This document shows positions 1-64,000 of a DNA stretch of 64,000 nucleotides, one piece after another. The first letter of the stretch is position 1. Every line of letters begins with the position of its first letter. The notes below the pieces were generated by a model that made no database searches, was not told the origin of the DNA, and saw only the letters and a list, made by a program, of their open reading frames with translations. This DNA comes from an uncultured Sediminibacterium sp. (GTDB lineage Bacteria > Bacteroidota > Bacteroidia > Chitinophagales > Chitinophagaceae), in the NCBI GenBank assembly GCA_965650685.1, contig CBFGPM010000001.1:57415-121414 (forward strand), in the 5' to 3' direction. The position numbers and the translations under genes were made by a program.

Positions 1-385
1 AACTGCCTTTGAAAAACTCTGGCGCAACCGGGAAATGGTAGAGAACAGCAAATCGAAATCCTACCTGTTTACGGTGGCCTATAACCAGATGATCGACCAT
101 ATCCGGAAAGTAAAAAGGATACAGTTAAAAGATGAGTTCCAGGAAGACGGCAGATCGGAACAAGCTGGCAGCAATAAGCAAAATGTAAAGAAAATATTGA
201 TGGAGGCATTAAACAGACTGAATGAAACACAAAGAAGTCTGGTTATGCTGAAAGACTATGAAGGTTACAGCTACGAAGAAATTGGTAAGATCATGGATTT
301 GAATGAGAGTCAGGTAAAAGTTTATCTTCACCGTGCGCGACTCACCCTTCGTAACTACCTGGTTAGCCCGGAAAATGTTTTATAA
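1..385 (+). CDS. ECF-type RNA polymerase sigma-70 factor, 5' end cut by window edge
   Basis: The frame is open from nt 2 (TAFEKLWRNREMVENSKSKSYLFTVAYNQMIDHIRK, region-2 like). It ends in a region-4 HTH (YSYEEIGKIMDLNESQVKVYLHRAR). A membrane anti-sigma-like gene follows 17 nt downstream. Confidence 0.8.
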   Translation, partial: TAFEKLWRNREMVENSKSKSYLFTVAYNQMIDHIRKVKRIQLKDEFQEDGRSEQAGSNKQNVKKILMEALNRLNETQRSLVMLKDYEGYSYEEIGKIMDLNESQVKVYLHRARLTLRNYLVSPENVL

Positions 386-402
386 ATTTTATTGAATAAA
401 AA

Positions 403-1548
403 ATGATTCAAATCAACAGACATAACTACGAGGAATTTTTCCTGCTCTATGTAGACAGGGAACTCTCTCCTGCTGCAGTAACGGCTGTTGAACAGTTTAT
501 AAAAGACAATCCCGATCTGGCAGATGAGTTAACAGCGTTACAACAGACAACACTTCCATTAGATGATGCACTGGTATTTGATAAAACCAGTTTATTCAGG
601 AACGCCGAAAATGAAATAAGCTTAGAAAACAGTACAGAGCAGTTTTTGCTTTATGTGGATGATGAACTGACACCTGCCGAACGTCAATCAGTTGAAACAT
701 TTGTATTACAGCACCCTTCTTTGCAAGAAAGTTTTGTACAGTTAAAACAAACTAAGCTTCCGGCTGAACATATTCCTTTTCCGGATAAACAGCTTTTATA
801 TAAAACCGAATCCGATAGAAAGCCAGTTATTTATATGCGCTGGATGAGAATGGTGGCCGCGGCCGCTGTAATTGCTTTCGGATTCTTCCTCTGGGATTTT
901 AGTGGCAGTACTAATATTCAGGCTAATGGTGAAGAAGCTTTGGCCGCAATTCCGAAAAACAACAGTAATACCATTACAACCAATCCATCTGGTGAAGCAT
1001 CTGGTGAAATAATGAAAAGCCAAATAACTTCAACTGAAATAGCCAGTAAGCAAAATAATGATGTTATTGTGTCAGCGGCTACTTTACCAGTTAACAATGG
1101 CATCCAAATTGCACCAAAAGACTTACAGGCAAATAATACAAAACTTGTAGGCACTATTCAACCTGATGTAGACTTGAGAACCAAACCTGAACTGATCATT
1201 GAAAAACAAAATACCATTTCATCAGATGATATAGTGAAACCAAGCATCAACACAAAAAACCTGCAGGAAATGGTTGCCAATGCTGCAATTACAGAACGCG
1301 AAATGATGAAAATTGCTGCACCAGAATTAGAAGAACCCATGGATAAAGAAGTATTAGCACAGCAGGTGGTTTACAGAGAACTCGATACTGAAACAGATAG
1401 TAATAACAAAAGTTTGCTCATTGGTTCAGTTGAAATAAATAAGGATAAACTAAGAGGCTTTTTCCGCAAAGCAGCCAGTATTTTTAAAAGTAAAAAATCG
1501 GAAGAGGCCCAAACTTCAGGCTCAAATCCTACCCGATCGTTAAAATAA
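403..1548 (+). CDS. putative membrane anti-sigma factor with a tandemly duplicated N-terminal module
   Basis: It lies directly after the ECF sigma gene. Two similar ~50-aa modules are present (EEFFLLYVDRELSPAAVTAVEQFIKDNPDLADEL and EQFLLYVDDELTPAERQSVETFVLQHPSLQESF). One TM segment (MVAAAAVIAFGFFLW) is followed by a low-complexity tail. Confidence 0.5.
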   Translation: MIQINRHNYEEFFLLYVDRELSPAAVTAVEQFIKDNPDLADELTALQQTTLPLDDALVFDKTSLFRNAENEISLENSTEQFLLYVDDELTPAERQSVETFVLQHPSLQESFVQLKQTKLPAEHIPFPDKQLLYKTESDRKPVIYMRWMRMVAAAAVIAFGFFLWDFSGSTNIQANGEEALAAIPKNNSNTITTNPSGEASGEIMKSQITSTEIASKQNNDVIVSAATLPVNNGIQIAPKDLQANNTKLVGTIQPDVDLRTKPELIIEKQNTISSDDIVKPSINTKNLQEMVANAAITEREMMKIAAPELEEPMDKEVLAQQVVYRELDTETDSNNKSLLIGSVEINKDKLRGFFRKAASIFKSKKSEEAQTSGSNPTRSLK

Positions 1549-1567
1549 AAGAGTAAAGCACAATCAT

Positions 1568-2452
1568 ATGAAACGTTTAGCAATTGTAACAGCAGCGTTC
1601 CTGTTATCAGCACCGCTGTTTGCCCAAACCGACAGTACCGGTAGTAATGAAGACACCGTGAAAGTGGGCAATTTTATTATCATCAAGAAGAACAAAGACG
1701 GCAACACCAATTCCAGCACAGATAAAAAAGGAATCTGGAAAGATTGGGACAGAAATTTTGATATCCGTATCGAACGCAGAAGCAGAACCAACAGAAATGT
1801 AAGCACCAATTGGTGGATCATGGACCTTGGCTTTACAAATTTCCGTGATCAAACAGACTACAGCTATGCGCAGGCAGGCAGCTATTTCAGAACTTTCCGT
1901 CCGGCAGATGGTGCCGTTAACCAGAATAGTTTTAAACTAAATACGGGCAAATCAACCAACGTGAATATCTGGTTCTTCATGCAAAAAGTAAATGTTTTGA
2001 AGCATGTTGTAAACCTGAAATATGGACTGGGTTTAGAGATGTACAATTTCCGGTACGATTCGCGCCTCAGTTACCGTAAAGATGCCAATCCGTATGTTTA
2101 CAATGACTCCATTTCATTCTCCAAGAATAAATTATACGCTGGTTACTTAACCGTACCCTTCATGATCAATATCAATACTTCACCGAATAACAGAAGAGGA
2201 TTTAGTTTCAGCGCTGGTATGAGTGCCGGTTACCTCATCAGTAGCAGAAACAAACAAAAAAGCAGCGAGCGCGGAAAACAAAAATCACCGGGCGACTTTA
2301 ACCTCGAACCATTTCGTGTAGCAGCTATTGGTGAAGTAGGATTAGGCCCAGTACGCCTCTATGGAAGTTATAGTATCAACAAATTACACAAAGACATCAC
2401 CAGACTTGAGCAGTTCCCTTATGCGGTTGGTATCAGGTTTAGTAGATGGTGA
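1568..2452 (+). CDS. secreted outer-membrane beta-barrel protein (porin-like)
   Basis: It has a signal peptide (MKRLAIVTAAFLLSAPLFAQ), an alternating beta-strand pattern and a C-terminal aromatic residue (FSRW). Confidence 0.5.
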   Translation: MKRLAIVTAAFLLSAPLFAQTDSTGSNEDTVKVGNFIIIKKNKDGNTNSSTDKKGIWKDWDRNFDIRIERRSRTNRNVSTNWWIMDLGFTNFRDQTDYSYAQAGSYFRTFRPADGAVNQNSFKLNTGKSTNVNIWFFMQKVNVLKHVVNLKYGLGLEMYNFRYDSRLSYRKDANPYVYNDSISFSKNKLYAGYLTVPFMININTSPNNRRGFSFSAGMSAGYLISSRNKQKSSERGKQKSPGDFNLEPFRVAAIGEVGLGPVRLYGSYSINKLHKDITRLEQFPYAVGIRFSRW

Positions 2453-2464
2453 GTTTGAATCGAT

Positions 2465-2815
2465 AGCTTCTGGCTGCAAGCTGCAAGCTACAAGCCTTGA
2501 TGGGTGCTTATTATAGACTTTCTGCTATTAATGGAATAATAGAGGGGAGAAAATTTAAAGGCAGTTCCTTAAAGATATATTTGGTTACCGCAAATGCACT
2601 AGCTATTATTAATAGAACACGGATTTTCATGATTTTCAAGATATATCATGATAAATCATGAAAATCATGAAGATCTGTGTTCCATCATACGCGACACCTA
2701 CAGCTTGCGGTTAAAAATTGATAAGGCATAGAATTAGGGGATTTAATCTCTTCCAATTCTATGCCTTATTTCTTTAGAATGATTTCTATACCTCCAACTC
2801 AAGCAGCCAGAAGCT
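2465..2815 (+). repeat. family A mosaic intergenic element, copy 1
   Basis: A 13-bp perfect inverted repeat bounds it: AGCTTCTGGCTGC at 2465-2477 and GCAGCCAGAAGCT at 2803-2815. Left arm is 7-nt words GCTGCAA GCTGCAA GCTACAA. Conserved core lies at 2495-2532 and a 24-bp hairpin at 2615-2638/2659-2682. It is roughly 85 percent identical by eye to copy 4 at 37.6 kb. Confidence 0.85.
2721..2769 (+). terminator. terminator-like hairpin inside copy 1
   Basis: ATAAGGCATAGAATT (2721-2735) pairs perfectly with AATTCTATGCCTTAT (2755-2769). The loop is 19 nt and a T-rich stretch TTCTTT follows. Confidence 0.4.
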
Positions 2816-2949
2816 AGCGGCTAGTAGCTCAAAGCAACATCTCGTTAACATAAAATACATTAACCAAAACTTTTGTCAATTAACCAGGATACAACACTTC
2901 CTGATGCAGCGGAATTCTAGTTTCGGGTTCAAACCAAAAACCTATTTGT

Positions 2950-3492
2950 ATGAAACCCCTTATCTATGCGCCCTGCCTCCTCGCTATTTTAATTGGTGGT
3001 ACATCTTTCAGAAGCACACATCGACTCGTAACATCAAACGCTACTAAAAACACGTATTACATCCTGGTAGTAAAAACAAAGTACCAGATGAAAGTGTACG
3101 ATTCAACCGGAGAATGTCTTGCAACCTACCCTGTTGTTTTTGGCAACAAAGACATGGGAGATAAAATGATGCAGGGCGACCGTCGTACACCCGAGGGAAC
3201 ATTTAAAATCTGTTATAAAAGAAAGCACGAAAAATGGAGCCGATTTTTATTGATCGATTATCCCAATGCGGAAAGTGTGGCAAAATTTAACCAGCGCAAG
3301 GCAGCCGGCATCATTCCCGCCAACGCTCAAATTGGCGGAAGCATTGGCATACATGGAACTTGGCCCAATGAAGATTTCGCAGTAGATGGCTTACAGAATT
3401 GGACAGAAGGTTGCATCAGCACCAAAAACATATACGTAGAAGAAATTTTCGATGTACTGCCTGTCGGTACGAGAATAGAAATCAGAAGGTGA
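2950..3492 (+). CDS. L,D-transpeptidase (YkuD domain) family protein
   Basis: It has an N-terminal hydrophobic signal and the YkuD catalytic motif IGIHGT...TEGCIS. Confidence 0.75.
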   Translation: MKPLIYAPCLLAILIGGTSFRSTHRLVTSNATKNTYYILVVKTKYQMKVYDSTGECLATYPVVFGNKDMGDKMMQGDRRTPEGTFKICYKRKHEKWSRFLLIDYPNAESVAKFNQRKAAGIIPANAQIGGSIGIHGTWPNEDFAVDGLQNWTEGCISTKNIYVEEIFDVLPVGTRIEIRR

Positions 3493-3558
3493 GTCCATAG
3501 ACCATAGACCATAGACCATGGACTATGGACTATGGTCTATGGACTATGGTCTATGGAC
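3493..3558. repeat. 7-nt word hairpin (CCATAGA / TCTATGG family)
   Basis: GTCCATAGACCATAGACCATAGACCATGGACTATGGACTATGGTCTATGGACTATGGTCTATGGAC starts 1 nt after the TGA stop. The left and right halves are imperfect reverse complements. Confidence 0.85.
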
Positions 3559-3643
3559 TATATTCTACCAGCCAACCTTCCCCAGAAAGCAACTAATACA
3601 ATAAGCAATCATTTGCTTAACTTAAGCAACCAAAACAACGCTT

Positions 3644-4777
3644 ATGCATCCAAACAGATTGGCTATTGTAGCCTGCTTATGCTTTTGTTTATTCAATAAT
3701 ATCAAGGCACAGACAGGAAAATTCTCTGATGATTTTTCATCAAACAAAGGATGGAAATTCAGCAATGAACAAGATGCCGATTCTGCAGAAATGATTTTTA
3801 CAGATGGTAGTCTGATCGTAAAAAATAAATACAAGCAAAACAGACGGGTAATTATTGAATACACCCCAACAGGATCATCAGTAGATTTTCGCAATGATGA
3901 TGAATGGGACTGCACCGTAAAACTCAGGCATATTGCTGGTCCGAATAATATGGAATATGGTGTTTGTCTTGGAGGAGTGCAAGGAAAAAAAATGGAAGAT
4001 GGGCTCAATATTGGCGTAAGCGGAAATGGTTATTATAAATTGAGTTCATGGAGCAATAAAAGGATGCAGGAAATAAAACCCTGGACCAGGTACTCCCTTA
4101 TGAAAACCAATGAAGGCGAGGTAAACGAATTGAATATTATTTGCAGGCCTTACAGTAATTTATACCTGCGTATTAACAACGGATGGGCATTCCTTGGTAA
4201 AAAAGGGTACCAGGGACAAAATTCCTTTTTTATTTATGTAGACGGCGGACAAACCATTGCAATTGATGATCTTACGGTATTCAGTTTTAAAAGCCTCTCA
4301 AATAAACTACAAAAGCATAATATTGTAGATTTCATAAACGTTTGCCAGCAGGCAGTAAATAATTTCGCCTTCGCAAAAGGGTTTGAGTCGCAGGGAAACT
4401 TTAAAACCTGGTTGGCCCCTATTACCATCAGTAACCGGGAATACCTGATTCAGTCGAAAAAAGGAGGCATTTTTCCTGAGAACGTAAAAGACACCAGCAG
4501 CAAGAGATATATCTATACCATACCACAGTATTATTCAGATAACCAGTTAAACTTTCTGGAAGATGAAAAAAAGAAGCTGACGGGAATTATTGAAAATGGT
4601 ATGGATAAATTTGAAAAAAAGGAGCTGTTGGCTCAGGGTAAAAAAACCACCTGGTATTTTTATAAGGGTGAAAAACTACCCGATCATACCATTGCATGGA
4701 TTGAAGAATACAAAGAAGGCGAGAAAAACTACCTGGTGGTAAATGTTATAAATGCACCAGATATTGCTTTTTTTTGA
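3644..4777 (+). CDS. secreted hypothetical protein
   Basis: Long ORF with a signal peptide (LAIVACLCFCLFNNIKAQ). I recognised no catalytic motif. Confidence 0.5.
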   Translation: MHPNRLAIVACLCFCLFNNIKAQTGKFSDDFSSNKGWKFSNEQDADSAEMIFTDGSLIVKNKYKQNRRVIIEYTPTGSSVDFRNDDEWDCTVKLRHIAGPNNMEYGVCLGGVQGKKMEDGLNIGVSGNGYYKLSSWSNKRMQEIKPWTRYSLMKTNEGEVNELNIICRPYSNLYLRINNGWAFLGKKGYQGQNSFFIYVDGGQTIAIDDLTVFSFKSLSNKLQKHNIVDFINVCQQAVNNFAFAKGFESQGNFKTWLAPITISNREYLIQSKKGGIFPENVKDTSSKRYIYTIPQYYSDNQLNFLEDEKKKLTGIIENGMDKFEKKELLAQGKKTTWYFYKGEKLPDHTIAWIEEYKEGEKNYLVVNVINAPDIAFF

Positions 4778-4787
4778 GAAAATTAGG

Positions 4788-5738
4788 TTATTTATTTAGA
4801 AAATAACTCATTACAGAGGTCCATTTTCCCCTTTCTCGCTTAAAAAGGCTTTCGTGTCCGCTTTGCAGGTATTTGATCATAACCTTATCATGACTGGCAA
4901 TATTGCCGAAAATGGTGTTGGTTTCATCTTCGGTTACCCGCTTATCTCCTGCCCCCCATTGTAACAACACCGGACAATTTACTTTAAGGGCATAATTAGC
5001 AGGTTTATGGTTAAAGGCCCAGGAGCCGAGTTCTATTCCACCCCAAAAAGTTAAAAGGGTACTTAATGGCTCAGCAGGCAAACCCATGGTTTTCATACGG
5101 CCCTGTACCGCACTATGTAAAGAGCCAAAAGGCATTTCAAGGATAAGCTTATCTGGTTTAATCCCAAATTCATCAATTGCTTTTAAAGCAGTTGCTGCTC
5201 CCATGGAAATACCCCAGATAATGATATTTTTCTCTCCTTTAGATTTTATATAATCGTAGACCGCTTTAACATCTTTCGATTCATAAATACCGATTGAAGT
5301 AGTATTACCCTCACTATTTCCATGCGCCCTGAAATCGGTTAGCATTACCTGGTAACCCATTTCATATAATTTTCTGGCTTCCGCTATGATACCGCTTTTA
5401 CTGCCTGCATGCCCATGAAACATCAGAATGGTGCCTTTTGCTGAATCTTTCGGAGCAAACCAGCTTTCGAGCCGAACACTATCAATTGTTTTAAGTAATA
5501 CAGTATCATGTGGAATGCCTAGTGTGTCAACCACTTTACTTTTAGGATAACGTATACCAAATACGATGGCCTTAAGTTTTTCGCCCCCACTCATCTGTTC
5601 CGGTTTTTTTACCGGCGATGCATCAGTATAAAAATGGGTAAACTTATATGCATGAAATGCGGCAATCAGATTAATGAGTAATAATAATACCAATAAGGTA
5701 TAACCAACTCTTTTGAGCCATTTAGTTAGCATAACCAC
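4788..5738 (-). CDS. alpha/beta hydrolase with N-terminal membrane anchor
   Basis: It has a TM helix (TLLVLLLLINLIAAF), an HGHAGSKS oxyanion region and the nucleophile elbow GISMG. Confidence 0.75.
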   Translation of the reverse strand: MVMLTKWLKRVGYTLLVLLLLINLIAAFHAYKFTHFYTDASPVKKPEQMSGGEKLKAIVFGIRYPKSKVVDTLGIPHDTVLLKTIDSVRLESWFAPKDSAKGTILMFHGHAGSKSGIIAEARKLYEMGYQVMLTDFRAHGNSEGNTTSIGIYESKDVKAVYDYIKSKGEKNIIIWGISMGAATALKAIDEFGIKPDKLILEMPFGSLHSAVQGRMKTMGLPAEPLSTLLTFWGGIELGSWAFNHKPANYALKVNCPVLLQWGAGDKRVTEDETNTIFGNIASHDKVMIKYLQSGHESLFKRERGKWTSVMSYFLNK

Positions 5739-5749
5739 TATTTATATGA

Positions 5750-7021
5750 TCAGTTGATCAGAGCTGATCCGAAATAAGATACTAAGGCCTTGGGAACACG
5801 GATACCTTCAACTGACTGATGATTTTCCAATAAACAAGCCACTATTCTTGGTAAAGCCAGTGAGCTTCCATTAAGGGAATGGGCCAGTTGCATTTTTCCA
5901 CTGGCATCTTTATACCGGCATTTTAAACGGTTAGTCTGATAGTTTTCGAAATTACTTACGCTACTTACTTCTAACCAACGTTCCTGTGCAGCACTAAAAA
6001 CTTCGAAATCATAAGTAATTGCACTTGCAAAACCCATATCTCCACCGCATAATCTTAAAATACGATAAGGCAATTCTAATGTTTGTAATAACTTCTCAAC
6101 ATGTAGTACCATTTCTTCAAGTGCAGCATGACTCTTTTCTGGTTCTACAAGCTGGATTATTTCAACTTTCTCAAATTGATGTAAACGATTCAACCCTCTC
6201 ACATCTTTTCCATAACTACCCGCTTCTCTTCTAAAGCAGGGAGAATAGGCCGTCATTTTCACGGGAAAATCTTCTTCCTTTAAAATAACATCGCGGTAAA
6301 CATTGGTAACCGGAACTTCTGCGGTAGGAATCATATAAAAATCGTCTTCCGGCATATAATACATCTGTCCTTCTTTATCAGGCAATTGACCCGTACCCAT
6401 TGCTGAGGCCGCATTTACCATAAATGGAGGCAGGTATTCTGTATAACCTGCTGCAGTATTATAATCGAGGAAATACTGTATTAAGGCACGTTGCAATTTT
6501 GCACCCTTACCTATATATACGGGGAAGCCACTGCCAGTAATTTTATTACCCAGTTCAAAATCGATCAGGTTATATTTTTTGGTAAGGTCCCAGTGAGGTT
6601 GTGCCCCTTCAAACAAAGCAGGTTTTTCACCACCTTCCCTTACAACGATATTTTCTTCCGGACTGCGTCCTTCAGGAACTTCAGCCGTAGGCAAGTTGGG
6701 TAATTGAAGGAGTGTATCGAGCAGGGTTTGCTCAATAGTAGCCATTTGAGATTTTATGGGTTCAAGGTTGGTTTTCAACCCGGCCACTTCTGCTTTGAGC
6801 GCTTCGGCTGCATCTTTATTTCCCTGGGCCATCAGTTTCCCGATTTCTTTGGAAGCAGCATTAATCTTAGCCTGTGTATTATCGAAATCGAGTTGTAATT
6901 TCTTGCGCTCATCATCTAACCCAATAATGGTATCTACCAATTCAGGTTGCTTAAAATGCTTTACTGCCAGTCTTTTTTTAACTTCTTCCGGGTTCGCCTT
7001 CAGAACACTCACTTGTAACAT
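5750..7021 (-). CDS. serS: seryl-tRNA synthetase
   Basis: 423 aa with an N-terminal coiled-coil arm and a class II core (GSGFPVY, TAEVP, FRREAGS). Confidence 0.95.
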   Translation of the reverse strand: MLQVSVLKANPEEVKKRLAVKHFKQPELVDTIIGLDDERKKLQLDFDNTQAKINAASKEIGKLMAQGNKDAAEALKAEVAGLKTNLEPIKSQMATIEQTLLDTLLQLPNLPTAEVPEGRSPEENIVVREGGEKPALFEGAQPHWDLTKKYNLIDFELGNKITGSGFPVYIGKGAKLQRALIQYFLDYNTAAGYTEYLPPFMVNAASAMGTGQLPDKEGQMYYMPEDDFYMIPTAEVPVTNVYRDVILKEEDFPVKMTAYSPCFRREAGSYGKDVRGLNRLHQFEKVEIIQLVEPEKSHAALEEMVLHVEKLLQTLELPYRILRLCGGDMGFASAITYDFEVFSAAQERWLEVSSVSNFENYQTNRLKCRYKDASGKMQLAHSLNGSSLALPRIVACLLENHQSVEGIRVPKALVSYFGSALIN

Positions 7022-7037
7022 AGAGATCTATTTGCAG

Positions 7038-7045
7038 CAAAGATA
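7038..7045 (-). promoter_or_regulatory. Bacteroidota -7 promoter box TATCTTTG for serS
   Basis: Exact TAnnTTTG match on the minus strand, 16 nt upstream of the serS ATG. Confidence 0.4.
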
Positions 7046-7081
7046 AAGGCTAAAGGCTGATGAAGAAAGGCTTTGAGCCTA

Positions 7082-7089
7082 TACCTTTG
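7082..7089 (+). promoter_or_regulatory. -7 promoter box TACCTTTG, 4 nt before ATG 7094
   Basis: Exact TAnnTTTG match followed by CAGC and then ATG. This predicts a leaderless transcript. Confidence 0.4.
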
Positions 7090-7093
7090 CAGC

Positions 7094-7447
7094 ATGCAAT
7101 ATATAAGTGATGATCTCCAACAACGTTGGTGGGCTTTAGAGGCAGAACTGGTAGATCGTTTTGGTAAAAAACCTGATCTGGAAGCAGTTTTATTTTTAAT
7201 TGGCATGCAGGAAACCGGTTTTATCCGTGAAAAAATCACTAAGGAGCAGAAACAGGATCTTATGCATGTAGCAGTATGCACTGTTTTGGCACAAAGTGGT
7301 TATTATATATTAGAAGGAAACGATGCCGATGGATGGCCCCATTTTAAACAGGTAAAGGAATTACCTCCGATGCCATTACCGGAACAGGAGAATTTTATTA
7401 AGGACCATGTTTTGTTGTATTTCCAGTCTATGGATCATAAACCATAG
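7094..7447 (+). CDS. conserved hypothetical protein
   Basis: ORF trimmed to Met 8 of the track ORF because the promoter box lies inside the 7073 extension. The last codons and the stop lie within the heptamer repeat. Confidence 0.55.
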   Translation: MQYISDDLQQRWWALEAELVDRFGKKPDLEAVLFLIGMQETGFIREKITKEQKQDLMHVAVCTVLAQSGYYILEGNDADGWPHFKQVKELPPMPLPEQENFIKDHVLLYFQSMDHKP

Positions 7448-7530
7448 ACCATAGACCATAGTCCATGGACAATAGACCATTGACAATAGAACATGGAACA
7501 TAGGCAATAAACCATGGACCATGGACTATA
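7441..7530. repeat. degenerate direct 7-nt tandem tract (CCATAGA family)
   Basis: ACCATAGACCATAGACCATAGTCCATGGACAATAGACCATTGACAATAGAACATGGAACATAGGCAATAAACCATGGACCATGGAC. About 12 units are present. They are mostly direct repeats rather than inverted. Confidence 0.8.
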
Positions 7531-7636
7531 TCAGGAATAAATTTTCCATGTTCGGGAATTAATCAATATTTGCATCAGCAAAATCCATGGTTCATACATT
7601 CAGCATCATGGACTCAACACTTTAAAAAAAACGTAT

Positions 7637-8014
7637 ATGAACTTTCCAGCCGAATTACGCTACACCAAAGACCACGAATGGATTAAACTTGATGGCAATA
7701 CTGCTACTATTGGTATCACCGATTTTGCTCAGCATGAGCTGGGAGATATCGTTTATGTAGATATCAGTACAACCGGCAAAAGTTTGGCCGCAGAAGAGGT
7801 TTTTGGAACAGTAGAAGCCGTAAAAACAGTAAGTGACCTGTTTTTACCTGTAGCAGGTACCATTCTTGAGGTAAATAGTCTGCTCGAAAAACAGCCCGAA
7901 CTGGTAAATACTGATCCGTATGGAGATGGCTGGATGGTAAAAATGACTGTTAACAACGTGGCCGATGTAGAAGCACTGATGAACAGTGAAGCTTATGCTT
8001 CCCTCGTAGGATAA
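7637..8014 (+). CDS. gcvH: glycine cleavage system protein H
   Basis: 125 aa with the lipoyl-lysine motif VEAVKTVSD and the typical N-terminus YTKDHEWI. Confidence 0.95.
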
Positions 8015-8088
8015 GTTTTTTTAAAACCATCCGAACTATTTCCCCGTATATGGGTTTACCAACCTTATACAAAACACATTAACCGCTT

Positions 8089-8637
8089 TTGGAAGTATCC
8101 AAAAAATACAGTGAATCTGAACTTATACACCTGCTGCAACAACGTGGGCAGCAGGTATATAATTATCTGTATGATAATTATTCGGGGGCTCTTTTATCCA
8201 TTATCTATAATATTGTTAAGGATCAGGAACTGTCGAACGATGTTTTACAGGATGTATTTGTAAAAATCTGGCGACAAATTGATACTTATGATAGTACCAA
8301 AGGCAGGTTATTTACCTGGATGCTGAATATTGCACGGAATACGGCCATTGATACTGTACGAAGTAAGGGCTTTCAGAATAGCCAGAAAAACCGTGAATTA
8401 ACTGAAAGCGTATATGTTTCAGTAGGTACATCTGAAATACAAACCGACCAGATTGGATTGAAAAAACTGGTTTACCAGTTAAAGGAAGATCATCGTGTGC
8501 TGATAGACCTGTCTTACTTTCAGGGATTCACCCAGGATGAAATTTCAAAAATGATGAATATTCCGCTGGGCACTGTAAAAACCAGGCTTAGAACGGCATT
8601 AATTCAGCTTAGAACTATTATGCAACCCAATAAATGA
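8089..8637 (+). CDS. ECF-type RNA polymerase sigma factor
   Basis: Region 2 (DVLQDVFVKIWRQI) and region 4 (GFTQDEISKMMNIPLGTVKTRLRTA) are present. The TTG start is uncertain. It overlaps the anti-sigma gene by 4 nt. Confidence 0.8.
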   Translation: MEVSKKYSESELIHLLQQRGQQVYNYLYDNYSGALLSIIYNIVKDQELSNDVLQDVFVKIWRQIDTYDSTKGRLFTWMLNIARNTAIDTVRSKGFQNSQKNRELTESVYVSVGTSEIQTDQIGLKKLVYQLKEDHRVLIDLSYFQGFTQDEISKMMNIPLGTVKTRLRTALIQLRTIMQPNK

Positions 8638-9434
8638 ATATACAGGCTTACATAGAAAGTGGCATAATCGAAAGTTATGTGTTGGGCATGGCCGATGATC
8701 AGGAGCGTGCAGAACTGGAGTTGTTGAAACAACAGTATCCGGAAATTGCTGCCGCTATTGAAGCATTTGAGCTATCGCTTGAGCAACAGGCACTTTCTAA
8801 TGCTATACAGCCTGATCCTTCAGTTAAGCAAGCCTTGTTTGCCAAACTTGAAAATGAATTCGAGGACAACAATGAGGCAAAAATTGTTACTATGCAGGTT
8901 GCTAATCCAGGCTGGTTACGCTATACAGCCGTAGCTGCAATTATTCTGTTGGTTATAAGTGCCGCCAGCAATGTATATTTCTATAAACAGTTCCGCCAGG
9001 CATCCACACAATACCAGGCACTACTGATTGAACAATCGAGCCTGATTGCAAAAAATGACGCTTTACAAGCCAAAGGCCTTGACTTGTACAATGGCATACA
9101 AATTATGAGCGACCCTGCTTTTACCAAGGTTTCTATGCCAGGCATTAAATCGGAAGAAAACAAACTGGCTACAGTTTTCTGGGATAAGAAAAATAATGAT
9201 GTATATCTATTGGCCAACCGTTTACCTCAGGTAACTGAAACCACACAATACCAGCTTTGGGCAATTGTAGATGGCAAACCTGTTGATGCAGGACTAATAG
9301 ACGCCTGCACCGGCTTGTGTAAAATGAAAAACATCAGCAATGCCTCCGCCTTTGCCATTACTTTAGAAAAAAGAGGCGGCAGTCCTACCCCAAATCTCCA
9401 GCAATTACAGGTTATTGGAAATGTTAATGGTTAA
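8634..9434 (+). CDS. anti-sigma factor, RskA-like C-terminal domain
   Basis: Its start overlaps the sigma gene stop (ATGA). It has one TM segment (AVAAIILLVISAA) and a C-terminal YQLWAIVDGKPVDAGL...ITLEKRGGSPTPN typical of anti-sigma-K (RskA) domains. Confidence 0.75.
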   Translation: MNIQAYIESGIIESYVLGMADDQERAELELLKQQYPEIAAAIEAFELSLEQQALSNAIQPDPSVKQALFAKLENEFEDNNEAKIVTMQVANPGWLRYTAVAAIILLVISAASNVYFYKQFRQASTQYQALLIEQSSLIAKNDALQAKGLDLYNGIQIMSDPAFTKVSMPGIKSEENKLATVFWDKKNNDVYLLANRLPQVTETTQYQLWAIVDGKPVDAGLIDACTGLCKMKNISNASAFAITLEKRGGSPTPNLQQLQVIGNVNG

Positions 9435-9484
9435 ATCTGGCAACAGATTAACCTTCTCACAACAAATAAGATCATACAGAAAGG

Positions 9485-9492
9485 TATTTTTG
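9485..9492 (+). promoter_or_regulatory. -7 promoter box TATTTTTG upstream of the vanZ-like gene
   Basis: Exact TAnnTTTG match, 32 nt before the TTG start at 9525. Confidence 0.35.
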
Positions 9493-9524
9493 TAACTGCA
9501 CTTATTCACCTAATACTTTTCATT

Positions 9525-9917
9525 TTGAAATTATTGCATTTTATTCCGGCTTTTATTTTCCTGATCATAACCATTATTTTATTATGTCTACCCGGAAGCA
9601 ATGGACTTATGGGAAGTTGGTGGTTCAGAAATATACCTCAGTTCGATAAGCTGGTTCATATTGGCATGTTTGGTATACTCTGTTTTTTATTTCACCTTCC
9701 TGCGTGGAAAAGTACACTTCAAAATAGCGGCAGACAAAAATGGTTCTGGACCGTAAGTGTACTATCTGTTGCTTATGGAACCGGGATGGAATTTGTACAA
9801 CGCGAATTAATTGTAAATCGCTCTTTTGAAGAAGCAGATATTTTAGCGGATACCGTTGGGGCACTAGGTGCACTGGCACTTTCTCAAACTATTTTCCTAC
9901 GTAAAAAATTAGATTAA
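9525..9917 (+). CDS. VanZ-like family membrane protein
   Basis: 130 aa with about 4 TM segments and the DKLVHIGMFGIL and MEFVQ motifs typical of VanZ-like proteins. TTG start. Confidence 0.55.
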   Translation: MKLLHFIPAFIFLIITIILLCLPGSNGLMGSWWFRNIPQFDKLVHIGMFGILCFLFHLPAWKSTLQNSGRQKWFWTVSVLSVAYGTGMEFVQRELIVNRSFEEADILADTVGALGALALSQTIFLRKKLD

Positions 9918-9954
9918 AAGTTCTCATCCGATCAGGCAGGTACTAAAAAAGATT

Positions 9955-9976
9955 GTCCCCCGTAGAAACGGGGGAC
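9955..9976. terminator. GC-rich stem-loop, probably a bidirectional terminator
   Basis: GTCCCCCG TAGAAA CGGGGGAC forms an 8-bp stem. An A-run lies upstream on the + strand, which is a U-tail on the minus strand. It sits between convergent vanZ-like and cbb3-cluster transcription. Confidence 0.6.
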
Positions 9977-10200
9977 GCAACCAAAACTAACTGCTTATGA
10001 GAAAATTGACTACTTGCTTATATTTATTACTTACGCAAATTCAGTGCCAAAAGATGAAGCCGATTTGTTAATGATTTCAAAACAAATACTGCGCTTATTT
10101 ATTTACAGATACCTGTTCTTTAGCTACTGTTGCCTAATGCAAAGTTCTATATTAAAGACAGAAATAAATGTCAATGGTTTAACAATGATTTGTTAAAGGA

Positions 10201-10899
10201 TTAATGACAGGATACCGTATTTGCACTACGGTCGGAGGTATAGGGGCTGAGATAGGGGATATTCAAATTCAAGCCTCTGATTATCAATAAAATGGCTGTA
10301 AATCCAATTACATAGGGTACCAATTTGCGCATTGTTTTGCGACTTTGCCAGCTTAATTGTACACCCCAGAATGCCAGAGAGAACAACGCTGGCAGTGTTC
10401 CCAAACCAAAAACCAGCATAAATAAAGATGCATTTAAAATTGATCCTGTTGCAATAGCACCTCCTATGGCTATATAAACCATTCCGCATGGTAATAACCC
10501 ATTCGCCGCTCCCATTAGCCACATACCACTAAAGCCATGCTGGTGCATAGACCAGCCAATAAGTTTGCGGATTTTTTGCTGAAAGGGTGCCCAGGCTTTT
10601 GTTTGTTTGATGAAAACCCTACTCAACAGAAATAAGAGTATAGCACCTCCGGCAATAATAGAAAATGTCTGCTGCCATCCGGCTACACCAATCCGGTACC
10701 CAATGATACCCGCCAATCCACCCAAAATGGTATAGATGCTGATTCTTCCCAACTGATAAATTAATATACCGGCTATTTTTTTGGGTGCGGGTAAGTGTTG
10801 AACAGGTACACTTAAAACGAGCGGCCCGCACATACCAATACAATGCAGGCTACTGGCCAATCCTAATAATAATGCTGATATCAGTATGGCTATTGTCAT
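10201..10899 (-). CDS. TauE/SafE (DsbD_2-like) family membrane protein of the cbb3 cluster
   Basis: Polytopic membrane protein with the N-terminal SLHCIGMCGP motif. It is the last gene of the cco cluster and overlaps ccoH by 4 nt. Confidence 0.6.
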   Translation of the reverse strand: MTIAILISALLLGLASSLHCIGMCGPLVLSVPVQHLPAPKKIAGILIYQLGRISIYTILGGLAGIIGYRIGVAGWQQTFSIIAGGAILLFLLSRVFIKQTKAWAPFQQKIRKLIGWSMHQHGFSGMWLMGAANGLLPCGMVYIAIGGAIATGSILNASLFMLVFGLGTLPALFSLAFWGVQLSWQSRKTMRKLVPYVIGFTAILLIIRGLNLNIPYLSPYTSDRSANTVSCH

Positions 10900-11336
10900 T
10901 TGCCAGACAATTCAATTTCTTTTTCGAGATAGTATTTTTTGCCTGCTGCTTCCCAGCTTAATTTGAGCAGGTATTTATTAGCTGTAAGTTTTTTACGCTC
11001 CAGTAGCTGTCTTCCATCTTCATCAATGGTTAAAGGAAACCGAAGGTCTTTTACTGCGTCTGTTTTACAGTATAACCATGCTTCTCCTTTTATTTGTTGC
11101 GCTTTCATTTCCGGGGGGAACTGAAGAACAAGCCACTGTTCATCTTCATGAATAGTAACTGCACCAATGGTTGCCGCATTTGTACGTCCGTCTATTTTAT
11201 CCTGGTAACGCAATTCATCCTGGTAATACTCTTTACTCACTAATTCAAATCTTGTATTCATGGCTTTGTAAACCATCGTACCCATCAATGCTGCAAACCC
11301 TACAAAAACCAGTATTAATTTATTTCCCCAATTCAT
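10896..11336 (-). CDS. ccoH: FixH/CcoH family protein
   Basis: 146 aa with a single N-terminal TM segment. It is positioned after ccoG. Confidence 0.7.
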   Translation of the reverse strand: MNWGNKLILVFVGFAALMGTMVYKAMNTRFELVSKEYYQDELRYQDKIDGRTNAATIGAVTIHEDEQWLVLQFPPEMKAQQIKGEAWLYCKTDAVKDLRFPLTIDEDGRQLLERKKLTANKYLLKLSWEAAGKKYYLEKEIELSGK

Positions 11337-11361
11337 ATAAACTCATTTAAAGATTATTCAT

Positions 11362-12774
11362 TTATAAGGCTGGCCCAAGAAAATTCGTGGTAGTGCTTGC
11401 CAGCTTTTCTTCACCCTGATACAAGGCAAGTTTCAATATGGTTTTACGTTGCTTAACGGCCGATTTTGGTAAAACAATAAAGAATGTACCTGCTGCCTGA
11501 CCTTCTTTTTTAATAGTGATCAATGACTTTCCTGCCATTTGAATTTTACCTTCCTGATCTACCAATTCAATTTTCAGGTCTATATCTTTGGTTGTTTTAT
11601 TAATCAGTTTAATGTTATAAAGGTTTGATAAGCTATCTGTACCTCTTTCCTGGTATAACATTCCTGCTGTTCGTATAACGGTTACATCCACATCTTTTCG
11701 GGTAATCAATATCACAGAAAGAATCGATAACAGCAGGAAACATAAGCCTGTATACAGTTTCATTCGAACCGTATACCTGAGTGGTTCTCCTTTCGCAATA
11801 CTGTTCTCAGATGCATACCGGATTAACCCTTTAGGTTTATGGATGCTTTCCATCACATGATCACAGGCATCAATACAGGCAGTACATCCTACACATTCCA
11901 TTTGAACGCCGTTTCTGATATCTATACCTGTTGGACAAACCTTTACGCAGAGGTGGCAATCGATACAATCTCCAAAATCGCTGGTAGCTTGTTTTTTAAA
12001 ATTTCCCCTTGGCTCTCCTCTTTTATAATCGTAGGCAACAATCATAGAGTTTTTGTCGAGCAAAACGCTTTGTAAGCGTCCATAGGGACAAACAACCGTA
12101 CAGGCCTGTTCCCTGAAAAAAGCATACACGCCATAAAACACCCCACTGAATACAAGGATAGATGCAAACCCAACTACGTGTTCTGTTACGGGTTCTGTAA
12201 TAATTTTCTCCAGTTCTTTAATGCCAATGATATAAGCCAGAAAGAAATTAGCTATGATGAAAGATAGCAAGTAAAAAAGCAGGTGTTTTAATGCAACTTT
12301 TCCGATTTTCTTGCCTGTCCAGGGTGCAGCTTTTAATTGTTTTTGAGCAGGAGCATCACCCAAAACCAGGTACTCTACTTTCCTGAACATCATTTCCATG
12401 AAATTGGTTTGTGGACAGGCCCAGCCACAAAATAACCTTCCAAATGCTGCTGTAAAAAGTATGATGAAGAAAACAAAAGTGACCATGGTTAGGCCAAAGA
12501 TGAAAAAATCCTGTGGCCAGAAGATCTTACCAAAGAGGATAAACTTTGCTTCGGGAATATTAAACTGGAATAAAGGACGCCCATTGATTTCTACAAAGGG
12601 TAATCCAAAAAAAATGAGGAAGTAAAACACACTAAGTACCGTACGTAAATTATAAAATCTGCCTTTAGGTTTGTAGGCATAGATCCATTTACGTTTTCCT
12701 GATTCATCCACTGTTGCTATCCTGTCACGGAAAGCATCTGTTTCTATTACATTACTGTGTTTTACTTCACTCAT
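11362..12774 (-). CDS. ccoG: cytochrome c oxidase accessory protein CcoG (4Fe-4S ferredoxin type)
   Basis: Two ferredoxin Cys clusters (CIDCHLCVKVCP and CVGCTACIDAC), an extra CGWACPQ motif and TM segments. Confidence 0.9.
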   Translation of the reverse strand: MSEVKHSNVIETDAFRDRIATVDESGKRKWIYAYKPKGRFYNLRTVLSVFYFLIFFGLPFVEINGRPLFQFNIPEAKFILFGKIFWPQDFFIFGLTMVTFVFFIILFTAAFGRLFCGWACPQTNFMEMMFRKVEYLVLGDAPAQKQLKAAPWTGKKIGKVALKHLLFYLLSFIIANFFLAYIIGIKELEKIITEPVTEHVVGFASILVFSGVFYGVYAFFREQACTVVCPYGRLQSVLLDKNSMIVAYDYKRGEPRGNFKKQATSDFGDCIDCHLCVKVCPTGIDIRNGVQMECVGCTACIDACDHVMESIHKPKGLIRYASENSIAKGEPLRYTVRMKLYTGLCFLLLSILSVILITRKDVDVTVIRTAGMLYQERGTDSLSNLYNIKLINKTTKDIDLKIELVDQEGKIQMAGKSLITIKKEGQAAGTFFIVLPKSAVKQRKTILKLALYQGEEKLASTTTNFLGPAL

Positions 12775-12778
12775 GGCG

Positions 12779-13942
12779 TTAATTCAATCCTGCTTTTAGA
12801 ACAGGAGTTGCGGGTTGTGCGGAATCAGCTACTGCTGCTTCCTGGTATAACTCACCCTGCGGTTCTTTAGGCGTTGCGGGTTTGGTACCTTTAATTGATT
12901 TAATATAACTGGCTATCTGTGCTATCTGTGCGGGGGAATAATCATCTTTCCAGCTTTTCATTCCCTTCTCCGGCCATCCGTATTTGATTGATTTGAAAAC
13001 AGCAGAAATACTTCCTCCATGTAACCAATAATCATCTACCAGGTTTGGACCAACAGTACCTCCACCATCTGCTGAATGACAAGCAGCGCAGGCAGTTACA
13101 AATATTTTTTTACCGGCTTCCAGTGCGGAGGCATCGCTCAGGTAAGTAACTGTATTCTCATTTACATTATTCGCCGCATTTTTGAGGTAGGCTTCTTTTT
13201 CAATTTCAGCCTTTTGCATAACGGCTGCCAGTTCTTCCAGGCTTGATGGTGCTGTATGGGTTACATGATAACGCCATAGGTAAACACAGGCAAAAAGAAT
13301 ACAGATATAGAAACCATATAACCACCATGGTGGTAAACGGTTATCAAGTTCACGGATACCATCGTAATCGTGACCAAGGTCTATATTAGCATCTTCATGT
13401 ACCGGTCTGAAACGATTGGCTTTGTTCCACCACGCGGCAAAAGCCGATTCTTTTCTTTCTTCTGCAACAGCTGCTGTTTTTTCCACTTCCTTGGCCAATA
13501 AGCTCTTCAGGTGATACAGGAGCCATAACAGCACCAGTAATTCTACGCCTACCACTGATACTAATGCATAAAAAGCAGTAGGTGATAATCCGCTGATAGA
13601 TTGGCTTGCAGCCGCCGCTACAGGTTCATCAGCGGCAAAAGCTACAGAACTGAATAATAATAGACCGATGAGTGAAAGCACTTTTGTCTGCGCTCCTGCT
13701 TTGCGCTTTTCCCTGTATGCTTTCATGCGCATCTCTGCAGCACCCAGCACCACATGCGCCAATAAGGCAATAGCGAGCAGCAGCACTGCGATGATTACTA
13801 CCAATACTTGTGCCAGCGGATTAGCCATAGCAGATGGTTTTGGCGGACCTTCGGCCCACACGCTTGCAGGAACCAGGGTGCAGAAAAGTACCATTGTTCC
13901 TAAGCCAAAGAATTTGATCCGTTGAAAATTACGCTTTTGCAT
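12779..13942 (-). CDS. ccoP: cbb3-type cytochrome c oxidase subunit III-like (CcoP), single CxxCH seen
   Basis: It has the CcoP N-terminal motif (DGIRELDNRLPPWW), one haem c site (CAACH) and an extended hydrophobic N-terminus. Confidence 0.8.
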   Translation of the reverse strand: MQKRNFQRIKFFGLGTMVLFCTLVPASVWAEGPPKPSAMANPLAQVLVVIIAVLLLAIALLAHVVLGAAEMRMKAYREKRKAGAQTKVLSLIGLLLFSSVAFAADEPVAAAASQSISGLSPTAFYALVSVVGVELLVLLWLLYHLKSLLAKEVEKTAAVAEERKESAFAAWWNKANRFRPVHEDANIDLGHDYDGIRELDNRLPPWWLYGFYICILFACVYLWRYHVTHTAPSSLEELAAVMQKAEIEKEAYLKNAANNVNENTVTYLSDASALEAGKKIFVTACAACHSADGGGTVGPNLVDDYWLHGGSISAVFKSIKYGWPEKGMKSWKDDYSPAQIAQIASYIKSIKGTKPATPKEPQGELYQEAAVADSAQPATPVLKAGLN

Positions 13943-13967
13943 TGCGGTTTATTTATAGGTCAGTAGG

Positions 13968-14129
13968 TTAGTTGTCTAAGGGTAATTGACTGATCTCTTC
14001 TATCATTTTTTTATCTGCCTTCCATGCCCATAAAGTCATGAGCAGAAAAAAAGTAAAGAAGATGGAGAATGAACTCAGCGCATAGATATCTACACCGATG
14101 ATTTTTTCCAGATAGTTAATGAATTTCAT
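13968..14129 (-). CDS. ccoQ: CcoQ/FixQ-like small membrane protein (53 aa, below ORF-track cutoff)
   Basis: Hand translation gives MKFINYLEKIIGVDIYALSSFSIFFTFFLLMTLWAWKADKKMIEEISQLPLDN. It has one TM segment and lies exactly between ccoNO and ccoP. Confidence 0.7.
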   Translation of the reverse strand: MKFINYLEKIIGVDIYALSSFSIFFTFFLLMTLWAWKADKKMIEEISQLPLDN

Positions 14130-14140
14130 GATAGTAGGTT

Positions 14141-16270
14141 TTACTTTTTAGCTGCAAGTGTTTGTTCGCCTTTAATATCAACTCCGATTCTTTGCAGATA
14201 TGCAATCAGTGCAACTATCTCTTTATTGGCTCCTGTTTCAATTTTATCTGCTTTCAGGTTTTTACTGATTTTTTCTGCTTGTGCCATCAGTTCTTTATTC
14301 GCAATCTGATCGTATCCTTTTTCATAAGGAACACCCAATGTTTGCATTGCCCTTATTCGGGCTCCTGTTGTTGCAGTGTCAATTGCATCATCAAGCAACC
14401 ATGGATAAGATGGCATAATAGAACCCGGACTCATACTTTGCGGTTCCAGCATGTGGTTATAATGCCAGCTATCCGGATATTTTCCACCGATACGCGCTAA
14501 ATCTGGTCCGGTGCGTTTACTTCCCCACTGGAATGGGTGATCGTATACAAATTCACCTGCTTTACTATATTCACCGTAACGGGCAACTTCATCGCGGAAT
14601 GGGCGAATCATTTGTGAATGACAGGTATAACATCCTTCGCGAACATATATATCACGTCCGTGTAATTCAAGTGGTGTATATGGTTTAACAGCAGCAATGG
14701 TTGGAACATTGCTCTTGATAAGGAACGTTGGTACTATTTCAAGTATACCACCAATAGCCACAGCAATTAAACTGAATACCAGCATTTGAATGGGTCTTGC
14801 TTCAATCCAGCGGTGCCAGTATTGTTTGCCATGCGGAACAATTTTTGCCGGTAATGGTGGTGCTTCTGCTGCTTCATTTGCAACCAGTTTACCCGCTTTC
14901 ACAGTTTTAACGAGGTTATATACCATGATGAATACACCTATGAGGTATAATAATCCTCCGATACTTCTGGCTACATACAACGGAATGATATGTGTTACTG
15001 TTTCCAGGAACTGAAACTTAAGTGTTCCATCCTCAGTAAACTGTTTCCACATCATGGCTTGTGTAAATCCGGCCCAGTACATTGGTATTGCATACAATAC
15101 AATACCAATTGTACCTATCCAGAAATGCGTACTGGCCAGTTTTGTTGAATGCAAGGGGGTATTGAAAATTTTGGGTATAATCCAATACAGTATACCGAAT
15201 GTGAGGAAGCCATTCCAACCAAGTGCCCCAACGTGTACGTGAGCAATGGTCCAGTCTGTAAAGTGTGAGATAGCATTTACATTTTTCAGACTCAGCATTG
15301 GTCCTTCAAATGTGGCCATACCATAACAGGTAATGGCTACCACCATAAATTTAAGAATAGGATCTTCTCTTACTTTATCCCATGCACCCCTCAGTGTAAA
15401 TAAACCATTTAACATACCACCCCATGATGGTGCAATCAGCATCACACTAAATACCACTCCCAAACTCTGGGCCCAATCGGGCAAAGCTGTATATAAGAGG
15501 TGGTGCGGGCCTGCCCAGATATAAATAAAAATCAATGCCCAGAAGTGAATAATGGAAAGACGGTAGCTGTATACAGGTCTGTTTGCTGCTTTAGGCAGAA
15601 AATAATACATAATACCCAGGTAAGGAGTGGTAAGGAAGAACGCAACAGCATTGTGTCCATACCACCATTGTACCAATGCATCCTGCACACCTGCATACCA
15701 GCTATAACTCTTTAAAAAAGTAACAGGTATCTCAAACGAGTTTACTATATGCAGCATAGCCACAGTAACCCAGGTAGCTATATAAAACCAGATGGCTACA
15801 TACAAATGACTTTCACGACGTTTTAAAATGGTACCGAACATATTGATACCAAACACAACCCAGATTAAGGTAATGGCAATATCGATCGGCCATTCAAGCT
15901 CTGCATATTCTTTACCGGTAGTATACCCTGCCAGTAATGTCAAAGCCGCAGCTACAATAATCAGTTGCCAGCCCCAGAAATGTATTTTGCTGAGTGTATC
16001 ACTAAACATGCGGGCCTTACACAGACGCTGTAATGAATAATACACACCCATAAAAATACCGTTACCGACAAAAGCAAAAATCACTGCATTGGTATGCAAT
16101 GGCCTTACCCTTCCAAAAGTGGTGATGGGCAGATTAAAATTTGCGGCAGGCAAATAAATTTGTACCGCTGCAAGCAACCCAACCAACATACCTACCACAC
16201 CCCATAGTATGGTAGCGTATGCAAAATGCTTTACCGTTTTGTTGTCGTAAAAAAATTGTTCTGATTGCAT
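14141..16270 (-). CDS. ccoNO: cbb3-type cytochrome c oxidase, fused subunits I and II (CcoN-CcoO)
   Basis: 709 aa with a haem-copper oxidase core (multiple His-bearing TM helices) and a C-terminal CcoO monohaem domain (CYTCHSQMIRP). Confidence 0.9.
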   Translation of the reverse strand: MQSEQFFYDNKTVKHFAYATILWGVVGMLVGLLAAVQIYLPAANFNLPITTFGRVRPLHTNAVIFAFVGNGIFMGVYYSLQRLCKARMFSDTLSKIHFWGWQLIIVAAALTLLAGYTTGKEYAELEWPIDIAITLIWVVFGINMFGTILKRRESHLYVAIWFYIATWVTVAMLHIVNSFEIPVTFLKSYSWYAGVQDALVQWWYGHNAVAFFLTTPYLGIMYYFLPKAANRPVYSYRLSIIHFWALIFIYIWAGPHHLLYTALPDWAQSLGVVFSVMLIAPSWGGMLNGLFTLRGAWDKVREDPILKFMVVAITCYGMATFEGPMLSLKNVNAISHFTDWTIAHVHVGALGWNGFLTFGILYWIIPKIFNTPLHSTKLASTHFWIGTIGIVLYAIPMYWAGFTQAMMWKQFTEDGTLKFQFLETVTHIIPLYVARSIGGLLYLIGVFIMVYNLVKTVKAGKLVANEAAEAPPLPAKIVPHGKQYWHRWIEARPIQMLVFSLIAVAIGGILEIVPTFLIKSNVPTIAAVKPYTPLELHGRDIYVREGCYTCHSQMIRPFRDEVARYGEYSKAGEFVYDHPFQWGSKRTGPDLARIGGKYPDSWHYNHMLEPQSMSPGSIMPSYPWLLDDAIDTATTGARIRAMQTLGVPYEKGYDQIANKELMAQAEKISKNLKADKIETGANKEIVALIAYLQRIGVDIKGEQTLAAKK

Positions 16271-16304
16271 GAATGGTTGTTTTTTATAGTAGATGGGTTA
16301 GTAA

Positions 16305-16457
16305 CTATTTTTTATCGGGATGTTGATCGAATAGCATTCTTACAGATGGAGATTCTTCATCATCATACTGGCCCGATTTTACGCTCCATATAAATGCACC
16401 AAGGAATAACCCTGCTACACTGATACTTGCAATTAATAGGAGTATGATAACACTCAT
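16305..16457 (-). CDS. ccoS: cbb3 oxidase maturation protein CcoS (50 aa, below ORF-track cutoff)
   Basis: Hand translation gives MSVIILLLIASISVAGLFLGAFIWSVKSGQYDDEESPSVRMLFDQHPDKK. The WSVKSGQYDD motif is typical of CcoS/FixS. Confidence 0.8.
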   Translation of the reverse strand: MSVIILLLIASISVAGLFLGAFIWSVKSGQYDDEESPSVRMLFDQHPDKK

Positions 16458-16476
16458 AGCTGCTGAAATATTTCTG

Positions 16477-16484
16477 TAAAATTA
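16477..16484 (-). promoter_or_regulatory. -7-like promoter box TAATTTTA upstream of ccoS
   Basis: Near match to TAnnTTTG (last base A), 19 nt upstream of the ccoS ATG. Confidence 0.3.
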
Positions 16485-16506
16485 TTTTTCCCCCTCCCGG
16501 TAGCCT

Positions 16507-16520
16507 ATGATATTACTCAA
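16507..16520 (-). promoter_or_regulatory. candidate FNR/CRP-family box TTGAGTAATATCAT
   Basis: 8 of 10 matches to TTGAT-N4-ATCAA. Its centre is about 42 nt upstream of the start site predicted from the -7 box. An fnr-like gene lies in the same locus. Confidence 0.35.
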
Positions 16521-16549
16521 GAGCGGATATGATTTTAGTCATGTTTTTG

Positions 16550-18946
16550 TCACGCCAGTTTCAAACGCTTTGAAGCCAGGTTACTCAAACCAAATGTGAT
16601 CAAGAGGATACTAATACTGCTACAAGGCATTAAAATAGCAGCAATCATGGGAGACAAAGTACCCTGTACGGCAAAAAACAATCCCACTATATTGTATAAT
16701 ATAGATATTACAAATGCAGACATAACAATCACCCTGTTAAACCTGCACATGTTGATTAATTGAAACAGTTTCGGTAAACTGCCAGCTTCAATAATCGCAT
16801 CACTGGCGGGGGTAAAGTTGTTGCTGTTATCAGTAATAGCCACACCTACATCGGCTTGTTTCAAAGCACCTGAATCATTCAGACCATCTCCTATCATCAA
16901 CACATGTTTACCATCCTGCTGCATGCTTTTCAATACTTCAAGCTTGTCTTCCGGCTGCTGGTTAAAATACAGTTCAGACCGTTGCCCTAATAACTTACGC
17001 AGATAAGGCAATTCACCATCATTATCTCCACTCACCACTGCTATATGAAATTTTGATTGAAGTTGTCTCAACAACATGGGCACAGACTGTCGATAGTGGT
17101 TCCTGAACCTGAAACGCCCCAGTAACTTACCTTCTACAGATAAATACACAACAGAGCTTTCATCATTTTGTGTTTTACCAGTAATAAAAAGTGCTGAGCC
17201 AAGCGCTACCAGATCGCCATCAACCATTCCTTCAATGCCCTTTCCAGGAAACTCTTCAAATGCGAGGAATGGTTCTTTAAGTGGTTTGCCTGCCCAGGCG
17301 GCAATGCCTTTACTTAGCGGGTGGGTAGACTGCGCAGCCAGGGTGGCTACTTTTTTGCGTATTGTTGCATCGATTGGCTTACCGTCATACACAACTTCCA
17401 TTTCTGTACCGGCAGTAAGGGTGCCGGTTTTATCAAATACAATAGTATCAATTGATGCCAGTTTCTCGATTACAGTAGCATGTCTTAAATAAAAATGATT
17501 ACGTGAAAGTATCCGCAGGATATTTCCATTGGTAAAAGTATTGCTTAACAAAAGGGCACATGGACAAGCAATAATTAAAACTGCTGTTACAGCATTCCAG
17601 CTTCTGCTGGCATCTTGCCAAAACCAATATATACCTGCCGCTAATGCTACGCCAAATACTACCCAGGTAAACCAACGGCTCAGTTCATGAACAAATGAAT
17701 TTTCATTATTCGCTTCTGTTTTGAACACATCTTTGTTCCATAAACGGGTCAGGTAACTTTGCGCCACTTCTTTTATCACCAGCACTTCTATATTACCACC
17801 CACCTGTTTACCTCCTGCATATACAATTTCTCCCATTTCTTTGGATACAGGCAGTGTTTCACCCGTTACAAAACTATAATCAATCAAGGCCCTTCCCCGG
17901 GTAATAATGCCATCTGCGGGTATCAATTCCTGGTGGTGAATGAGTAAAGTATCATTTAATTTAATATCCGGAAGTGTAACTGTTACTGATTCTTCGTCTT
18001 TAATCCTGGTAACTGCCACCGGAAAATAAGAAGTGTAGTCGCGATCGAAATTGAGTTGACGATGTGTTCTGTCTTGCAATACCCTGCCAGCAAGCATGAA
18101 GAAAACGATACCGGTCATTGAATCAAAATAACCACTTCCGGTGCCTGTAATTACTTCGTATAAACTGCGGGCAAATGTTACCCAGATAGCCAAAACAATT
18201 GGGGCATCTATATTAAGAAATTTCTGTTTGAGTGCATTCCAGGCACTGGTATAAAATTCACCTGCACTATAAAAGAAAACCGGCAAGCTTAGTATAAGAT
18301 TAAGGTAGCGGAAGAAAATCAGTAACTGCCCTTCTTTTTCATCAATACCAAGGTATTCAGGAAAACTCATGAGCATGATGTTGGCAAAACAAAATCCGGC
18401 CACGCCTAACCGGAATATTTTTTTTCTGTCGGTTACCGGTTTCTTTTTCCCAAGATCGTTATAGCTGATATAGGGCTCATAGCCGATGCCCGTAAGCAGT
18501 TCGGCTAATTGTCTTAAACTGATGAGGTTATGGTTGAAAACAATATCAGCTTCTTTTCTTTCAAAATTTACTTTGCAACTAACCACTCCCTTATTCAATC
18601 TGTATAATTGCTCAAGCAGCCATAAGCAACTGCTGCAATGCATTTGCGGCAGATAGAAATTTACATGTGTTTGATTAGTATCTCTGTAACTAATCAGCGA
18701 CTGTTGAATCGCTACATCTTCCAGGAATGCAAATTTGTCGGCACGAACAATGATTTTTTGCGACTGACCCGGGTTTTTATTCAGGTCGTAATAGGTGCAC
18801 ATTTCATGTTCGTTCAATATCTCATAAACCATTTTACAGCCCTCACAACAAAAGTGTTTGTCGTGCGCCTGTATATCTGTGTCTTTGCAGGTTTCACCAC
18901 AATGGTAACAGAGGGTTTCTGTATGAATATGACTTCCTTTATGCAT
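16550..18946 (-). CDS. ccoI: copper-translocating P-type ATPase (CcoI/FixI type)
   Basis: 798 aa with the DKTGTLT phosphorylation site, the CPC transport motif (IIACPCALL), GDGLND, and N-terminal Cys pairs (CYHCGETC, CCEGC). Confidence 0.9.
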   Translation of the reverse strand: MHKGSHIHTETLCYHCGETCKDTDIQAHDKHFCCEGCKMVYEILNEHEMCTYYDLNKNPGQSQKIIVRADKFAFLEDVAIQQSLISYRDTNQTHVNFYLPQMHCSSCLWLLEQLYRLNKGVVSCKVNFERKEADIVFNHNLISLRQLAELLTGIGYEPYISYNDLGKKKPVTDRKKIFRLGVAGFCFANIMLMSFPEYLGIDEKEGQLLIFFRYLNLILSLPVFFYSAGEFYTSAWNALKQKFLNIDAPIVLAIWVTFARSLYEVITGTGSGYFDSMTGIVFFMLAGRVLQDRTHRQLNFDRDYTSYFPVAVTRIKDEESVTVTLPDIKLNDTLLIHHQELIPADGIITRGRALIDYSFVTGETLPVSKEMGEIVYAGGKQVGGNIEVLVIKEVAQSYLTRLWNKDVFKTEANNENSFVHELSRWFTWVVFGVALAAGIYWFWQDASRSWNAVTAVLIIACPCALLLSNTFTNGNILRILSRNHFYLRHATVIEKLASIDTIVFDKTGTLTAGTEMEVVYDGKPIDATIRKKVATLAAQSTHPLSKGIAAWAGKPLKEPFLAFEEFPGKGIEGMVDGDLVALGSALFITGKTQNDESSVVYLSVEGKLLGRFRFRNHYRQSVPMLLRQLQSKFHIAVVSGDNDGELPYLRKLLGQRSELYFNQQPEDKLEVLKSMQQDGKHVLMIGDGLNDSGALKQADVGVAITDNSNNFTPASDAIIEAGSLPKLFQLINMCRFNRVIVMSAFVISILYNIVGLFFAVQGTLSPMIAAILMPCSSISILLITFGLSNLASKRLKLA

Positions 18947-19523
18947 GATCCGTTGTTGTGCGTTGATTGGTTAGTCTTGGATATAAACTGCTTTGCTCAA
19001 AATGAATCCAGCGTAATACATCAGTTTCCATCTGAAACATTTCATTCACACAAGATTTTAAGCTTTGTGACCAACTGGGGTGTGTGATATAATGATGCAT
19101 CAGTTGACGCATTTTTTGCAGTAATTCAATCAGCAATTCATGTGTATGCAGCATTGTTTCAACCACTTTAGGTTGAATAGTAATTTTGTCTTTACTAATT
19201 TGTTGCTGAATAAAAGGAAAAATGATCCCTGTTTCCTTTTTGAATGTGTGGGTTAATTCGTCTTCAATTTTTTGAAAAACGAGTTGCACTATTTCTGAAA
19301 CAGGTGCTGGCAACTCATCGATAGATGCATGTTTATCAAGGTAGCTGCGTATGTTGGCACAGGATGCCAGAATAGGGGCATGGTAAGTAGCTGGGATAAT
19401 TTGACAAATTTCTCCCAATGTTTCCTTCCCCTGAGATAACTGGCTACCGGCCTGCAACAACATGATGAATTTATTTGTTGCAAGGTAGTTGTGCCGCAAA
19501 AGCTCAACTATGATACTACTCAA
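18939..19523 (-). CDS. hypothetical protein, possibly hemerythrin-like (HHE) domain
   Basis: 194 aa that overlaps the ccoI start by 8 nt. It has two H..E....(F/Y)P patterns (HTFKKETGIIFPF and HFEQSSLYPRL) resembling HHE cation-binding repeats. The assignment is tentative. Confidence 0.35.
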   Translation of the reverse strand: MSSIIVELLRHNYLATNKFIMLLQAGSQLSQGKETLGEICQIIPATYHAPILASCANIRSYLDKHASIDELPAPVSEIVQLVFQKIEDELTHTFKKETGIIFPFIQQQISKDKITIQPKVVETMLHTHELLIELLQKMRQLMHHYITHPSWSQSLKSCVNEMFQMETDVLRWIHFEQSSLYPRLTNQRTTTDHA

Positions 19524-19547
19524 GCCAAAACATGATTTTTATCATGT

Positions 19548-20261
19548 TTAGTCTTGCAGGTTCGCCGTCTGAACCAATAATTGGTGTTTGAGGATTTTTA
19601 TTTTCTTGCCATCCAGTTCAACCATACCATCTTTCTTAAAATCAGACAGCAGGCGAATGGTAGATTCTGTAGCGGTGCCGACTAAATTGGCTATTTCTTC
19701 GCGAGACAAGCGCACATTGAGTGTTGTACCATCTGCTTCAAAGCCATAGGTTTCTTTGATAAATAAAAGTGTTTCGGCTAATCTTTCCCGGATGGGTTTT
19801 TGAGCGAGGTGAGTAAGTTTAACTTCTGTTTTATGTAATTCGTCACTCAATAATTTCATCATCTCAAAAGCAAGACCTGTGTCGTTTTTGAGTGCGGTTA
19901 CAAATATTTCTTTAGGAATAAAACACACTTTGGTATCTTCCAGTGCCACCGCAGAAGCGCCATATCTGTCGCCACTGAGCAAAGCCCTGTACCCGAGCAC
20001 ATCACCGGAGTTCAGTAAGCGCACAATCTGCTCCTTACCATCATCGCCCTGGTGTGAAAGCTTAATTTTGCCATCGTTGATACAATAAACCCCGAAAGGA
20101 TAAGACCCTTCATGAAATAATACCTGCCCTTTTTTATAAGTATTACAGATTTTCTGCTCATTAATGGTTGTTACATACTCCTCCCTGGCCTTACAAAAGA
20201 TAGACTTAAACCGCTGAGCGCAAGTTTGACAAGTGGAAGAATCGTGGTCGGTATGCATCAT
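19548..20261 (-). CDS. fnr: Crp/Fnr family transcriptional regulator with FNR-like cysteines
   Basis: It has a cNMP-binding fold and a C-terminal HTH (REEIANLVGTATESTIRLL). N-terminal C11-x2-C14-x8-C23 plus C in TKVCFIP aligns with FNR cluster ligands. Confidence 0.8.
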   Translation of the reverse strand: MMHTDHDSSTCQTCAQRFKSIFCKAREEYVTTINEQKICNTYKKGQVLFHEGSYPFGVYCINDGKIKLSHQGDDGKEQIVRLLNSGDVLGYRALLSGDRYGASAVALEDTKVCFIPKEIFVTALKNDTGLAFEMMKLLSDELHKTEVKLTHLAQKPIRERLAETLLFIKETYGFEADGTTLNVRLSREEIANLVGTATESTIRLLSDFKKDGMVELDGKKIKILKHQLLVQTANLQD

Positions 20262-20274
20262 GGTGATTAAGGTA

Positions 20275-20282
20275 CAAAAATA
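20275..20282 (-). promoter_or_regulatory. -7 promoter box TATTTTTG for fnr
   Basis: Exact TAnnTTTG match on the minus strand, 13 nt upstream of the ATG at 20261. Confidence 0.4.
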
Positions 20283-20321
20283 TAACTTATTGACTATTGA
20301 TAATATTAAAAAAAATTGAAA

Positions 20322-21113
20322 TTACCAGTTCAAAAGCAGCTTTTGAAACGCTGATGAGTCGCCATTAAACACGTTACAGTCTATTTTCGACCTTATTCCA
20401 TTGATGGTACCTTGTTCACTATGTTGCCAAAAATGCCAGGAACGATTAATACGTGGTTTTTCCGGCTGAAAATAATGTGCCACCCAAAGAGGATATTCAT
20501 TAAACTCTTTACCGAGGTAACGTTCATAAAAGTCGGCATAAGTGTAGATCATTGGCTTAACGCGATAATAAGCCTCGATTTCTTTCAACCATTCCTTCAA
20601 TCTTTCACGCATCAAAGCAGGTTTTACGCCATATAGTTTTTCGATATCTACAACAGGTGGCAAATCGCCTTTTCGAAGGTGAACCTGACGAATAAATTGC
20701 AAAGCTTGTTTTTTACCGCTTTTGGTGGCTAAGAAGAAATGATAAGCTCCCCGAACCATTCCAGCCTCTTTTGCATCATCCCAGTTTTTATGAAACCGCT
20801 TGTCTGTATCATTCAACCCTTCCGTAGCTTTTATAAAAACAAAGCCCATACGTGTTTGCTGCTCCTTCATTCCATATACTGAAGGCCAGTGTACAGGGCC
20901 TTGATGGACACTTACATCGATGCCATGAATTTGAAAACCCGGGGGTAGTGGAACACCAAATGCTTCATAACGAACGGCTTCAAGCGTTCGCTCCCTTTGT
21001 TCTTCCCATTTATGCAGCAGGGTAAAATATAATATAAGCGCAAAGCCCCCTATCAGTAATACCAACCATAATTTTTGCTCCCTGTTCAGTCTACGGGTAT
21101 TTTTCCTTGCCAT
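20322..21113 (-). CDS. glycoside hydrolase family 25 (lysozyme/muramidase) with N-terminal TM anchor
   Basis: GIDVSVHQG and FVFIKATEG motifs match GH25. A TM segment (WLVLLIGGFALILYF) is present. Confidence 0.8.
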   Translation of the reverse strand: MARKNTRRLNREQKLWLVLLIGGFALILYFTLLHKWEEQRERTLEAVRYEAFGVPLPPGFQIHGIDVSVHQGPVHWPSVYGMKEQQTRMGFVFIKATEGLNDTDKRFHKNWDDAKEAGMVRGAYHFFLATKSGKKQALQFIRQVHLRKGDLPPVVDIEKLYGVKPALMRERLKEWLKEIEAYYRVKPMIYTYADFYERYLGKEFNEYPLWVAHYFQPEKPRINRSWHFWQHSEQGTINGIRSKIDCNVFNGDSSAFQKLLLNW

Positions 21114-21192
21114 AGCCGTACAAAAATCGGTTAAATAAGTATTCCTTAACTATCCGAGTTGATTAAGCAAAACAGTATTTGCACCTTTTTAG

Positions 21193-21200
21193 TAATTTTA
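21193..21200 (+). promoter_or_regulatory. -7-like box TAATTTTA, 5 nt before ATG 21206
   Basis: Near match to TAnnTTTG. It lies inside the TTG-started extension of the track ORF. Confidence 0.3.
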
Positions 21201-21205
21201 CACCG

Positions 21206-22237
21206 ATGGCTTATTTTAATTGGAATGACAGCGTAAATTTTCTCAGCAAGCTAACAGCTAAGCGTATTTGGAACAGTATTAAAGTTTACAGCAGTTACCA
21301 GCTCAGTAAATTCAGCAAGAAGCCAATACAATGGGGCTTACCTATTTCTATTTCATTTGAACCTACCACTTCCTGTAATCTAAGATGCCCCGAGTGCCCT
21401 AGTGGACTGCGTGCGTTTAGCAGGCCGACGGGAATGCTACAGAAGGATTTTTTTAAAGAAACCATCGACGATATTCATCAGCACCTGCTATACCTGATCT
21501 TTTATTTTCAGGGAGAACCTTATCTGAACCCAGATTTCCTCGATATGGTGAAATATGCTGCTGATAAAGGCATTTACACAGCCACTTCAACCAATGCACA
21601 TTACCTGACCGATGAAAAAGCCAGGAAAACAGTGGAGAGTGGTTTGGACAGATTAATCATATCCATTGATGGAACTACGCAGGATGTATACCAGCAGTAC
21701 CGGGTAGGTGGTAAACTGGATAAAGTACTGGAAGGTGCGCGAAATATAGTGAAGTGGAAAAAAGAACTGAATAGTAAAACACCTTTTATCTTTTTCCAGT
21801 TTCTGGTAGTAAAACCAAATGAGCATCAAATACAGGCCGTTAAAGAACTGGGTACTGAAATTGGGGTAGACCAGGTTCGTTTTAAAACAGCCCAGGTATA
21901 TGATTATGAAAATGATCCGCATAACCTGATTCCTGTTAACAATAAATACAGCCGTTATAAAAAAGACAAAAACGGAAATATGCAGGTAAAAAGCGGATTA
22001 ACCAACCGATGCTGGAAACTCTGGCATGCTAATGTAATTACATGGGATGGTCTGGTAGTACCCTGCTGCTTCGATAAAGATGCCATGCATCAACTGGGGA
22101 ATCTTAAAACACAAAGTTTTAAGCAAATCTGGTATAACGATAATTACCGGCAATTCAGGAGCGAACTCATGACCAGTAGAAAAAATATAGATATCTGCGC
22201 TAATTGCAGTGAAGGACTTAGTGTGTGGCAGGATTAA
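21206..22237 (+). CDS. radical SAM / SPASM domain protein, substrate unknown
   Basis: It has the CNLRCPECPSG (CxxxCxxC) cluster motif and a C-terminal Cys-rich SPASM-like region (CWKLW...VVPCCFD...CANCSEG). Start moved to the ATG at 21206. Confidence 0.8.
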   Translation: MAYFNWNDSVNFLSKLTAKRIWNSIKVYSSYQLSKFSKKPIQWGLPISISFEPTTSCNLRCPECPSGLRAFSRPTGMLQKDFFKETIDDIHQHLLYLIFYFQGEPYLNPDFLDMVKYAADKGIYTATSTNAHYLTDEKARKTVESGLDRLIISIDGTTQDVYQQYRVGGKLDKVLEGARNIVKWKKELNSKTPFIFFQFLVVKPNEHQIQAVKELGTEIGVDQVRFKTAQVYDYENDPHNLIPVNNKYSRYKKDKNGNMQVKSGLTNRCWKLWHANVITWDGLVVPCCFDKDAMHQLGNLKTQSFKQIWYNDNYRQFRSELMTSRKNIDICANCSEGLSVWQD

Positions 22238-22240
22238 TAA

Positions 22241-22332
22241 GTGAATGGTCAATGGTGAATTGTCAATGGTATTTTCCTAACTATTTAGGTTCATTAAGCA
22301 ATGCAATTCACAATTCACCATTGACCATTCAC
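22241..22332. repeat. 7-nt word hairpin (GTGAATG / GTCAATG family)
   Basis: GTGAATGGTCAATGGTGAATTGT (22241-22263) is the perfect reverse complement of ACAATTCACCATTGACCATTCAC (22310-22332). The stem is 23 bp and the loop 46 nt. Confidence 0.9.
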
Positions 22333-22351
22333 AGACCTTCTTAATTTTTCC

Positions 22352-22359
22352 TACATTTA
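22352..22359 (+). promoter_or_regulatory. -7-like box TACATTTA, 5 nt before ATG 22365
   Basis: Near match to TAnnTTTG. Confidence 0.3.
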
Positions 22360-22364
22360 CAACT

Positions 22365-22811
22365 ATGGGTATTGAAAAAGATATACAACAACAGCATTTC
22401 AGGAATGAGTACCAGAAGGCTTCTGTGAATATCATTTATTCTGCCAACTGGTTGAATGAGAAGATCAAAACCATGCTCGATCCGGATGATATCACCCCGC
22501 AACAATACAACATACTCCGTATTTTGAGAGGAAGCCATCAACCATTGAGTACATTACAAATACGTGCCCGCATGCTCGATAAAATGAGTGATACCAGCCG
22601 TATTGTAGAACGCCTGTTAAAAAAAGGACTGGTAGAGAAAAAAGTCTGCTCGGCTGATAAAAGACTGGTTGATGTGAGTATTTCTAAAAAAGGACTTACC
22701 CTTCTCGATAAACTCGATAAACGCAACTCAGAAATAGACCAGTTATTACAGGGCTTGTCAGAAACAGAAGCCAGCACCTTGAATAAATTACTTGATAAAA
22801 TGCGTGATTAA
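22365..22811 (+). CDS. MarR family transcriptional regulator
   Basis: 148 aa with a winged-helix region (ITPQQYNILRILRG...LSTLQIRARM...DKRLVDVSISKKG). Confidence 0.8.
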   Translation: MGIEKDIQQQHFRNEYQKASVNIIYSANWLNEKIKTMLDPDDITPQQYNILRILRGSHQPLSTLQIRARMLDKMSDTSRIVERLLKKGLVEKKVCSADKRLVDVSISKKGLTLLDKLDKRNSEIDQLLQGLSETEASTLNKLLDKMRD

Positions 22812-22884
22812 CTGCCTAATTGTTAATTTCTATACATTCTACTCGTTTTCATCCACAGTGCCTTATTTACCTTATGGGTGGCTT

Positions 22885-22892
22885 TATCTTTG
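22885..22892 (+). promoter_or_regulatory. -7 promoter box TATCTTTG, 4 nt before ATG 22897
   Basis: Exact TAnnTTTG match followed by AAAC and then ATG. Confidence 0.4.
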
Positions 22893-22896
22893 AAAC

Positions 22897-24378
22897 ATGA
22901 AATGGTTTCAACTCCTTTTGCTGTTTATTGTATTGTCTGTAAAGCCTCTTAGTGGTATTGCACAATATTCGCCTAACTACGAATTCAGGGCCGCATGGGT
23001 AGCCACTGTTGAAAATATTGATTGGCCCAGCAAAAGAACACTTTCAGTTGCTGACCAACAAGCCGAGTTTATACAATTAGTTGAAATGCACCGCCGCAAT
23101 GGCATGAATGCCCTGATAGTGCAGGTTCGTCCATCTGCCGATGCCTTCTACCCTTCTACACTTGAACCCTGGAGTGAATACCTTACCGGTAAACAAGGAC
23201 TACCCCCAAATCCGTATTACGACCCGCTCGCTTTCATGATCGCAGAAACACATAAACGTGGTATGGAATTTCATGCCTGGCTGAACCCATACAGGGCTGT
23301 GTTTAACATTATCCGATCTTCTGTTGCACCTAATCATGTTACCAAACAACACCCTGAATGGTTTGTAACTTATGGCGACAAAAAATATTTCAATCCCGGA
23401 TTAACAGAAGTTCGTAAACATGTGGCAGAAGTGGTGAAAGATCTTGTTAGCAGGTATAAGATCGATGCCATACACATGGACGACTATTTCTATCCATACA
23501 AAATCCCAGGTCGTGAATTTCCTGATCAGGCTACCTATGTAAAATATGGGAAGGGGATGGAAAAAGATGAATGGAGAAGAAGCAATTGTGATAGTATCAT
23601 CGTTCTCTTACAACAAACCATCCGCAAAGCAAATCCAAAAGTAAAATTCGGTATTAGTCCTTTCGGTGTCTGGAGAAACAAAAGTCAGGACCCCATGGGT
23701 AGTGAAACAAGATCAGGACCAACCAACTACGATGAACTTTATGCTGATGTATTACTCTGGCTGCAGAATGGCTGGATTGATTATATAGCGCCACAGTTAT
23801 ATTGGGAAAGAGGGCACCCATTAGCCAGCTATGATATTTTATTACGTTGGTGGAATGAGCATAGTTATGCCCGCCATTTGTATATTGGTCACGGCATTTA
23901 CCGCGCCGGCTCCAACACAGCCTGGAAAAACAGGGATGAAATTCCTGCACAGATAAAAGCTCTTCGTAGCTACGAAAACACACAGGGTAGTATTTATTAC
24001 AACAGCAATGTCTTCAACCGCAACCCCAACGGCTGGAACGATAGTTTACAACAAAATTACTATCGCTATCCGGCACTGGTACCACCTATGTTTTGGTTAG
24101 ATAATACCATTCCACCACAACCACTCGTTGAAAAAATCAACGAACATTCTTACCGACTGGTATATAAGGGTGAAGAAAGAATCAAAGGTTTTGCTGTATT
24201 TATGAATGATAGTAAAGGAGAACCTGATTTTGGAAACAGCCAACTTATTGAATTCATTGTTGGAGATAAAACAGCCACCGTAGATATCAATAAACACGCT
24301 GAAGCCAAAGGGAAAAAGATACTCATAGCCTCAGTTGACACAGACAACAATGTAAGTCCGCTCAGGTTGCTCAACTAG
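22897..24378 (+). CDS. glycoside-hydrolase-like GHL10 (DUF187/YngK-like) family secreted protein
   Basis: It has a signal peptide and EFRAAWVATVENIDWPS near the N-terminus, typical of the GHL10 family. Confidence 0.7.
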   Translation: MKWFQLLLLFIVLSVKPLSGIAQYSPNYEFRAAWVATVENIDWPSKRTLSVADQQAEFIQLVEMHRRNGMNALIVQVRPSADAFYPSTLEPWSEYLTGKQGLPPNPYYDPLAFMIAETHKRGMEFHAWLNPYRAVFNIIRSSVAPNHVTKQHPEWFVTYGDKKYFNPGLTEVRKHVAEVVKDLVSRYKIDAIHMDDYFYPYKIPGREFPDQATYVKYGKGMEKDEWRRSNCDSIIVLLQQTIRKANPKVKFGISPFGVWRNKSQDPMGSETRSGPTNYDELYADVLLWLQNGWIDYIAPQLYWERGHPLASYDILLRWWNEHSYARHLYIGHGIYRAGSNTAWKNRDEIPAQIKALRSYENTQGSIYYNSNVFNRNPNGWNDSLQQNYYRYPALVPPMFWLDNTIPPQPLVEKINEHSYRLVYKGEERIKGFAVFMNDSKGEPDFGNSQLIEFIVGDKTATVDINKHAEAKGKKILIASVDTDNNVSPLRLLN

Positions 24379-24387
24379 AAAGGAGGG

Positions 24388-24680
24388 ATTTTTGATCTTT
24401 GATTTTTTGATTTTGGGGGGTTATGCTGGTAATTAAGCCGCGTGATACGAACAGGACTTTCTTCGGGAGTTCTTCGGGAAAACAGGGGGTTTCTTCGGGG
24501 TTTCTTCGGACATCCTTCGGTAATCCTTCGAGAACTCTCGAAGCGGCTTCGGGAAATACCGAAGGATTACCGAAGAAAACACGACCATGATTCGAAGAAA
24601 TACCTGTCTTGATCTTTGATCTTTGAATTTTGACTTTTGACTTTTGACTTTTGATTTTTGATTTTGGGAGTATGCTAGTG
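24388..24680. repeat. composite repeat: TGATCTT/TGACTTT heptamer tracts flanking a CTTCGG-word palindromic core
   Basis: The flanks are direct repeats ending in TTGATTTTGGGGGGTTATGCTGGT (24407-24430) and TTGATTTTGGGAGTATGCTAGT (24657-24678). The core contains GGTAATCCTTCG (24519-24530) paired with CGAAGGATTACC (24560-24571). Confidence 0.85.
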
Positions 24681-24694
24681 TATAGGAACGCCAA

Positions 24695-25186
24695 CTATAG
24701 TCTATTCTCCCCGCTGCCAGACCATTTCCCAAAACGTTCTTCTACTGCGGTAAAGCGGTATTCAAATATTTGCTTAAGCTGGCGGCGTACAAGCAGGGTA
24801 TTGGCTATATCTCCAAGTATCCAGAATGGTAGTTTATAATGAACGATATCTGTCATTTCAACCCCTCCCTCAATGGCTCTAAAGTGATGTTGATGGTGCC
24901 ATAAGCTATAAGGTCCGAAACGTTGTTCGTCCACAAAAAACTGCTGATTTACTACATGGGTTATTTCGGTCATCCAATATAAGGGTATACCAAGAATGGG
25001 TTTCACTTTGTATTCAATAACCTGTCCCTGATACATCGTATTTCCATGGTGCTTGCTAATGATATTAAAACCAAGGTTTGCAGGTGTAATTTCTTTCAGG
25101 TTCTCTGGCCTGCTGAAAAAATCCCAGGCCTGTTCTAATGAAACCGGTATTTGCTGAATTGTTTTTAATGAATATACTCTCGACAT
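24695..25186 (-). CDS. SRPBCC (START/polyketide-cyclase-like) family protein
   Basis: 163 aa from the internal Met (MSRVYSLKTIQQIPVSLEQAWDFF...). The upstream 32 codons of the track ORF run into the repeat and were discarded. Confidence 0.6.
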   Translation of the reverse strand: MSRVYSLKTIQQIPVSLEQAWDFFSRPENLKEITPANLGFNIISKHHGNTMYQGQVIEYKVKPILGIPLYWMTEITHVVNQQFFVDEQRFGPYSLWHHQHHFRAIEGGVEMTDIVHYKLPFWILGDIANTLLVRRQLKQIFEYRFTAVEERFGKWSGSGENRL

Positions 25187-25274
25187 GGGTCTGTTTCGGT
25201 TAATAACAGCTAACGTACCAAAAGGTTTAGCTCCATGTAGGCAAGCGCAAATAAAATAGCATTGACTGTCTGTT

Positions 25275-25356
25275 GGCTGCAAGCTACTAGCCTCTAGCTG
25301 CTAGCCTAGATTGGTGCTATTTTTAGGCTTGCAGCTTGCGGCTTGTAGCTTGAAGC
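25275..25356 (+). repeat. minimal family A unit (word arms plus degenerate core)
   Basis: GGCTGCAAGCTACTAGCCTCTAGCTGCTAGCC TAGATTGGTGCTATTTTTA GGCTTGCAGCTTGCGGCTTGTAGCTTGAAGCC. The arms are inverted complements, for example GCTGCAAGC with GCTTGCAGC. Confidence 0.8.
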
Positions 25357-25435
25357 CAGTTTTACCCGGCCTGCAATGGCAATATGGACCATATACCATA
25401 AGCTATAAGCCCTATCTCCATTCTTCTCTTTAAAC

Positions 25436-25443
25436 TATCTTTA
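25436..25443 (+). promoter_or_regulatory. -7-like box TATCTTTA, 4 nt before ATG 25448
   Basis: Near match to TAnnTTTG followed by TTGC and then ATG. Confidence 0.3.
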
Positions 25444-25447
25444 TTGC

Positions 25448-28400
25448 ATGATATCGCGTGAACAGCAACTGGCACAGTTTAAAAAAGTTTATGAAGGACT
25501 GAATGAACAACAGCAAAAAGCAGTTGATACCCTTGAAGGACCTGTGATGGTTATTGCCGGCCCCGGCACGGGCAAAACCCAGATATTAGGTGCAAGGATT
25601 GGTAAACTTCGACTTGAAACAGATACACAACCCGAAAATATTCTCTGCCTCACTTATACAGACGCAGGAGTGGTAGCCATGCGTAAACGCCTGCTCAGTT
25701 TTATTGGGCCGGACGCCTATAAAGTAAATATCTGCACTTTCCACGCATTTTGTAATGATATCATCCAGGATAATCTTTCCTTATTTGAAAAAACCGCACT
25801 TGATCCAATTTCAGACCTGGAAAGGATTAGTCTGTTCAAAGAATTAATCGATAGTTTCCCCAAGAACCATCCTTTGAAAAGATACAGGGGTGATGTGTAT
25901 TATGAAATCAACAACCTGCAACAGCTTTTCAGTACTATGAAAAGAGAAGGTTGGACAGCACCCTATATTCAATCATGTATTGATACTTACCTCGCTGATT
26001 TACCCAACAGACCTGCTTTTATTTACCAGCGAACAAGTGGCGCCAATAAAAAAGGAGATCTTAAGCAACATAAGATTGCAGAAGAAACCGAAAAAATGGA
26101 AAAGCTGCGTGCAGCAGTGGAAGAGTTCAATCGCTTTCAGCAATTGATGCGTAAAAAGAACCGGTACGACTTTGATGATATGATTAACTGGGTAATTGAT
26201 GCATTCAATAATAATCCAACCTTACTTGCTCGTTACCAGGAACAATACCAGTACGTATTGGTAGATGAATTTCAGGATACAAGCGGAACACAAAATGCAT
26301 TGATTAAACTCCTCATTAATTATTGGGAAGTTCCGAATGTATTTGTGGTTGGTGACGATGATCAGAGTATTTATAGATTCCAGGGTGCGAACGTTGAGAA
26401 TATGGAAGCGTTTGCCCAGCAATTCAGCAAATCACTTCATACGGTTATCTTAACTAATAATTACAGATCTACCCAACCTATTTTAGATATTGCCAAATCA
26501 CTTATTGAGAGAAACAATGAGCGACTGGTAAAAAAACTTGATGGATTAAACAAGGAGCTTATTGCATCCAATACGGCACTAAAAGAAATAAAAGATCAGC
26601 CCAGGGTTTTTGAATACGAAAATCCAAAACAGGAAATGATTCATATTACCCTGCAGGTTGAGGAACTGATCAGTCAAGGAGTGCAACCCGGGCATATTTG
26701 TGTAATCTATCGGGAGAATAAATACGGAGAAGAACTTGCCCGTTATTTTCAGTTAAAACAAATACCAGTTTATAGTAAGCGGAATGTAAATATTCTCGCA
26801 GAGCCATTAGGCAAACAACTTATTCAGGCTTTAAGATACCTGGCTGCCGAACACGATATTTCTTTTGGTGGCGATGAAATACTATTTGAGCTGCTACATT
26901 ATAAATGGTTCTCCATACCTCCGATTGAAATCGCCAAATTAAGTGCTGAAGTAGCTGACAGAAGGTTTGGAGAAAGAAAAGTTTCGCTCAGGCAACTGAT
27001 TGCTGAAAAATTGGATGGCCCTTTGCCTGATTTATTCAGCAAAGAAATCCCAGGTTTAAGAAAAGCGCAGTCTGCCTTTGAAAAACTTATTGAAGATGTA
27101 CCCAATGTAACGCTCCAGCAACTTTTCGAAAACCTGATCCGGCATGCCGGCGTGTTGTCATATATCATGCAAAGTCCGGATAAACACTGGTTATTGCAGT
27201 TGCTAACTGGTTTATTCGACTTTATTAAAGAAGAAACGCACCGCAACCCGCAACTGAGTCTTCAGCAACTCATCAACATTTTCGACCTGATGGAAAAAGA
27301 AGGTCTTTCCCTACCGCTGGTAAGGGTTGGGGGAAATGATCAGGCAGTTAATCTTTTAACGGCACATGGTTCAAAAGGACTGGAATACGAATATGTATTT
27401 ATTGCGGGTTGTAATGCATCGAACTGGGAGAAGAAAAGAAAACCGGGTGGCGGTTATAGTATGCCAGATACCATCTTTTCATCGCAACCGGTACATAGTG
27501 AGGAGGAAGAGTTAAGGAGATTGTTTTATGTAGCCTTAACAAGGGCTGCGCTTCAGTTGAACGTATCTTATGCAAAAGCAAATAAAGATGGAAAAGAAAT
27601 TGAGCCTTCTATGTTTGTTGCAGAAATAAGAGAAGAGCATCAGTTACCTTTTACTCCTATTTCACTCGACGAAAATACCATCGCAACATTTGCGGCACTT
27701 TCTTTCAGTCAGGAACAAAAGCCTGAAATAGAAAAAATTGAGGCAGACTTTATTTCACATATCCTCGAAAAATTTGTGATGAATGTAACGGCACTCAATA
27801 ATTACCTGAAATGCCCGCTCCAGTTTTATTTTAATAACCTCGTGCGCGTTCCTTCAGGAAAATCAGAAGCCACTGAATTTGGTTCGGCCGTACACCATGC
27901 ATTGCAGTTGTTGTTCCAAAAAATGCAGCAAAGAGAGCAAGTGTTTCCTGATATACAGGAATTTCTGACAGATTTCAGGTGGTATATGAACCGTCATCGC
28001 GAAAACTTCACCAAAGAGCAGTTTGAGCGAAGAATGGAACAGGGAGACCAGGTATTACCGGAGTATTATAACCGGTACGTGAATCAATGGAATAAAGTTG
28101 TAGCAATTGAAACCAATATCCGAAACGTAACCGTAAAAGGAATTCCATTAAAAGGAAAGCTGGATAAACTTGAGTTTGATGGCAAGCAGGTTAATGTGGT
28201 AGATTATAAAACCGGAGATGCTGAAAGAGGAATTAAAAAATTAAACCCACCCAGTGAAAAAGAACCCGATGGTGGCGATTACTGGCGGCAGGCGGTTTTT
28301 TATAAAATACTGGTCGACAATTACCCTTCTAAAAATTGGCAGGCTATTAGCGCAGAATTCGACTTTATTGAGCCCGATAAAAAGAAAGGATACCTGAAAG

Positions 28401-28588
28401 AGAAGCGTGTGATAACACCTGAAGATATCACAACCGTAACACAACAGATAGAAAAAGTATGGGGCAAAATACAGGAAAGAGATTTTTATACAGGATGCGG
28501 TAAAGAAGACTGTCGCTGGTGCTCCTTTGTAAAAACCAATGAAATGGCCGTTGTTTTACACGACCCTGATGAGGAAAGCGATGATTAA
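25448..28588 (+). CDS. UvrD/PcrA-type superfamily 1 helicase fused to a C-terminal PD-(D/E)XK (Cas4/AddB-like) nuclease domain
   Basis: 1046 aa with Walker A (GPGTGKT), DEFQDT and helicase motif VI (YVALTRA). The C-terminal part has VDYKTGD plus four Cys (LKCPLQF ... CGKEDCRWC), the pattern of Fe-S nuclease domains. Confidence 0.8.
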   Translation: MISREQQLAQFKKVYEGLNEQQQKAVDTLEGPVMVIAGPGTGKTQILGARIGKLRLETDTQPENILCLTYTDAGVVAMRKRLLSFIGPDAYKVNICTFHAFCNDIIQDNLSLFEKTALDPISDLERISLFKELIDSFPKNHPLKRYRGDVYYEINNLQQLFSTMKREGWTAPYIQSCIDTYLADLPNRPAFIYQRTSGANKKGDLKQHKIAEETEKMEKLRAAVEEFNRFQQLMRKKNRYDFDDMINWVIDAFNNNPTLLARYQEQYQYVLVDEFQDTSGTQNALIKLLINYWEVPNVFVVGDDDQSIYRFQGANVENMEAFAQQFSKSLHTVILTNNYRSTQPILDIAKSLIERNNERLVKKLDGLNKELIASNTALKEIKDQPRVFEYENPKQEMIHITLQVEELISQGVQPGHICVIYRENKYGEELARYFQLKQIPVYSKRNVNILAEPLGKQLIQALRYLAAEHDISFGGDEILFELLHYKWFSIPPIEIAKLSAEVADRRFGERKVSLRQLIAEKLDGPLPDLFSKEIPGLRKAQSAFEKLIEDVPNVTLQQLFENLIRHAGVLSYIMQSPDKHWLLQLLTGLFDFIKEETHRNPQLSLQQLINIFDLMEKEGLSLPLVRVGGNDQAVNLLTAHGSKGLEYEYVFIAGCNASNWEKKRKPGGGYSMPDTIFSSQPVHSEEEELRRLFYVALTRAALQLNVSYAKANKDGKEIEPSMFVAEIREEHQLPFTPISLDENTIATFAALSFSQEQKPEIEKIEADFISHILEKFVMNVTALNNYLKCPLQFYFNNLVRVPSGKSEATEFGSAVHHALQLLFQKMQQREQVFPDIQEFLTDFRWYMNRHRENFTKEQFERRMEQGDQVLPEYYNRYVNQWNKVVAIETNIRNVTVKGIPLKGKLDKLEFDGKQVNVVDYKTGDAERGIKKLNPPSEKEPDGGDYWRQAVFYKILVDNYPSKNWQAISAEFDFIEPDKKKGYLKEKRVITPEDITTVTQQIEKVWGKIQERDFYTGCGKEDCRWCSFVKTNEMAVVLHDPDEESDD

Positions 28589-28632
28589 CATGATTTTTCA
28601 GCAGAAGCTTCCATAGCTCAGCAGAAAGCCTG

Positions 28633-28640
28633 TAAGTTTG
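28633..28640 (+). promoter_or_regulatory. -7 promoter box TAAGTTTG
   Basis: Exact TAnnTTTG match, 8 nt before the ATG at 28649. Confidence 0.4.
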
Positions 28641-28648
28641 CAACATTC

Positions 28649-30064
28649 ATGAAACGAATCAACCATTTAACTTCATATACATTATTACTGGCCTTGTATA
28701 CCACATTGCTTGGTTTGGCCAGTTCATGTGCCAATATTGTTCCTCCGGGTGGTGGTCCGCGCGACAGTTTGCCGCCAAGATTGGTTACGGCAATGCCAAA
28801 GGATTCTGCAGTTAATGTAAAAACAAAGAATATTACCCTCAGTTTCGATGAGTTCGTCAAACTGGAGAACCCTTTTGAAAACCTGATTTATTCTCCGGTG
28901 GTGAAAACACCTCCTTTGGCAGATTACAAACTCAGGAATGTAACCATTCGCTTTCGCGACTCACTCGAAGCAAATACAACCTACGCTATCGACTTTGGCA
29001 ATTCCATCCAGGATGTAAATGAAGGTAACATCGCTAAAAATTTCCGGTATGTTTTTTCTACCGGACCAACTATCGATTATAACAGTTATACTGGCAAAGT
29101 AATTGTGGCCCAAACAGGTAAGGTAGATAGTACATTATGGGTAGTGTTGCACCGCAATCTTGCAGATTCAGCCATTGAAAAACTACAACCGCGTTTTTAT
29201 ACCCGACTCAATGGTAAGGGAGAATTTAACTTTCAAAATTTACCTGCGGGAAATTTTGCAGCCTATGTGGTAAATAAAAACAGTTATAATAAAGTCTTCG
29301 ACAGCACTGAACTTTTTGCTTTCAGGAATGACCCTGTGCTGGTTAGCACTAATACGCCTTCAGATACGTTTTATGCGTTCATCCAATCTCCCAAGCTTAC
29401 AAAATCATCGGGTGATGGTGCTGCATTGCCAGCCAATATAAGGGATGACAGAAGATTAAGGTATCTGCCCGATTTGGATAATGGGCAGCAGGATTTAATG
29501 GCTGGCTTACCATTGTATTTCAACAGAAAACTCTTTTCAGTTGACACTACTAAAATTCAATTAACGGATAGCAATTTTGCAGACATAAAAGGATACACGG
29601 TTCAGTTAGACTCAACCCGTAAAAAACTCATTATTGATTATCCCTGGAAAGAAAATAATGTATACAAGTTGGTAATTCAGAAAGAAGCTTTTGCTGATAC
29701 CAATTCGGTAATGTTAACCAAAGCAGATACACTAAGAATTGCAACAAGAAAAGAAACCGAGTATGGAACTATCCGATTCAGGTTTACAAACCTGAATCCA
29801 TCGCAAAATCCGGTGTTGCAAATTGTAAGAAATGATGAACTTATTGCGTCCTATCCGATTAACACCAACGATTTTACTATTAAAAGATTCAAACCCGGGA
29901 CTTATGAATTAAGGATTTTGTATGATGCCAATAAAAACGGCAAATGGGATACTGGCCAGTTTAGTTCCGGAAAAAAACTTCAACCCGAAAAGGTAATAAA
30001 CATCCCCCGCCCCCTTAGTATCCGCGCTAATTGGGATAATGAGGTTACGATTGGTTTGCTGTAA
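28649..30064 (+). CDS. Ig-like (Big_5/SbsA-type) domain lipoprotein
   Basis: It has a lipobox (LGLASSC) followed by PPGGGPRDSLPPRLV, typical of this Bacteroidota lipoprotein family. Confidence 0.55.
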   Translation: MKRINHLTSYTLLLALYTTLLGLASSCANIVPPGGGPRDSLPPRLVTAMPKDSAVNVKTKNITLSFDEFVKLENPFENLIYSPVVKTPPLADYKLRNVTIRFRDSLEANTTYAIDFGNSIQDVNEGNIAKNFRYVFSTGPTIDYNSYTGKVIVAQTGKVDSTLWVVLHRNLADSAIEKLQPRFYTRLNGKGEFNFQNLPAGNFAAYVVNKNSYNKVFDSTELFAFRNDPVLVSTNTPSDTFYAFIQSPKLTKSSGDGAALPANIRDDRRLRYLPDLDNGQQDLMAGLPLYFNRKLFSVDTTKIQLTDSNFADIKGYTVQLDSTRKKLIIDYPWKENNVYKLVIQKEAFADTNSVMLTKADTLRIATRKETEYGTIRFRFTNLNPSQNPVLQIVRNDELIASYPINTNDFTIKRFKPGTYELRILYDANKNGKWDTGQFSSGKKLQPEKVINIPRPLSIRANWDNEVTIGLL

Positions 30065-30082
30065 ATGAATTATCTACTACTA

Positions 30083-30420
30083 ATAGAACACAGATTTTCA
30101 TGATCTATCATGATAATCCGTGTTCTATCATATCCAGAACTGTCCGGGGAAAATAGGCTGCGAGCTTCTAGCCCCTAGCTGCTAGCCTTGATTGGTGCCT
30201 GTTTTAGGTTTTCTGCTTTTATTTGAATAAATGACAGGGCTTGCGAATTTGTTTTGTAAAAATCCTACTTAAAATAAAAATTCAACTACCATATTTACAC
30301 TTTGGGTGGTTAAATGAATAGCAAAAAAAAGCTAGCAGCTAGAAGCCAGTAGCTAGAAGCTGTTCCCCCCCGACAGCAATGACTAATAACTTGCAGCTTG
30401 CGGCCTGCAGCTTGCAGCCT
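30083..30420 (+). repeat. family A mosaic element, copy 2 (permuted module order)
   Basis: A short hairpin TAGAACACAGATT...AATCCGTGTTCTA lies at 30083-30127, then CTGTCCGGGGAAAAT and GCTGCGA/GCTTCTA word arms. The core CCTTGATTGGTGCCTGTTTTAGGTTTTCTGCTTTTATTTGAAT is at 30186-30228. Opposing arms GCTAGCAGCTAGAAGCCAGTAGCTAGAAGC lie at 30330-30360, followed by further GCTTGCA words up to 30420. Confidence 0.8.
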
Positions 30421-30439
30421 GAACCTCACCCTTCCTCCC

Positions 30440-30447
30440 TATCTTTG
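30440..30447 (+). promoter_or_regulatory. -7 promoter box TATCTTTG, 4 nt before recR ATG
   Basis: Exact TAnnTTTG match followed by CCAA and then ATG 30452. Confidence 0.4.
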
Positions 30448-30451
30448 CCAA

Positions 30452-31066
30452 ATGCAACTTCCTTCATCACTTCTTGAAAATGCGGTAGCGCAGTTTGCCA
30501 AATTACCTGGTATTGGTAAGAAGACGGCATTGAGGCTGGTGCTGCATTTACTTAAGCAGGATGTAAATGATGTTCAGCATTTTGGGGAAACCATTGCGCG
30601 GATGCGAAGGGATATCAAATTTTGCCAGCGTTGTCATAATATCAGTGATGGTGATATTTGTTCAATCTGTGCCAATTCAATGCGCAACCAGAAACTGATT
30701 TGTGTGGTAGAAAATATCCGCGATGTTATCGCCATAGAAAGTACCCAACAGTTTAATGGAGCCTATCATGTGCTGGGGGGTATTATATCTCCACTTGATG
30801 GTATTGGACCAGATCAGTTAAGTATCGAATCGCTGATTACAAGAATTGAAAAAGAAGAAACAGAAGAATTGGTTTTTGCACTTAACCCTAATATTCAGGG
30901 TGATACTACCATATATTATATCCAGAAAAAACTGGCTCATCTCTCCTGTCGAGTTACCACTATTGCCCGTGGTATAGCATTTGGCGGAGAACTGGAATAT
31001 GCGGATGAAATGACCCTTGCCCGCAGTATCGCCAACCGCTTACCTGTACAACAGTACGTGAAATAA
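30452..31066 (+). CDS. recR: recombination protein RecR
   Basis: 204 aa from the internal Met with HhH (LPGIGKKTALRL), a zinc finger (CQRCHNISDGDICSIC) and a Toprim domain. The upstream part of the track ORF is repeat sequence. Confidence 0.95.
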   Translation: MQLPSSLLENAVAQFAKLPGIGKKTALRLVLHLLKQDVNDVQHFGETIARMRRDIKFCQRCHNISDGDICSICANSMRNQKLICVVENIRDVIAIESTQQFNGAYHVLGGIISPLDGIGPDQLSIESLITRIEKEETEELVFALNPNIQGDTTIYYIQKKLAHLSCRVTTIARGIAFGGELEYADEMTLARSIANRLPVQQYVK

Positions 31067-31228
31067 CAAAATTTTAGTCTCAGGCAACCTTTGCCACACT
31101 CATGCGTAATTGTTGGTATTGATGGAATTAACTAATTTGCAGTTTAAACATTGAATTTGCCGCCGGCCCTTTTTGTATATTTAAAGGGTAAAAGGCCGGT
31201 TGTATTCATCCATCTAAACAAAAGAAAC

Positions 31229-31828
31229 ATGGAATTTGCAGGTATTGTAGCGGGATTGATTTGCGCAGGCATCATTTGGGTTATTATTTTGATCCTTGCT
31301 CTGGTAAAGCTCTTTAAAAGAAGTGATCTGGATCAAAATACCAAATTGGCATGGATGGCATTTTTGGTACTGGTACCTTATGCAGGCTTGTTGATTTACA
31401 TACTGCGCAATTGGGGTAAAGCGAAACAACTATTTTGGATTGCGGCTCTCGGCATCGCTTTATCTGCAGCGCTTACCATATACTTTGTTTATTCGCGTGA
31501 GCACCGCGATGTAGCAAAAGAAAAAGGCATTCAGGTGTCGGCTCAGCAGTTATTTGAAGCTTTTGTAGCGGATGAAGCCAAAGCCAACACCCTATATCTC
31601 GATAAGGCCATTGAAATTACGGGTGAAGTAGTAGCCACTACAACAAACCAGGATGGTAATATTGTCGTAGATTTTAAAACGAATGATCCGTTTTTTGTCA
31701 TTAACTGTACGTTTAAAACAGATCCAGGTACGCTGAAGGCGGGCGACAATATTACATTTAAAGGCATTTGTACCGGATATATTCCAGATGCAAATGTGGT
31801 CATTAACGAAGGTGTATTAGTAAAATAA
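31229..31828 (+). CDS. membrane protein with PLDc_N-like TM region and C-terminal OB-fold (tRNA_anti-like) domain
   Basis: It has TM helices (KLAWMAFLVLVPYAGLLIYIL) and a C-terminal QQLFEAFVADEAKANTLYLDKAIEITGEV pattern. Start trimmed to the ATG at 31229. Confidence 0.45.
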   Translation: MEFAGIVAGLICAGIIWVIILILALVKLFKRSDLDQNTKLAWMAFLVLVPYAGLLIYILRNWGKAKQLFWIAALGIALSAALTIYFVYSREHRDVAKEKGIQVSAQQLFEAFVADEAKANTLYLDKAIEITGEVVATTTNQDGNIVVDFKTNDPFFVINCTFKTDPGTLKAGDNITFKGICTGYIPDANVVINEGVLVK

Positions 31829-31843
31829 GCAAGGATAAATTTT

Positions 31844-32374
31844 ATGAAACTGATGAAAGTTATAGCCATATTGTTCCTGTTCGTATTCGCAGGAAATGAG
31901 GCCAAGGCACAGAAAGTATTTGGTACAAGAAATGGACGTATCACATTCGAATCTCCTACTGATGGTGATGTGAAAGCAGTAAACAATGAAGTAACCAGCA
32001 GGGTTGCAGATAATGGGCAGTTAACTTTCAGCCTGCTGATGAAGGGCTTTAAGTTCAAACTTGCAGAAATGCAGGAACACTTTAACGACCAATATGCTGA
32101 AAGTACCAAGTTTCCAAGGGCCGATTTCAAAGGAACTATCAGCAATCTGAAAGATGTAAATTTTGCCAAAGACGGCAGCTATAAAGTAAGTGTAAAGGGC
32201 GATCTTACCATGCATGGTGTTACAAAAAATGTTACCGTAAATGGCGTAATAGAAATAAAAGCAGGTAAGCCAAATGCCCGTGGATCATTTACCATTAACC
32301 TCAAAGACTTTAAGATTGACGCTTCATCTGTTACAGAAAAAGTTGAAGTAGAAGTTAGCTGTCAGTACCAGTAA
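31844..32374 (+). CDS. YceI family periplasmic protein
   Basis: It has a signal peptide and the GDLTMHGVTKNV motif typical of YceI-like lipid/polyisoprenoid-binding proteins. Confidence 0.75.
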   Translation: MKLMKVIAILFLFVFAGNEAKAQKVFGTRNGRITFESPTDGDVKAVNNEVTSRVADNGQLTFSLLMKGFKFKLAEMQEHFNDQYAESTKFPRADFKGTISNLKDVNFAKDGSYKVSVKGDLTMHGVTKNVTVNGVIEIKAGKPNARGSFTINLKDFKIDASSVTEKVEVEVSCQYQ

Positions 32375-32400
32375 TCATTTTATCAATATAAACCAACTGT

Positions 32401-33309
32401 ATGAAGACCCTGTTAAAAAGGTCACTGGCAATCTATTGCCTGGCCTGTACCACTTTAATTGCCAATGCACAGCAAGTTGACCTGTTTAAAATGCAGGATA
32501 GTACCAATGCTGCAGACGACAAAAACAAATCAGAAGCAGTATTAAATACTTTCTATTCTACCCGTTTGGTTACCACACAAACAGTAGAAATAACCGGAAA
32601 AGGCAGTATGGATTTCCGCATCAACCACCGTTTTGCACCTCTTAACCAGGGCTTTTATAATCTCTTTGGTTTAGACTTTGTTTCCGCCCGTATCGGTTTT
32701 GATTTCGGATTATCCGATAACCTTATGATAGGCATCGGCAGAACCGGAACAAACAAAGAAGGTGATGCCTTTTTAAAATACCGCATTCTAAGGCAACAGG
32801 CTGGGGTAAAAAATGTGCCTGTTACCATTACCGTTTTAGGTGCTACTGCCTACAGGGGAATACGGTATTCAGATCCTACACTAAACGTGAAAACAAAAGA
32901 CAGGATGTATTATACGGCGCAATTAATGATCGCCAGAAAATTCAATGAACATACCTCTTTACAAATATCGCCGACTTACACCCGTTACAATAGAAAATTA
33001 TTCCTTACAGGAGGTTCGCAGGATCTGCTATCTATTGGATTTCTGGCCCGCCAGAAAGTGAGCAAAAAAGTAAGTATTAATGCGGAATATTTTGTTCAAA
33101 CCCAACGATTCGACGGAACCTACAACCCTTTATCAATAGGCGTTGATATACAAACCGGCGGACACGTATTCCAACTACATTTTACCAATTCCATTGGTAT
33201 GAACGAGCATACATTCATACATGAAACTTTTGGTTCATGGGGTAAAGGCGATATCAGATGGGGCTTTAATATTTCGCGGATATTCAATATAGGACGGAAG
33301 AAATCGTAG
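32401..33309 (+). CDS. outer-membrane beta-barrel protein (DUF5777-like)
   Basis: It has a signal peptide and a beta-strand periodicity. YceI genes commonly have such a partner in Bacteroidota. Confidence 0.5.
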   Translation: MKTLLKRSLAIYCLACTTLIANAQQVDLFKMQDSTNAADDKNKSEAVLNTFYSTRLVTTQTVEITGKGSMDFRINHRFAPLNQGFYNLFGLDFVSARIGFDFGLSDNLMIGIGRTGTNKEGDAFLKYRILRQQAGVKNVPVTITVLGATAYRGIRYSDPTLNVKTKDRMYYTAQLMIARKFNEHTSLQISPTYTRYNRKLFLTGGSQDLLSIGFLARQKVSKKVSINAEYFVQTQRFDGTYNPLSIGVDIQTGGHVFQLHFTNSIGMNEHTFIHETFGSWGKGDIRWGFNISRIFNIGRKKS

Positions 33310-33325
33310 GTTTTTGAGCGGCGTA

Positions 33326-33549
33326 GTTCTAGCTTCAAGCTTCGGGCCGTAAGCTACAAGCTTAGATGGGTGCTTATTATAGACTTTCCGCTATTAATTG
33401 AACACGGATCTTCATGATTTTCAGGATTTATCATGATAGATCCTGAAAATCATGAAAATCTGTGTTCTATCGTACTCGACACTTATAGTTCGCGGTCAAA
33501 TTTCCCCAGACTGCAATAGCTTGAAGCTTGAAGCCTGAGGCTTGAAGCT
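33326..33549 (+). repeat. family A mosaic element, copy 3 (short form without the ~85-bp insert)
   Basis: The arms are AGCTTCAAGCTT... and ...AAGCTTGAAGCT. The core is at 33361-33398, the 28-bp hairpin at 33400-33427/33440-33467 and the tail ...AAATTTCCCC at 33498-33507. Confidence 0.85.
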
Positions 33550-33550
33550 A

Positions 33551-33582
33551 AAAACCCCGGTATGCTGTTGCCGGGGTTTTTT
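33551..33582 (+). terminator. canonical intrinsic terminator
   Basis: AAAACCCCGG (33551-33560) pairs with CCGGGGTTTT (33571-33580). The loop is 10 nt and a T-run follows. Confidence 0.7.
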
Positions 33583-33761
33583 ATTGCATTTTTGCTATCT
33601 TTGTATTCTACACAGGCGGATTTGTTTATTGTTCGGCCTGCTTTTCAGCCTTTGGCTGAGAAAAATCGAACTAATAAACGTACAAAAGACCCCAAAGGTA
33701 CTTCTCCTACGTTTTTTAGTCCGACCACTTTAGTAATAACCAAAAGGTTAAATACAGCGGT

Positions 33762-34778
33762 ATGAGTATTAGAAAAGCACTCGAAAAGAGAATTTTAGTG
33801 ATCGACGGAGCCATGGGTACCATGATTCAGCGTCATAAACTTACAGAAGCAGATTATCGTGGAGAACGATTCAAAGACTGGCATTGCGATGTAAAAGGTA
33901 ATAATGACCTTTTATGCATCACACAACCAGACATCATCAAAGGTATTCACAAGCAATACCTGTCAGCAGGGGCAGACATCATTGAAACCAATACATTCAG
34001 CAGCACCACCATTGCCATGGCCGACTACGACATGCAATCACTGGCTTATGAATTAAATGTTGCTGCAGCAAAATGCGCCAAAGATGCAGTGAAAGAATTC
34101 ATGGAAGAAAATCCCGTTACAACTGAAAAATATGTAGCAGGAGCCATCGGTCCATTGAACAAAACATTGAGTCTTTCACCAGACGTAAATAACCCCGGAT
34201 ACAGAGCAGTTACGTTTGATGAAGTGGTAACAGCTTACAAAGAACAAATCAAAGGATTGGTAGATGGTGGGGTAGATATTTTATTAATAGAAACCATCTT
34301 TGATACCCTCAATGCCAAAGGAGCCATTTTCGCCGCTAAACAATTCTTCCGCGAAACAGGTATCCCTGAACTTCCGATCATGATCAGCGGAACCATTACA
34401 GATGCTTCCGGCAGAACACTTAGCGGACAAACACTGGAAGCTTTTTATACCTCTGTAATGCATGCCGAACCTTTAAGTGTTGGTTTAAATTGTGCATTAG
34501 GTGCTTCTGAAATGCGTGCACATATTGAAGAGTTGAGTCAGATAGCCGCCTGTTATACTTCTGCCTACCCCAATGCAGGTTTACCAAATGCTATGGGAGA
34601 ATATGATGAAGCACCACACGAAACAGCCCATTTTATTGAAGAATGGGCCAAACAAGGTTTTGTAAACATTGTTGGAGGATGTTGCGGTACAACACCCGAC
34701 CACATTAAACATATTGCAGACAACGTTAAAAAAATTACTCCAAGAGCAGTTCCGGAAGTTGAAACTTCATTGGCTTAA
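33762..34778 (+). CDS. homocysteine S-methyltransferase domain protein (N-terminal module of a split methionine synthase)
   Basis: 338 aa with Hcy-binding barrel Zn ligands (GLNCALG and GGCCGTTP). The rest of MetH follows 13 nt downstream. Confidence 0.85.
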
Positions 34779-34790
34779 TCAAGACCAGAC

Positions 34791-37508
34791 ATGAGCGAAA
34801 CCATTACTATCAAGCCTTACCTAAGGTTATCAGGACTAGAACCACTTGTTGTTCGCCCCGAAACCAATTTTGTAAATGTTGGCGAACGTACCAATGTTAC
34901 AGGATCTAAAAAATTTGCCCGACTAATCAGGGAAAATAAATACGAAGAAGCCCTCTCCGTTGCCAGACAACAGGTTGAAAACGGTGCTCAGGTGCTGGAT
35001 GTAAATATGGACGATGCCCTGCTCGACGGGGTTAAAGCCATGACTACCTTCCTCAACCTGCTTCAGAGTGAACCAGATATTGCCCGTATACCTATTATGA
35101 TCGACAGTTCTAAGTTCGAGATCATTGAGGCAGGACTAAAATGCGTGCAGGGTAAATGTATCGTGAACTCTATCTCCATGAAAGAAGGAGAGGAAAAATT
35201 TATTGAACAGGCATTTATCTGTAAAGCATTTGGTGCAGCCGTTATTGTAATGGCGTTTGATGAAGTTGGACAGGCAGATACCAAAGACAGAAAAATTGAA
35301 ATTTGTCACCGTGCCTATAAAATTCTTACTGAGAAAGTAGGTTTTCCGCCTCAAGACATCATTTTCGATCCAAACATATTTGCCGTAGCAACCGGTATTG
35401 AAGAGCATAATAACTACGCAGTTGATTTTATTGAAGCCACCCGTGAAATTAAAAGACTGATGCCCCTTACCAAAGTAAGCGGCGGTGTGTCTAACGTATC
35501 TTTTTCATTCAGGGGTAACGATCATGTGAGAGAAGCTATTCACTCCGTATTCTTATTACATGCCATTAAAGCCGGTATGGATATGGGTATTGTGAATGCC
35601 GGTCAACTGGTGGTATATGATGAAATAGAACCAACACTTCGCCAGCTTTGTGAAGATGTGCTGCTGAATAAAAACAACGACAACAACGAAGCCACAGAAA
35701 AACTCATCGCTTTTGCAGAAACCGTTAAAGCAAAAGGCAAGGTTGAAGTAAAAGATGAAGCATGGCGCAATGAGCCTGTTGAAAAAAGACTGGCACACTC
35801 ACTCATAAATGGGATTACCGATTATATTGAAGCAGATACAGAAGAAGCACGCCAGAAATATCCTAAACCATTAGATGTAATTGAAGGGCCGTTAATGGAT
35901 GGAATGAATATTGTCGGTGACCTTTTTGGCGCAGGTAAGATGTTTCTTCCACAGGTGGTAAAGAGTGCACGTGTTATGAAGAAAAGTGTAGCCGTTCTTA
36001 CCCCATACATTGAAGCAGAAAAAGAAGAAAAAAGACTGGCACACCTCGCTGCAGGCACTACCAATACAGAAACTGCCGGTGCTGCCAAAATTTTATTGGC
36101 TACCGTTAAAGGTGATGTACATGATATTGGTAAAAACATTGTAGGAGTTGTATTAGGCTGTAATGGCTACGATATTGTAGACCTCGGTGTAATGGTTCCT
36201 GCCGACAAAATTCTGGAAGCAGCACAAAAAGAAAATGCCGATATCATTGGCTTAAGTGGTCTTATTACGCCTTCGCTCGATGAAATGGTACATATTGCCA
36301 AGGAAATGAAGCGCCGGAACATGACACAGCCTTTACTGATTGGCGGTGCTACTACTTCTCGCATGCATACTGCGGTTAAAATTGCACCGGAATATGGGCA
36401 TGGTGTGGTGCATGTACTGGATGCTTCGAGAAGTGTTACGGTAGCAGGATCATTATTAAACAAAGAACAAAAACAACCCTTTCTTCAATCCATTACAGAT
36501 GAGTATGTGAAACTGAAAGAAAGTTTTGATAATAAAAAAACAGTGAAGCAATACCTTTCTTACCAGGATGCATTGCAACACAAGGCAAATATCGACTGGA
36601 ACAGCTTCACCCCTGTTACACCTCAGTTTACCGGTACCAAAGTATTTGAAGACCTTGACCTAAATGAACTCAGACCTTATATAGACTGGAAACCCTTCTT
36701 TATTGCCTGGGAAATGCATGGCAACTTCCCTGAAATATTAAGTGATACTGTTGTAGGTAAAGAAGCCACCAAATTATACAATGATGCCAATGCCCTGCTG
36801 GATAAAATAATCAGTGAAAAATGGCTCACTGCAAAAGGAACCATTGGGTTCTGGGAAGCAGCAAGTGCTGATGATGATATAACTGTTACCCATCAGCAAG
36901 GAAATACAACATTATCTTTCTTGCGCCAGCAGATTAAAAAAGCGCCGGGACAACCGAATTTATCATTGGCTGATTTTATTGCCCCACAAACAAGTGGCAA
37001 AAAAGATTTTATCGGAGCTTTTGCTGTAACGATTCATGGCATTGATACCCATATCAAAAACTTTGAAGCCAATCACGACGACTATAACAAAATTATGTTA
37101 CAGGCATTAGCCGATCGTTTAGCAGAAGCTTTTGCAGAATACCTTCACCTTAGAACGAGGAAGGAATTTTGGGGTTACGATACCAATGAAAGTCTTACTA
37201 ATGATGAACTGATCAAAGAAAAATATGTAGGTATACGTCCGGCACCAGGTTATCCTGCCTGTCCGGATCATACAGAAAAGTATAAACTCTTTGCACTCCT
37301 GCAAGCCACTGAAACCATTGGTATTGAACTAACGGAAAGTCTGGCCATGTATCCTGCCTCTTCCGTTTGTGGCTGGTATTTCTCGCACCCGCAAAGCCAG
37401 TATTACGGTGTAGGTAAGATTCAACGCGATCAGTTGGAAGATTATGCCAGAAGAAAAAATATGCCACTCGAAGAAGCGGAGAGATGGCTGAGTCCGGTGT
37501 TAGAATAA
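34791..37508 (+). CDS. metH: methionine synthase, pterin-binding + cobalamin-binding + AdoMet-activation modules
   Basis: 905 aa with the B12 motif [18 protein letters not shown] and a C-terminal reactivation domain ([12 protein letters not shown]). Confidence 0.9.
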
Positions 37509-37550
37509 AAACAGAAGAATATCGAATGTCGAACTTGGAAGTCATCGCTG

Positions 37551-37824
37551 TCCGGGGAAATTGGCTTCAAGCTGCATGCCGCAAGCTACAAGCCTTGATG
37601 GGTGCTTATATTAGACTTCCTGCTTTTAATGAAATTAAAGAGGAGGAGAAAATTTAAAGTCAGTTGCTCAAAAAAATATTTGGTTGCCCTAAATGCACTA
37701 TCTGCTATTAATAGAACACGGATCTTCATGATTTTCAAGATCTATCATGATAAATCCTGAAAATCATGAAGATCTGTGTTCCATCATACGCGACACCAAC
37801 AGTTCGCAGTTAAATTTCCCCGGA
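37551..37824 (+). repeat. family A mosaic element, copy 4, bounded by 12-bp perfect terminal inverted repeats
   Basis: TCCGGGGAAATT (37551-37562) pairs with AATTTCCCCGGA (37813-37824). The core is at 37593-37630 and the hairpin at 37714-37737/37758-37781. The whole element is nested between outer arms at 37530-37547 and 37866-37883. Confidence 0.9.
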
Positions 37825-37912
37825 TGGCAATGGCTAGAAGTTCGCAACCAATTTTCCCCGTAAAACGATAACTTCGAAGTTCGAAGTTGGACATTTCTCT
37901 GTTGGAAATTTT

Positions 37913-38671
37913 TCACCTTTTCTCAAATAGCCACCACAATCTTCTTCTTGGTTTTACGGTGTAGTTTTTGCGGACGTAGGTTTGAATATAGTGCATGGCT
38001 TCATCTATATCATCGGTGAGGAAAATCAATTTTTTATCTTCTGCAGATATTGTTCCATGCTCGGCCATTTCGTCTATACTGTTCAGTAAGGGCTGGAAAT
38101 AATCTTTACCATATAAGACAATAGGAAAATCATTGATCACTTTGGTTTGTGCGAGGGTGAGCGTTTCAAAAAATTCATCCATGGTACCAAAGCCGCCGGG
38201 CATGATGATAAAAGCATAAGAATATTTCACCAGCAATACTTTCCTGATAAAGAAATAATCGAAAGTGATCCATTTATGCATGTAGGGATTGGGATATTGT
38301 TCAAAGGGCAGTTTAATATTACAACCTACCGATTGTCCCCCGTTTTCATAAGCCCCTTTATTGGCCGCTTCCATAATTCCTGGTCCTCCGCCGGTCATGG
38401 TGGTAAAACCTAATTCAGCAATACGCTTACCAAAAGTTACCGCTGCCTGATAATAAGGATGATCTGGTTTGAACCTCGCAGAACCAAATACGGTTATACA
38501 AGGTCCCACAAAGTGAAGGGTTCTGAACCCCTTGATAAATTGCTTAAAAATTTGCCAGGCAAAGCCTAACTCATAAATCCTGGGCTTAGGTCCGTCTAAA
38601 TATACCGACTCCTGTGCCGGTATGAATCTTTCTGTTTTCTCCATTTCTGTACTATATTGATAAAAATTCAA
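37913..38671 (-). CDS. LOG family (TIGR00730, lysine-decarboxylase-like) nucleotide hydrolase
   Basis: GGGPGIMEAANKGA and PGGFGTMDEFFE motifs are present. The start is uncertain (TTG at 38671 or ATG at 38644). Confidence 0.8.
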   Translation of the reverse strand: MNFYQYSTEMEKTERFIPAQESVYLDGPKPRIYELGFAWQIFKQFIKGFRTLHFVGPCITVFGSARFKPDHPYYQAAVTFGKRIAELGFTTMTGGGPGIMEAANKGAYENGGQSVGCNIKLPFEQYPNPYMHKWITFDYFFIRKVLLVKYSYAFIIMPGGFGTMDEFFETLTLAQTKVINDFPIVLYGKDYFQPLLNSIDEMAEHGTISAEDKKLIFLTDDIDEAMHYIQTYVRKNYTVKPRRRLWWLFEKR

Positions 38672-38724
38672 ATTAGCACAAAATTTGCTGTCAAAGACGG
38701 TAGCTAACCTTACTTAACAGTTTT

Positions 38725-40083
38725 ATGAGAAAATTCAGCCTTCTTCTACTAACAACTTTATGCATCAGTCTTTCTGCAAGTGCACAAAAAAACATCATAC
38801 TGGAACAAGTCCGTACATTTTCGATGTTAGGACCCATAATGAATTATTGGACATTGCCTTCCACCAGATCTACTTTTATCAATCAACTTACTGATCAGTT
38901 ACTGAATAAAAAAAATGCGGTTCTCTCCGATACTACAATCAGAATTATTCCCATTAATAATTTAAAAGATAAAGGCACTGAAAGTATCTACTTTACTACT
39001 GCCGATACTACTACACAACATCTCTATGTAGACATTTATGAATACGATCCGGTTACTTTCTTTTACTATCAGCCTGAATATATTCATGACTCACTTTTAT
39101 TTAAGCGAACCAGGTCAGTATTTCAGGTAGGACTTTTATTTGTTGACCATAAAAAGAATGTTATTTCTAATGATGGATTGACCATTTGTGTGGGACAAGG
39201 TAGTGGTAATGGATTTGGTATTATAGCTGGTAATCTGGCAATTACGCCCAAAGGGTTTACGGATATGTTAAACCTGTCTATCGGGAAATTATTAGATACT
39301 GCCAATAACTCCGCCTTAATAGAAGTAAAAGTTGCACCGGCTTTTTATGCAGATAATTTTATTCTGCCCGAAATCGGGAAATATCCTGTTTTACAAACAA
39401 AGTCGCAGAAAGATATTTATTCCTACCAGTATAATGGAAAATCAGAAATGATCAGGATGGGCGATAAGTTTTATGAAGAGTTGATTGCAAAAGGAAAGAA
39501 GAAGAATATACCAGACAATTCACCCATAGAAAATGTGATCACTGCTACGGGCAATATAAACAGCTCTGATTTTGTACAGTTAAGGCAGGAATGCAGAGAT
39601 GTGATAAGAGATAAGAATTATACGATTAAGTTGATCAACGAAGTTAACCCCAACTTTAATTACCTTTCTGAGGCCGATCTTTTTACGCATTTTTTATCTG
39701 GTCCGGTTCATGTTCTTTTAAAAGAAAAAGATACCATTGCGAGGTTCAGTATTTATAAGAATATTGGCATGCCAGAGAAAAAGATTTTCCTGAATAAAAT
39801 AAGTAATGGCTACGATAGTAGTTCTGTTGTAAACATTAATGCTTCATCAGCAACCAGAAATGTTTTTTGTGAATACAAGGTTCAGGGCTATCTGGGCGAT
39901 CAACCATTTTCAATATTATGTACAGATAGAAACAGTCTGAAAGAGATTTATTTAGACGAAAAAAGAATAGCAGTTGCCAAAGGCAATTTTTTACCTGAAC
40001 GTATTGCTATTTTTGATGCATCTTTAGATATTGAAAAACTCAATCAGTTAATGATGATTGCGTTTACAAAATTTTACCAATAA
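38725..40083 (+). CDS. secreted hypothetical protein
   Basis: 452-aa ORF with a signal peptide (LLLLTTLCISLSASAQ). No recognised motif. Confidence 0.5.
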   Translation: MRKFSLLLLTTLCISLSASAQKNIILEQVRTFSMLGPIMNYWTLPSTRSTFINQLTDQLLNKKNAVLSDTTIRIIPINNLKDKGTESIYFTTADTTTQHLYVDIYEYDPVTFFYYQPEYIHDSLLFKRTRSVFQVGLLFVDHKKNVISNDGLTICVGQGSGNGFGIIAGNLAITPKGFTDMLNLSIGKLLDTANNSALIEVKVAPAFYADNFILPEIGKYPVLQTKSQKDIYSYQYNGKSEMIRMGDKFYEELIAKGKKKNIPDNSPIENVITATGNINSSDFVQLRQECRDVIRDKNYTIKLINEVNPNFNYLSEADLFTHFLSGPVHVLLKEKDTIARFSIYKNIGMPEKKIFLNKISNGYDSSSVVNINASSATRNVFCEYKVQGYLGDQPFSILCTDRNSLKEIYLDEKRIAVAKGNFLPERIAIFDASLDIEKLNQLMMIAFTKFYQ

Positions 40084-40093
40084 AAGATTGTTT

Positions 40094-40864
40094 ATGCGAG
40101 TTATATCCTACAATGTTAATGGCATAAGGGCCGCTATGAAAAAAGGATTTACAGACTGGCTGGCAACTGACCCTGCAGATATCATTTGTTTACAGGAAAC
40201 AAAAGCCACGAAAGAAGATGCCGATGTTGCTGCGATAGAAAAACTTGGCTATGAGACTTTCTGGTTCTCCGCTCAAAAAAAAGGATACAGTGGCGTAGCC
40301 ATTTTTACAAAGATTAAACCCGATAAAGTGCTTTATGGAAATGGCATTGAGCAAAGTGATTTTGAAGGAAGGGTGATTCGTGCGGATTTTGGAGACATTA
40401 CATTGATAAATGCCTATTTCCCCTCTGGTACAAGTGGCGATGAAAGGCAGACTTATAAATACCAATGGCTGGATGAGTTCTTTGCATATGTACAGGCTTT
40501 ACGTAAAACCAGAAAAAAATTAATTGTAACTGGTGATTATAATATAGCGCATACCGAAACGGATATCCATGATCCAAAGGGAAATAAAAAGTCTTCCGGT
40601 TTCTTACCCGAAGAAAGGGCCTGGATGGATATGTTTCTGTCGAATAAGTGGACAGACAGCTTCCGTTTCCTTAATCCGGAAGCTAAAGGGGCGTATTCCT
40701 GGTGGAGCCAGCGATTCCCGTCTGTGCGCTTACAGAATAAGGGCTGGAGAATTGATTATATCAGTATTACCGACAACCTTAATAATCAGTTGAAAGAAGC
40801 CGCTATTTACCCGGATGTAAAACACAGCGATCATTGTCCGATTTATGCTGCTTTTACCGTTTAA
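40094..40864 (+). CDS. xth: exodeoxyribonuclease III
   Basis: 256 aa from the internal Met (MRVISYNVNGIRAA), with the ETK, GDYNIAH and SDHCP motifs of the EEP nuclease family. Confidence 0.9.
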   Translation: MRVISYNVNGIRAAMKKGFTDWLATDPADIICLQETKATKEDADVAAIEKLGYETFWFSAQKKGYSGVAIFTKIKPDKVLYGNGIEQSDFEGRVIRADFGDITLINAYFPSGTSGDERQTYKYQWLDEFFAYVQALRKTRKKLIVTGDYNIAHTETDIHDPKGNKKSSGFLPEERAWMDMFLSNKWTDSFRFLNPEAKGAYSWWSQRFPSVRLQNKGWRIDYISITDNLNNQLKEAAIYPDVKHSDHCPIYAAFTV

Positions 40865-40884
40865 TAGAAATAAACTACTTTTTC

Positions 40885-41190
40885 ATGTATATCTATAATG
40901 TTACCATACAGTTGGCCTGGCCAATACATGAGCGCTGGGTTAACTGGATGAAATCGAAGCATATACCAGAAGTAATGGAAACCGGTTGTTTTTCTGAGTT
41001 TCGGTTTGTGCGTGTATTGGAAGTAGATGAAACTGAGGGACCAACCTATGCTACCCAATACTTTGCTCCCAGCAAAGAAGCTTATGATCGGTATATTGAA
41101 GAGTTTGCCGCTGCATTAAGGCAGGATGCACTGAATGAATGGGGCAACCAATTTGTTGGTTTTCGCTCCCTTATGCAAGTTGTGAATTGA
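40885..41190 (+). CDS. DUF4286-like small protein
   Basis: 101 aa from the internal Met (MYIYNVTIQLAWPIHERWVNWMK...), a conserved Bacteroidota family. Confidence 0.55.
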   Translation: MYIYNVTIQLAWPIHERWVNWMKSKHIPEVMETGCFSEFRFVRVLEVDETEGPTYATQYFAPSKEAYDRYIEEFAAALRQDALNEWGNQFVGFRSLMQVVN

Positions 41191-41445
41191 GTGTGGATAG
41201 TTTTGCAAAATCATTTTGTCAATCACAAAACTTCGCTATATTGTCCTGAAACCCGCTACGGTATTGATTTTCAGCGAATATTCTCTGAAAGCATTGAAAA
41301 TAAAGGGTTTCAGCGGTTTATTGCAACTAAAGTTTAACCACCCGATTTTGCATAATCGGCTGAAATCCTTTACCGGGCAGGGTTTTATGCATTCAGAAAA
41401 TATTTCTAAAGTTGGAAAAATATTTTGCTGTTTGCCAAAAGCCAA

Positions 41446-41453
41446 TAAATTTG
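41446..41453 (+). promoter_or_regulatory. -7 promoter box TAAATTTG for hup
   Basis: Exact TAnnTTTG match, 34 nt upstream of the ATG at 41488. Confidence 0.4.
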
Positions 41454-41487
41454 TTTCTCTTATTAAAACACATCTAAAAACACATCT

Positions 41488-41757
41488 ATGAACAAAGCTG
41501 AATTGATCGCACAACTCGCAGAAGATGCAGGTATTACAAAAACACAAGCAAATGCTGCTTTAGATTCTTTTGTTGATACAGTAACCAAAACCCTGAAAAA
41601 AGGTGATAAAGTTACACTGGTAGGTTTCGGTACTTTCTCTGTATCTAAGCGCGCTGCTCGTACAGGTCGTAACCCACAAACTGGTGAGACTATCAAAATC
41701 AAAGCTAAAAAAGTTGCCCGCTTCAAAGCTGGTAAAGAACTGAGCGCTAAGATCTAA
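41488..41757 (+). CDS. hup: HU family DNA-binding protein
   Basis: 89 aa, [12 protein letters not shown]...[26 protein letters not shown], the classical HU arm motif. Confidence 0.95.
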
Positions 41758-41779
41758 TCTGGGCTCATTAAAAGAATTG

Positions 41780-41803
41780 AACCCCGCTTTCGCGGGGTTT
41801 TTC
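41780..41803 (+). terminator. intrinsic terminator after hup
   Basis: AACCCCGC TTTC GCGGGGTT followed by TTTT. Confidence 0.75.
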
Positions 41804-41811
41804 TATTTTTG
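41804..41811 (+). promoter_or_regulatory. -7 promoter box TATTTTTG for the THX gene
   Basis: Exact TAnnTTTG match immediately after the hup terminator, 35 nt before the ATG at 41847. Confidence 0.35.
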
Positions 41812-41846
41812 CTCCTCACTATTATTCATTCTTAAATAACTGTACC

Positions 41847-41972
41847 ATGGGTAGAGGCGATAAAAAAACCGCAAAAGGTAAAAGATTTAAAGGGTCATTT
41901 GGCAAAAGCCGCCCTGCAAACGCTAAAGCAACTGCAGTAAAAGCAAAAAAAGCAGCAGCGAAAGCTTCTTAG
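41847..41972 (+). CDS. 30S ribosomal protein THX (41 aa, below ORF-track cutoff)
   Basis: Hand translation gives MGRGDKKTAKGKRFKGSFGKSRPANAKATAVKAKKAAAKAS. MG(K/R)GD.K(T/S).(K/R)GK..(K/R)G(S/T)(F/Y)GK.RP is the THX signature. Confidence 0.8.
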   Translation: MGRGDKKTAKGKRFKGSFGKSRPANAKATAVKAKKAAAKAS

Positions 41973-41980
41973 GAATGTCT

Positions 41981-42039
41981 GATGTCGGATCGCTGATGTC
42001 GGATGTGTCTTTCAAATCCGACATCAGCGATCCGACATC
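41981..42039. repeat. perfect 24-bp hairpin of GATGTCG-type heptamer words between convergent genes
   Basis: GATGTCGGATCGCTGATGTCGGAT (41981-42004) is the perfect reverse complement of ATCCGACATCAGCGATCCGACATC (42016-42039). The loop is 11 nt. It abuts the minus-strand stop at 42040. Confidence 0.9.
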
Positions 42040-43335
42040 CTACATTTTCTTCTTTGCAGTTTCTTCCAGCGCAAACACCAGCTTATCAAGATCCTGTAAT
42101 TTGGTGTACACATGAGGTGTTACGCGCACACAACTGATATTTTCCCAGACAATTCCTACTGTGTGTATTTTATAGGTATTAAACAATGCCTGATCTAGTT
42201 GTGCTGGTGTCATTCCATCAACAGATACCCCGCAAATAGCACATGAATACTCAGGCTTGAATGAGGTATGGATTTTTACTCCAGGAATTTTAGCGGCTTT
42301 TTCGGCCCAATAGTTTTTGAGGTAGCGGATACGTTCTTCTTTTCTTTTAGGTCCGATAGCATTGTGAAAGTTCAATGCCTCACCGATCCCCTGTTCAATA
42401 GGAAAGCTTCTGGTACCAAGGGTTTCAAACTTTCTGATATCACTGCTTCTTGGTTTGTCGTTACAAACCAGTGGCCAGATTTTTTCAATTTTTTCTTTTT
42501 TGATCCACAGCATCCCACTTCCAATCGGGGCGCTCAGAAATTTATGTAAACTGGTACCAAAATAGTCACATTCAAGATCCGGTATCTTAAAATCCAGTAG
42601 TCCAAATGAGTGTGCCCCATCCACAACAACTTCGATGCCTCTTCTATGCGCCATTTGCGCAATTTTTTTTACCGGCAAAATCTGACCGATCCAGTTGATG
42701 ATATGGGTGAGGTGAAGGATTTTTGTTTTAGGAGTAATCGCTTTCTCAAAAGCGGCCACAATTGTTTCATCGTTCTCAATCGGAAAATCAAAATTCAACT
42801 GGGTGTAAACGATTCCTTCTCTTAAAGCACGCTGACGCCAGGCTTGAATCATATTGGGATAATCCTGCTTGGTTCCAATTACTTCATCACCCGCTTTTAA
42901 ATCAATTCCATAAATGACAGTATTCAATGCCTCGGTAGCGTTTCTGTTAATCGTTATTTCTTCCGGAGTGCATCCTGCAAGGGTTGCCAGCTTATACCGA
43001 AGCGGCTCCCTCCCCTGGTCCAAAATGCGCCACATATAATAAGAGGGCCCTTCATTCGATAATTTATTAAACCGCTCAACTGCTTCCTGCACCACCCTTG
43101 GGGAAGGACTAACACCCCCATTATTCAGGTTTATCAGGTTTGGGTTTACGGTAAACCCTTGCTGAATAACACTCCAGTAATCTTCATCTGAAGCAATTTC
43201 CCCAGCCGATAAAGCAGCAACCCTGTTTTGGGCAGCTTCCCATTCGGCAGCATGTAACTGCTGAAAAAGACTATTCGCTGAAAAAGCTCCGGCCAGCAGT
43301 CCCACCCGCTGTAAAAAACGACGACGTTGTTCCAT
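42040..43335 (-). CDS. class V-fold PLP-dependent aminotransferase/desulfurase-like enzyme with Tat signal
   Basis: It has a twin-arginine leader (MEQRRRFLQRVGLLAGAF) and the PLP lysine motif SLHK. Confidence 0.7.
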   Translation of the reverse strand: MEQRRRFLQRVGLLAGAFSANSLFQQLHAAEWEAAQNRVAALSAGEIASDEDYWSVIQQGFTVNPNLINLNNGGVSPSPRVVQEAVERFNKLSNEGPSYYMWRILDQGREPLRYKLATLAGCTPEEITINRNATEALNTVIYGIDLKAGDEVIGTKQDYPNMIQAWRQRALREGIVYTQLNFDFPIENDETIVAAFEKAITPKTKILHLTHIINWIGQILPVKKIAQMAHRRGIEVVVDGAHSFGLLDFKIPDLECDYFGTSLHKFLSAPIGSGMLWIKKEKIEKIWPLVCNDKPRSSDIRKFETLGTRSFPIEQGIGEALNFHNAIGPKRKEERIRYLKNYWAEKAAKIPGVKIHTSFKPEYSCAICGVSVDGMTPAQLDQALFNTYKIHTVGIVWENISCVRVTPHVYTKLQDLDKLVFALEETAKKKM

Positions 43336-43372
43336 GGAATCAGGTTAAGGAAGAAAGATATGAAAAACAGAG

Positions 43373-43481
43373 GAACAGAGAAATAAGGAACAGAGAAATA
43401 AGAAATAAGGAATAAGAAATGAGAAAGTAAAGCGCCTGTCTTCTCACTTTGGACATTTCTCTGTTCCTTATTTCTCTGTTC
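43373..43481. repeat. 27-bp perfect hairpin of GAACAGA/GAAATAA words in a divergent promoter region
   Basis: GAACAGAGAAATAAGGAACAGAGAAAT (43373-43399) is the perfect reverse complement of ATTTCTCTGTTCCTTATTTCTCTGTTC (43455-43481). Confidence 0.9.
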
Positions 43482-43502
43482 TTCTGTTCTTTTCCTATTC
43501 AG

Positions 43503-43510
43503 TATCTTTG
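43503..43510 (+). promoter_or_regulatory. -7 promoter box TATCTTTG
   Basis: Exact TAnnTTTG match, 16 nt before the ATG at 43527. Confidence 0.4.
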
Positions 43511-43526
43511 TATAAACATTCCGGTT

Positions 43527-43772
43527 ATGGCGCAGGTATTTAAGATGGTGATTTGTGTGGGTTTGTTGCTGCTGATCAGTCAGTTATCTATGGCGCAGTG
43601 TTCGATCTGTACCAAAACGGCTTCACAATTGGGTGAAGGCCCGGCCAAAGCATTGAATTCTGCCATCATTTACCTGGCAGGTGCCCCATTGGCCATTATG
43701 GGTTATATCGGATGGAGATGGTGGAAGCGTGAAAAAGAAGTATCGGCACACGAAATGGAAAACAAGTCATAA
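43527..43772 (+). CDS. small membrane protein, hypothetical
   Basis: 81 aa from the internal Met with a signal-like segment and one TM helix. The upstream part of the track ORF is hairpin and promoter sequence. Confidence 0.45.
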   Translation: MAQVFKMVICVGLLLLISQLSMAQCSICTKTASQLGEGPAKALNSAIIYLAGAPLAIMGYIGWRWWKREKEVSAHEMENKS

Positions 43773-43787
43773 TCCCCCTCAAAATTC

Positions 43788-44639
43788 ATGGATCAAACAA
43801 ATCCCCTGGTATCGGTAGTTATTCCATGCTATAATCATGGGGCATATATACAAGAGGCTTTAGATAGTATTGAAATTGATAAAATAAATTACCCGGTAGA
43901 AATCATCATTGTTGACGACGGATCCACCGATCAGCCCACTTTACAAAAACTCGAAGCACTAAAAACAGCCGGATACCAGGTTATTTTTCAAACAAATGGG
44001 GGTCCAGCCAGCGCAAGGAATACAGGTGTTAAAGCATCAAAAGGAACTTATATTTTACCGCTTGATGCCGATAATAAAATAACCCCCGATTATATTAATA
44101 AGGCCATCCCAATTCTAACCGAAAAAGCGGTTGACATTGTGTATGCAAGACCCATATTTTTTGGCGATTTATCGCAACGAAAGAGACAATATAAAGTCAG
44201 GAAATATGATGACCTGAATATTGTAACGGGCAATTTTGCTGATGCCTGTGCTGTTTATAAGAAAACCGTTTGGGAAAAGAATGGTGGTTACGATACATAT
44301 ATACCCTTTTATGGTTTTGAAGATTGGGAGTTCTGGATCAATGCAGCTTCTAATGGATTTCATTTTTACTTCCTGGATGAAAAACTTTTCTATTATAGAA
44401 TTGTAGCTAATTCTGTCATTACCGGATATAATCAGGAAGAGCGGATAACCCTCAATAAGCAGTATATCGCTAAAAAACATTCGGATTTCTATCTGCAAAA
44501 GCTAATTCGCTTATCATACATAAAAGAGCGTTATGAGGTAGATATCATGCGGTTCATCATTACCCCAATTCTCTACCCACTCTATTTATTAAAAATCATT
44601 GATTCACCTATTGCAAGGTCCAGGAAAAAGTTTCGCTGA
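43788..44639 (+). CDS. glycosyltransferase family 2
   Basis: VSVVIPCYNHGAYIQEAL...IIVDDGSTD...LDADN, GT-A fold motifs. Confidence 0.8.
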   Translation: MDQTNPLVSVVIPCYNHGAYIQEALDSIEIDKINYPVEIIIVDDGSTDQPTLQKLEALKTAGYQVIFQTNGGPASARNTGVKASKGTYILPLDADNKITPDYINKAIPILTEKAVDIVYARPIFFGDLSQRKRQYKVRKYDDLNIVTGNFADACAVYKKTVWEKNGGYDTYIPFYGFEDWEFWINAASNGFHFYFLDEKLFYYRIVANSVITGYNQEERITLNKQYIAKKHSDFYLQKLIRLSYIKERYEVDIMRFIITPILYPLYLLKIIDSPIARSRKKFR

Positions 44640-44676
44640 TAGCATATTATCAAACGCATTAATTGCAAGGCTGCAC

Positions 44677-45408
44677 ATGGATAAGAAACAAATTGAAAAA
44701 GTATACATCAAGCCAACCCTTAAGTTGGGTTATGGATATTATCTTATCCAACGCTCACTCATAGAAGCCGTGCAGGACCTTAAAGGAAAAATCGGCGGTA
44801 AAGTACTCGACCTGGGTTGCGGTGTAATGCCATACCGCGACTTTCTGATGGAGTCGGGAAAAATTGAGCAGTATACTGGAATGGATCTGCAATATTCAAA
44901 CTACCATAATAAAGTCGTTCCTGATATGTATTGGGATGGATATACCATTCCACTCGAAGATGCATCCATAGATTGGATCATTGTAACAGAATTCCTGGAA
45001 CATTATTATGATACGGATGCTATTTTAAAAGAAATGCATCGTGTGTTAAAACCAGGGGGCAGCATCTTCTTTTCTGTTCCATTTATTTATTCTTTACATG
45101 AGGTTCCGCATGATCATCATCGCTTTACCCCATATGCCCTCACCAATCATTTTACCAATACCGGATTCTCAAGTCACTCCATTTATCCAAGAGGAGGATT
45201 TAATTACAGTCTGATCATAATGATGAGTTTATGGGCCAAACAAGCTGGCAGTAAGGGATTCATTAGATTAGTTGTGAAATTTTTCTTATTCTGTTTCCAT
45301 AAACACTTAATAAGAAATGATAAAAAGTATGCTACTTATAATAAAGGGTATACCAGTTTCGAAAACCATACCATGCCTTCCGGCTTGTGGGGCTATGCTA
45401 CTAAGTAA
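44677..45408 (+). CDS. class I SAM-dependent methyltransferase
   Basis: Motif I (VLDLGCGVMPY) and post-I/II motifs (LKPGGSIFFSVP) are present. Start trimmed to the ATG at 44677. Confidence 0.75.
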   Translation: MDKKQIEKVYIKPTLKLGYGYYLIQRSLIEAVQDLKGKIGGKVLDLGCGVMPYRDFLMESGKIEQYTGMDLQYSNYHNKVVPDMYWDGYTIPLEDASIDWIIVTEFLEHYYDTDAILKEMHRVLKPGGSIFFSVPFIYSLHEVPHDHHRFTPYALTNHFTNTGFSSHSIYPRGGFNYSLIIMMSLWAKQAGSKGFIRLVVKFFLFCFHKHLIRNDKKYATYNKGYTSFENHTMPSGLWGYATK

Positions 45409-46470
45409 TCAATAAAAGGAACGATAAATTTCCAGGTACTTTTCTGCAGCGGTGCGCCAGTTAAACTGTTGAGCGTGTTGAATTATTGCTGCTGCATTAT
45501 TATTCTGTTTATAAGCAGCAAGTCCTTTATGCAACACTTCCTGCATAGACTCCTGTTCAAATCCGGAAAAATAAAAAGCATGTTCGCCACCTATCTCTGG
45601 CAGACTCGTATGTGTTGATAAAAAAACAGGTTTGCCAAATGCCATTGCCTCAATTACAGGCAATCCAAAACCTTCTGCAATAGATGGAAAAACAAAGGCG
45701 CTGCAATGTTTATAATACCATTGTTTGTCGTTTTCGGAAATAGCACCAACAAAATGCACCCGATCAGAAACCCCTAAACGGGTGGCTTCTGCCATAATTA
45801 CCTGCTGGTAATTTTTATCTTGTACAACTCCTGCTATCAAAAGCTCAAATGTATTGTTTACCAATAGTTGTGGAAGTACATGGAAATTCTTTTTCTCTGT
45901 AATGGTACCAATGGTAAATAAAAATGGATGTTGGGGAGCATGTTCAGGTGCAAGCAGCTTAGGTATCGGGGTAATATTGCATCCATTATAAATTACCGAG
46001 ACGGGTGTATTTGCAATATCAATATGTTCTTTCAAATCATTCAATACATAATTCGAAATAGCAACCACATGATCTGCTTTATTTATTTTCTGTTGCAACC
46101 GTTTAAGATATGCATGTTGCTTTGCGTGATTTTTAAGGTTTCCTTTCAGAAAATTCAGGTCATGAATAGTAAGCACAACAGGTATTTTACCATTTTGGGG
46201 TTGGTACATACTATCCTGGTGAGTAGTATGCCAAACATTGTACTTTTTCACTGATGGCAAAAAAATCTTGTGAAGGGGTTGTTGCAGGAGGTATTTTTCA
46301 TTCGGCCCAAAAATTCCCTTATTCGTTTTGTCGGTATAAAACACCAATGATTCTTCCGGAAGTTTCATATACAACAATGCCTGTCCGAGGTGCAAGCAGA
46401 AATGATACAATCCTGTATGGTTGTATTTCATTCTTTCACAATCCAGTATGATGGTTTTTACTACCCGCAT
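45409..46470 (-). CDS. glycosyltransferase family 4 (GT-B, GT1 superfamily)
   Basis: The C-terminal EGFGLPVIEAMAFGKPV (E-x7-E) motif is present. Confidence 0.8.
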   Translation of the reverse strand: MRVVKTIILDCERMKYNHTGLYHFCLHLGQALLYMKLPEESLVFYTDKTNKGIFGPNEKYLLQQPLHKIFLPSVKKYNVWHTTHQDSMYQPQNGKIPVVLTIHDLNFLKGNLKNHAKQHAYLKRLQQKINKADHVVAISNYVLNDLKEHIDIANTPVSVIYNGCNITPIPKLLAPEHAPQHPFLFTIGTITEKKNFHVLPQLLVNNTFELLIAGVVQDKNYQQVIMAEATRLGVSDRVHFVGAISENDKQWYYKHCSAFVFPSIAEGFGLPVIEAMAFGKPVFLSTHTSLPEIGGEHAFYFSGFEQESMQEVLHKGLAAYKQNNNAAAIIQHAQQFNWRTAAEKYLEIYRSFY

Positions 46471-46489
46471 AGTTGAAAGGACAAAACAT

Positions 46490-47446
46490 TTATTGAATGG
46501 TAAAAAACAATTTAATACAGTATAGCCATCTTCGCAACATGCTTCTTTGCTTATAGGCCATTATACGACGATTATAAGCAAAGAACAAAAACATTCGGTT
46601 AAAATTATTCAGCAAGGAAAAAGATGCATAATATTTATCACAACGCCGGAGTATTTCTTTTTCCTGCTTCATCGATGCCGGGCATCTGTTATACATTAAT
46701 CTTACCCTTTCTCTTATTGCTGAAAGATCTTTTGCTTTTTTAGTTCTTACCACCTGCTGCTGTTCTTCACCCTCCTGCACTTTTACGGCCCCGAAAACAC
46801 TGCTATTATGTTGTCTGTAGTATACCAATGGTATATCTAAGTACTTTATACCCTTGTACAAGGTGGCAACAAAACCTATCCAGTGATCATGTGGTATCAT
46901 TGGCGCAAAGGGAACCGCATCTTTTATCAGGGATGTTTTGATAAGCATTGCGTGTCCTGCAGCGGAATTTCCAACCAGAAAACTGATACAATCATTAAAA
47001 TCGGCCAATCGTTTAATATCAGATAATTTTTTACCGATAGGTTTATCCTGACCATCAATTAACAAGGAGTCTGCATAAACAATGGTTGATTCTCCAATAG
47101 CATCCAACAGTTTGCTGATTTTCTCCGGCATCCATATATCATCCTGATCACTGGGAGCAACAAATGCACCTTTGGCCATGAGCAGCCCTTTTTCAAAATT
47201 TTTGATGTATCCCAGATTTTCTTTGTTCTGAACCAGTTGTATCCGATCATCTTTCGCTGCAAATTCTTCCAGTTTACTTAGTGTCTGATCAGTTGATCCG
47301 TCATCAACAATAATAATTTCAAGGTTTGAATATGTTTGTGAAAGTATGCTATTAACCTGTGCATCAATAAAAGCAGCTCCATTATAAGTAGCCATTACAA
47401 CGGATACCAGTGGTGTGTTTGCTGTGTCTGCTATGGGATTATTCAC
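46490..47446 (-). CDS. glycosyltransferase family 2
   Basis: VSVVMATYNGAAFIDAQVNSIL...IIIVDDGSTDQT...SDQDD motifs are present. Confidence 0.8.
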   Translation of the reverse strand: MNNPIADTANTPLVSVVMATYNGAAFIDAQVNSILSQTYSNLEIIIVDDGSTDQTLSKLEEFAAKDDRIQLVQNKENLGYIKNFEKGLLMAKGAFVAPSDQDDIWMPEKISKLLDAIGESTIVYADSLLIDGQDKPIGKKLSDIKRLADFNDCISFLVGNSAAGHAMLIKTSLIKDAVPFAPMIPHDHWIGFVATLYKGIKYLDIPLVYYRQHNSSVFGAVKVQEGEEQQQVVRTKKAKDLSAIRERVRLMYNRCPASMKQEKEILRRCDKYYASFSLLNNFNRMFLFFAYNRRIMAYKQRSMLRRWLYCIKLFFTIQ

Positions 47447-47457
47447 TTATAACTGTA

Positions 47458-48357
47458 TTAAAGATACTGCTGGATAAAAGTAAATAAATTGAATTCACCT
47501 TTAGCAAGATTCGTTTCAATTGCATCTTTAATTGCCGATTTTTTAACACCTCGCATTTTCTCGCGTTGTATTAATTGATAGGCTCTTTCTGCCAGCAGCC
47601 ATGCTTTTCGGGGTCTGGTTTGTTGTAATAAAGCATGTTCCTCTATTGCCTTCACCAATTCATCAATACCAGTTCTGGTTGATGCGATTGTTTTGATGAT
47701 TGGCACCTGCCATTGAGTTTGGTTAAAAGTAGGTGCAAGCATCAACCGGAGATTTTTTACAAAATGATCTGCATCGGGTCTGTCGCTTTTATTCACCACG
47801 AAAATATCGGCTATCTCCATTAAACCAGCTTTCATGGTTTGCACTTCATCCCCCGCTTCCGGTACCACCACCACAATCGTTGTATCTGCCAATCCGGCTA
47901 TTTCTATTTCGCTTTGTCCAACCCCTACTGTTTCAACAATTATATGATCGAAACCCGCAGCCTGCATCAGTGCAGTAATATCAATGATATGCGGATGTAG
48001 TCCACCCAATGAACCCCTGGTAGCTAATGATCGGATAAATACATTGGGATGATTATACCATTCACTCATGCGTATCCTGTCGCCAAGTACCGCACCAAGA
48101 TTAAATGGAGAAGATGGGTCAACACATAATACCCCTACTTTTTTGTTTTGTAAAACCCATGTGGCAATCAGTGCATCTACCAGCGTGCTCTTTCCTGCTC
48201 CTGGCGGACCTGTAATACCTGTTACTGAGGCATGACCAGCAGGCAGTTCTGCAAGAAACTGTTCAAAGCCGGGCACTTCATTTTCTACACAAGAAATACT
48301 TCTTGCCAATGATCGCTGGTCGCCCTGTTTTATGCCTATTAATAATTGCTGCCACAT
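47458..48357 (-). CDS. meaB: MeaB/ArgK-type G3E family GTPase
   Basis: Walker A (GPPGAGKST), VETVGVGQSE and NKSD motifs are present. Confidence 0.85.
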   Translation of the reverse strand: MWQQLLIGIKQGDQRSLARSISCVENEVPGFEQFLAELPAGHASVTGITGPPGAGKSTLVDALIATWVLQNKKVGVLCVDPSSPFNLGAVLGDRIRMSEWYNHPNVFIRSLATRGSLGGLHPHIIDITALMQAAGFDHIIVETVGVGQSEIEIAGLADTTIVVVVPEAGDEVQTMKAGLMEIADIFVVNKSDRPDADHFVKNLRLMLAPTFNQTQWQVPIIKTIASTRTGIDELVKAIEEHALLQQTRPRKAWLLAERAYQLIQREKMRGVKKSAIKDAIETNLAKGEFNLFTFIQQYL

Positions 48358-48441
48358 AATGCTATGCTAAACGTAAATTTACCCTTGTTCCTGCAAAAGA
48401 AAGTAAATGAATCCACAGAAATACAGTTTAAGGAGGATATC

Positions 48442-49614
48442 GTGAAAAAAGTATCGTTTATCATGGCTTTATTCATCATCTCCCTTGCAGGGTTATTGTG
48501 GAGTCGTGCTATCTTATCCCTATCAATGGGTGCGTGGTTGATTTTTTCCATCTGGCATTTTCGATACTGGATTAATAACTGGTCCAGGAATCCTATCATC
48601 ATCTGGGGAATAACACCTGTACTGTTTGGCTTGCTTGGTATATGGCAATCACCCGGTGCCGCTGCAGGATGGGATCACCTGCTTACTTTAGCTACTTACC
48701 CGGTTTTGGCAATCAGTGGTGCCTGTATTTCATCTATTGAACCACGTTTATTCAAAACATTTGGTTATTGCTGGGTTATTGCTGCATTAATAGCAGTGCT
48801 GTATCCTTTGGGTTGGTATATTTTGCATAGCCAGGAAGCGTTGGAAAAATACAGTAGCGGACAATCATTACCTGTATTTATGGATAATGACCATGTTCGC
48901 TTTTCCATGTTCTTATCTGGCGCCGTTCTGATTGCATGGTTCAACAGAAAGGCACATAAATGGTTATTGGCAGCCAGCATTTTTTTAGCAGTTTGTATTC
49001 TCTTCTTAGCAGCACGCACCGGATGGGTAATGATTATACTGATGGGATTGACCATTGGCATTCAAACTATATGGAAAAAAGAACAGCGAAAAAATGGTTT
49101 GATTGTATTGGCAGGATTATCGGCTTTGCTTATTATAGCCTGGTTATTGTTTCCCACTGTACAACATAAATTGGGTTATAGTTTTTATGACTGGAACCAG
49201 TACGTACCCGGCAAATATGACCCTACCCTATCTGATAATGCCAGGTATGCAGTAAACAAAGCTGCATGGCACGCAATTCAATCTGGTCAGCAAAATATAG
49301 GCTGGGCTGCTATTCCGGAGGTTTTACAAAATAATTTCAAACAAGTATTTCCAAACTATAATACCAACTTCGGCTGGCCATTTAATCAATGGTTATTCTG
49401 GTGGATGGGAAGTGGATGGTGGGGAATGTTTTTATTTACTGCATGGTTATTATTTCCAGTTTATCTCGGTTGGCGACAAAAAAATATAGCCCTTACCTGT
49501 TGGACCCTTGCCATTGCCGCAACCTGCCTGGTAGAATGTAATTTGGGATACCAGTATGGGGTTTGGTTGCATGGGTGGATTATAATTTGGAAATTTGGAA
49601 ATTTGAAAATTTGA
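48442..49614 (+). CDS. O-antigen ligase-like (Wzy_C) polytopic membrane protein
   Basis: It has at least 9 predicted TM helices and a central loop. The start is uncertain (GTG 48442, ATG 48364 or ATG 48463). The last 10 codons are encoded by the AATTTGGA/AATTTGAA repeat arm. Confidence 0.5.
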   Translation: MKKVSFIMALFIISLAGLLWSRAILSLSMGAWLIFSIWHFRYWINNWSRNPIIIWGITPVLFGLLGIWQSPGAAAGWDHLLTLATYPVLAISGACISSIEPRLFKTFGYCWVIAALIAVLYPLGWYILHSQEALEKYSSGQSLPVFMDNDHVRFSMFLSGAVLIAWFNRKAHKWLLAASIFLAVCILFLAARTGWVMIILMGLTIGIQTIWKKEQRKNGLIVLAGLSALLIIAWLLFPTVQHKLGYSFYDWNQYVPGKYDPTLSDNARYAVNKAAWHAIQSGQQNIGWAAIPEVLQNNFKQVFPNYNTNFGWPFNQWLFWWMGSGWWGMFLFTAWLLFPVYLGWRQKNIALTCWTLAIAATCLVECNLGYQYGVWLHGWIIIWKFGNLKI

Positions 49615-49680
49615 AAATGATATTAGTTGGAGCGTTCTTCCAATAAATTTAGTGGTAAAAAATTTTCAAATTTTCAAATT
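49600..49680. repeat. 19-bp perfect hairpin of AATTTGAA words spanning two convergent stop codons
   Basis: AATTTGAAAATTTGAAAAT (49600-49618) is the perfect reverse complement of ATTTTCAAATTTTCAAATT (49662-49680). The wider repeat tracts cover 49584-49696. Confidence 0.9.
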
Positions 49681-49689
49681 ACCTAATTT

Positions 49690-50559
49690 TCAAATTATTC
49701 GATAGTTCCTGAAATCAAACAACCTAATCCCTGTTTTCTTTTCGAAATAGTAGAGGAGTTTATCTTTAAAGGAGAATTTCTTTTTGCTGATGTCTAAATC
49801 TGTTTTCCAGTTTTGGCGGGCAATCCGGTCCAGCATTACTTGTGGGTGGGTGCCCGTAAATTTTTGTAAGGAATCGAACTCATCATAGTTCCAGAAGTCA
49901 GGTTCTTTCATTAAGTCTTCCAGTACTTTGTCTGAATGCCAGAGCTTGCTGAAATTTTTCATCTTTTTCATCATTTGCTCAGGGCTCTTCACCCAGCCAT
50001 AATGGTACACATAAGCATCAATTGGTTTTACCCATAATTTCTGCTTTCCGATTCTGAATCCCTGGGCATCTTTATAAGAGGAAATCCGTTTATCGTTCCG
50101 TATTACCCTCACTTCGTGGTCGTACCATTTTCTGCTGTCGCCTACATAATCATAGGTGCCATAGAAATGGAGGTATTTAAACACCAATCCTTGTACCCTT
50201 TTATCATCCTTATACTGCAAACAGGCATTACGAATGGTTTCATGGTATTTTTCATGCACCGCTTCATCCCCCTGAATATAAAATGCCCAGTCGCTCGCAG
50301 GATCGATCAGTTGAAATGCTTTATTTGTTTCTACGGCTAATACTGAACCTCCGGAGCGAAGGTTAGGATCCCATACAGAATGATGGATTTTTATTTTTGG
50401 ATCACCTATCGACTGCATTAGTCCAAGTGTATCATCATCTGAATTTCCCACCAGAATAATCATTTCATCTACTACCGGAAGAATAGACTTAATGGCTTCA
50501 ACAATTGGGTAATCATTGATTACGGCATTACGGATAATGGTAAACCCGGAAATTTTCAT
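49690..50559 (-). CDS. glycosyltransferase family 2-like protein
   Basis: 289 aa from the internal Met (MKISGFTIIRNAVINDYP...). The N-terminal GT-A-like region is less canonical than in the other GT2 genes. Confidence 0.5.
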   Translation of the reverse strand: MKISGFTIIRNAVINDYPIVEAIKSILPVVDEMIILVGNSDDDTLGLMQSIGDPKIKIHHSVWDPNLRSGGSVLAVETNKAFQLIDPASDWAFYIQGDEAVHEKYHETIRNACLQYKDDKRVQGLVFKYLHFYGTYDYVGDSRKWYDHEVRVIRNDKRISSYKDAQGFRIGKQKLWVKPIDAYVYHYGWVKSPEQMMKKMKNFSKLWHSDKVLEDLMKEPDFWNYDEFDSLQKFTGTHPQVMLDRIARQNWKTDLDISKKKFSFKDKLLYYFEKKTGIRLFDFRNYRII

Positions 50560-50652
50560 AAGGCAAAGTAAATACGAAATTGCATAACAAAACGACAACA
50601 TGAAGTAATACTGTTCATATATTAACTGCTTTTATTTACTTCGTGGTAGCAT

Positions 50653-51294
50653 ATGACAAATTTCATCCCCATTTTCCCCCTTGGTATCATAATCTTTCCA
50701 GGTGAAACAGCTAACCTGCACATTTTCGAACCCAGGTATAAAGAGTTGATCAATGATTGCCATAACAGAAAAAAACCTTTTGGCATTCCCACTGTAAACA
50801 ACAATAGCGTTTCCGAATTGGGTACACTTGTACAAATAACAGAGATCGCTCAGGTATATCCTGATGGCAGGATGGATATCCGTATTATGGGCGATAAAGT
50901 ATTTCGTGTGCTGGAGCTTGTGCAATCGATCCCTGATAAATTATATAGCGGGGCAATTGTACATTATCCGGAAAATAATGAAAGCAAACAGCCTCAATTG
51001 TTGGAAACAGTACTAGTTGGTATTCGTGAATTGCACAAGCTGATCCATGTTACCAAACAGTTTAAGAAACCTGATCATTTGCTGAATAGTTATGATCTGG
51101 CCCATCATGCCGGACTTTCTGCCGAGGAAGAATATGAATTTTTAGGTCTTATGCACGAACTTCAGCGACTGGAATACCTTAAAAGACATCTTTCCAAAAT
51201 TATTCCGGCGGCTACAGGTATTGAATCACTGAAGGAAAGGATTCACCTGAATGGACATTTCAGGGAGCTAAAAGGTTTTAATTTTAATGAATAA
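50653..51294 (+). CDS. LON peptidase N-terminal substrate-binding domain protein
   Basis: IFPLGIIIFPGETANLHIFEPRYKELI is typical of the LON/PUA-like N domain. Confidence 0.7.
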   Translation: MTNFIPIFPLGIIIFPGETANLHIFEPRYKELINDCHNRKKPFGIPTVNNNSVSELGTLVQITEIAQVYPDGRMDIRIMGDKVFRVLELVQSIPDKLYSGAIVHYPENNESKQPQLLETVLVGIRELHKLIHVTKQFKKPDHLLNSYDLAHHAGLSAEEEYEFLGLMHELQRLEYLKRHLSKIIPAATGIESLKERIHLNGHFRELKGFNFNE

Positions 51295-51302
51295 CCGTAT
51301 TT

Positions 51303-52037
51303 ATGCAAACCAGTCTATGTTTTGATTTTGGGAATACACGTCTAAAATGCGCCATTTTTACCGGGCGCGAACTAAAAGATGTGATTGTATTGGAGAACGA
51401 TAGCAATGAAGCGATTGAAGACCTGATTAAACAATACCAACCACAGAAATCCATTCTTTCTTCTGTAATTAACCATAATCCTTCAATAGAAACCATTCTT
51501 TCTGAAAATACCCAATTTCATAAACTTGGGCATACCAGCAAGCTACCATTCAGCACTCCGGTTGGTAAACCAGAAACAATTGGGGCCGACAGATTGGCTA
51601 TTTGTGCGGCTTCGGTGGATTTGTTTCCAAATCAGCATAACCTGGCTATTGGACTGGGAACCTGTATAACCTATAATTACATCAATAAAGCGCATGAGTT
51701 TTTGGGTGGCAGCATCTCTCCGGGCTTAACTATGCGCTTCCGGGCTATGCATGAACAAACAGCATTATTACCCCTTGTAACGCCTGACCATCATGTTCCT
51801 TTAATTGGTTATGATACCAAAACCAACCTCCAAAGCGGTGTTATTTTGGGCATGGCTAAGGAAATTGACGGAATTATTGAAGCTTATGCCTTGAAATTCA
51901 ACAACTTTAACGTGCTGTTAACCGGGGGTGATATGGCTTTTTTTGTACCGCATCTAAAAAACAGGATATTTGCCGACCCTTATTTAATATTTAAAGGCCT
52001 GTATGCGATCTGTGAGTACAACACTATTCAGAATTAG
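51303..52037 (+). CDS. coaX: type III pantothenate kinase
   Basis: DFGNTRLKCAIF and GADR motifs in 244 aa. Confidence 0.85.
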   Translation: MQTSLCFDFGNTRLKCAIFTGRELKDVIVLENDSNEAIEDLIKQYQPQKSILSSVINHNPSIETILSENTQFHKLGHTSKLPFSTPVGKPETIGADRLAICAASVDLFPNQHNLAIGLGTCITYNYINKAHEFLGGSISPGLTMRFRAMHEQTALLPLVTPDHHVPLIGYDTKTNLQSGVILGMAKEIDGIIEAYALKFNNFNVLLTGGDMAFFVPHLKNRIFADPYLIFKGLYAICEYNTIQN

Positions 52038-53376
52038 TTGCTGTTTTCTGGTTACCGGAATAAGCATTTTTAATGCCAATGCCCAGGAGAATTCTCCTTT
52101 TACCCGATATGGTTTAGGCGATTTTTACAATGGCAGCCATGCTATCAGCCGGGCCTTAGGCGGACTAGGCGTTGCTTACTCGGATGGCACCAACAACAAC
52201 GTAGGACAAGCCATTAATTTTATGAATCCGGCTACTTATGGTCAGTTTTTTATGGTTTCTTATGATTTGGGGCTAACCATTGACAGCAGAAACCTGAGAA
52301 GTGAGAACCCGGCTGGGAAATTCAGGTCAAATTATTTCTATCCATCATACCTCGGTGTGGGAGTTCCATTAAATAAAGACAAGGGATGGGGTATGGCATT
52401 CGGTTTGCGACCATTAAGCAGAATCAGTTATTCTGTAATAAATCGTGAAAAAGTGGCAGGAGATAGTTTGGCAACAGTATTTGAAGGATCTGGAGGATTA
52501 AACCAGGCTTTTATCGGTATCGGTAAAAAATGGAAAGACCTGAGTGTCGGGTTCAATACCGGGTTCAATTTTGGAAGAAAAGAAATCTCAACTAAAAAAG
52601 CCTTTATCAACGACACTACCTTCTTCTATCAATCTAATTCTTCAACCCTTACTACTTTTAGTGGTGTATTCTTTAATCCAGCCTTTCAGTATGAATTTAC
52701 GGTTGGTAAAAAAGTAATTGAACAAACCAAAACAACGAATAGCTATAAAATAATTATTGGCGGCTCAGCAATGTTGGCACAAAGACTATCTGCTTCTCAG
52801 GATCAGAAAAGAGAAACTTTTGTAGAAACACAGTCTGGCGATATCACCGTTGATAGTATTTCTAATACAACCGATATTAAAGGTCGTATTCAAATGCCTG
52901 CAACATATGCGGCTGGTATTACTTTCCACAAAACCAGCAGTAATAACCGCGGAACCTTTGAAATGTGGTCTATCGGAGCAGAATATACCACCACTCAGTG
53001 GACCAAATATCGTTTCTATGGACAACCAGATCAGCTAAATAATAGCTGGCAGTTTAAAGTTGGTGCGCAGCTTTGTCCTGACCCACTTAACGGCAGAAAT
53101 TACTGGAGCAATGTTAACTACCGCGTAGGTGCTTTTTTTGGTAAGGATTACTTAAATCCGGATGGTAATGGACTGAAACATGTTGGATTTTCATTGGGTG
53201 CTGGTTTACCTATTAAAAAATGGAACAACTATGATCGCCAGTTTACTATTTTAAATACAGCTTTACAGTTTGGAAAAAGAGGGTCTTCTGTTAATAATAT
53301 TACAGAAAGCTATGTTCAGTTTACATTGGGAATTAGTTTAACCGATCTTTGGTTCCAGAAACGCAAGTATGATTAA
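52003..53376 (+). CDS. outer-membrane beta-barrel protein, hypothetical
   Basis: It has a signal peptide ending ANAQE, is rich in G/Y/F beta-strand repeats and has a C-terminal aromatic-rich segment. It lies directly upstream of lptC and overlaps it. Confidence 0.45.
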   Translation: MRSVSTTLFRISCCFLVTGISIFNANAQENSPFTRYGLGDFYNGSHAISRALGGLGVAYSDGTNNNVGQAINFMNPATYGQFFMVSYDLGLTIDSRNLRSENPAGKFRSNYFYPSYLGVGVPLNKDKGWGMAFGLRPLSRISYSVINREKVAGDSLATVFEGSGGLNQAFIGIGKKWKDLSVGFNTGFNFGRKEISTKKAFINDTTFFYQSNSSTLTTFSGVFFNPAFQYEFTVGKKVIEQTKTTNSYKIIIGGSAMLAQRLSASQDQKRETFVETQSGDITVDSISNTTDIKGRIQMPATYAAGITFHKTSSNNRGTFEMWSIGAEYTTTQWTKYRFYGQPDQLNNSWQFKVGAQLCPDPLNGRNYWSNVNYRVGAFFGKDYLNPDGNGLKHVGFSLGAGLPIKKWNNYDRQFTILNTALQFGKRGSSVNNITESYVQFTLGISLTDLWFQKRKYD

Positions 53377-53959
53377 ACCTTCTTTTCATATAAAAAACAT
53401 ATTAGCAGCCTGTTTATTAGGCTGCTTTTTTGTATGCGGTTGTGAAAACGATGTAAATGATGTGAAGGAACTGAGCAGAAGGGCCCCTGGTATAGAAGAA
53501 GGAAAAAATATTGAAAGTTATCTTAGTCAAAATGGCCGCATTAGTGCCAAACTCACTGCACCACTCTTACTGCGCTACCAGGGTGATAGCATGCGTAAAA
53601 CAGAATTTCCGAATACATTACATGTAGACTTTTTCGATTCTACCATGAAAACAGAAAGTCAGTTATTTGCTAAATATGGGCGTTATCTTCCGAATGAAAG
53701 CAAAGTTTTTCTGCGAGATAGTGTTGTAATTTTCAATACCAAAGGAGATACTTTATACAGTAATGAGTTGTATTGGGATCAATCACTTGGCCAGTTCTAT
53801 ACAAATACACCTGTTACATTGGTTCAGCATTATCCATATAAACAAAAAGGGCGTTATGCGAATGGGTTTCGCTCTAATCAGGATCTCACCGATATTACTT
53901 TCTTCAATATCCAACCCGGCAGTTTTGCTATTATTCCTGATAGCACATTCAACCCATAA
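53369..53959 (+). CDS. lptC: LPS export periplasmic protein LptC
   Basis: 196 aa with a lipobox-like LLGCFFVCGC. The size and the position after coaX are typical for Bacteroidota lptC. Confidence 0.55.
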   Translation: MIKPSFHIKNILAACLLGCFFVCGCENDVNDVKELSRRAPGIEEGKNIESYLSQNGRISAKLTAPLLLRYQGDSMRKTEFPNTLHVDFFDSTMKTESQLFAKYGRYLPNESKVFLRDSVVIFNTKGDTLYSNELYWDQSLGQFYTNTPVTLVQHYPYKQKGRYANGFRSNQDLTDITFFNIQPGSFAIIPDSTFNP

Positions 53960-54088
53960 ACACATAAAAAAAATCATTTATTAAAGGCAACGATTTTTCA
54001 TTGTCTTGTGTCTTATGCGTAACCCCTGTGAACTGTTGCATACGGTTCTTTTTTATTGTTCTATATAAGCCCTTAAAATCAATCATTT

Positions 54089-54538
54089 ATGTGTTTACGC
54101 AAGTCGTTATTGTGTTTATTTTTCTTTGCTGTTGTTTTTGCTGCCTGCAGCATTTCCAAGCAATCTGCGCATGTAATTGTAAATAATGAAAGCAGGGAAC
54201 ATGTGCCAATGAAGTTGGTAATCAGTGATCAGGAGAATGGCAAGACAAAAGAAACGGTGGATTATCTGTTAAAGCCCGGATTACAGGAGGTACACATTCG
54301 TAAATTTCCAAAAGGGGCCTATGACATATCTCTAAACCTGAAAAACGGCGTTATTCATAAAAATTACCCACTTGCTTTAGATACAGACCGATGGATCATG
54401 GTTACCTATATGCAAGATGATTCCCTCAGGCTTCAAAAGAAATACGGGTATATCGACACTTCTTCTTTGAAAAAAATAAATGGTGAATATGCCGGACTCA
54501 ATCTGTATGTTGAAAACAGAAGGCCTCCAAATTTATAG
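54089..54538 (+). CDS. hypothetical lipoprotein
   Basis: It has a signal/lipobox (FFFAVVFAAC). No recognised domain. Confidence 0.45.
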   Translation: MCLRKSLLCLFFFAVVFAACSISKQSAHVIVNNESREHVPMKLVISDQENGKTKETVDYLLKPGLQEVHIRKFPKGAYDISLNLKNGVIHKNYPLALDTDRWIMVTYMQDDSLRLQKKYGYIDTSSLKKINGEYAGLNLYVENRRPPNL

Positions 54539-54564
54539 ACCATAGACCATGGTCTATGGTCTAT
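54535..54564. repeat. perfect 30-nt palindrome (CCATAGA family) containing the stop codon
   Basis: ATAGACCATAGACCATGGTCTATGGTCTAT is its own reverse complement. The TAG stop lies at 54536-54538. Confidence 0.9.
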
Positions 54565-54705
54565 GGACTATGGACCATGCGCTTCCTCACAAAGTATCTG
54601 TTTCTCTCACCTCCCTCAGGTAACTGAAATTTTACGGGCTTCAATCAAAATAATTAAATAAATTCATGGCTCATTGTTTATCCAACCCATAACCAACCGA
54701 TTGCT

Positions 54706-56184
54706 ATGAAAAAGAAAGATCTGAACAAAAAACAGGAAAAGACCATTTCCGATAACTCCAGGCGGAAGTTTCTACAGAATGGCCTTACAGCGCTTGCCGG
54801 ATTCTACATTGTTCCCCGACATGTTATTGGAAGAGGCTATATAGCCCCAAGTGATAAACTCCAGGTTGCAGGTATTGGAGCCGGTGGTAAAGGTGAGAGC
54901 GATTTATATAACTTTTTTATGAGTGGAAAAGCCGATATCGCTTTCTTATGTGATGTTGATTCACGTCAAAGTGCAAAGAGTCGTGAACGCTACCCAAAAG
55001 CCAAAGTATACGAAGATTATCGCGAGATGCTCGATAAGGAGCATAAAAATATAGATGCAGTATCTGTATCAACACCCGATCATATGCATGCGGTACAAGC
55101 TATGGCTGCCATGCAGTTGGGGAAACATGTTTATGTTCAAAAACCACTTTCGCACGATATATATGAGGCACGTGTTATGACCGAAGCGGCACATCGTTAT
55201 AAGGTAGTAACACAAATGGGTAACCAGGGTGCTTCAGGTGATGGCGTACGTCAATTGGTTGACTGGTATAATGCCGGATTAATTGGTGATGTACACACTG
55301 TATATTGTTATACAGATCGTCCTGTTTGGCCACAGGGTATTCAGTGGTCAAAAAACTCGTTACCTGTACCTAAAGAGTTAAACTGGGATCTATGGCTGGG
55401 TACCGCTCCTTATAAGGATTATGTAGATAATCTGGTTCCATTTAACTGGCGCGGATGGTGGGATTATGGTACCGGTGCATTAGGTGATATGGCCTGCCAT
55501 ATTATGGCACCTGCATTTGCTGTACTTGGACTTGGCTACCCTGAATCAGCCGAGTGTAGTGTTGCAAAAAGATATGAAAGGAACTGGAACGCCATTTATG
55601 CACCAGAGTGTGGACCATTGGCTTCTCATATTATTTTGAAATTTAAAGGCCAGAACGGCAAGCCTGATTTAACCATGCATTGGATGGATGGTGGAATTCA
55701 GCCAGAGCGTCCTGCAGAGCTTGGACCAAATGAAATGATGGGTGATGGCGGTAATGGTACCATTTTTATTGGTACTAAAGGAAAGATGATGTGTGGTACA
55801 TACGGAGCCATTCCTAACCTGTTACCGACCAATCTTACCAAAACCACACAGGTTCCACAAACTGTTAAGCGTGTACCTAATGGCGATAATGGTCACTATG
55901 CAGCATGGGTTGAGGCAGCAATTGCAGGCTATGGTTCTGAAGCAGCAAAAACCTTAAGCTCTAATTTCGATGTTGCTGGTCCGCTTACAGAAAGCGTATT
56001 GATGGGCAACCTTGCAATCCGTAGTTATGATCTTCAAAAGAAAATGGATAATGGCCGCATAGCTTATCCTGGCAGAAATATCAGACTGGTATGGGATGGT
56101 CCGAACATGAAAATCACCAACTTCGACGAAGCCAACCAATTCGTAAAACGTCAGTACAGAGAAGGCTGGAGTTTGGGGGTGTGA
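54706..56184 (+). CDS. Tat-exported Gfo/Idh/MocA family oxidoreductase
   Basis: It has a twin-arginine leader (SRRKFLQNGLTALAGF), a Rossmann GIGAGGKG motif and the Gfo/Idh/MocA EKP-like segment (VYVQKPLSH). Confidence 0.8.
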   Translation: MKKKDLNKKQEKTISDNSRRKFLQNGLTALAGFYIVPRHVIGRGYIAPSDKLQVAGIGAGGKGESDLYNFFMSGKADIAFLCDVDSRQSAKSRERYPKAKVYEDYREMLDKEHKNIDAVSVSTPDHMHAVQAMAAMQLGKHVYVQKPLSHDIYEARVMTEAAHRYKVVTQMGNQGASGDGVRQLVDWYNAGLIGDVHTVYCYTDRPVWPQGIQWSKNSLPVPKELNWDLWLGTAPYKDYVDNLVPFNWRGWWDYGTGALGDMACHIMAPAFAVLGLGYPESAECSVAKRYERNWNAIYAPECGPLASHIILKFKGQNGKPDLTMHWMDGGIQPERPAELGPNEMMGDGGNGTIFIGTKGKMMCGTYGAIPNLLPTNLTKTTQVPQTVKRVPNGDNGHYAAWVEAAIAGYGSEAAKTLSSNFDVAGPLTESVLMGNLAIRSYDLQKKMDNGRIAYPGRNIRLVWDGPNMKITNFDEANQFVKRQYREGWSLGV

Positions 56185-56292
56185 GAACAGAGAAATAAGG
56201 AATAAGAAATAGAAAATAAGAAAGGAATGAGGAAGTGTAAATACAACTACACTTTCTCATTCCTTATTTTTTATTCCTTATTCCTCTGTTTC
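56185..56292. repeat. imperfect long hairpin of GAACAGA/GAAATAA words between convergent genes
   Basis: GAACAGAGAAATAAGGAATAAGAAATAGAAAATAAGAAAGGAATGAGGAAGTGTA ... TACACTTTCTCATTCCTTATTTTTTATTCCTTATTCCTCTGTTTC. It uses the same word family as 43373-43481. Confidence 0.85.
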
Positions 56293-56293
56293 T

Positions 56294-57160
56294 TTAGATC
56301 TGAAACTTACTCATATACCCTGCATTCACTTTTGCGCTATCCATGGGGGTTGTGCCGGTAAATGCTTCCTGTTCTACGATAAATTTATTCAGTCCATATT
56401 TACGGCCTTCTGCAAGGATCGATTTAAAATCGATGCTGCCTTTACCAATATGGCATGATTCATTTCCTTTATCGGTTTTCGTAAGGTCTTTAACATGACA
56501 TAAACGGAAACGGTTAGGGTATTTTTTGAACCAGGCTTTTGGATCTTCGCCTGCTGCCACTACCCAATAAATATCCATTTCAAAATCAACCAGGTCTTTG
56601 TCGGTACCTTCCATCATAACCACCTGTGGAACCTGACCATCCAATACTTTGAAAGAATAGTCGTGGTTATGATAAGCGAAACGGATACCATTCTTTTTCG
56701 CTATCTGGCCAGATTTATTAAACTCATCATTGAATTTTTTGAAATCGTCGATTGATTTTTGTGGGCCTTTCCATGGGCAAATCAAATAAGACATACCGAT
56801 CTCGGCTGCTTCTGCTGATTTCTTTTCGAAATCAACGGTATTGTTACAATGTGCTGAGACCAATTTCATTCCCAGGTCATCCATGAGTTTTTTAAATTCG
56901 GTATTTTTCATACCCCAGAAAAAGCCTTTCGGTCCTTCAAAGCTTTCGATTTGCTTATATCCGTATGATGAAAGTTTGGTAAGGGTATCTTTTGGGTCGG
57001 CCATCATGGCTTCTTTTACGGTCCATAATTGAATGCCAAAATCTCCTAATGGTTTATAAGCCAGTTCATCTAATATTGATGACTTCCCCGCAAATGGCAT
57101 CGACAATGCCGCTGCCGCAAAACCTGTATTGCGTAGAAAGTTTCTGCGATTGATTGTCAT
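56294..57160 (-). CDS. Tat-exported xylose-isomerase-like TIM-barrel protein (sugar phosphate isomerase/epimerase family)
   Basis: It has a Tat leader (MTINRRNFLRNTGFAAAAL). The body has the AP-endonuclease-2/xylose-isomerase-like pattern (YHNHDYSF, HVKD). Confidence 0.7.
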   Translation of the reverse strand: MTINRRNFLRNTGFAAAALSMPFAGKSSILDELAYKPLGDFGIQLWTVKEAMMADPKDTLTKLSSYGYKQIESFEGPKGFFWGMKNTEFKKLMDDLGMKLVSAHCNNTVDFEKKSAEAAEIGMSYLICPWKGPQKSIDDFKKFNDEFNKSGQIAKKNGIRFAYHNHDYSFKVLDGQVPQVVMMEGTDKDLVDFEMDIYWVVAAGEDPKAWFKKYPNRFRLCHVKDLTKTDKGNESCHIGKGSIDFKSILAEGRKYGLNKFIVEQEAFTGTTPMDSAKVNAGYMSKFQI

Positions 57161-57187
57161 AAGTACTGAGATTAGAATTAAAAAATC

Positions 57188-57234
57188 AAGACTCAAAAGT
57201 CAAATACATATTTTGAATTTGACTTTTGAGTCTT
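57188..57234. repeat. 18-bp perfect hairpin (TGACTTT word family)
   Basis: AAGACTCAAAAGTCAAAT (57188-57205) is the perfect reverse complement of ATTTGACTTTTGAGTCTT (57217-57234). Confidence 0.9.
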
Positions 57235-57242
57235 TACTTACC

Positions 57243-57812
57243 TTAACTAGTGGCCCAGGCTTTATCGCCTTTGGCATAAGGTATATTGCCTTCATATTTA
57301 CCTGGCACAGCAACATAGCGTAAAGCCTTTGTTGCACCTACTTCAGAAGTGAAGAACCCAAGCAGGGTTAATTCTTTCATCATCCTGAAATAATGATTAG
57401 GATCTTCCGGTTTTTTGGCTTTCTGGTATTCTTTTGTTTCTTTATCAAGGTCAACCAGTAATGCATGTCGCTGTTCTGGTGTACTTTCCATAAAGGATTT
57501 ACCATTTTTGGTTTTACTGGCCTCATCCAGTTTTGTAAACCCTTCTTTAAAGATAGTTTGGTCTTTTGCTTCGTAACAATCTGTTACATATACCGACATA
57601 AACTCTCCTACCTTGGCTTCTTTGGCACCGGGTGTGCTTGTAGCAGGTAAAATTGTTTCTCCTACTTCATTCAAAAAACTGATTTCATCCGGAGAAAAAC
57701 TGATACCATTATCTGTACCAGTAGTTTTACAGCCCGTTAGAAAAGCAGTTGAACCTATTAATGTTCCCCCTAGTAGCAATGCTACACTTGAAAGGGCTTC
57801 TCTTCTATTCAT
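57243..57812 (-). CDS. gluconate 2-dehydrogenase subunit 3-like small Tat subunit
   Basis: 189 aa with a Tat-type leader that has a lipobox (MNRREALSSVALLLGGTLIGSTAFLTGC). It lies immediately downstream of a signal-less GMC flavoprotein. Confidence 0.65.
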   Translation of the reverse strand: MNRREALSSVALLLGGTLIGSTAFLTGCKTTGTDNGISFSPDEISFLNEVGETILPATSTPGAKEAKVGEFMSVYVTDCYEAKDQTIFKEGFTKLDEASKTKNGKSFMESTPEQRHALLVDLDKETKEYQKAKKPEDPNHYFRMMKELTLLGFFTSEVGATKALRYVAVPGKYEGNIPYAKGDKAWATS

Positions 57813-57828
57813 GGTGATGTTTTTTTTC

Positions 57829-57897
57829 GTGAATCGTGAATAGTGAATGGTGAATGCTGGCCTCTTTATTGACCATTCACCATTGACAATTGACTAC
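57829..57897. repeat. imperfect hairpin (GTGAATG word family) between the GMC gene and its small subunit gene
   Basis: GTGAATCGTGAATAGTGAATGGTGAATG ... CATTCACCATTGACAATTGAC. The best stem is AATGGTGAATG (57846-57856) with CATTCACCATT (57874-57884). Confidence 0.75.
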
Positions 57898-59576
57898 TAT
57901 AAATTTTGTTTTTTCAATTCACTAACCGCATGGTCTGCAGCGCGTGCAGTAAATGCCATATAAGTTAATGATGGGTTTACACAAGCTGATGAAGTCATGA
58001 ATGCGCCATCGGTAACATACACATTTGGTGCATCCCAAACCTGGTTGAATTTATTTACAACCGAAGTTTTAGGATCATTCCCCATACGTGCGGTTCCCAT
58101 TTCGTGAATACCACGACCCAATACACCATTGCCTTCGTAACCATACACATCTTTTACGCCTGCATTGGTGAGTATTTCAATAGCATCGGCCTGCATATCT
58201 TTCCTCATTTTGATTTCGTTCTCTTTGAGTTCGCAATCAAATGAAAGAACAGGAAGCCCCCATTTATCTTTCACGTTTTTATCGAGGGTAATTTTATTGC
58301 TATGATCAGGCAATACTTCTCCAAAGCCCATCATACCAAAGGTCCAGCCACCCGGTTCTGTAAGAGCGTCTTTAAATTCGGCACCGATACTTAATTCGGC
58401 AACTTCTCTTCCCCATCCCTGTCTGGATGCGCTTCCCTGATATCCAAACCCGCGGAGATAGTCGCGTTTATCGCCATAGAGATTGCGGTAACGTGGTACA
58501 TAAATACCATTTGCCCTGCGACCGAAATAGTATTTGTCTTCATAACCTTCCACACGACCGCCGGCGCCAACACCTAAATGGTGGTCCATGATATTATGAC
58601 CCAATTCACCACTGCTGCTTCCTAATCCATCAGGCCAAACATCCGTAGCTGAATTCATCAGAATCCAGGCTGTGTTTAATGCAGATGCATTTAGGAAAAC
58701 TATTTTAGCATTGTAGGTATAGGTTTTATTTGTTTCGGCATCGAGTACTTCAACACCTGTTGCGCGCTTTTTATCTTTATCGTACAATACCCTTGTTACA
58801 ATAGACCATGGACGCAGTGTTAAATTACCTGTGGCCATCGCTGCAGGTAAAGTAGATGACTGTGTACTGAAATAAGCGCCAAACGGACAACCCAGCCAAC
58901 ACTTATTACGGTATTGGCAATTGGTACGGCCATTATGTTCCTGGGTAAGGTTTGCTACACGACCAATGATCATGTGGCGCTGGTTCTTATAATATTCTTT
59001 TATACGCTTGGCCAGGTCTTTCTCTACAACGTTAAGTTCCATCGGGGGAAGAAAATCGCTGTCTGGCAAGTGAGGTAACCCTTCTTTACTGCCGCTGATA
59101 CCTGCATGACGTTCTACATAAGAATACCAGCTTTCTATGTCTTTATATCTAACCGGCCAATCAACACCTACTCCGTCTTTCAGGTTGGCCTCAAAATCAA
59201 AATCGCTCCATCTATAACTTTGGCGGCCCCACATTAAAGAACGTCCACCAACATGGTATCCACGGAACCAATCGAAGCGTTTTACTTCTGTGTAAGGACT
59301 TTCCTTTTCATTTACCCAATAATCGAGGTTTGTTTCATTAAGTGGGTAGTCGCGTTTGAGAACCGGATAATCATTGATCATCTGTTGGGTTCTTCTTCCG
59401 CGATGGGGATAATCCCAAGCTTCTTTGTTGGCGTTTACATAATCCTTAATGTGTTCAATGTTACGCCCACGTTCGAGCAAGAGCACTTTCAGCCCCTTTT
59501 CAGTAAGTTCTTTAGCGGCCCATCCGCCACTGATTCCTGAACCTACTACGATTGCATCATAATTTTGTTCGGCCAT
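57897..59576 (-). CDS. GMC family FAD-dependent oxidoreductase (no signal peptide)
   Basis: It has an N-terminal FAD fold (DAIVVGSGISGGWAAKEL) and a C-terminal GMC region (GTARMG...VTDGAFM). Confidence 0.85.
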   Translation of the reverse strand: MAEQNYDAIVVGSGISGGWAAKELTEKGLKVLLLERGRNIEHIKDYVNANKEAWDYPHRGRRTQQMINDYPVLKRDYPLNETNLDYWVNEKESPYTEVKRFDWFRGYHVGGRSLMWGRQSYRWSDFDFEANLKDGVGVDWPVRYKDIESWYSYVERHAGISGSKEGLPHLPDSDFLPPMELNVVEKDLAKRIKEYYKNQRHMIIGRVANLTQEHNGRTNCQYRNKCWLGCPFGAYFSTQSSTLPAAMATGNLTLRPWSIVTRVLYDKDKKRATGVEVLDAETNKTYTYNAKIVFLNASALNTAWILMNSATDVWPDGLGSSSGELGHNIMDHHLGVGAGGRVEGYEDKYYFGRRANGIYVPRYRNLYGDKRDYLRGFGYQGSASRQGWGREVAELSIGAEFKDALTEPGGWTFGMMGFGEVLPDHSNKITLDKNVKDKWGLPVLSFDCELKENEIKMRKDMQADAIEILTNAGVKDVYGYEGNGVLGRGIHEMGTARMGNDPKTSVVNKFNQVWDAPNVYVTDGAFMTSSACVNPSLTYMAFTARAADHAVSELKKQNL

Positions 59577-59626
59577 GGTCTGTTTGTTTATGATTGTTTG
59601 TGGTTTGCTGTTTTAGTCCATGGTTG

Positions 59627-59680
59627 ATAGACCATGGTCCATAGTATTATTTAACCATGGACTATGGACCATGGTCTATC
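59627..59680. repeat. 20-bp perfect hairpin (CCATGGA/CCATAGA family)
   Basis: GATAGACCATGGTCCATAGT (59627-59646) is the perfect reverse complement of ACTATGGACCATGGTCTATC (59661-59680). Confidence 0.9.
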
Positions 59681-59690
59681 GACTATTCTA

Positions 59691-60575
59691 TCACACATCA
59701 CAAATCTGAATCGCTTTTCTGAGCGATCCGATTTTATCGTTGCCTGTAGCTATAAATTCCTGTGCTACATATTGTTTAAAGCCAGTCTCTACAATTGCCT
59801 TCATGATTGCCGGATAATATAATTCCTGCGATTCATCTATTTCATGGCGGCCCGGAACACCTGCAGTATGGTAATGACCGAAATACTGGTGGTTGTTTTT
59901 GATGGTACGGATGATATCTCCTTCGTTAATCTGCATGTGGTAGATATCATACAATAGTTTAAAGTTCGGTGAACCCAACTGTTTGCATAATTCAACGCCC
60001 CATGCCGAACTGTCGCACATATAATCTTTGTGATCTACTTTACTGTTGAAGAGTTCCATCTGAATAATCACCCCTTTCTTCTCTGCCAGCGACATAATCT
60101 GTTTCAATCCGGTAACACAGTTTTTTAAACCGGTTTCATCATCCATTCCATTCCTGTTGCCGCTGAAACAAATCAGGTTGGTATAACCTGCTTTTGCTAC
60201 GAGTTCAATATGTTCGGTATAATTCTTAATCAATGTTGCATGATACTGCGGGTCGTTCCATCCTTTTACCAAACCTATTTCAGCACCATTACACATGGTA
60301 GAAATAAGGTTGTGTTTCTTCAAAATATCCCAGTCTTTAGGACCAACCAGATCAATACCAACCAATCCCATTTCTTTAACGATTACGCATAATTGATCAA
60401 GCGGGATATCACTATAACACCAGCGGCAAACAGAGTGATTGATGTTTCCTTTGAGTGCCATAGTTGTTGAGGTGGTGTTAGTGGTAAATGCAGAAACGCC
60501 CGATCCGGTTGCCAGTAATGCTGAACCGGCAAGCAATTGTTTAATCGTTTTTCTTCTTGATGATTCTGTTGCCAT
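59691..60575 (-). CDS. Tat-exported xylose-isomerase-like TIM-barrel protein (hydroxypyruvate-isomerase-like)
   Basis: It has a leader (SSRRKTIKQLLAGSALLATGSG) and the body motifs ELFNS and GHYHTAG. Confidence 0.7.
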   Translation of the reverse strand: MATESSRRKTIKQLLAGSALLATGSGVSAFTTNTTSTTMALKGNINHSVCRWCYSDIPLDQLCVIVKEMGLVGIDLVGPKDWDILKKHNLISTMCNGAEIGLVKGWNDPQYHATLIKNYTEHIELVAKAGYTNLICFSGNRNGMDDETGLKNCVTGLKQIMSLAEKKGVIIQMELFNSKVDHKDYMCDSSAWGVELCKQLGSPNFKLLYDIYHMQINEGDIIRTIKNNHQYFGHYHTAGVPGRHEIDESQELYYPAIMKAIVETGFKQYVAQEFIATGNDKIGSLRKAIQICDV

Positions 60576-60627
60576 GATTGATCTTTCGCAGGATAATAAA
60601 TATAAGGATTAATGTTTAACCAACGTT

Positions 60628-61899
60628 CTAAGCTGGCATATTTGACTTTGTTTTATTCCGCATGTATAAGAATAGTCCGGCAAATGCCACAGATAAAACA
60701 ATGGGTATGAGCATGGTTGCATTCAGTATTTCAGGGCCGGCGAGTTTTTTTGCTTCCCCTAATGCATTAGCCATTTCTGTTCCGGCAGCGGCATTTGAAT
60801 AATCTGCAAGATTTGCACCTGCCGGAAGTTTAGCAGCCAGTAAATTATCATAATAATCACTCATGAATATCATATAAACCGAAACGGCAAACATACCGGC
60901 TCCACCCATAAGGTTTAAACCTACTGCACCTGTTTTGGGAAGATTTTCCGACACAAAACCGAGCATGGTAGGCCAGAAATAACAAACACCCATTCCAAAG
61001 ATGATGGCACCAACAAAAAGCATATTACCGGTTGTATGTCCCATAAGGTATAAACCTACTGCCGATAAAATTGCTGATATCAGGAGTACACCTGCCGGAG
61101 AGAACCGGTGTACAACTGGCTCTGCAAAAGCCCGGCCCAGCACCATAATACCCGTTTCTATGGTTAAAAGCAGAATTGCATTATCTGATACATTTTTCAG
61201 GAGTACATCAATCCACTGGCCTGTAAACAATTCGGTAATAGCAGTACCAAACATCAGGATGATCATAAAAATAAAGAGGGGGTTCAGCAGCGACTTATAC
61301 ATTTCTGCCGCAGAAACACCACTTGCCACCCGTTCGGTAACGGGGAAATTCAGTTTGCTGAACAGGTAGCCGTACAGAATGGTTGGTATTAACATTAAAC
61401 CAACCTGTACTTGCCAGCTAACGCCCACTTTATCCAGGAAATACACCAGTAAAGTACCGATTACAATACCCCCTGGAAACCACAAATGAAAATGGTTAAG
61501 CTTAGTGGTTTTATTATCTGAATAAATGGTTGCAACTAATGGGTTACAGGCTGCTTCAACAGTTCCGTTGGCAATACCCACACAAAGTGTTGAAATGAAC
61601 AGGGTCCAGTAACCACCCGCAAAAATGGTGAGCAGAATACCGGCGAGGTGGAACAAAAACGCAACGATCAGCAATCGCTTCATGCCGATAATATCTACTA
61701 CAAATCCGCCGATTACCACAGCAAGTGGAAAGCCCCAGAATGCGGTAGCGGCAATAGTTCCGAGTTGTGACGCATTTAATTCGAATTCTACACCAAGTCG
61801 GCCAAGTATTCCGGCCCTGATACCAAAAGAAAGAGAAGTTACCAATAATGCCAGACAGCTGGCAACAAATAATTGTTGACGTTGGGGAGTGGCGTGCAT
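60628..61899 (-). CDS. MFS transporter (sugar-type)
   Basis: 423 aa with about 12 TM helices. Confidence 0.75.
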   Translation of the reverse strand: MHATPQRQQLFVASCLALLVTSLSFGIRAGILGRLGVEFELNASQLGTIAATAFWGFPLAVVIGGFVVDIIGMKRLLIVAFLFHLAGILLTIFAGGYWTLFISTLCVGIANGTVEAACNPLVATIYSDNKTTKLNHFHLWFPGGIVIGTLLVYFLDKVGVSWQVQVGLMLIPTILYGYLFSKLNFPVTERVASGVSAAEMYKSLLNPLFIFMIILMFGTAITELFTGQWIDVLLKNVSDNAILLLTIETGIMVLGRAFAEPVVHRFSPAGVLLISAILSAVGLYLMGHTTGNMLFVGAIIFGMGVCYFWPTMLGFVSENLPKTGAVGLNLMGGAGMFAVSVYMIFMSDYYDNLLAAKLPAGANLADYSNAAAGTEMANALGEAKKLAGPEILNATMLIPIVLSVAFAGLFLYMRNKTKSNMPA

Positions 61900-62127
61900 A
61901 TCGTTTGAGTTGTTGGTTGAAATAAGCCACTAAATGTAATTTTATTTTCAAACAAAGCAGCGAAAAATTTTCCCATTTTACCGTCATTTGTACCGATTTC
62001 TCCGCAAACGATTGTGCTTTTTTATCCGATACTGTATGATAAAATTTCTCTGGCTTCCATTTTTTTAATAACCTTACATCCCTGAAATTATTTCTTCTAC
62101 TCAAGAACCTAATAAAAAAATCGTCTC

Positions 62128-63294
62128 ATGAACCGAAAACTCAGAATGGGTATGGTTGGTGGTGGCCGCGATGCCTTTATCGGCGCCATTCACCGTATTG
62201 CTGCTAATATGGATGGACTAATTGAAGTTGTATGCGGAGCGCTTAGTATTAACCCTGAAATTGCCAAAGCTTCCGGGGAAGACCTCTTTCTCCCTGCAGA
62301 CAGGATCTACATGAATTTTGAAGAGATGATCACAAAGGAAAGTCAGTTACCTGCAGATAAAAGAATGGATTTCATCACAATCGTAACGCCCAATTTTGCC
62401 CATTTCGCGCCTGCAATGATGGCATTGGATCATGGTTTTCATGTTGTGATTGAGAAGCCGATGACTTTCACTTTTGAAGAAGCGCAGTTACTTCACCAGA
62501 AAGTACAGGAAACGGGTTTATTATTATGTCTTACACATACTTATTCAGGGTATCCCATGGTAAAACAGGCACGTGCAATGGTTGCTGGCGGTGTATTAGG
62601 GAAAATCAGGAAGGTATGGGTTGAATATCCACAGGGCTGGCTCAGCAAACTGTCTGAACGTGAAGGCAATAAACAGGCAGCCTGGAGAACAGACCCCAAG
62701 CGCTCCGGCAAAGCCGGCGCAATGGGCGATATTGGCACACATGCTGCCCATCTTGCCGAATATATTACCGGAGCAGAAATCACCCATTTATGTGCCGACC
62801 TTAATGCACTGGTAGAAGGCCGTTTACTGGATGATGATGGTAATGTACTGTTGCGTATGAGCAATGGAGCAAGAGGAGTGTTAATGGCATCACAGGTAGC
62901 CGCGGGCGAAGAAAACGCTTTGAAAATAAGGGTTTATGGAGAACTTGGCGGACTTGAATGGGCTCAGCATGAGCCGAATACATTACTGCTGAAATGGCTT
63001 GACCAACCCACTCAAATTTTAAGGGCCGGTGGAAATTATGGTGACAGGTTAAGTTCCTTCGCTACCCATAATTGCAGAACACCGGGCGGCCATCCGGAAG
63101 GTTACCTGGAAGCATTTGCAAATATTTATCGCAATTTCGCCTTAACCCTGGGTGCACGCATAGATGGCACTCAACCAACTGCTGAAATGCTCGACTTCCC
63201 AACCACCCGCGATGGCTTGAGAGGCATGGCTTTCATCGACAATGTTGTGGCTTCTGCTGCATCTGATGTAAAATGGACGGAATATAAAATTTAG
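62128..63294 (+). CDS. cytoplasmic Gfo/Idh/MocA family oxidoreductase
   Basis: It has MGMVGGGRDAFIG (Rossmann) and VVIEKPMT (EKP motif). No signal peptide. Confidence 0.8.
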   Translation: MNRKLRMGMVGGGRDAFIGAIHRIAANMDGLIEVVCGALSINPEIAKASGEDLFLPADRIYMNFEEMITKESQLPADKRMDFITIVTPNFAHFAPAMMALDHGFHVVIEKPMTFTFEEAQLLHQKVQETGLLLCLTHTYSGYPMVKQARAMVAGGVLGKIRKVWVEYPQGWLSKLSEREGNKQAAWRTDPKRSGKAGAMGDIGTHAAHLAEYITGAEITHLCADLNALVEGRLLDDDGNVLLRMSNGARGVLMASQVAAGEENALKIRVYGELGGLEWAQHEPNTLLLKWLDQPTQILRAGGNYGDRLSSFATHNCRTPGGHPEGYLEAFANIYRNFALTLGARIDGTQPTAEMLDFPTTRDGLRGMAFIDNVVASAASDVKWTEYKI

Positions 63295-63358
63295 TGAATG
63301 GTCAATTGTGAATGGTGAATATGGAATCCTATATGACCATTCACAATTGACCATTCAC
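63294..63358. repeat. 23-bp perfect hairpin (GTGAATG/GTCAATT family)
   Basis: GTGAATGGTCAATTGTGAATGGT (63294-63316) is the perfect reverse complement of ACCATTCACAATTGACCATTCAC (63336-63358). It overlaps the last base of the TAG stop. Confidence 0.9.
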
Positions 63359-63382
63359 CACTCACTATCAAACCTCTCTACT

Positions 63383-64000
63383 ATGACAACCATCAAAGGC
63401 CCGGGTATTTTTCTGGCTCAATTCATGGGAGATGCTGCTCCTTTTAATTCTCTTGAAAGTATTTGTAAATGGGCCGCGTCTTTAGGGTTTAAAGGCGTAC
63501 AAATTCCTACCTGGGATGCCCGTTGTATTGATTTGCAAAAAGCCGCAGAGAGTAAAACTTATGCCGATGAAATAAAAGGCATCGTTGCTGCTGCTGGCCT
63601 GGAGATTACAGAACTATCAACACATCTGCAAGGACAACTGGTAGCTGTTCATCCGGCTTATGATGTAATGTTCGATGGGTTTGCACCTGAAAATGTTAGA
63701 GGTAATGCAAAAGCACGTACCGCATGGGCCATTCAGCAACTGCAATATGCAGCCAAAGCATCTGCCAATCTTGGTTTAAATGCACATGCTACTTTCAGTG
63801 GCGCCTTATTATGGCATACAGTTTACCCATGGCCACAAAGACCTGCGGGATTAGTAGAGACTGGTTTTACGGAACTGGCTAAAAGATGGAAACCTATTCT
63901 GGATATTTTTGATGAAAATGGTGTGGATCTCTGTTATGAAATTCACCCGGGTGAAGACCTGCATGATGGTATCAGCTATGAAATGTTCCTGGAAAAAGTT
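63383..64000 (+). CDS. xylose-isomerase-like TIM-barrel protein, 3' end beyond window
   Basis: Hand translation from ATG 63383 is open for 206 codons to the window edge (MTTIKGPGIFLAQFMGDAAPFNSLESICKWAASLGFKGVQIP...YEIHPGEDLHDG). It is not in the ORF track because no stop is reached. Confidence 0.7.
   Translation, partial: MTTIKGPGIFLAQFMGDAAPFNSLESICKWAASLGFKGVQIPTWDARCIDLQKAAESKTYADEIKGIVAAAGLEITELSTHLQGQLVAVHPAYDVMFDGFAPENVRGNAKARTAWAIQQLQYAAKASANLGLNAHATFSGALLWHTVYPWPQRPAGLVETGFTELAKRWKPILDIFDENGVDLCYEIHPGEDLHDGISYEMFLEKV

Follow-up and report, generated by a model that had tools for sequence, protein, structure and literature searches.

A probable MITE family nested in intergenic hairpins of a Sediminibacterium lineage

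Bacterial MITEs such as Nezha, Chunjie, Correia/NEMIS, ERIC and RUP are small, non-coding, A+T-rich elements that occur in multiple copies between genes, carry terminal inverted repeats, have very stable predicted folds and occupy orthologous sites that are filled in some genomes and empty in others (PMC3184786, PMC10969869). None of the examples reviewed in these two papers comes from Bacteroidota. In the pneumococcal BOX/RUP/SPRITE clusters, copies lie nested in each other (PMC3184786, PMC10969869). The REP and REPIN sequences with RAYT form a second group of dispersed extragenic palindromes, sometimes clustered, with long hairpins and without target duplication (PMC3116915). Pre-existing extragenic hairpins also serve as integration sites for IS1397, IS621 and IS1594, which are autonomous and encode their own enzyme (PMC3184786).

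Here, we describe family A, an intergenic repeat with five copies in a 64,000-nt stretch of DNA from an uncultured Sediminibacterium sp. (hereafter the window). It shares the MITE features listed above, and the nesting of its copies resembles the pneumococcal clusters. Unlike those MITEs, it shows no target-site duplication at copy 5 and has no parent insertion sequence in the examined sequence; it is further set apart by inserting at the tips of hairpins and by its internal make-up, which includes arrays of 7-nt units and a 68-nt palindrome composed of 9-nt units. In common with REPs and REPINs it has dispersed, sometimes clustered palindromes, long hairpins and no visible target duplication, and its minimal form, copy 2, is a single long hairpin. 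In contrast to REPs of 20–40 nt, however, the palindrome measures 68 nt and the whole element ~290 nt, no RAYT was found in the examined sequence, and the conserved head is GAAC, not GTAG or CGTC. Moreover, conservation of the palindrome ends extends across orders, while a REP is usually specific to a species or genus. The cyanobacterial heptamer repeats (STRR) and small dispersed repeats (SDR), reportedly described by Elhai et al. in 2008 (cited in PMC3116915), are similar in having intergenic tandem 7-nt units in hairpins and very small mobile repeats nested in repeats or hairpins, but they belong to another phylum and have other sequences, and the element described here is ten times the length of an SDR and has terminal inverted repeats. 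Family A shares integration into pre-existing extragenic hairpins with the three insertion sequences named above, yet, unlike them, it is non-coding. It is apparently a new, uncatalogued MITE family of a familiar selfish-DNA kind, nested and targeting hairpin apices; searching the literature for the repeat strings, we found no paper.

Anatomy of the family A element

The window has a G+C content of 40%, and its positions 2–7468 are 89–91% identical to contig L033 of an uncultured Sediminibacterium MAG. A scan of the genome collection for the hairpin arm returned matches almost only from Chitinophagaceae. A cyanobacterial origin (Nostoc or Anabaena), suggested by the heptamer repeats, was rejected in view of the MAG identity, the G+C content and the split metH. 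The initial annotation had placed five copies in the window, and all five were recovered by a repeat search (as families D2 and D4–D7); a family profile (293-nt HMM) derived from 15 long copies matched the window at these five loci only (Table 1). The same profile gave 95 raw matches (HSPs counted on both strands, with several from each copy) in 232 kb of Sediminibacterium MAG sequence and none in 1.06 Mb of syntenic metH loci from relatives. Within the window, we counted 8 occurrences of the hairpin arm GAACACRGATYTTCATGAT (0.09 expected) and 9 of the 10-mer GAACRCRGAT (0.28 expected), 8 of these 9 lying inside the hairpins. A role of GAACRCRGAT as an uptake sequence was rejected, the 10-mer being almost confined to palindromes. 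Gapped identity reached 87.4% over 167 nt between copies 1 and 4, close to the ~85% judged earlier by eye, 88.4% over 250 nt between copies 1 and 5, and 87.2% over 179 nt between copies 4 and 5. The spacing of 35 kb once assigned to the first of these pairs is that of copy 5; copy 4 lies 31 kb from copy 1.

The repeat had been described as four modules. These are present, but comparison with ~30 further MAG copies resolves them into one ~290-nt element with terminal inverted repeats, which the module description had missed. The canonical order is terminal repeat, four 7-nt units (GCTNCAA), core (CCTTGATKGGTGCTTRTTTTAGGCTTTCTGCTATTAAT; its coordinates had been given correctly), an optional segment of ~80 nt flanked by the direct repeat TCTGCTATTAAT, the 68-nt palindrome, a tail (CATCATACGCGACACCTACAGCTCGCGGTC) and the inverted terminal repeat. 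The terminal inverted repeats span ~23 bp and start with 5'-CA (CAnTRnTGTCCGGGGAAATTTG); the right one, AAATTTCCCCGGACAGCAATGG, lies at the end of the tail, its partner CATCGCTGTCCGGGGAAATT precedes the left arm, and the two pair in the predicted fold. In many copies a complementary heptamer arm follows the element. The 37 distinct ends that we aligned share GTCCGGGGAAAT, preceded by a conserved CA-T-R-Y-T, and conservation reaches ~10 nt outside GTCC before it collapses. Complete elements with both ends present in inverted orientation occur in the window (37550–37825) and in L034 (82–359), L044 (2629–2915) and L069 (497–782). The hairpin, earlier put at 24–28 bp, is a 30-bp stem within the 68-nt palindrome, or a 40-nt short form in copy 3, and copy 5 extends beyond its former limits of 37551–37824.

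Elements range from 118 to 330 nt and contain no ORF of at least 80 aa. Pairwise identity among the 15 long copies is 63–88% (mean 75%), and the family is therefore diverse, with no single recent burst. Core and palindrome are better conserved in these copies than the remainder of the element, which could reflect a function and not transposase binding alone. The common long form would have arisen when an element landed in the right arm of a second one and the resulting composite spread; the degenerate internal repeat GGGGAGAAAATTTAAA in the optional segment fits such an element-in-element origin.

Individual copies have features of their own. At 2722–2776, copy 1 contains an unrelated small hairpin (AAGGCATAGAATT...AATTCTATGCCTT, then ATTTCTTT) that is absent from the other copies and has the appearance of either an intrinsic terminator or an additional small insertion. 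In copy 3, the pre-hairpin module (30050–30064) reaches into ORF 28649–30064, covering its stop codon and the five codons before it. The ORF product ends in TIGLL in the window and in TIALQ at the same position in relatives, which may point to a small fusion of gene and element or be a similarity due to chance. In L050, another Chitinophagaceae MAG, a ~275-nt element at 3640–4020 is flanked by GGAATTA/GGGACTA heptamers and combines related ends (TTGTATCCGGGAAAAAT / ATTTAACCGGACAA) with an unrelated interior, which suggests a wider superfamily with common GTCCGG ends.

Table 1 Features of the five family A copies and adjoining hairpin arms, in window coordinates.
Feature	Position	Strand	Remarks
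Copy 1, left arm, GCTNCAA-type 7-nt units	2466–2494	+	left terminal repeat missing
Copy 1, core	2495–2532	+	loop of outer heptamer hairpin plus degenerate first right-arm unit
Copy 1, optional segment, ~80 nt	2533–2614	+	direct repeat TCTGCTATTAAT / AGCTATTATTAAT; internal degenerate repeat GGGGAGAAAATTTAAA
Copy 1, palindrome, 68 nt, 30-bp stem	2615–2682	+	9-nt units TTTCATGAT
Copy 1, tail (CATCATACGCGACACC...GGTTAAA)	2683–2715	+	right terminal repeat truncated
Copy 1, right arm, 7-nt units	2803–2835	+	complement of left arm
Copy 2, minimal palindromic form (repeat, arm, loop, arm, repeat)	25262–25379	+	in divergent promoter region
Copy 2, left arm	25275–25304		preceded by degenerate terminal repeat
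Copy 2, loop/core	25305–25327		
Copy 2, right arm	to 25357		
Copy 2, degenerate right terminal repeat	25358–25379		AGTTTTACCCGGCCTGCAATGG
Copy 3, part a	30050–30140	+	pre-hairpin module, 40-nt short palindrome 30086–30125, tail stub
Copy 3, part b	30141–30385	+	left terminal repeat TGTCCGGGGAAAATAG, left arm, core 30186–30228, variable interior
Copy 3, part b, right side	within 30141–30385	+	right arm 30331–30363; degenerate right terminal repeat ...CCCCCCCGACAGCAATGAC
Older heptamer arm (CTTGCAG type) adjoining copy 3	30390–30419	+	
Copy 4	33326–33549	+	left arm, core 33361–33398, palindrome 33400–33467 (68 nt)
Copy 4, tail and right terminal repeat	33468–33520	+	
Copy 4, right arm	33520–33549	+	
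Host hairpin left arm, GAATATC-type 7-nt units	37511–37542	+	between convergent metH and LOG-family genes
Copy 5, complete nested element	37543–37870	+	
Copy 5, outer left terminal repeat	37543–37563		
Copy 5, left arm	37564–37592		
Copy 5, core	37593–37630		
Copy 5, optional segment	37631–37713		
Copy 5, palindrome	37714–37781		
Copy 5, tail and inner right terminal repeat	37782–37832		
Copy 5, right-arm remnant	37833–37849		
Copy 5, outer (second inverted) right terminal repeat	37850–37870		
Host hairpin right arm	37871–37903	+	still pairs with 37511–37542 around the insertion

Filled and empty sites at hairpin tips

The history of individual sites was read from a syntenic set of 80 loci, obtained from a metagenome scan with MetH-N, in which the closest relatives share 91–94% MetH-N amino acid identity. 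Gene order (helicase, Ig-like protein, recR ... metH, LOG) is conserved in these loci, and metH is split in 80 of 80 into adjacent genes, which in the window are 33762–34778 (homocysteine-binding part) and 34791–37508 (905-aa remainder). Copies 4 and 5 are missing from the orthologous spacers of L098–L105. The metH–LOG spacer measures 76–108 nt in the closest relatives versus 405 nt in the window, the DUF5777–metH spacer ~240 nt versus 453 nt, and the excess corresponds exactly to copies 5 and 4. Copy 4, which has neither optional segment nor left terminal repeat, is an insertion that separates the DUF5777 stop codon from the conserved terminator of this gene (33550–33581), which all relatives keep.

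The copy 5 site is empty in L101, where 7-nt units form a perfect 28-bp stem closed by a 7-nt loop, and in the window copy 5 is placed exactly at the apex of this hairpin. There, the whole 404-nt spacer folds into one hairpin inside another, and the old stem closes round the paired ends of the insert (z = −8.1; copy 5 alone, folded as DNA, z = −8.6). Since relatives lack copies 4 and 5, and copy 5 is nested in a hairpin that is intact elsewhere, family A is mobile DNA. The recent spread proposed in the initial annotation is borne out by these empty spacers and by the terminal inverted repeats. Small, non-coding and bounded by terminal inverted repeats, the element is dispersed in multiple copies and occurs at sites that are filled in the window and empty in relatives, as is characteristic of MITEs. 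Family A is thus probably a non-autonomous DNA transposon, a MITE of ~290 nt at full length residing in one Sediminibacterium lineage (Chitinophagaceae). Counting against this reading are the lack of a visible target duplication at copy 5 and of an autonomous element with the same ends in the examined sequence (both below), the stronger conservation of core and palindrome, the missing left terminal repeats of copies 1 and 4, and an orientation bias of 17:3, which needs selection or strand-specific insertion as an extra assumption.

No target-site duplication was visible at copy 5, the sole fully resolvable filled/empty pair, and the bases flanking the ends are not conserved beyond about −10. 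Duplication of a TA target, as in the IS630/Tc1 type, was considered and rejected: although a subset of ends reads TA-CTGTCC, conservation goes on beyond it as CCA/TGG, and the flanking bases are not TA. Where the window has copy 3, relatives show a simple hairpin made of the same type of heptamer and lacking terminal repeat, core and palindrome; where it has copy 2, they carry hairpins of another heptamer, GGTACTA. Other copies adjoin arms of four heptamer types (GCTNCAA, CCATGGA, GTGAATA and GAAGTTC). The elements occupy the tips of intergenic hairpins made of 7-nt units or adjoin their arms directly. We propose that a transposase or recombinase encoded elsewhere would recognise the terminal repeats and integrate the element at hairpin tips, where insertion would be tolerated because the paired ends of the element rebuild the host hairpin.

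Further hairpin families in the window are built from the tandem 7-nt units CCATAGA/TCTATGG, GTGAATG/CATTCAC and GACTTTT, next to a 15-nt GAACAGAGAAATAAG type. Their positions fall into four groups: (1) 3481–3576, 7428–7544, 54512–54607 and 59654–59686; (2) 22237–22332, 57825–57894 and 63290–63365; (3) 24387–24674 and 57208–57239; and (4) 43373–43430 and 56185–56227. In relatives, hairpins at the same spacers are made of different heptamers. These heptamer hairpins strongly resemble cyanobacterial STRR, though the genome is that of a member of the Bacteroidota.

Such hairpins raise the question of whether the copies could be ordinary intergenic terminator hairpins that never moved, having grown in situ as 7- and 9-nt units slipped and having become alike through convergence. 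Heptamer hairpins do fill many spacers here and in relatives, with different unit sequences at the same site, and the number of units differs between near-identical strains (L095 versus copy 4). However, ~250 nt of complex, non-periodic sequence (core, optional segment, tail and terminal repeats) is 87–88% identical at unlinked sites and missing from the orthologous spacers of relatives, which convergence cannot produce. In-place slippage is hardly credible as an account of the family: it is refuted for the full element and could apply at most to the simple heptamer hairpins into which the element inserts.

Copies continue to change after insertion: the interior inverts between the arms, the palindrome loop flips to its mirror image, 7- and 9-nt units are gained or lost, and short direct repeats give rise to deletions between them. 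At the locus orthologous to copy 1 in the MAG contig L033, the whole interior is inverted between the same two arms. The palindrome loop GATYTATCATGATARATC is found as mirror isomers (T..G 12, C..A 9; Watson–Crick 1), the product expected from recombination between the arms of a DNA palindrome. Palindrome lengths fall into classes of 40, 49, 59, 68 and 78 nt, that is, steps of 9–10 nt. A separate comparison, of the metagenome contig L095 (1–372) with window positions 30000–30368, showed 99.4% identity downstream of 30368 and a different repeat arrangement upstream of recR; this may be strain polymorphism or an assembly chimera, and because of the latter possibility it was left out as evidence.

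Orientation bias and the case for a structured RNA

The initial annotation had also seen weak evidence for a function as RNA in 3' UTRs and had noted that in four of five copies the core runs in the direction of the upstream gene; the orientation bias holds up. When the core end facing the stop codon of a co-directional upstream gene was scored as sense, 17 copies were sense and 3 antisense to the upstream gene (two-sided binomial p ~0.003; heuristic ORFs), further copies being undeterminable; this makes co-transcription in 3' UTRs likely. In the window, four of the five copies lie 13–35 nt past a stop codon, and copy 4, lying upstream of a native terminator, must be co-transcribed. As most copies are sense and lie between stop codon and terminator, they are probably co-transcribed too. 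Together with the very stable folds (z = −8 to −9), this is what one would see if the element functioned as a structured RNA (a small RNA, or a part of the 3' UTR that acts in stability or termination) whose sequence and hairpin are conserved by RNA-level selection. However, one would expect the orientation bias just as much of a MITE, given strand-specific insertion or selection that depends on orientation.

Other observations speak against an RNA. In copy 1, both mismatched hairpin positions (2621:2676 and 2625:2672) are G:T on the + strand, as had been reported in favour of a + strand RNA, but the argument does not extend to other copies: among 25 distinct 68-nt hairpins, each oriented by its flanks, 33 G:T-type and 29 A:C-type mismatches show no strand asymmetry. 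The palindrome loop is found in both mirror orientations. Covariation, a check proposed for the hairpin, was 0.083 versus 0.076 in shuffles across 32 hairpins, with the observed value reached by 69 of 500 shuffles; the percentage paired (92.5% of cells, same hairpins) was reached by 60 of 500. Five copies, copy 2 included, lie in divergent promoter regions, the interior is inverted at the L033 locus, and the same genes in close relatives lack the element. Searching Rfam with the whole window gave 0 matches at gathering thresholds, and copy 5 drew only sub-threshold matches to generic miRNA hairpins. Apart from the orientation bias, the RNA-function reading is mostly not supported; we regard it as improbable, and no RNA-level function is needed to explain the copies.

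The palindrome beyond the lineage and the putative mobilising enzyme

Outside the clade of the window, profile matches cover only HMM positions ~165–250, which correspond to the palindrome. Because ~70 chance single-arm matches are expected in a genome collection of this size, only two-armed matches were counted. A stand-alone palindrome flanked by ATR and YAT is present in Pinibacter, Ferruginibacter and other Sediminibacterium, as well as in 'Sphingobacteriales' and Chitinophagaceae MAGs, two Ignavibacteriota MAGs and one Flavobacterium MAG; L007 has three palindromes in tandem. Its ends (head), ATRGAACRCRGAT, are conserved from Chitinophagales to Ignavibacteriota. The palindrome is kept, with interior indels, at orthologous positions in genomes that are 83–93% identical (L065/L086, L051/L071 and L002/L054), and it is thus older and more stable than the MITE now carrying it. 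In two of these comparisons (L065 2344–2490 versus L086 4149–4241; L051 3938–4006 versus L071 4259–4307), outer stems are conserved and interiors differ by 20–54 nt. The 68-nt palindrome may have been captured from an older stand-alone Chitinophagales palindromic repeat, or may share common ancestry with it.

The family had been reported with no transposase in sight, and we likewise found no transposase family among 50 of the 51 window ORFs of at least 150 aa. There was no autonomous element with the same ends in ~1.9 Mb of examined sequence, and inverted pairs of ends 0.6–5 kb apart were seen there only in L003. On this MAG contig, positions 3902–7357 form a perfect mirror image round a 68-nt palindrome at 5596–5663, with the same 447-aa thioredoxin-like ORF on either side. 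A 3.4-kb autonomous element between inverted ends was considered for L003 and rejected, as the arrangement is an assembly fold-back artefact, caused by the repeat and centred on the palindrome. A blastn search of the plasmid collection with copy 5 gave no match, and viral contigs yielded 5 matches to the hairpin arm and 19 to the terminal repeat, all of them single chance matches without element context.

Mobilisation might proceed by a route other than a classical cut-and-paste DDE transposase, in which the element moves as single-stranded DNA via a tyrosine HUH enzyme (REPIN/RAYT- or IS200/IS605-like) or through an IS110-type recombinase, the palindromes and not the terminal repeats being what is recognised. 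This would agree with the absent target duplication at copy 5, the insertion at hairpin apices, the strand and orientation bias and the REPIN-like minimal form of copy 2, one long hairpin. The 68-nt palindrome also occurs alone, sometimes clustered in tandem as in L007, in many Chitinophagales and some Ignavibacteriota with conserved ATRGAACRCRGAT ends, and IS1397, IS621 and IS1594 target REP-like palindromes (PMC3184786). On the other side, a tblastn search of the examined loci for an IS200-like TnpA gave no match below E = 1, a weak test with an approximate query and a small sequence sample. The element has clear 23-bp terminal inverted repeats, whereas IS200/IS605 derivatives and IS110 elements typically lack them. 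Furthermore, the GTAG and CGTC heads of the two large REP superfamilies (PMC3733652) are absent, the head here being ATRGAACRCRGAT. On balance we consider this route unlikely, and the reading as a MITE with terminal repeats remains the preferred one.

The MITE might also be the visible part of a wider Bacteroidota system of heptamer hairpins, 9-nt-unit palindromes with ATRGAACRCRGAT ends and tip-integrating elements, served by an undescribed enzyme that recognises DNA structure; this is a speculative extension to which we give a low probability. The elements of such a system may integrate at tips without target duplication and in a preferred orientation, and its enzyme may be REPIN/RAYT-like, IS110-like or something new. 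If true, it would have a counterpart in heterocystous cyanobacteria, whose heptamer and SDR repeats are unexplained.

Family A would add a MITE family, apparently uncatalogued, to Chitinophagaceae, a group with almost no described small mobile elements. It also explains intergenic breaks in assemblies of these freshwater bacteria, where contigs stop at the repeat and, in the case of one MAG contig, an artefactual fold-back has formed at the palindrome; metagenome contigs with an identical RecR are short and end at repeats. Copy 5 offers a clean case of a hairpin-forming element inserted at the tip of a terminator-like hairpin with the stem preserved. We know of no explanation for the origin of the heptamer-hairpin repeats of cyanobacteria. 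Should apex targeting and orientation bias prove general across the genome, family A could offer a way to find the enzyme that is responsible for such repeats.
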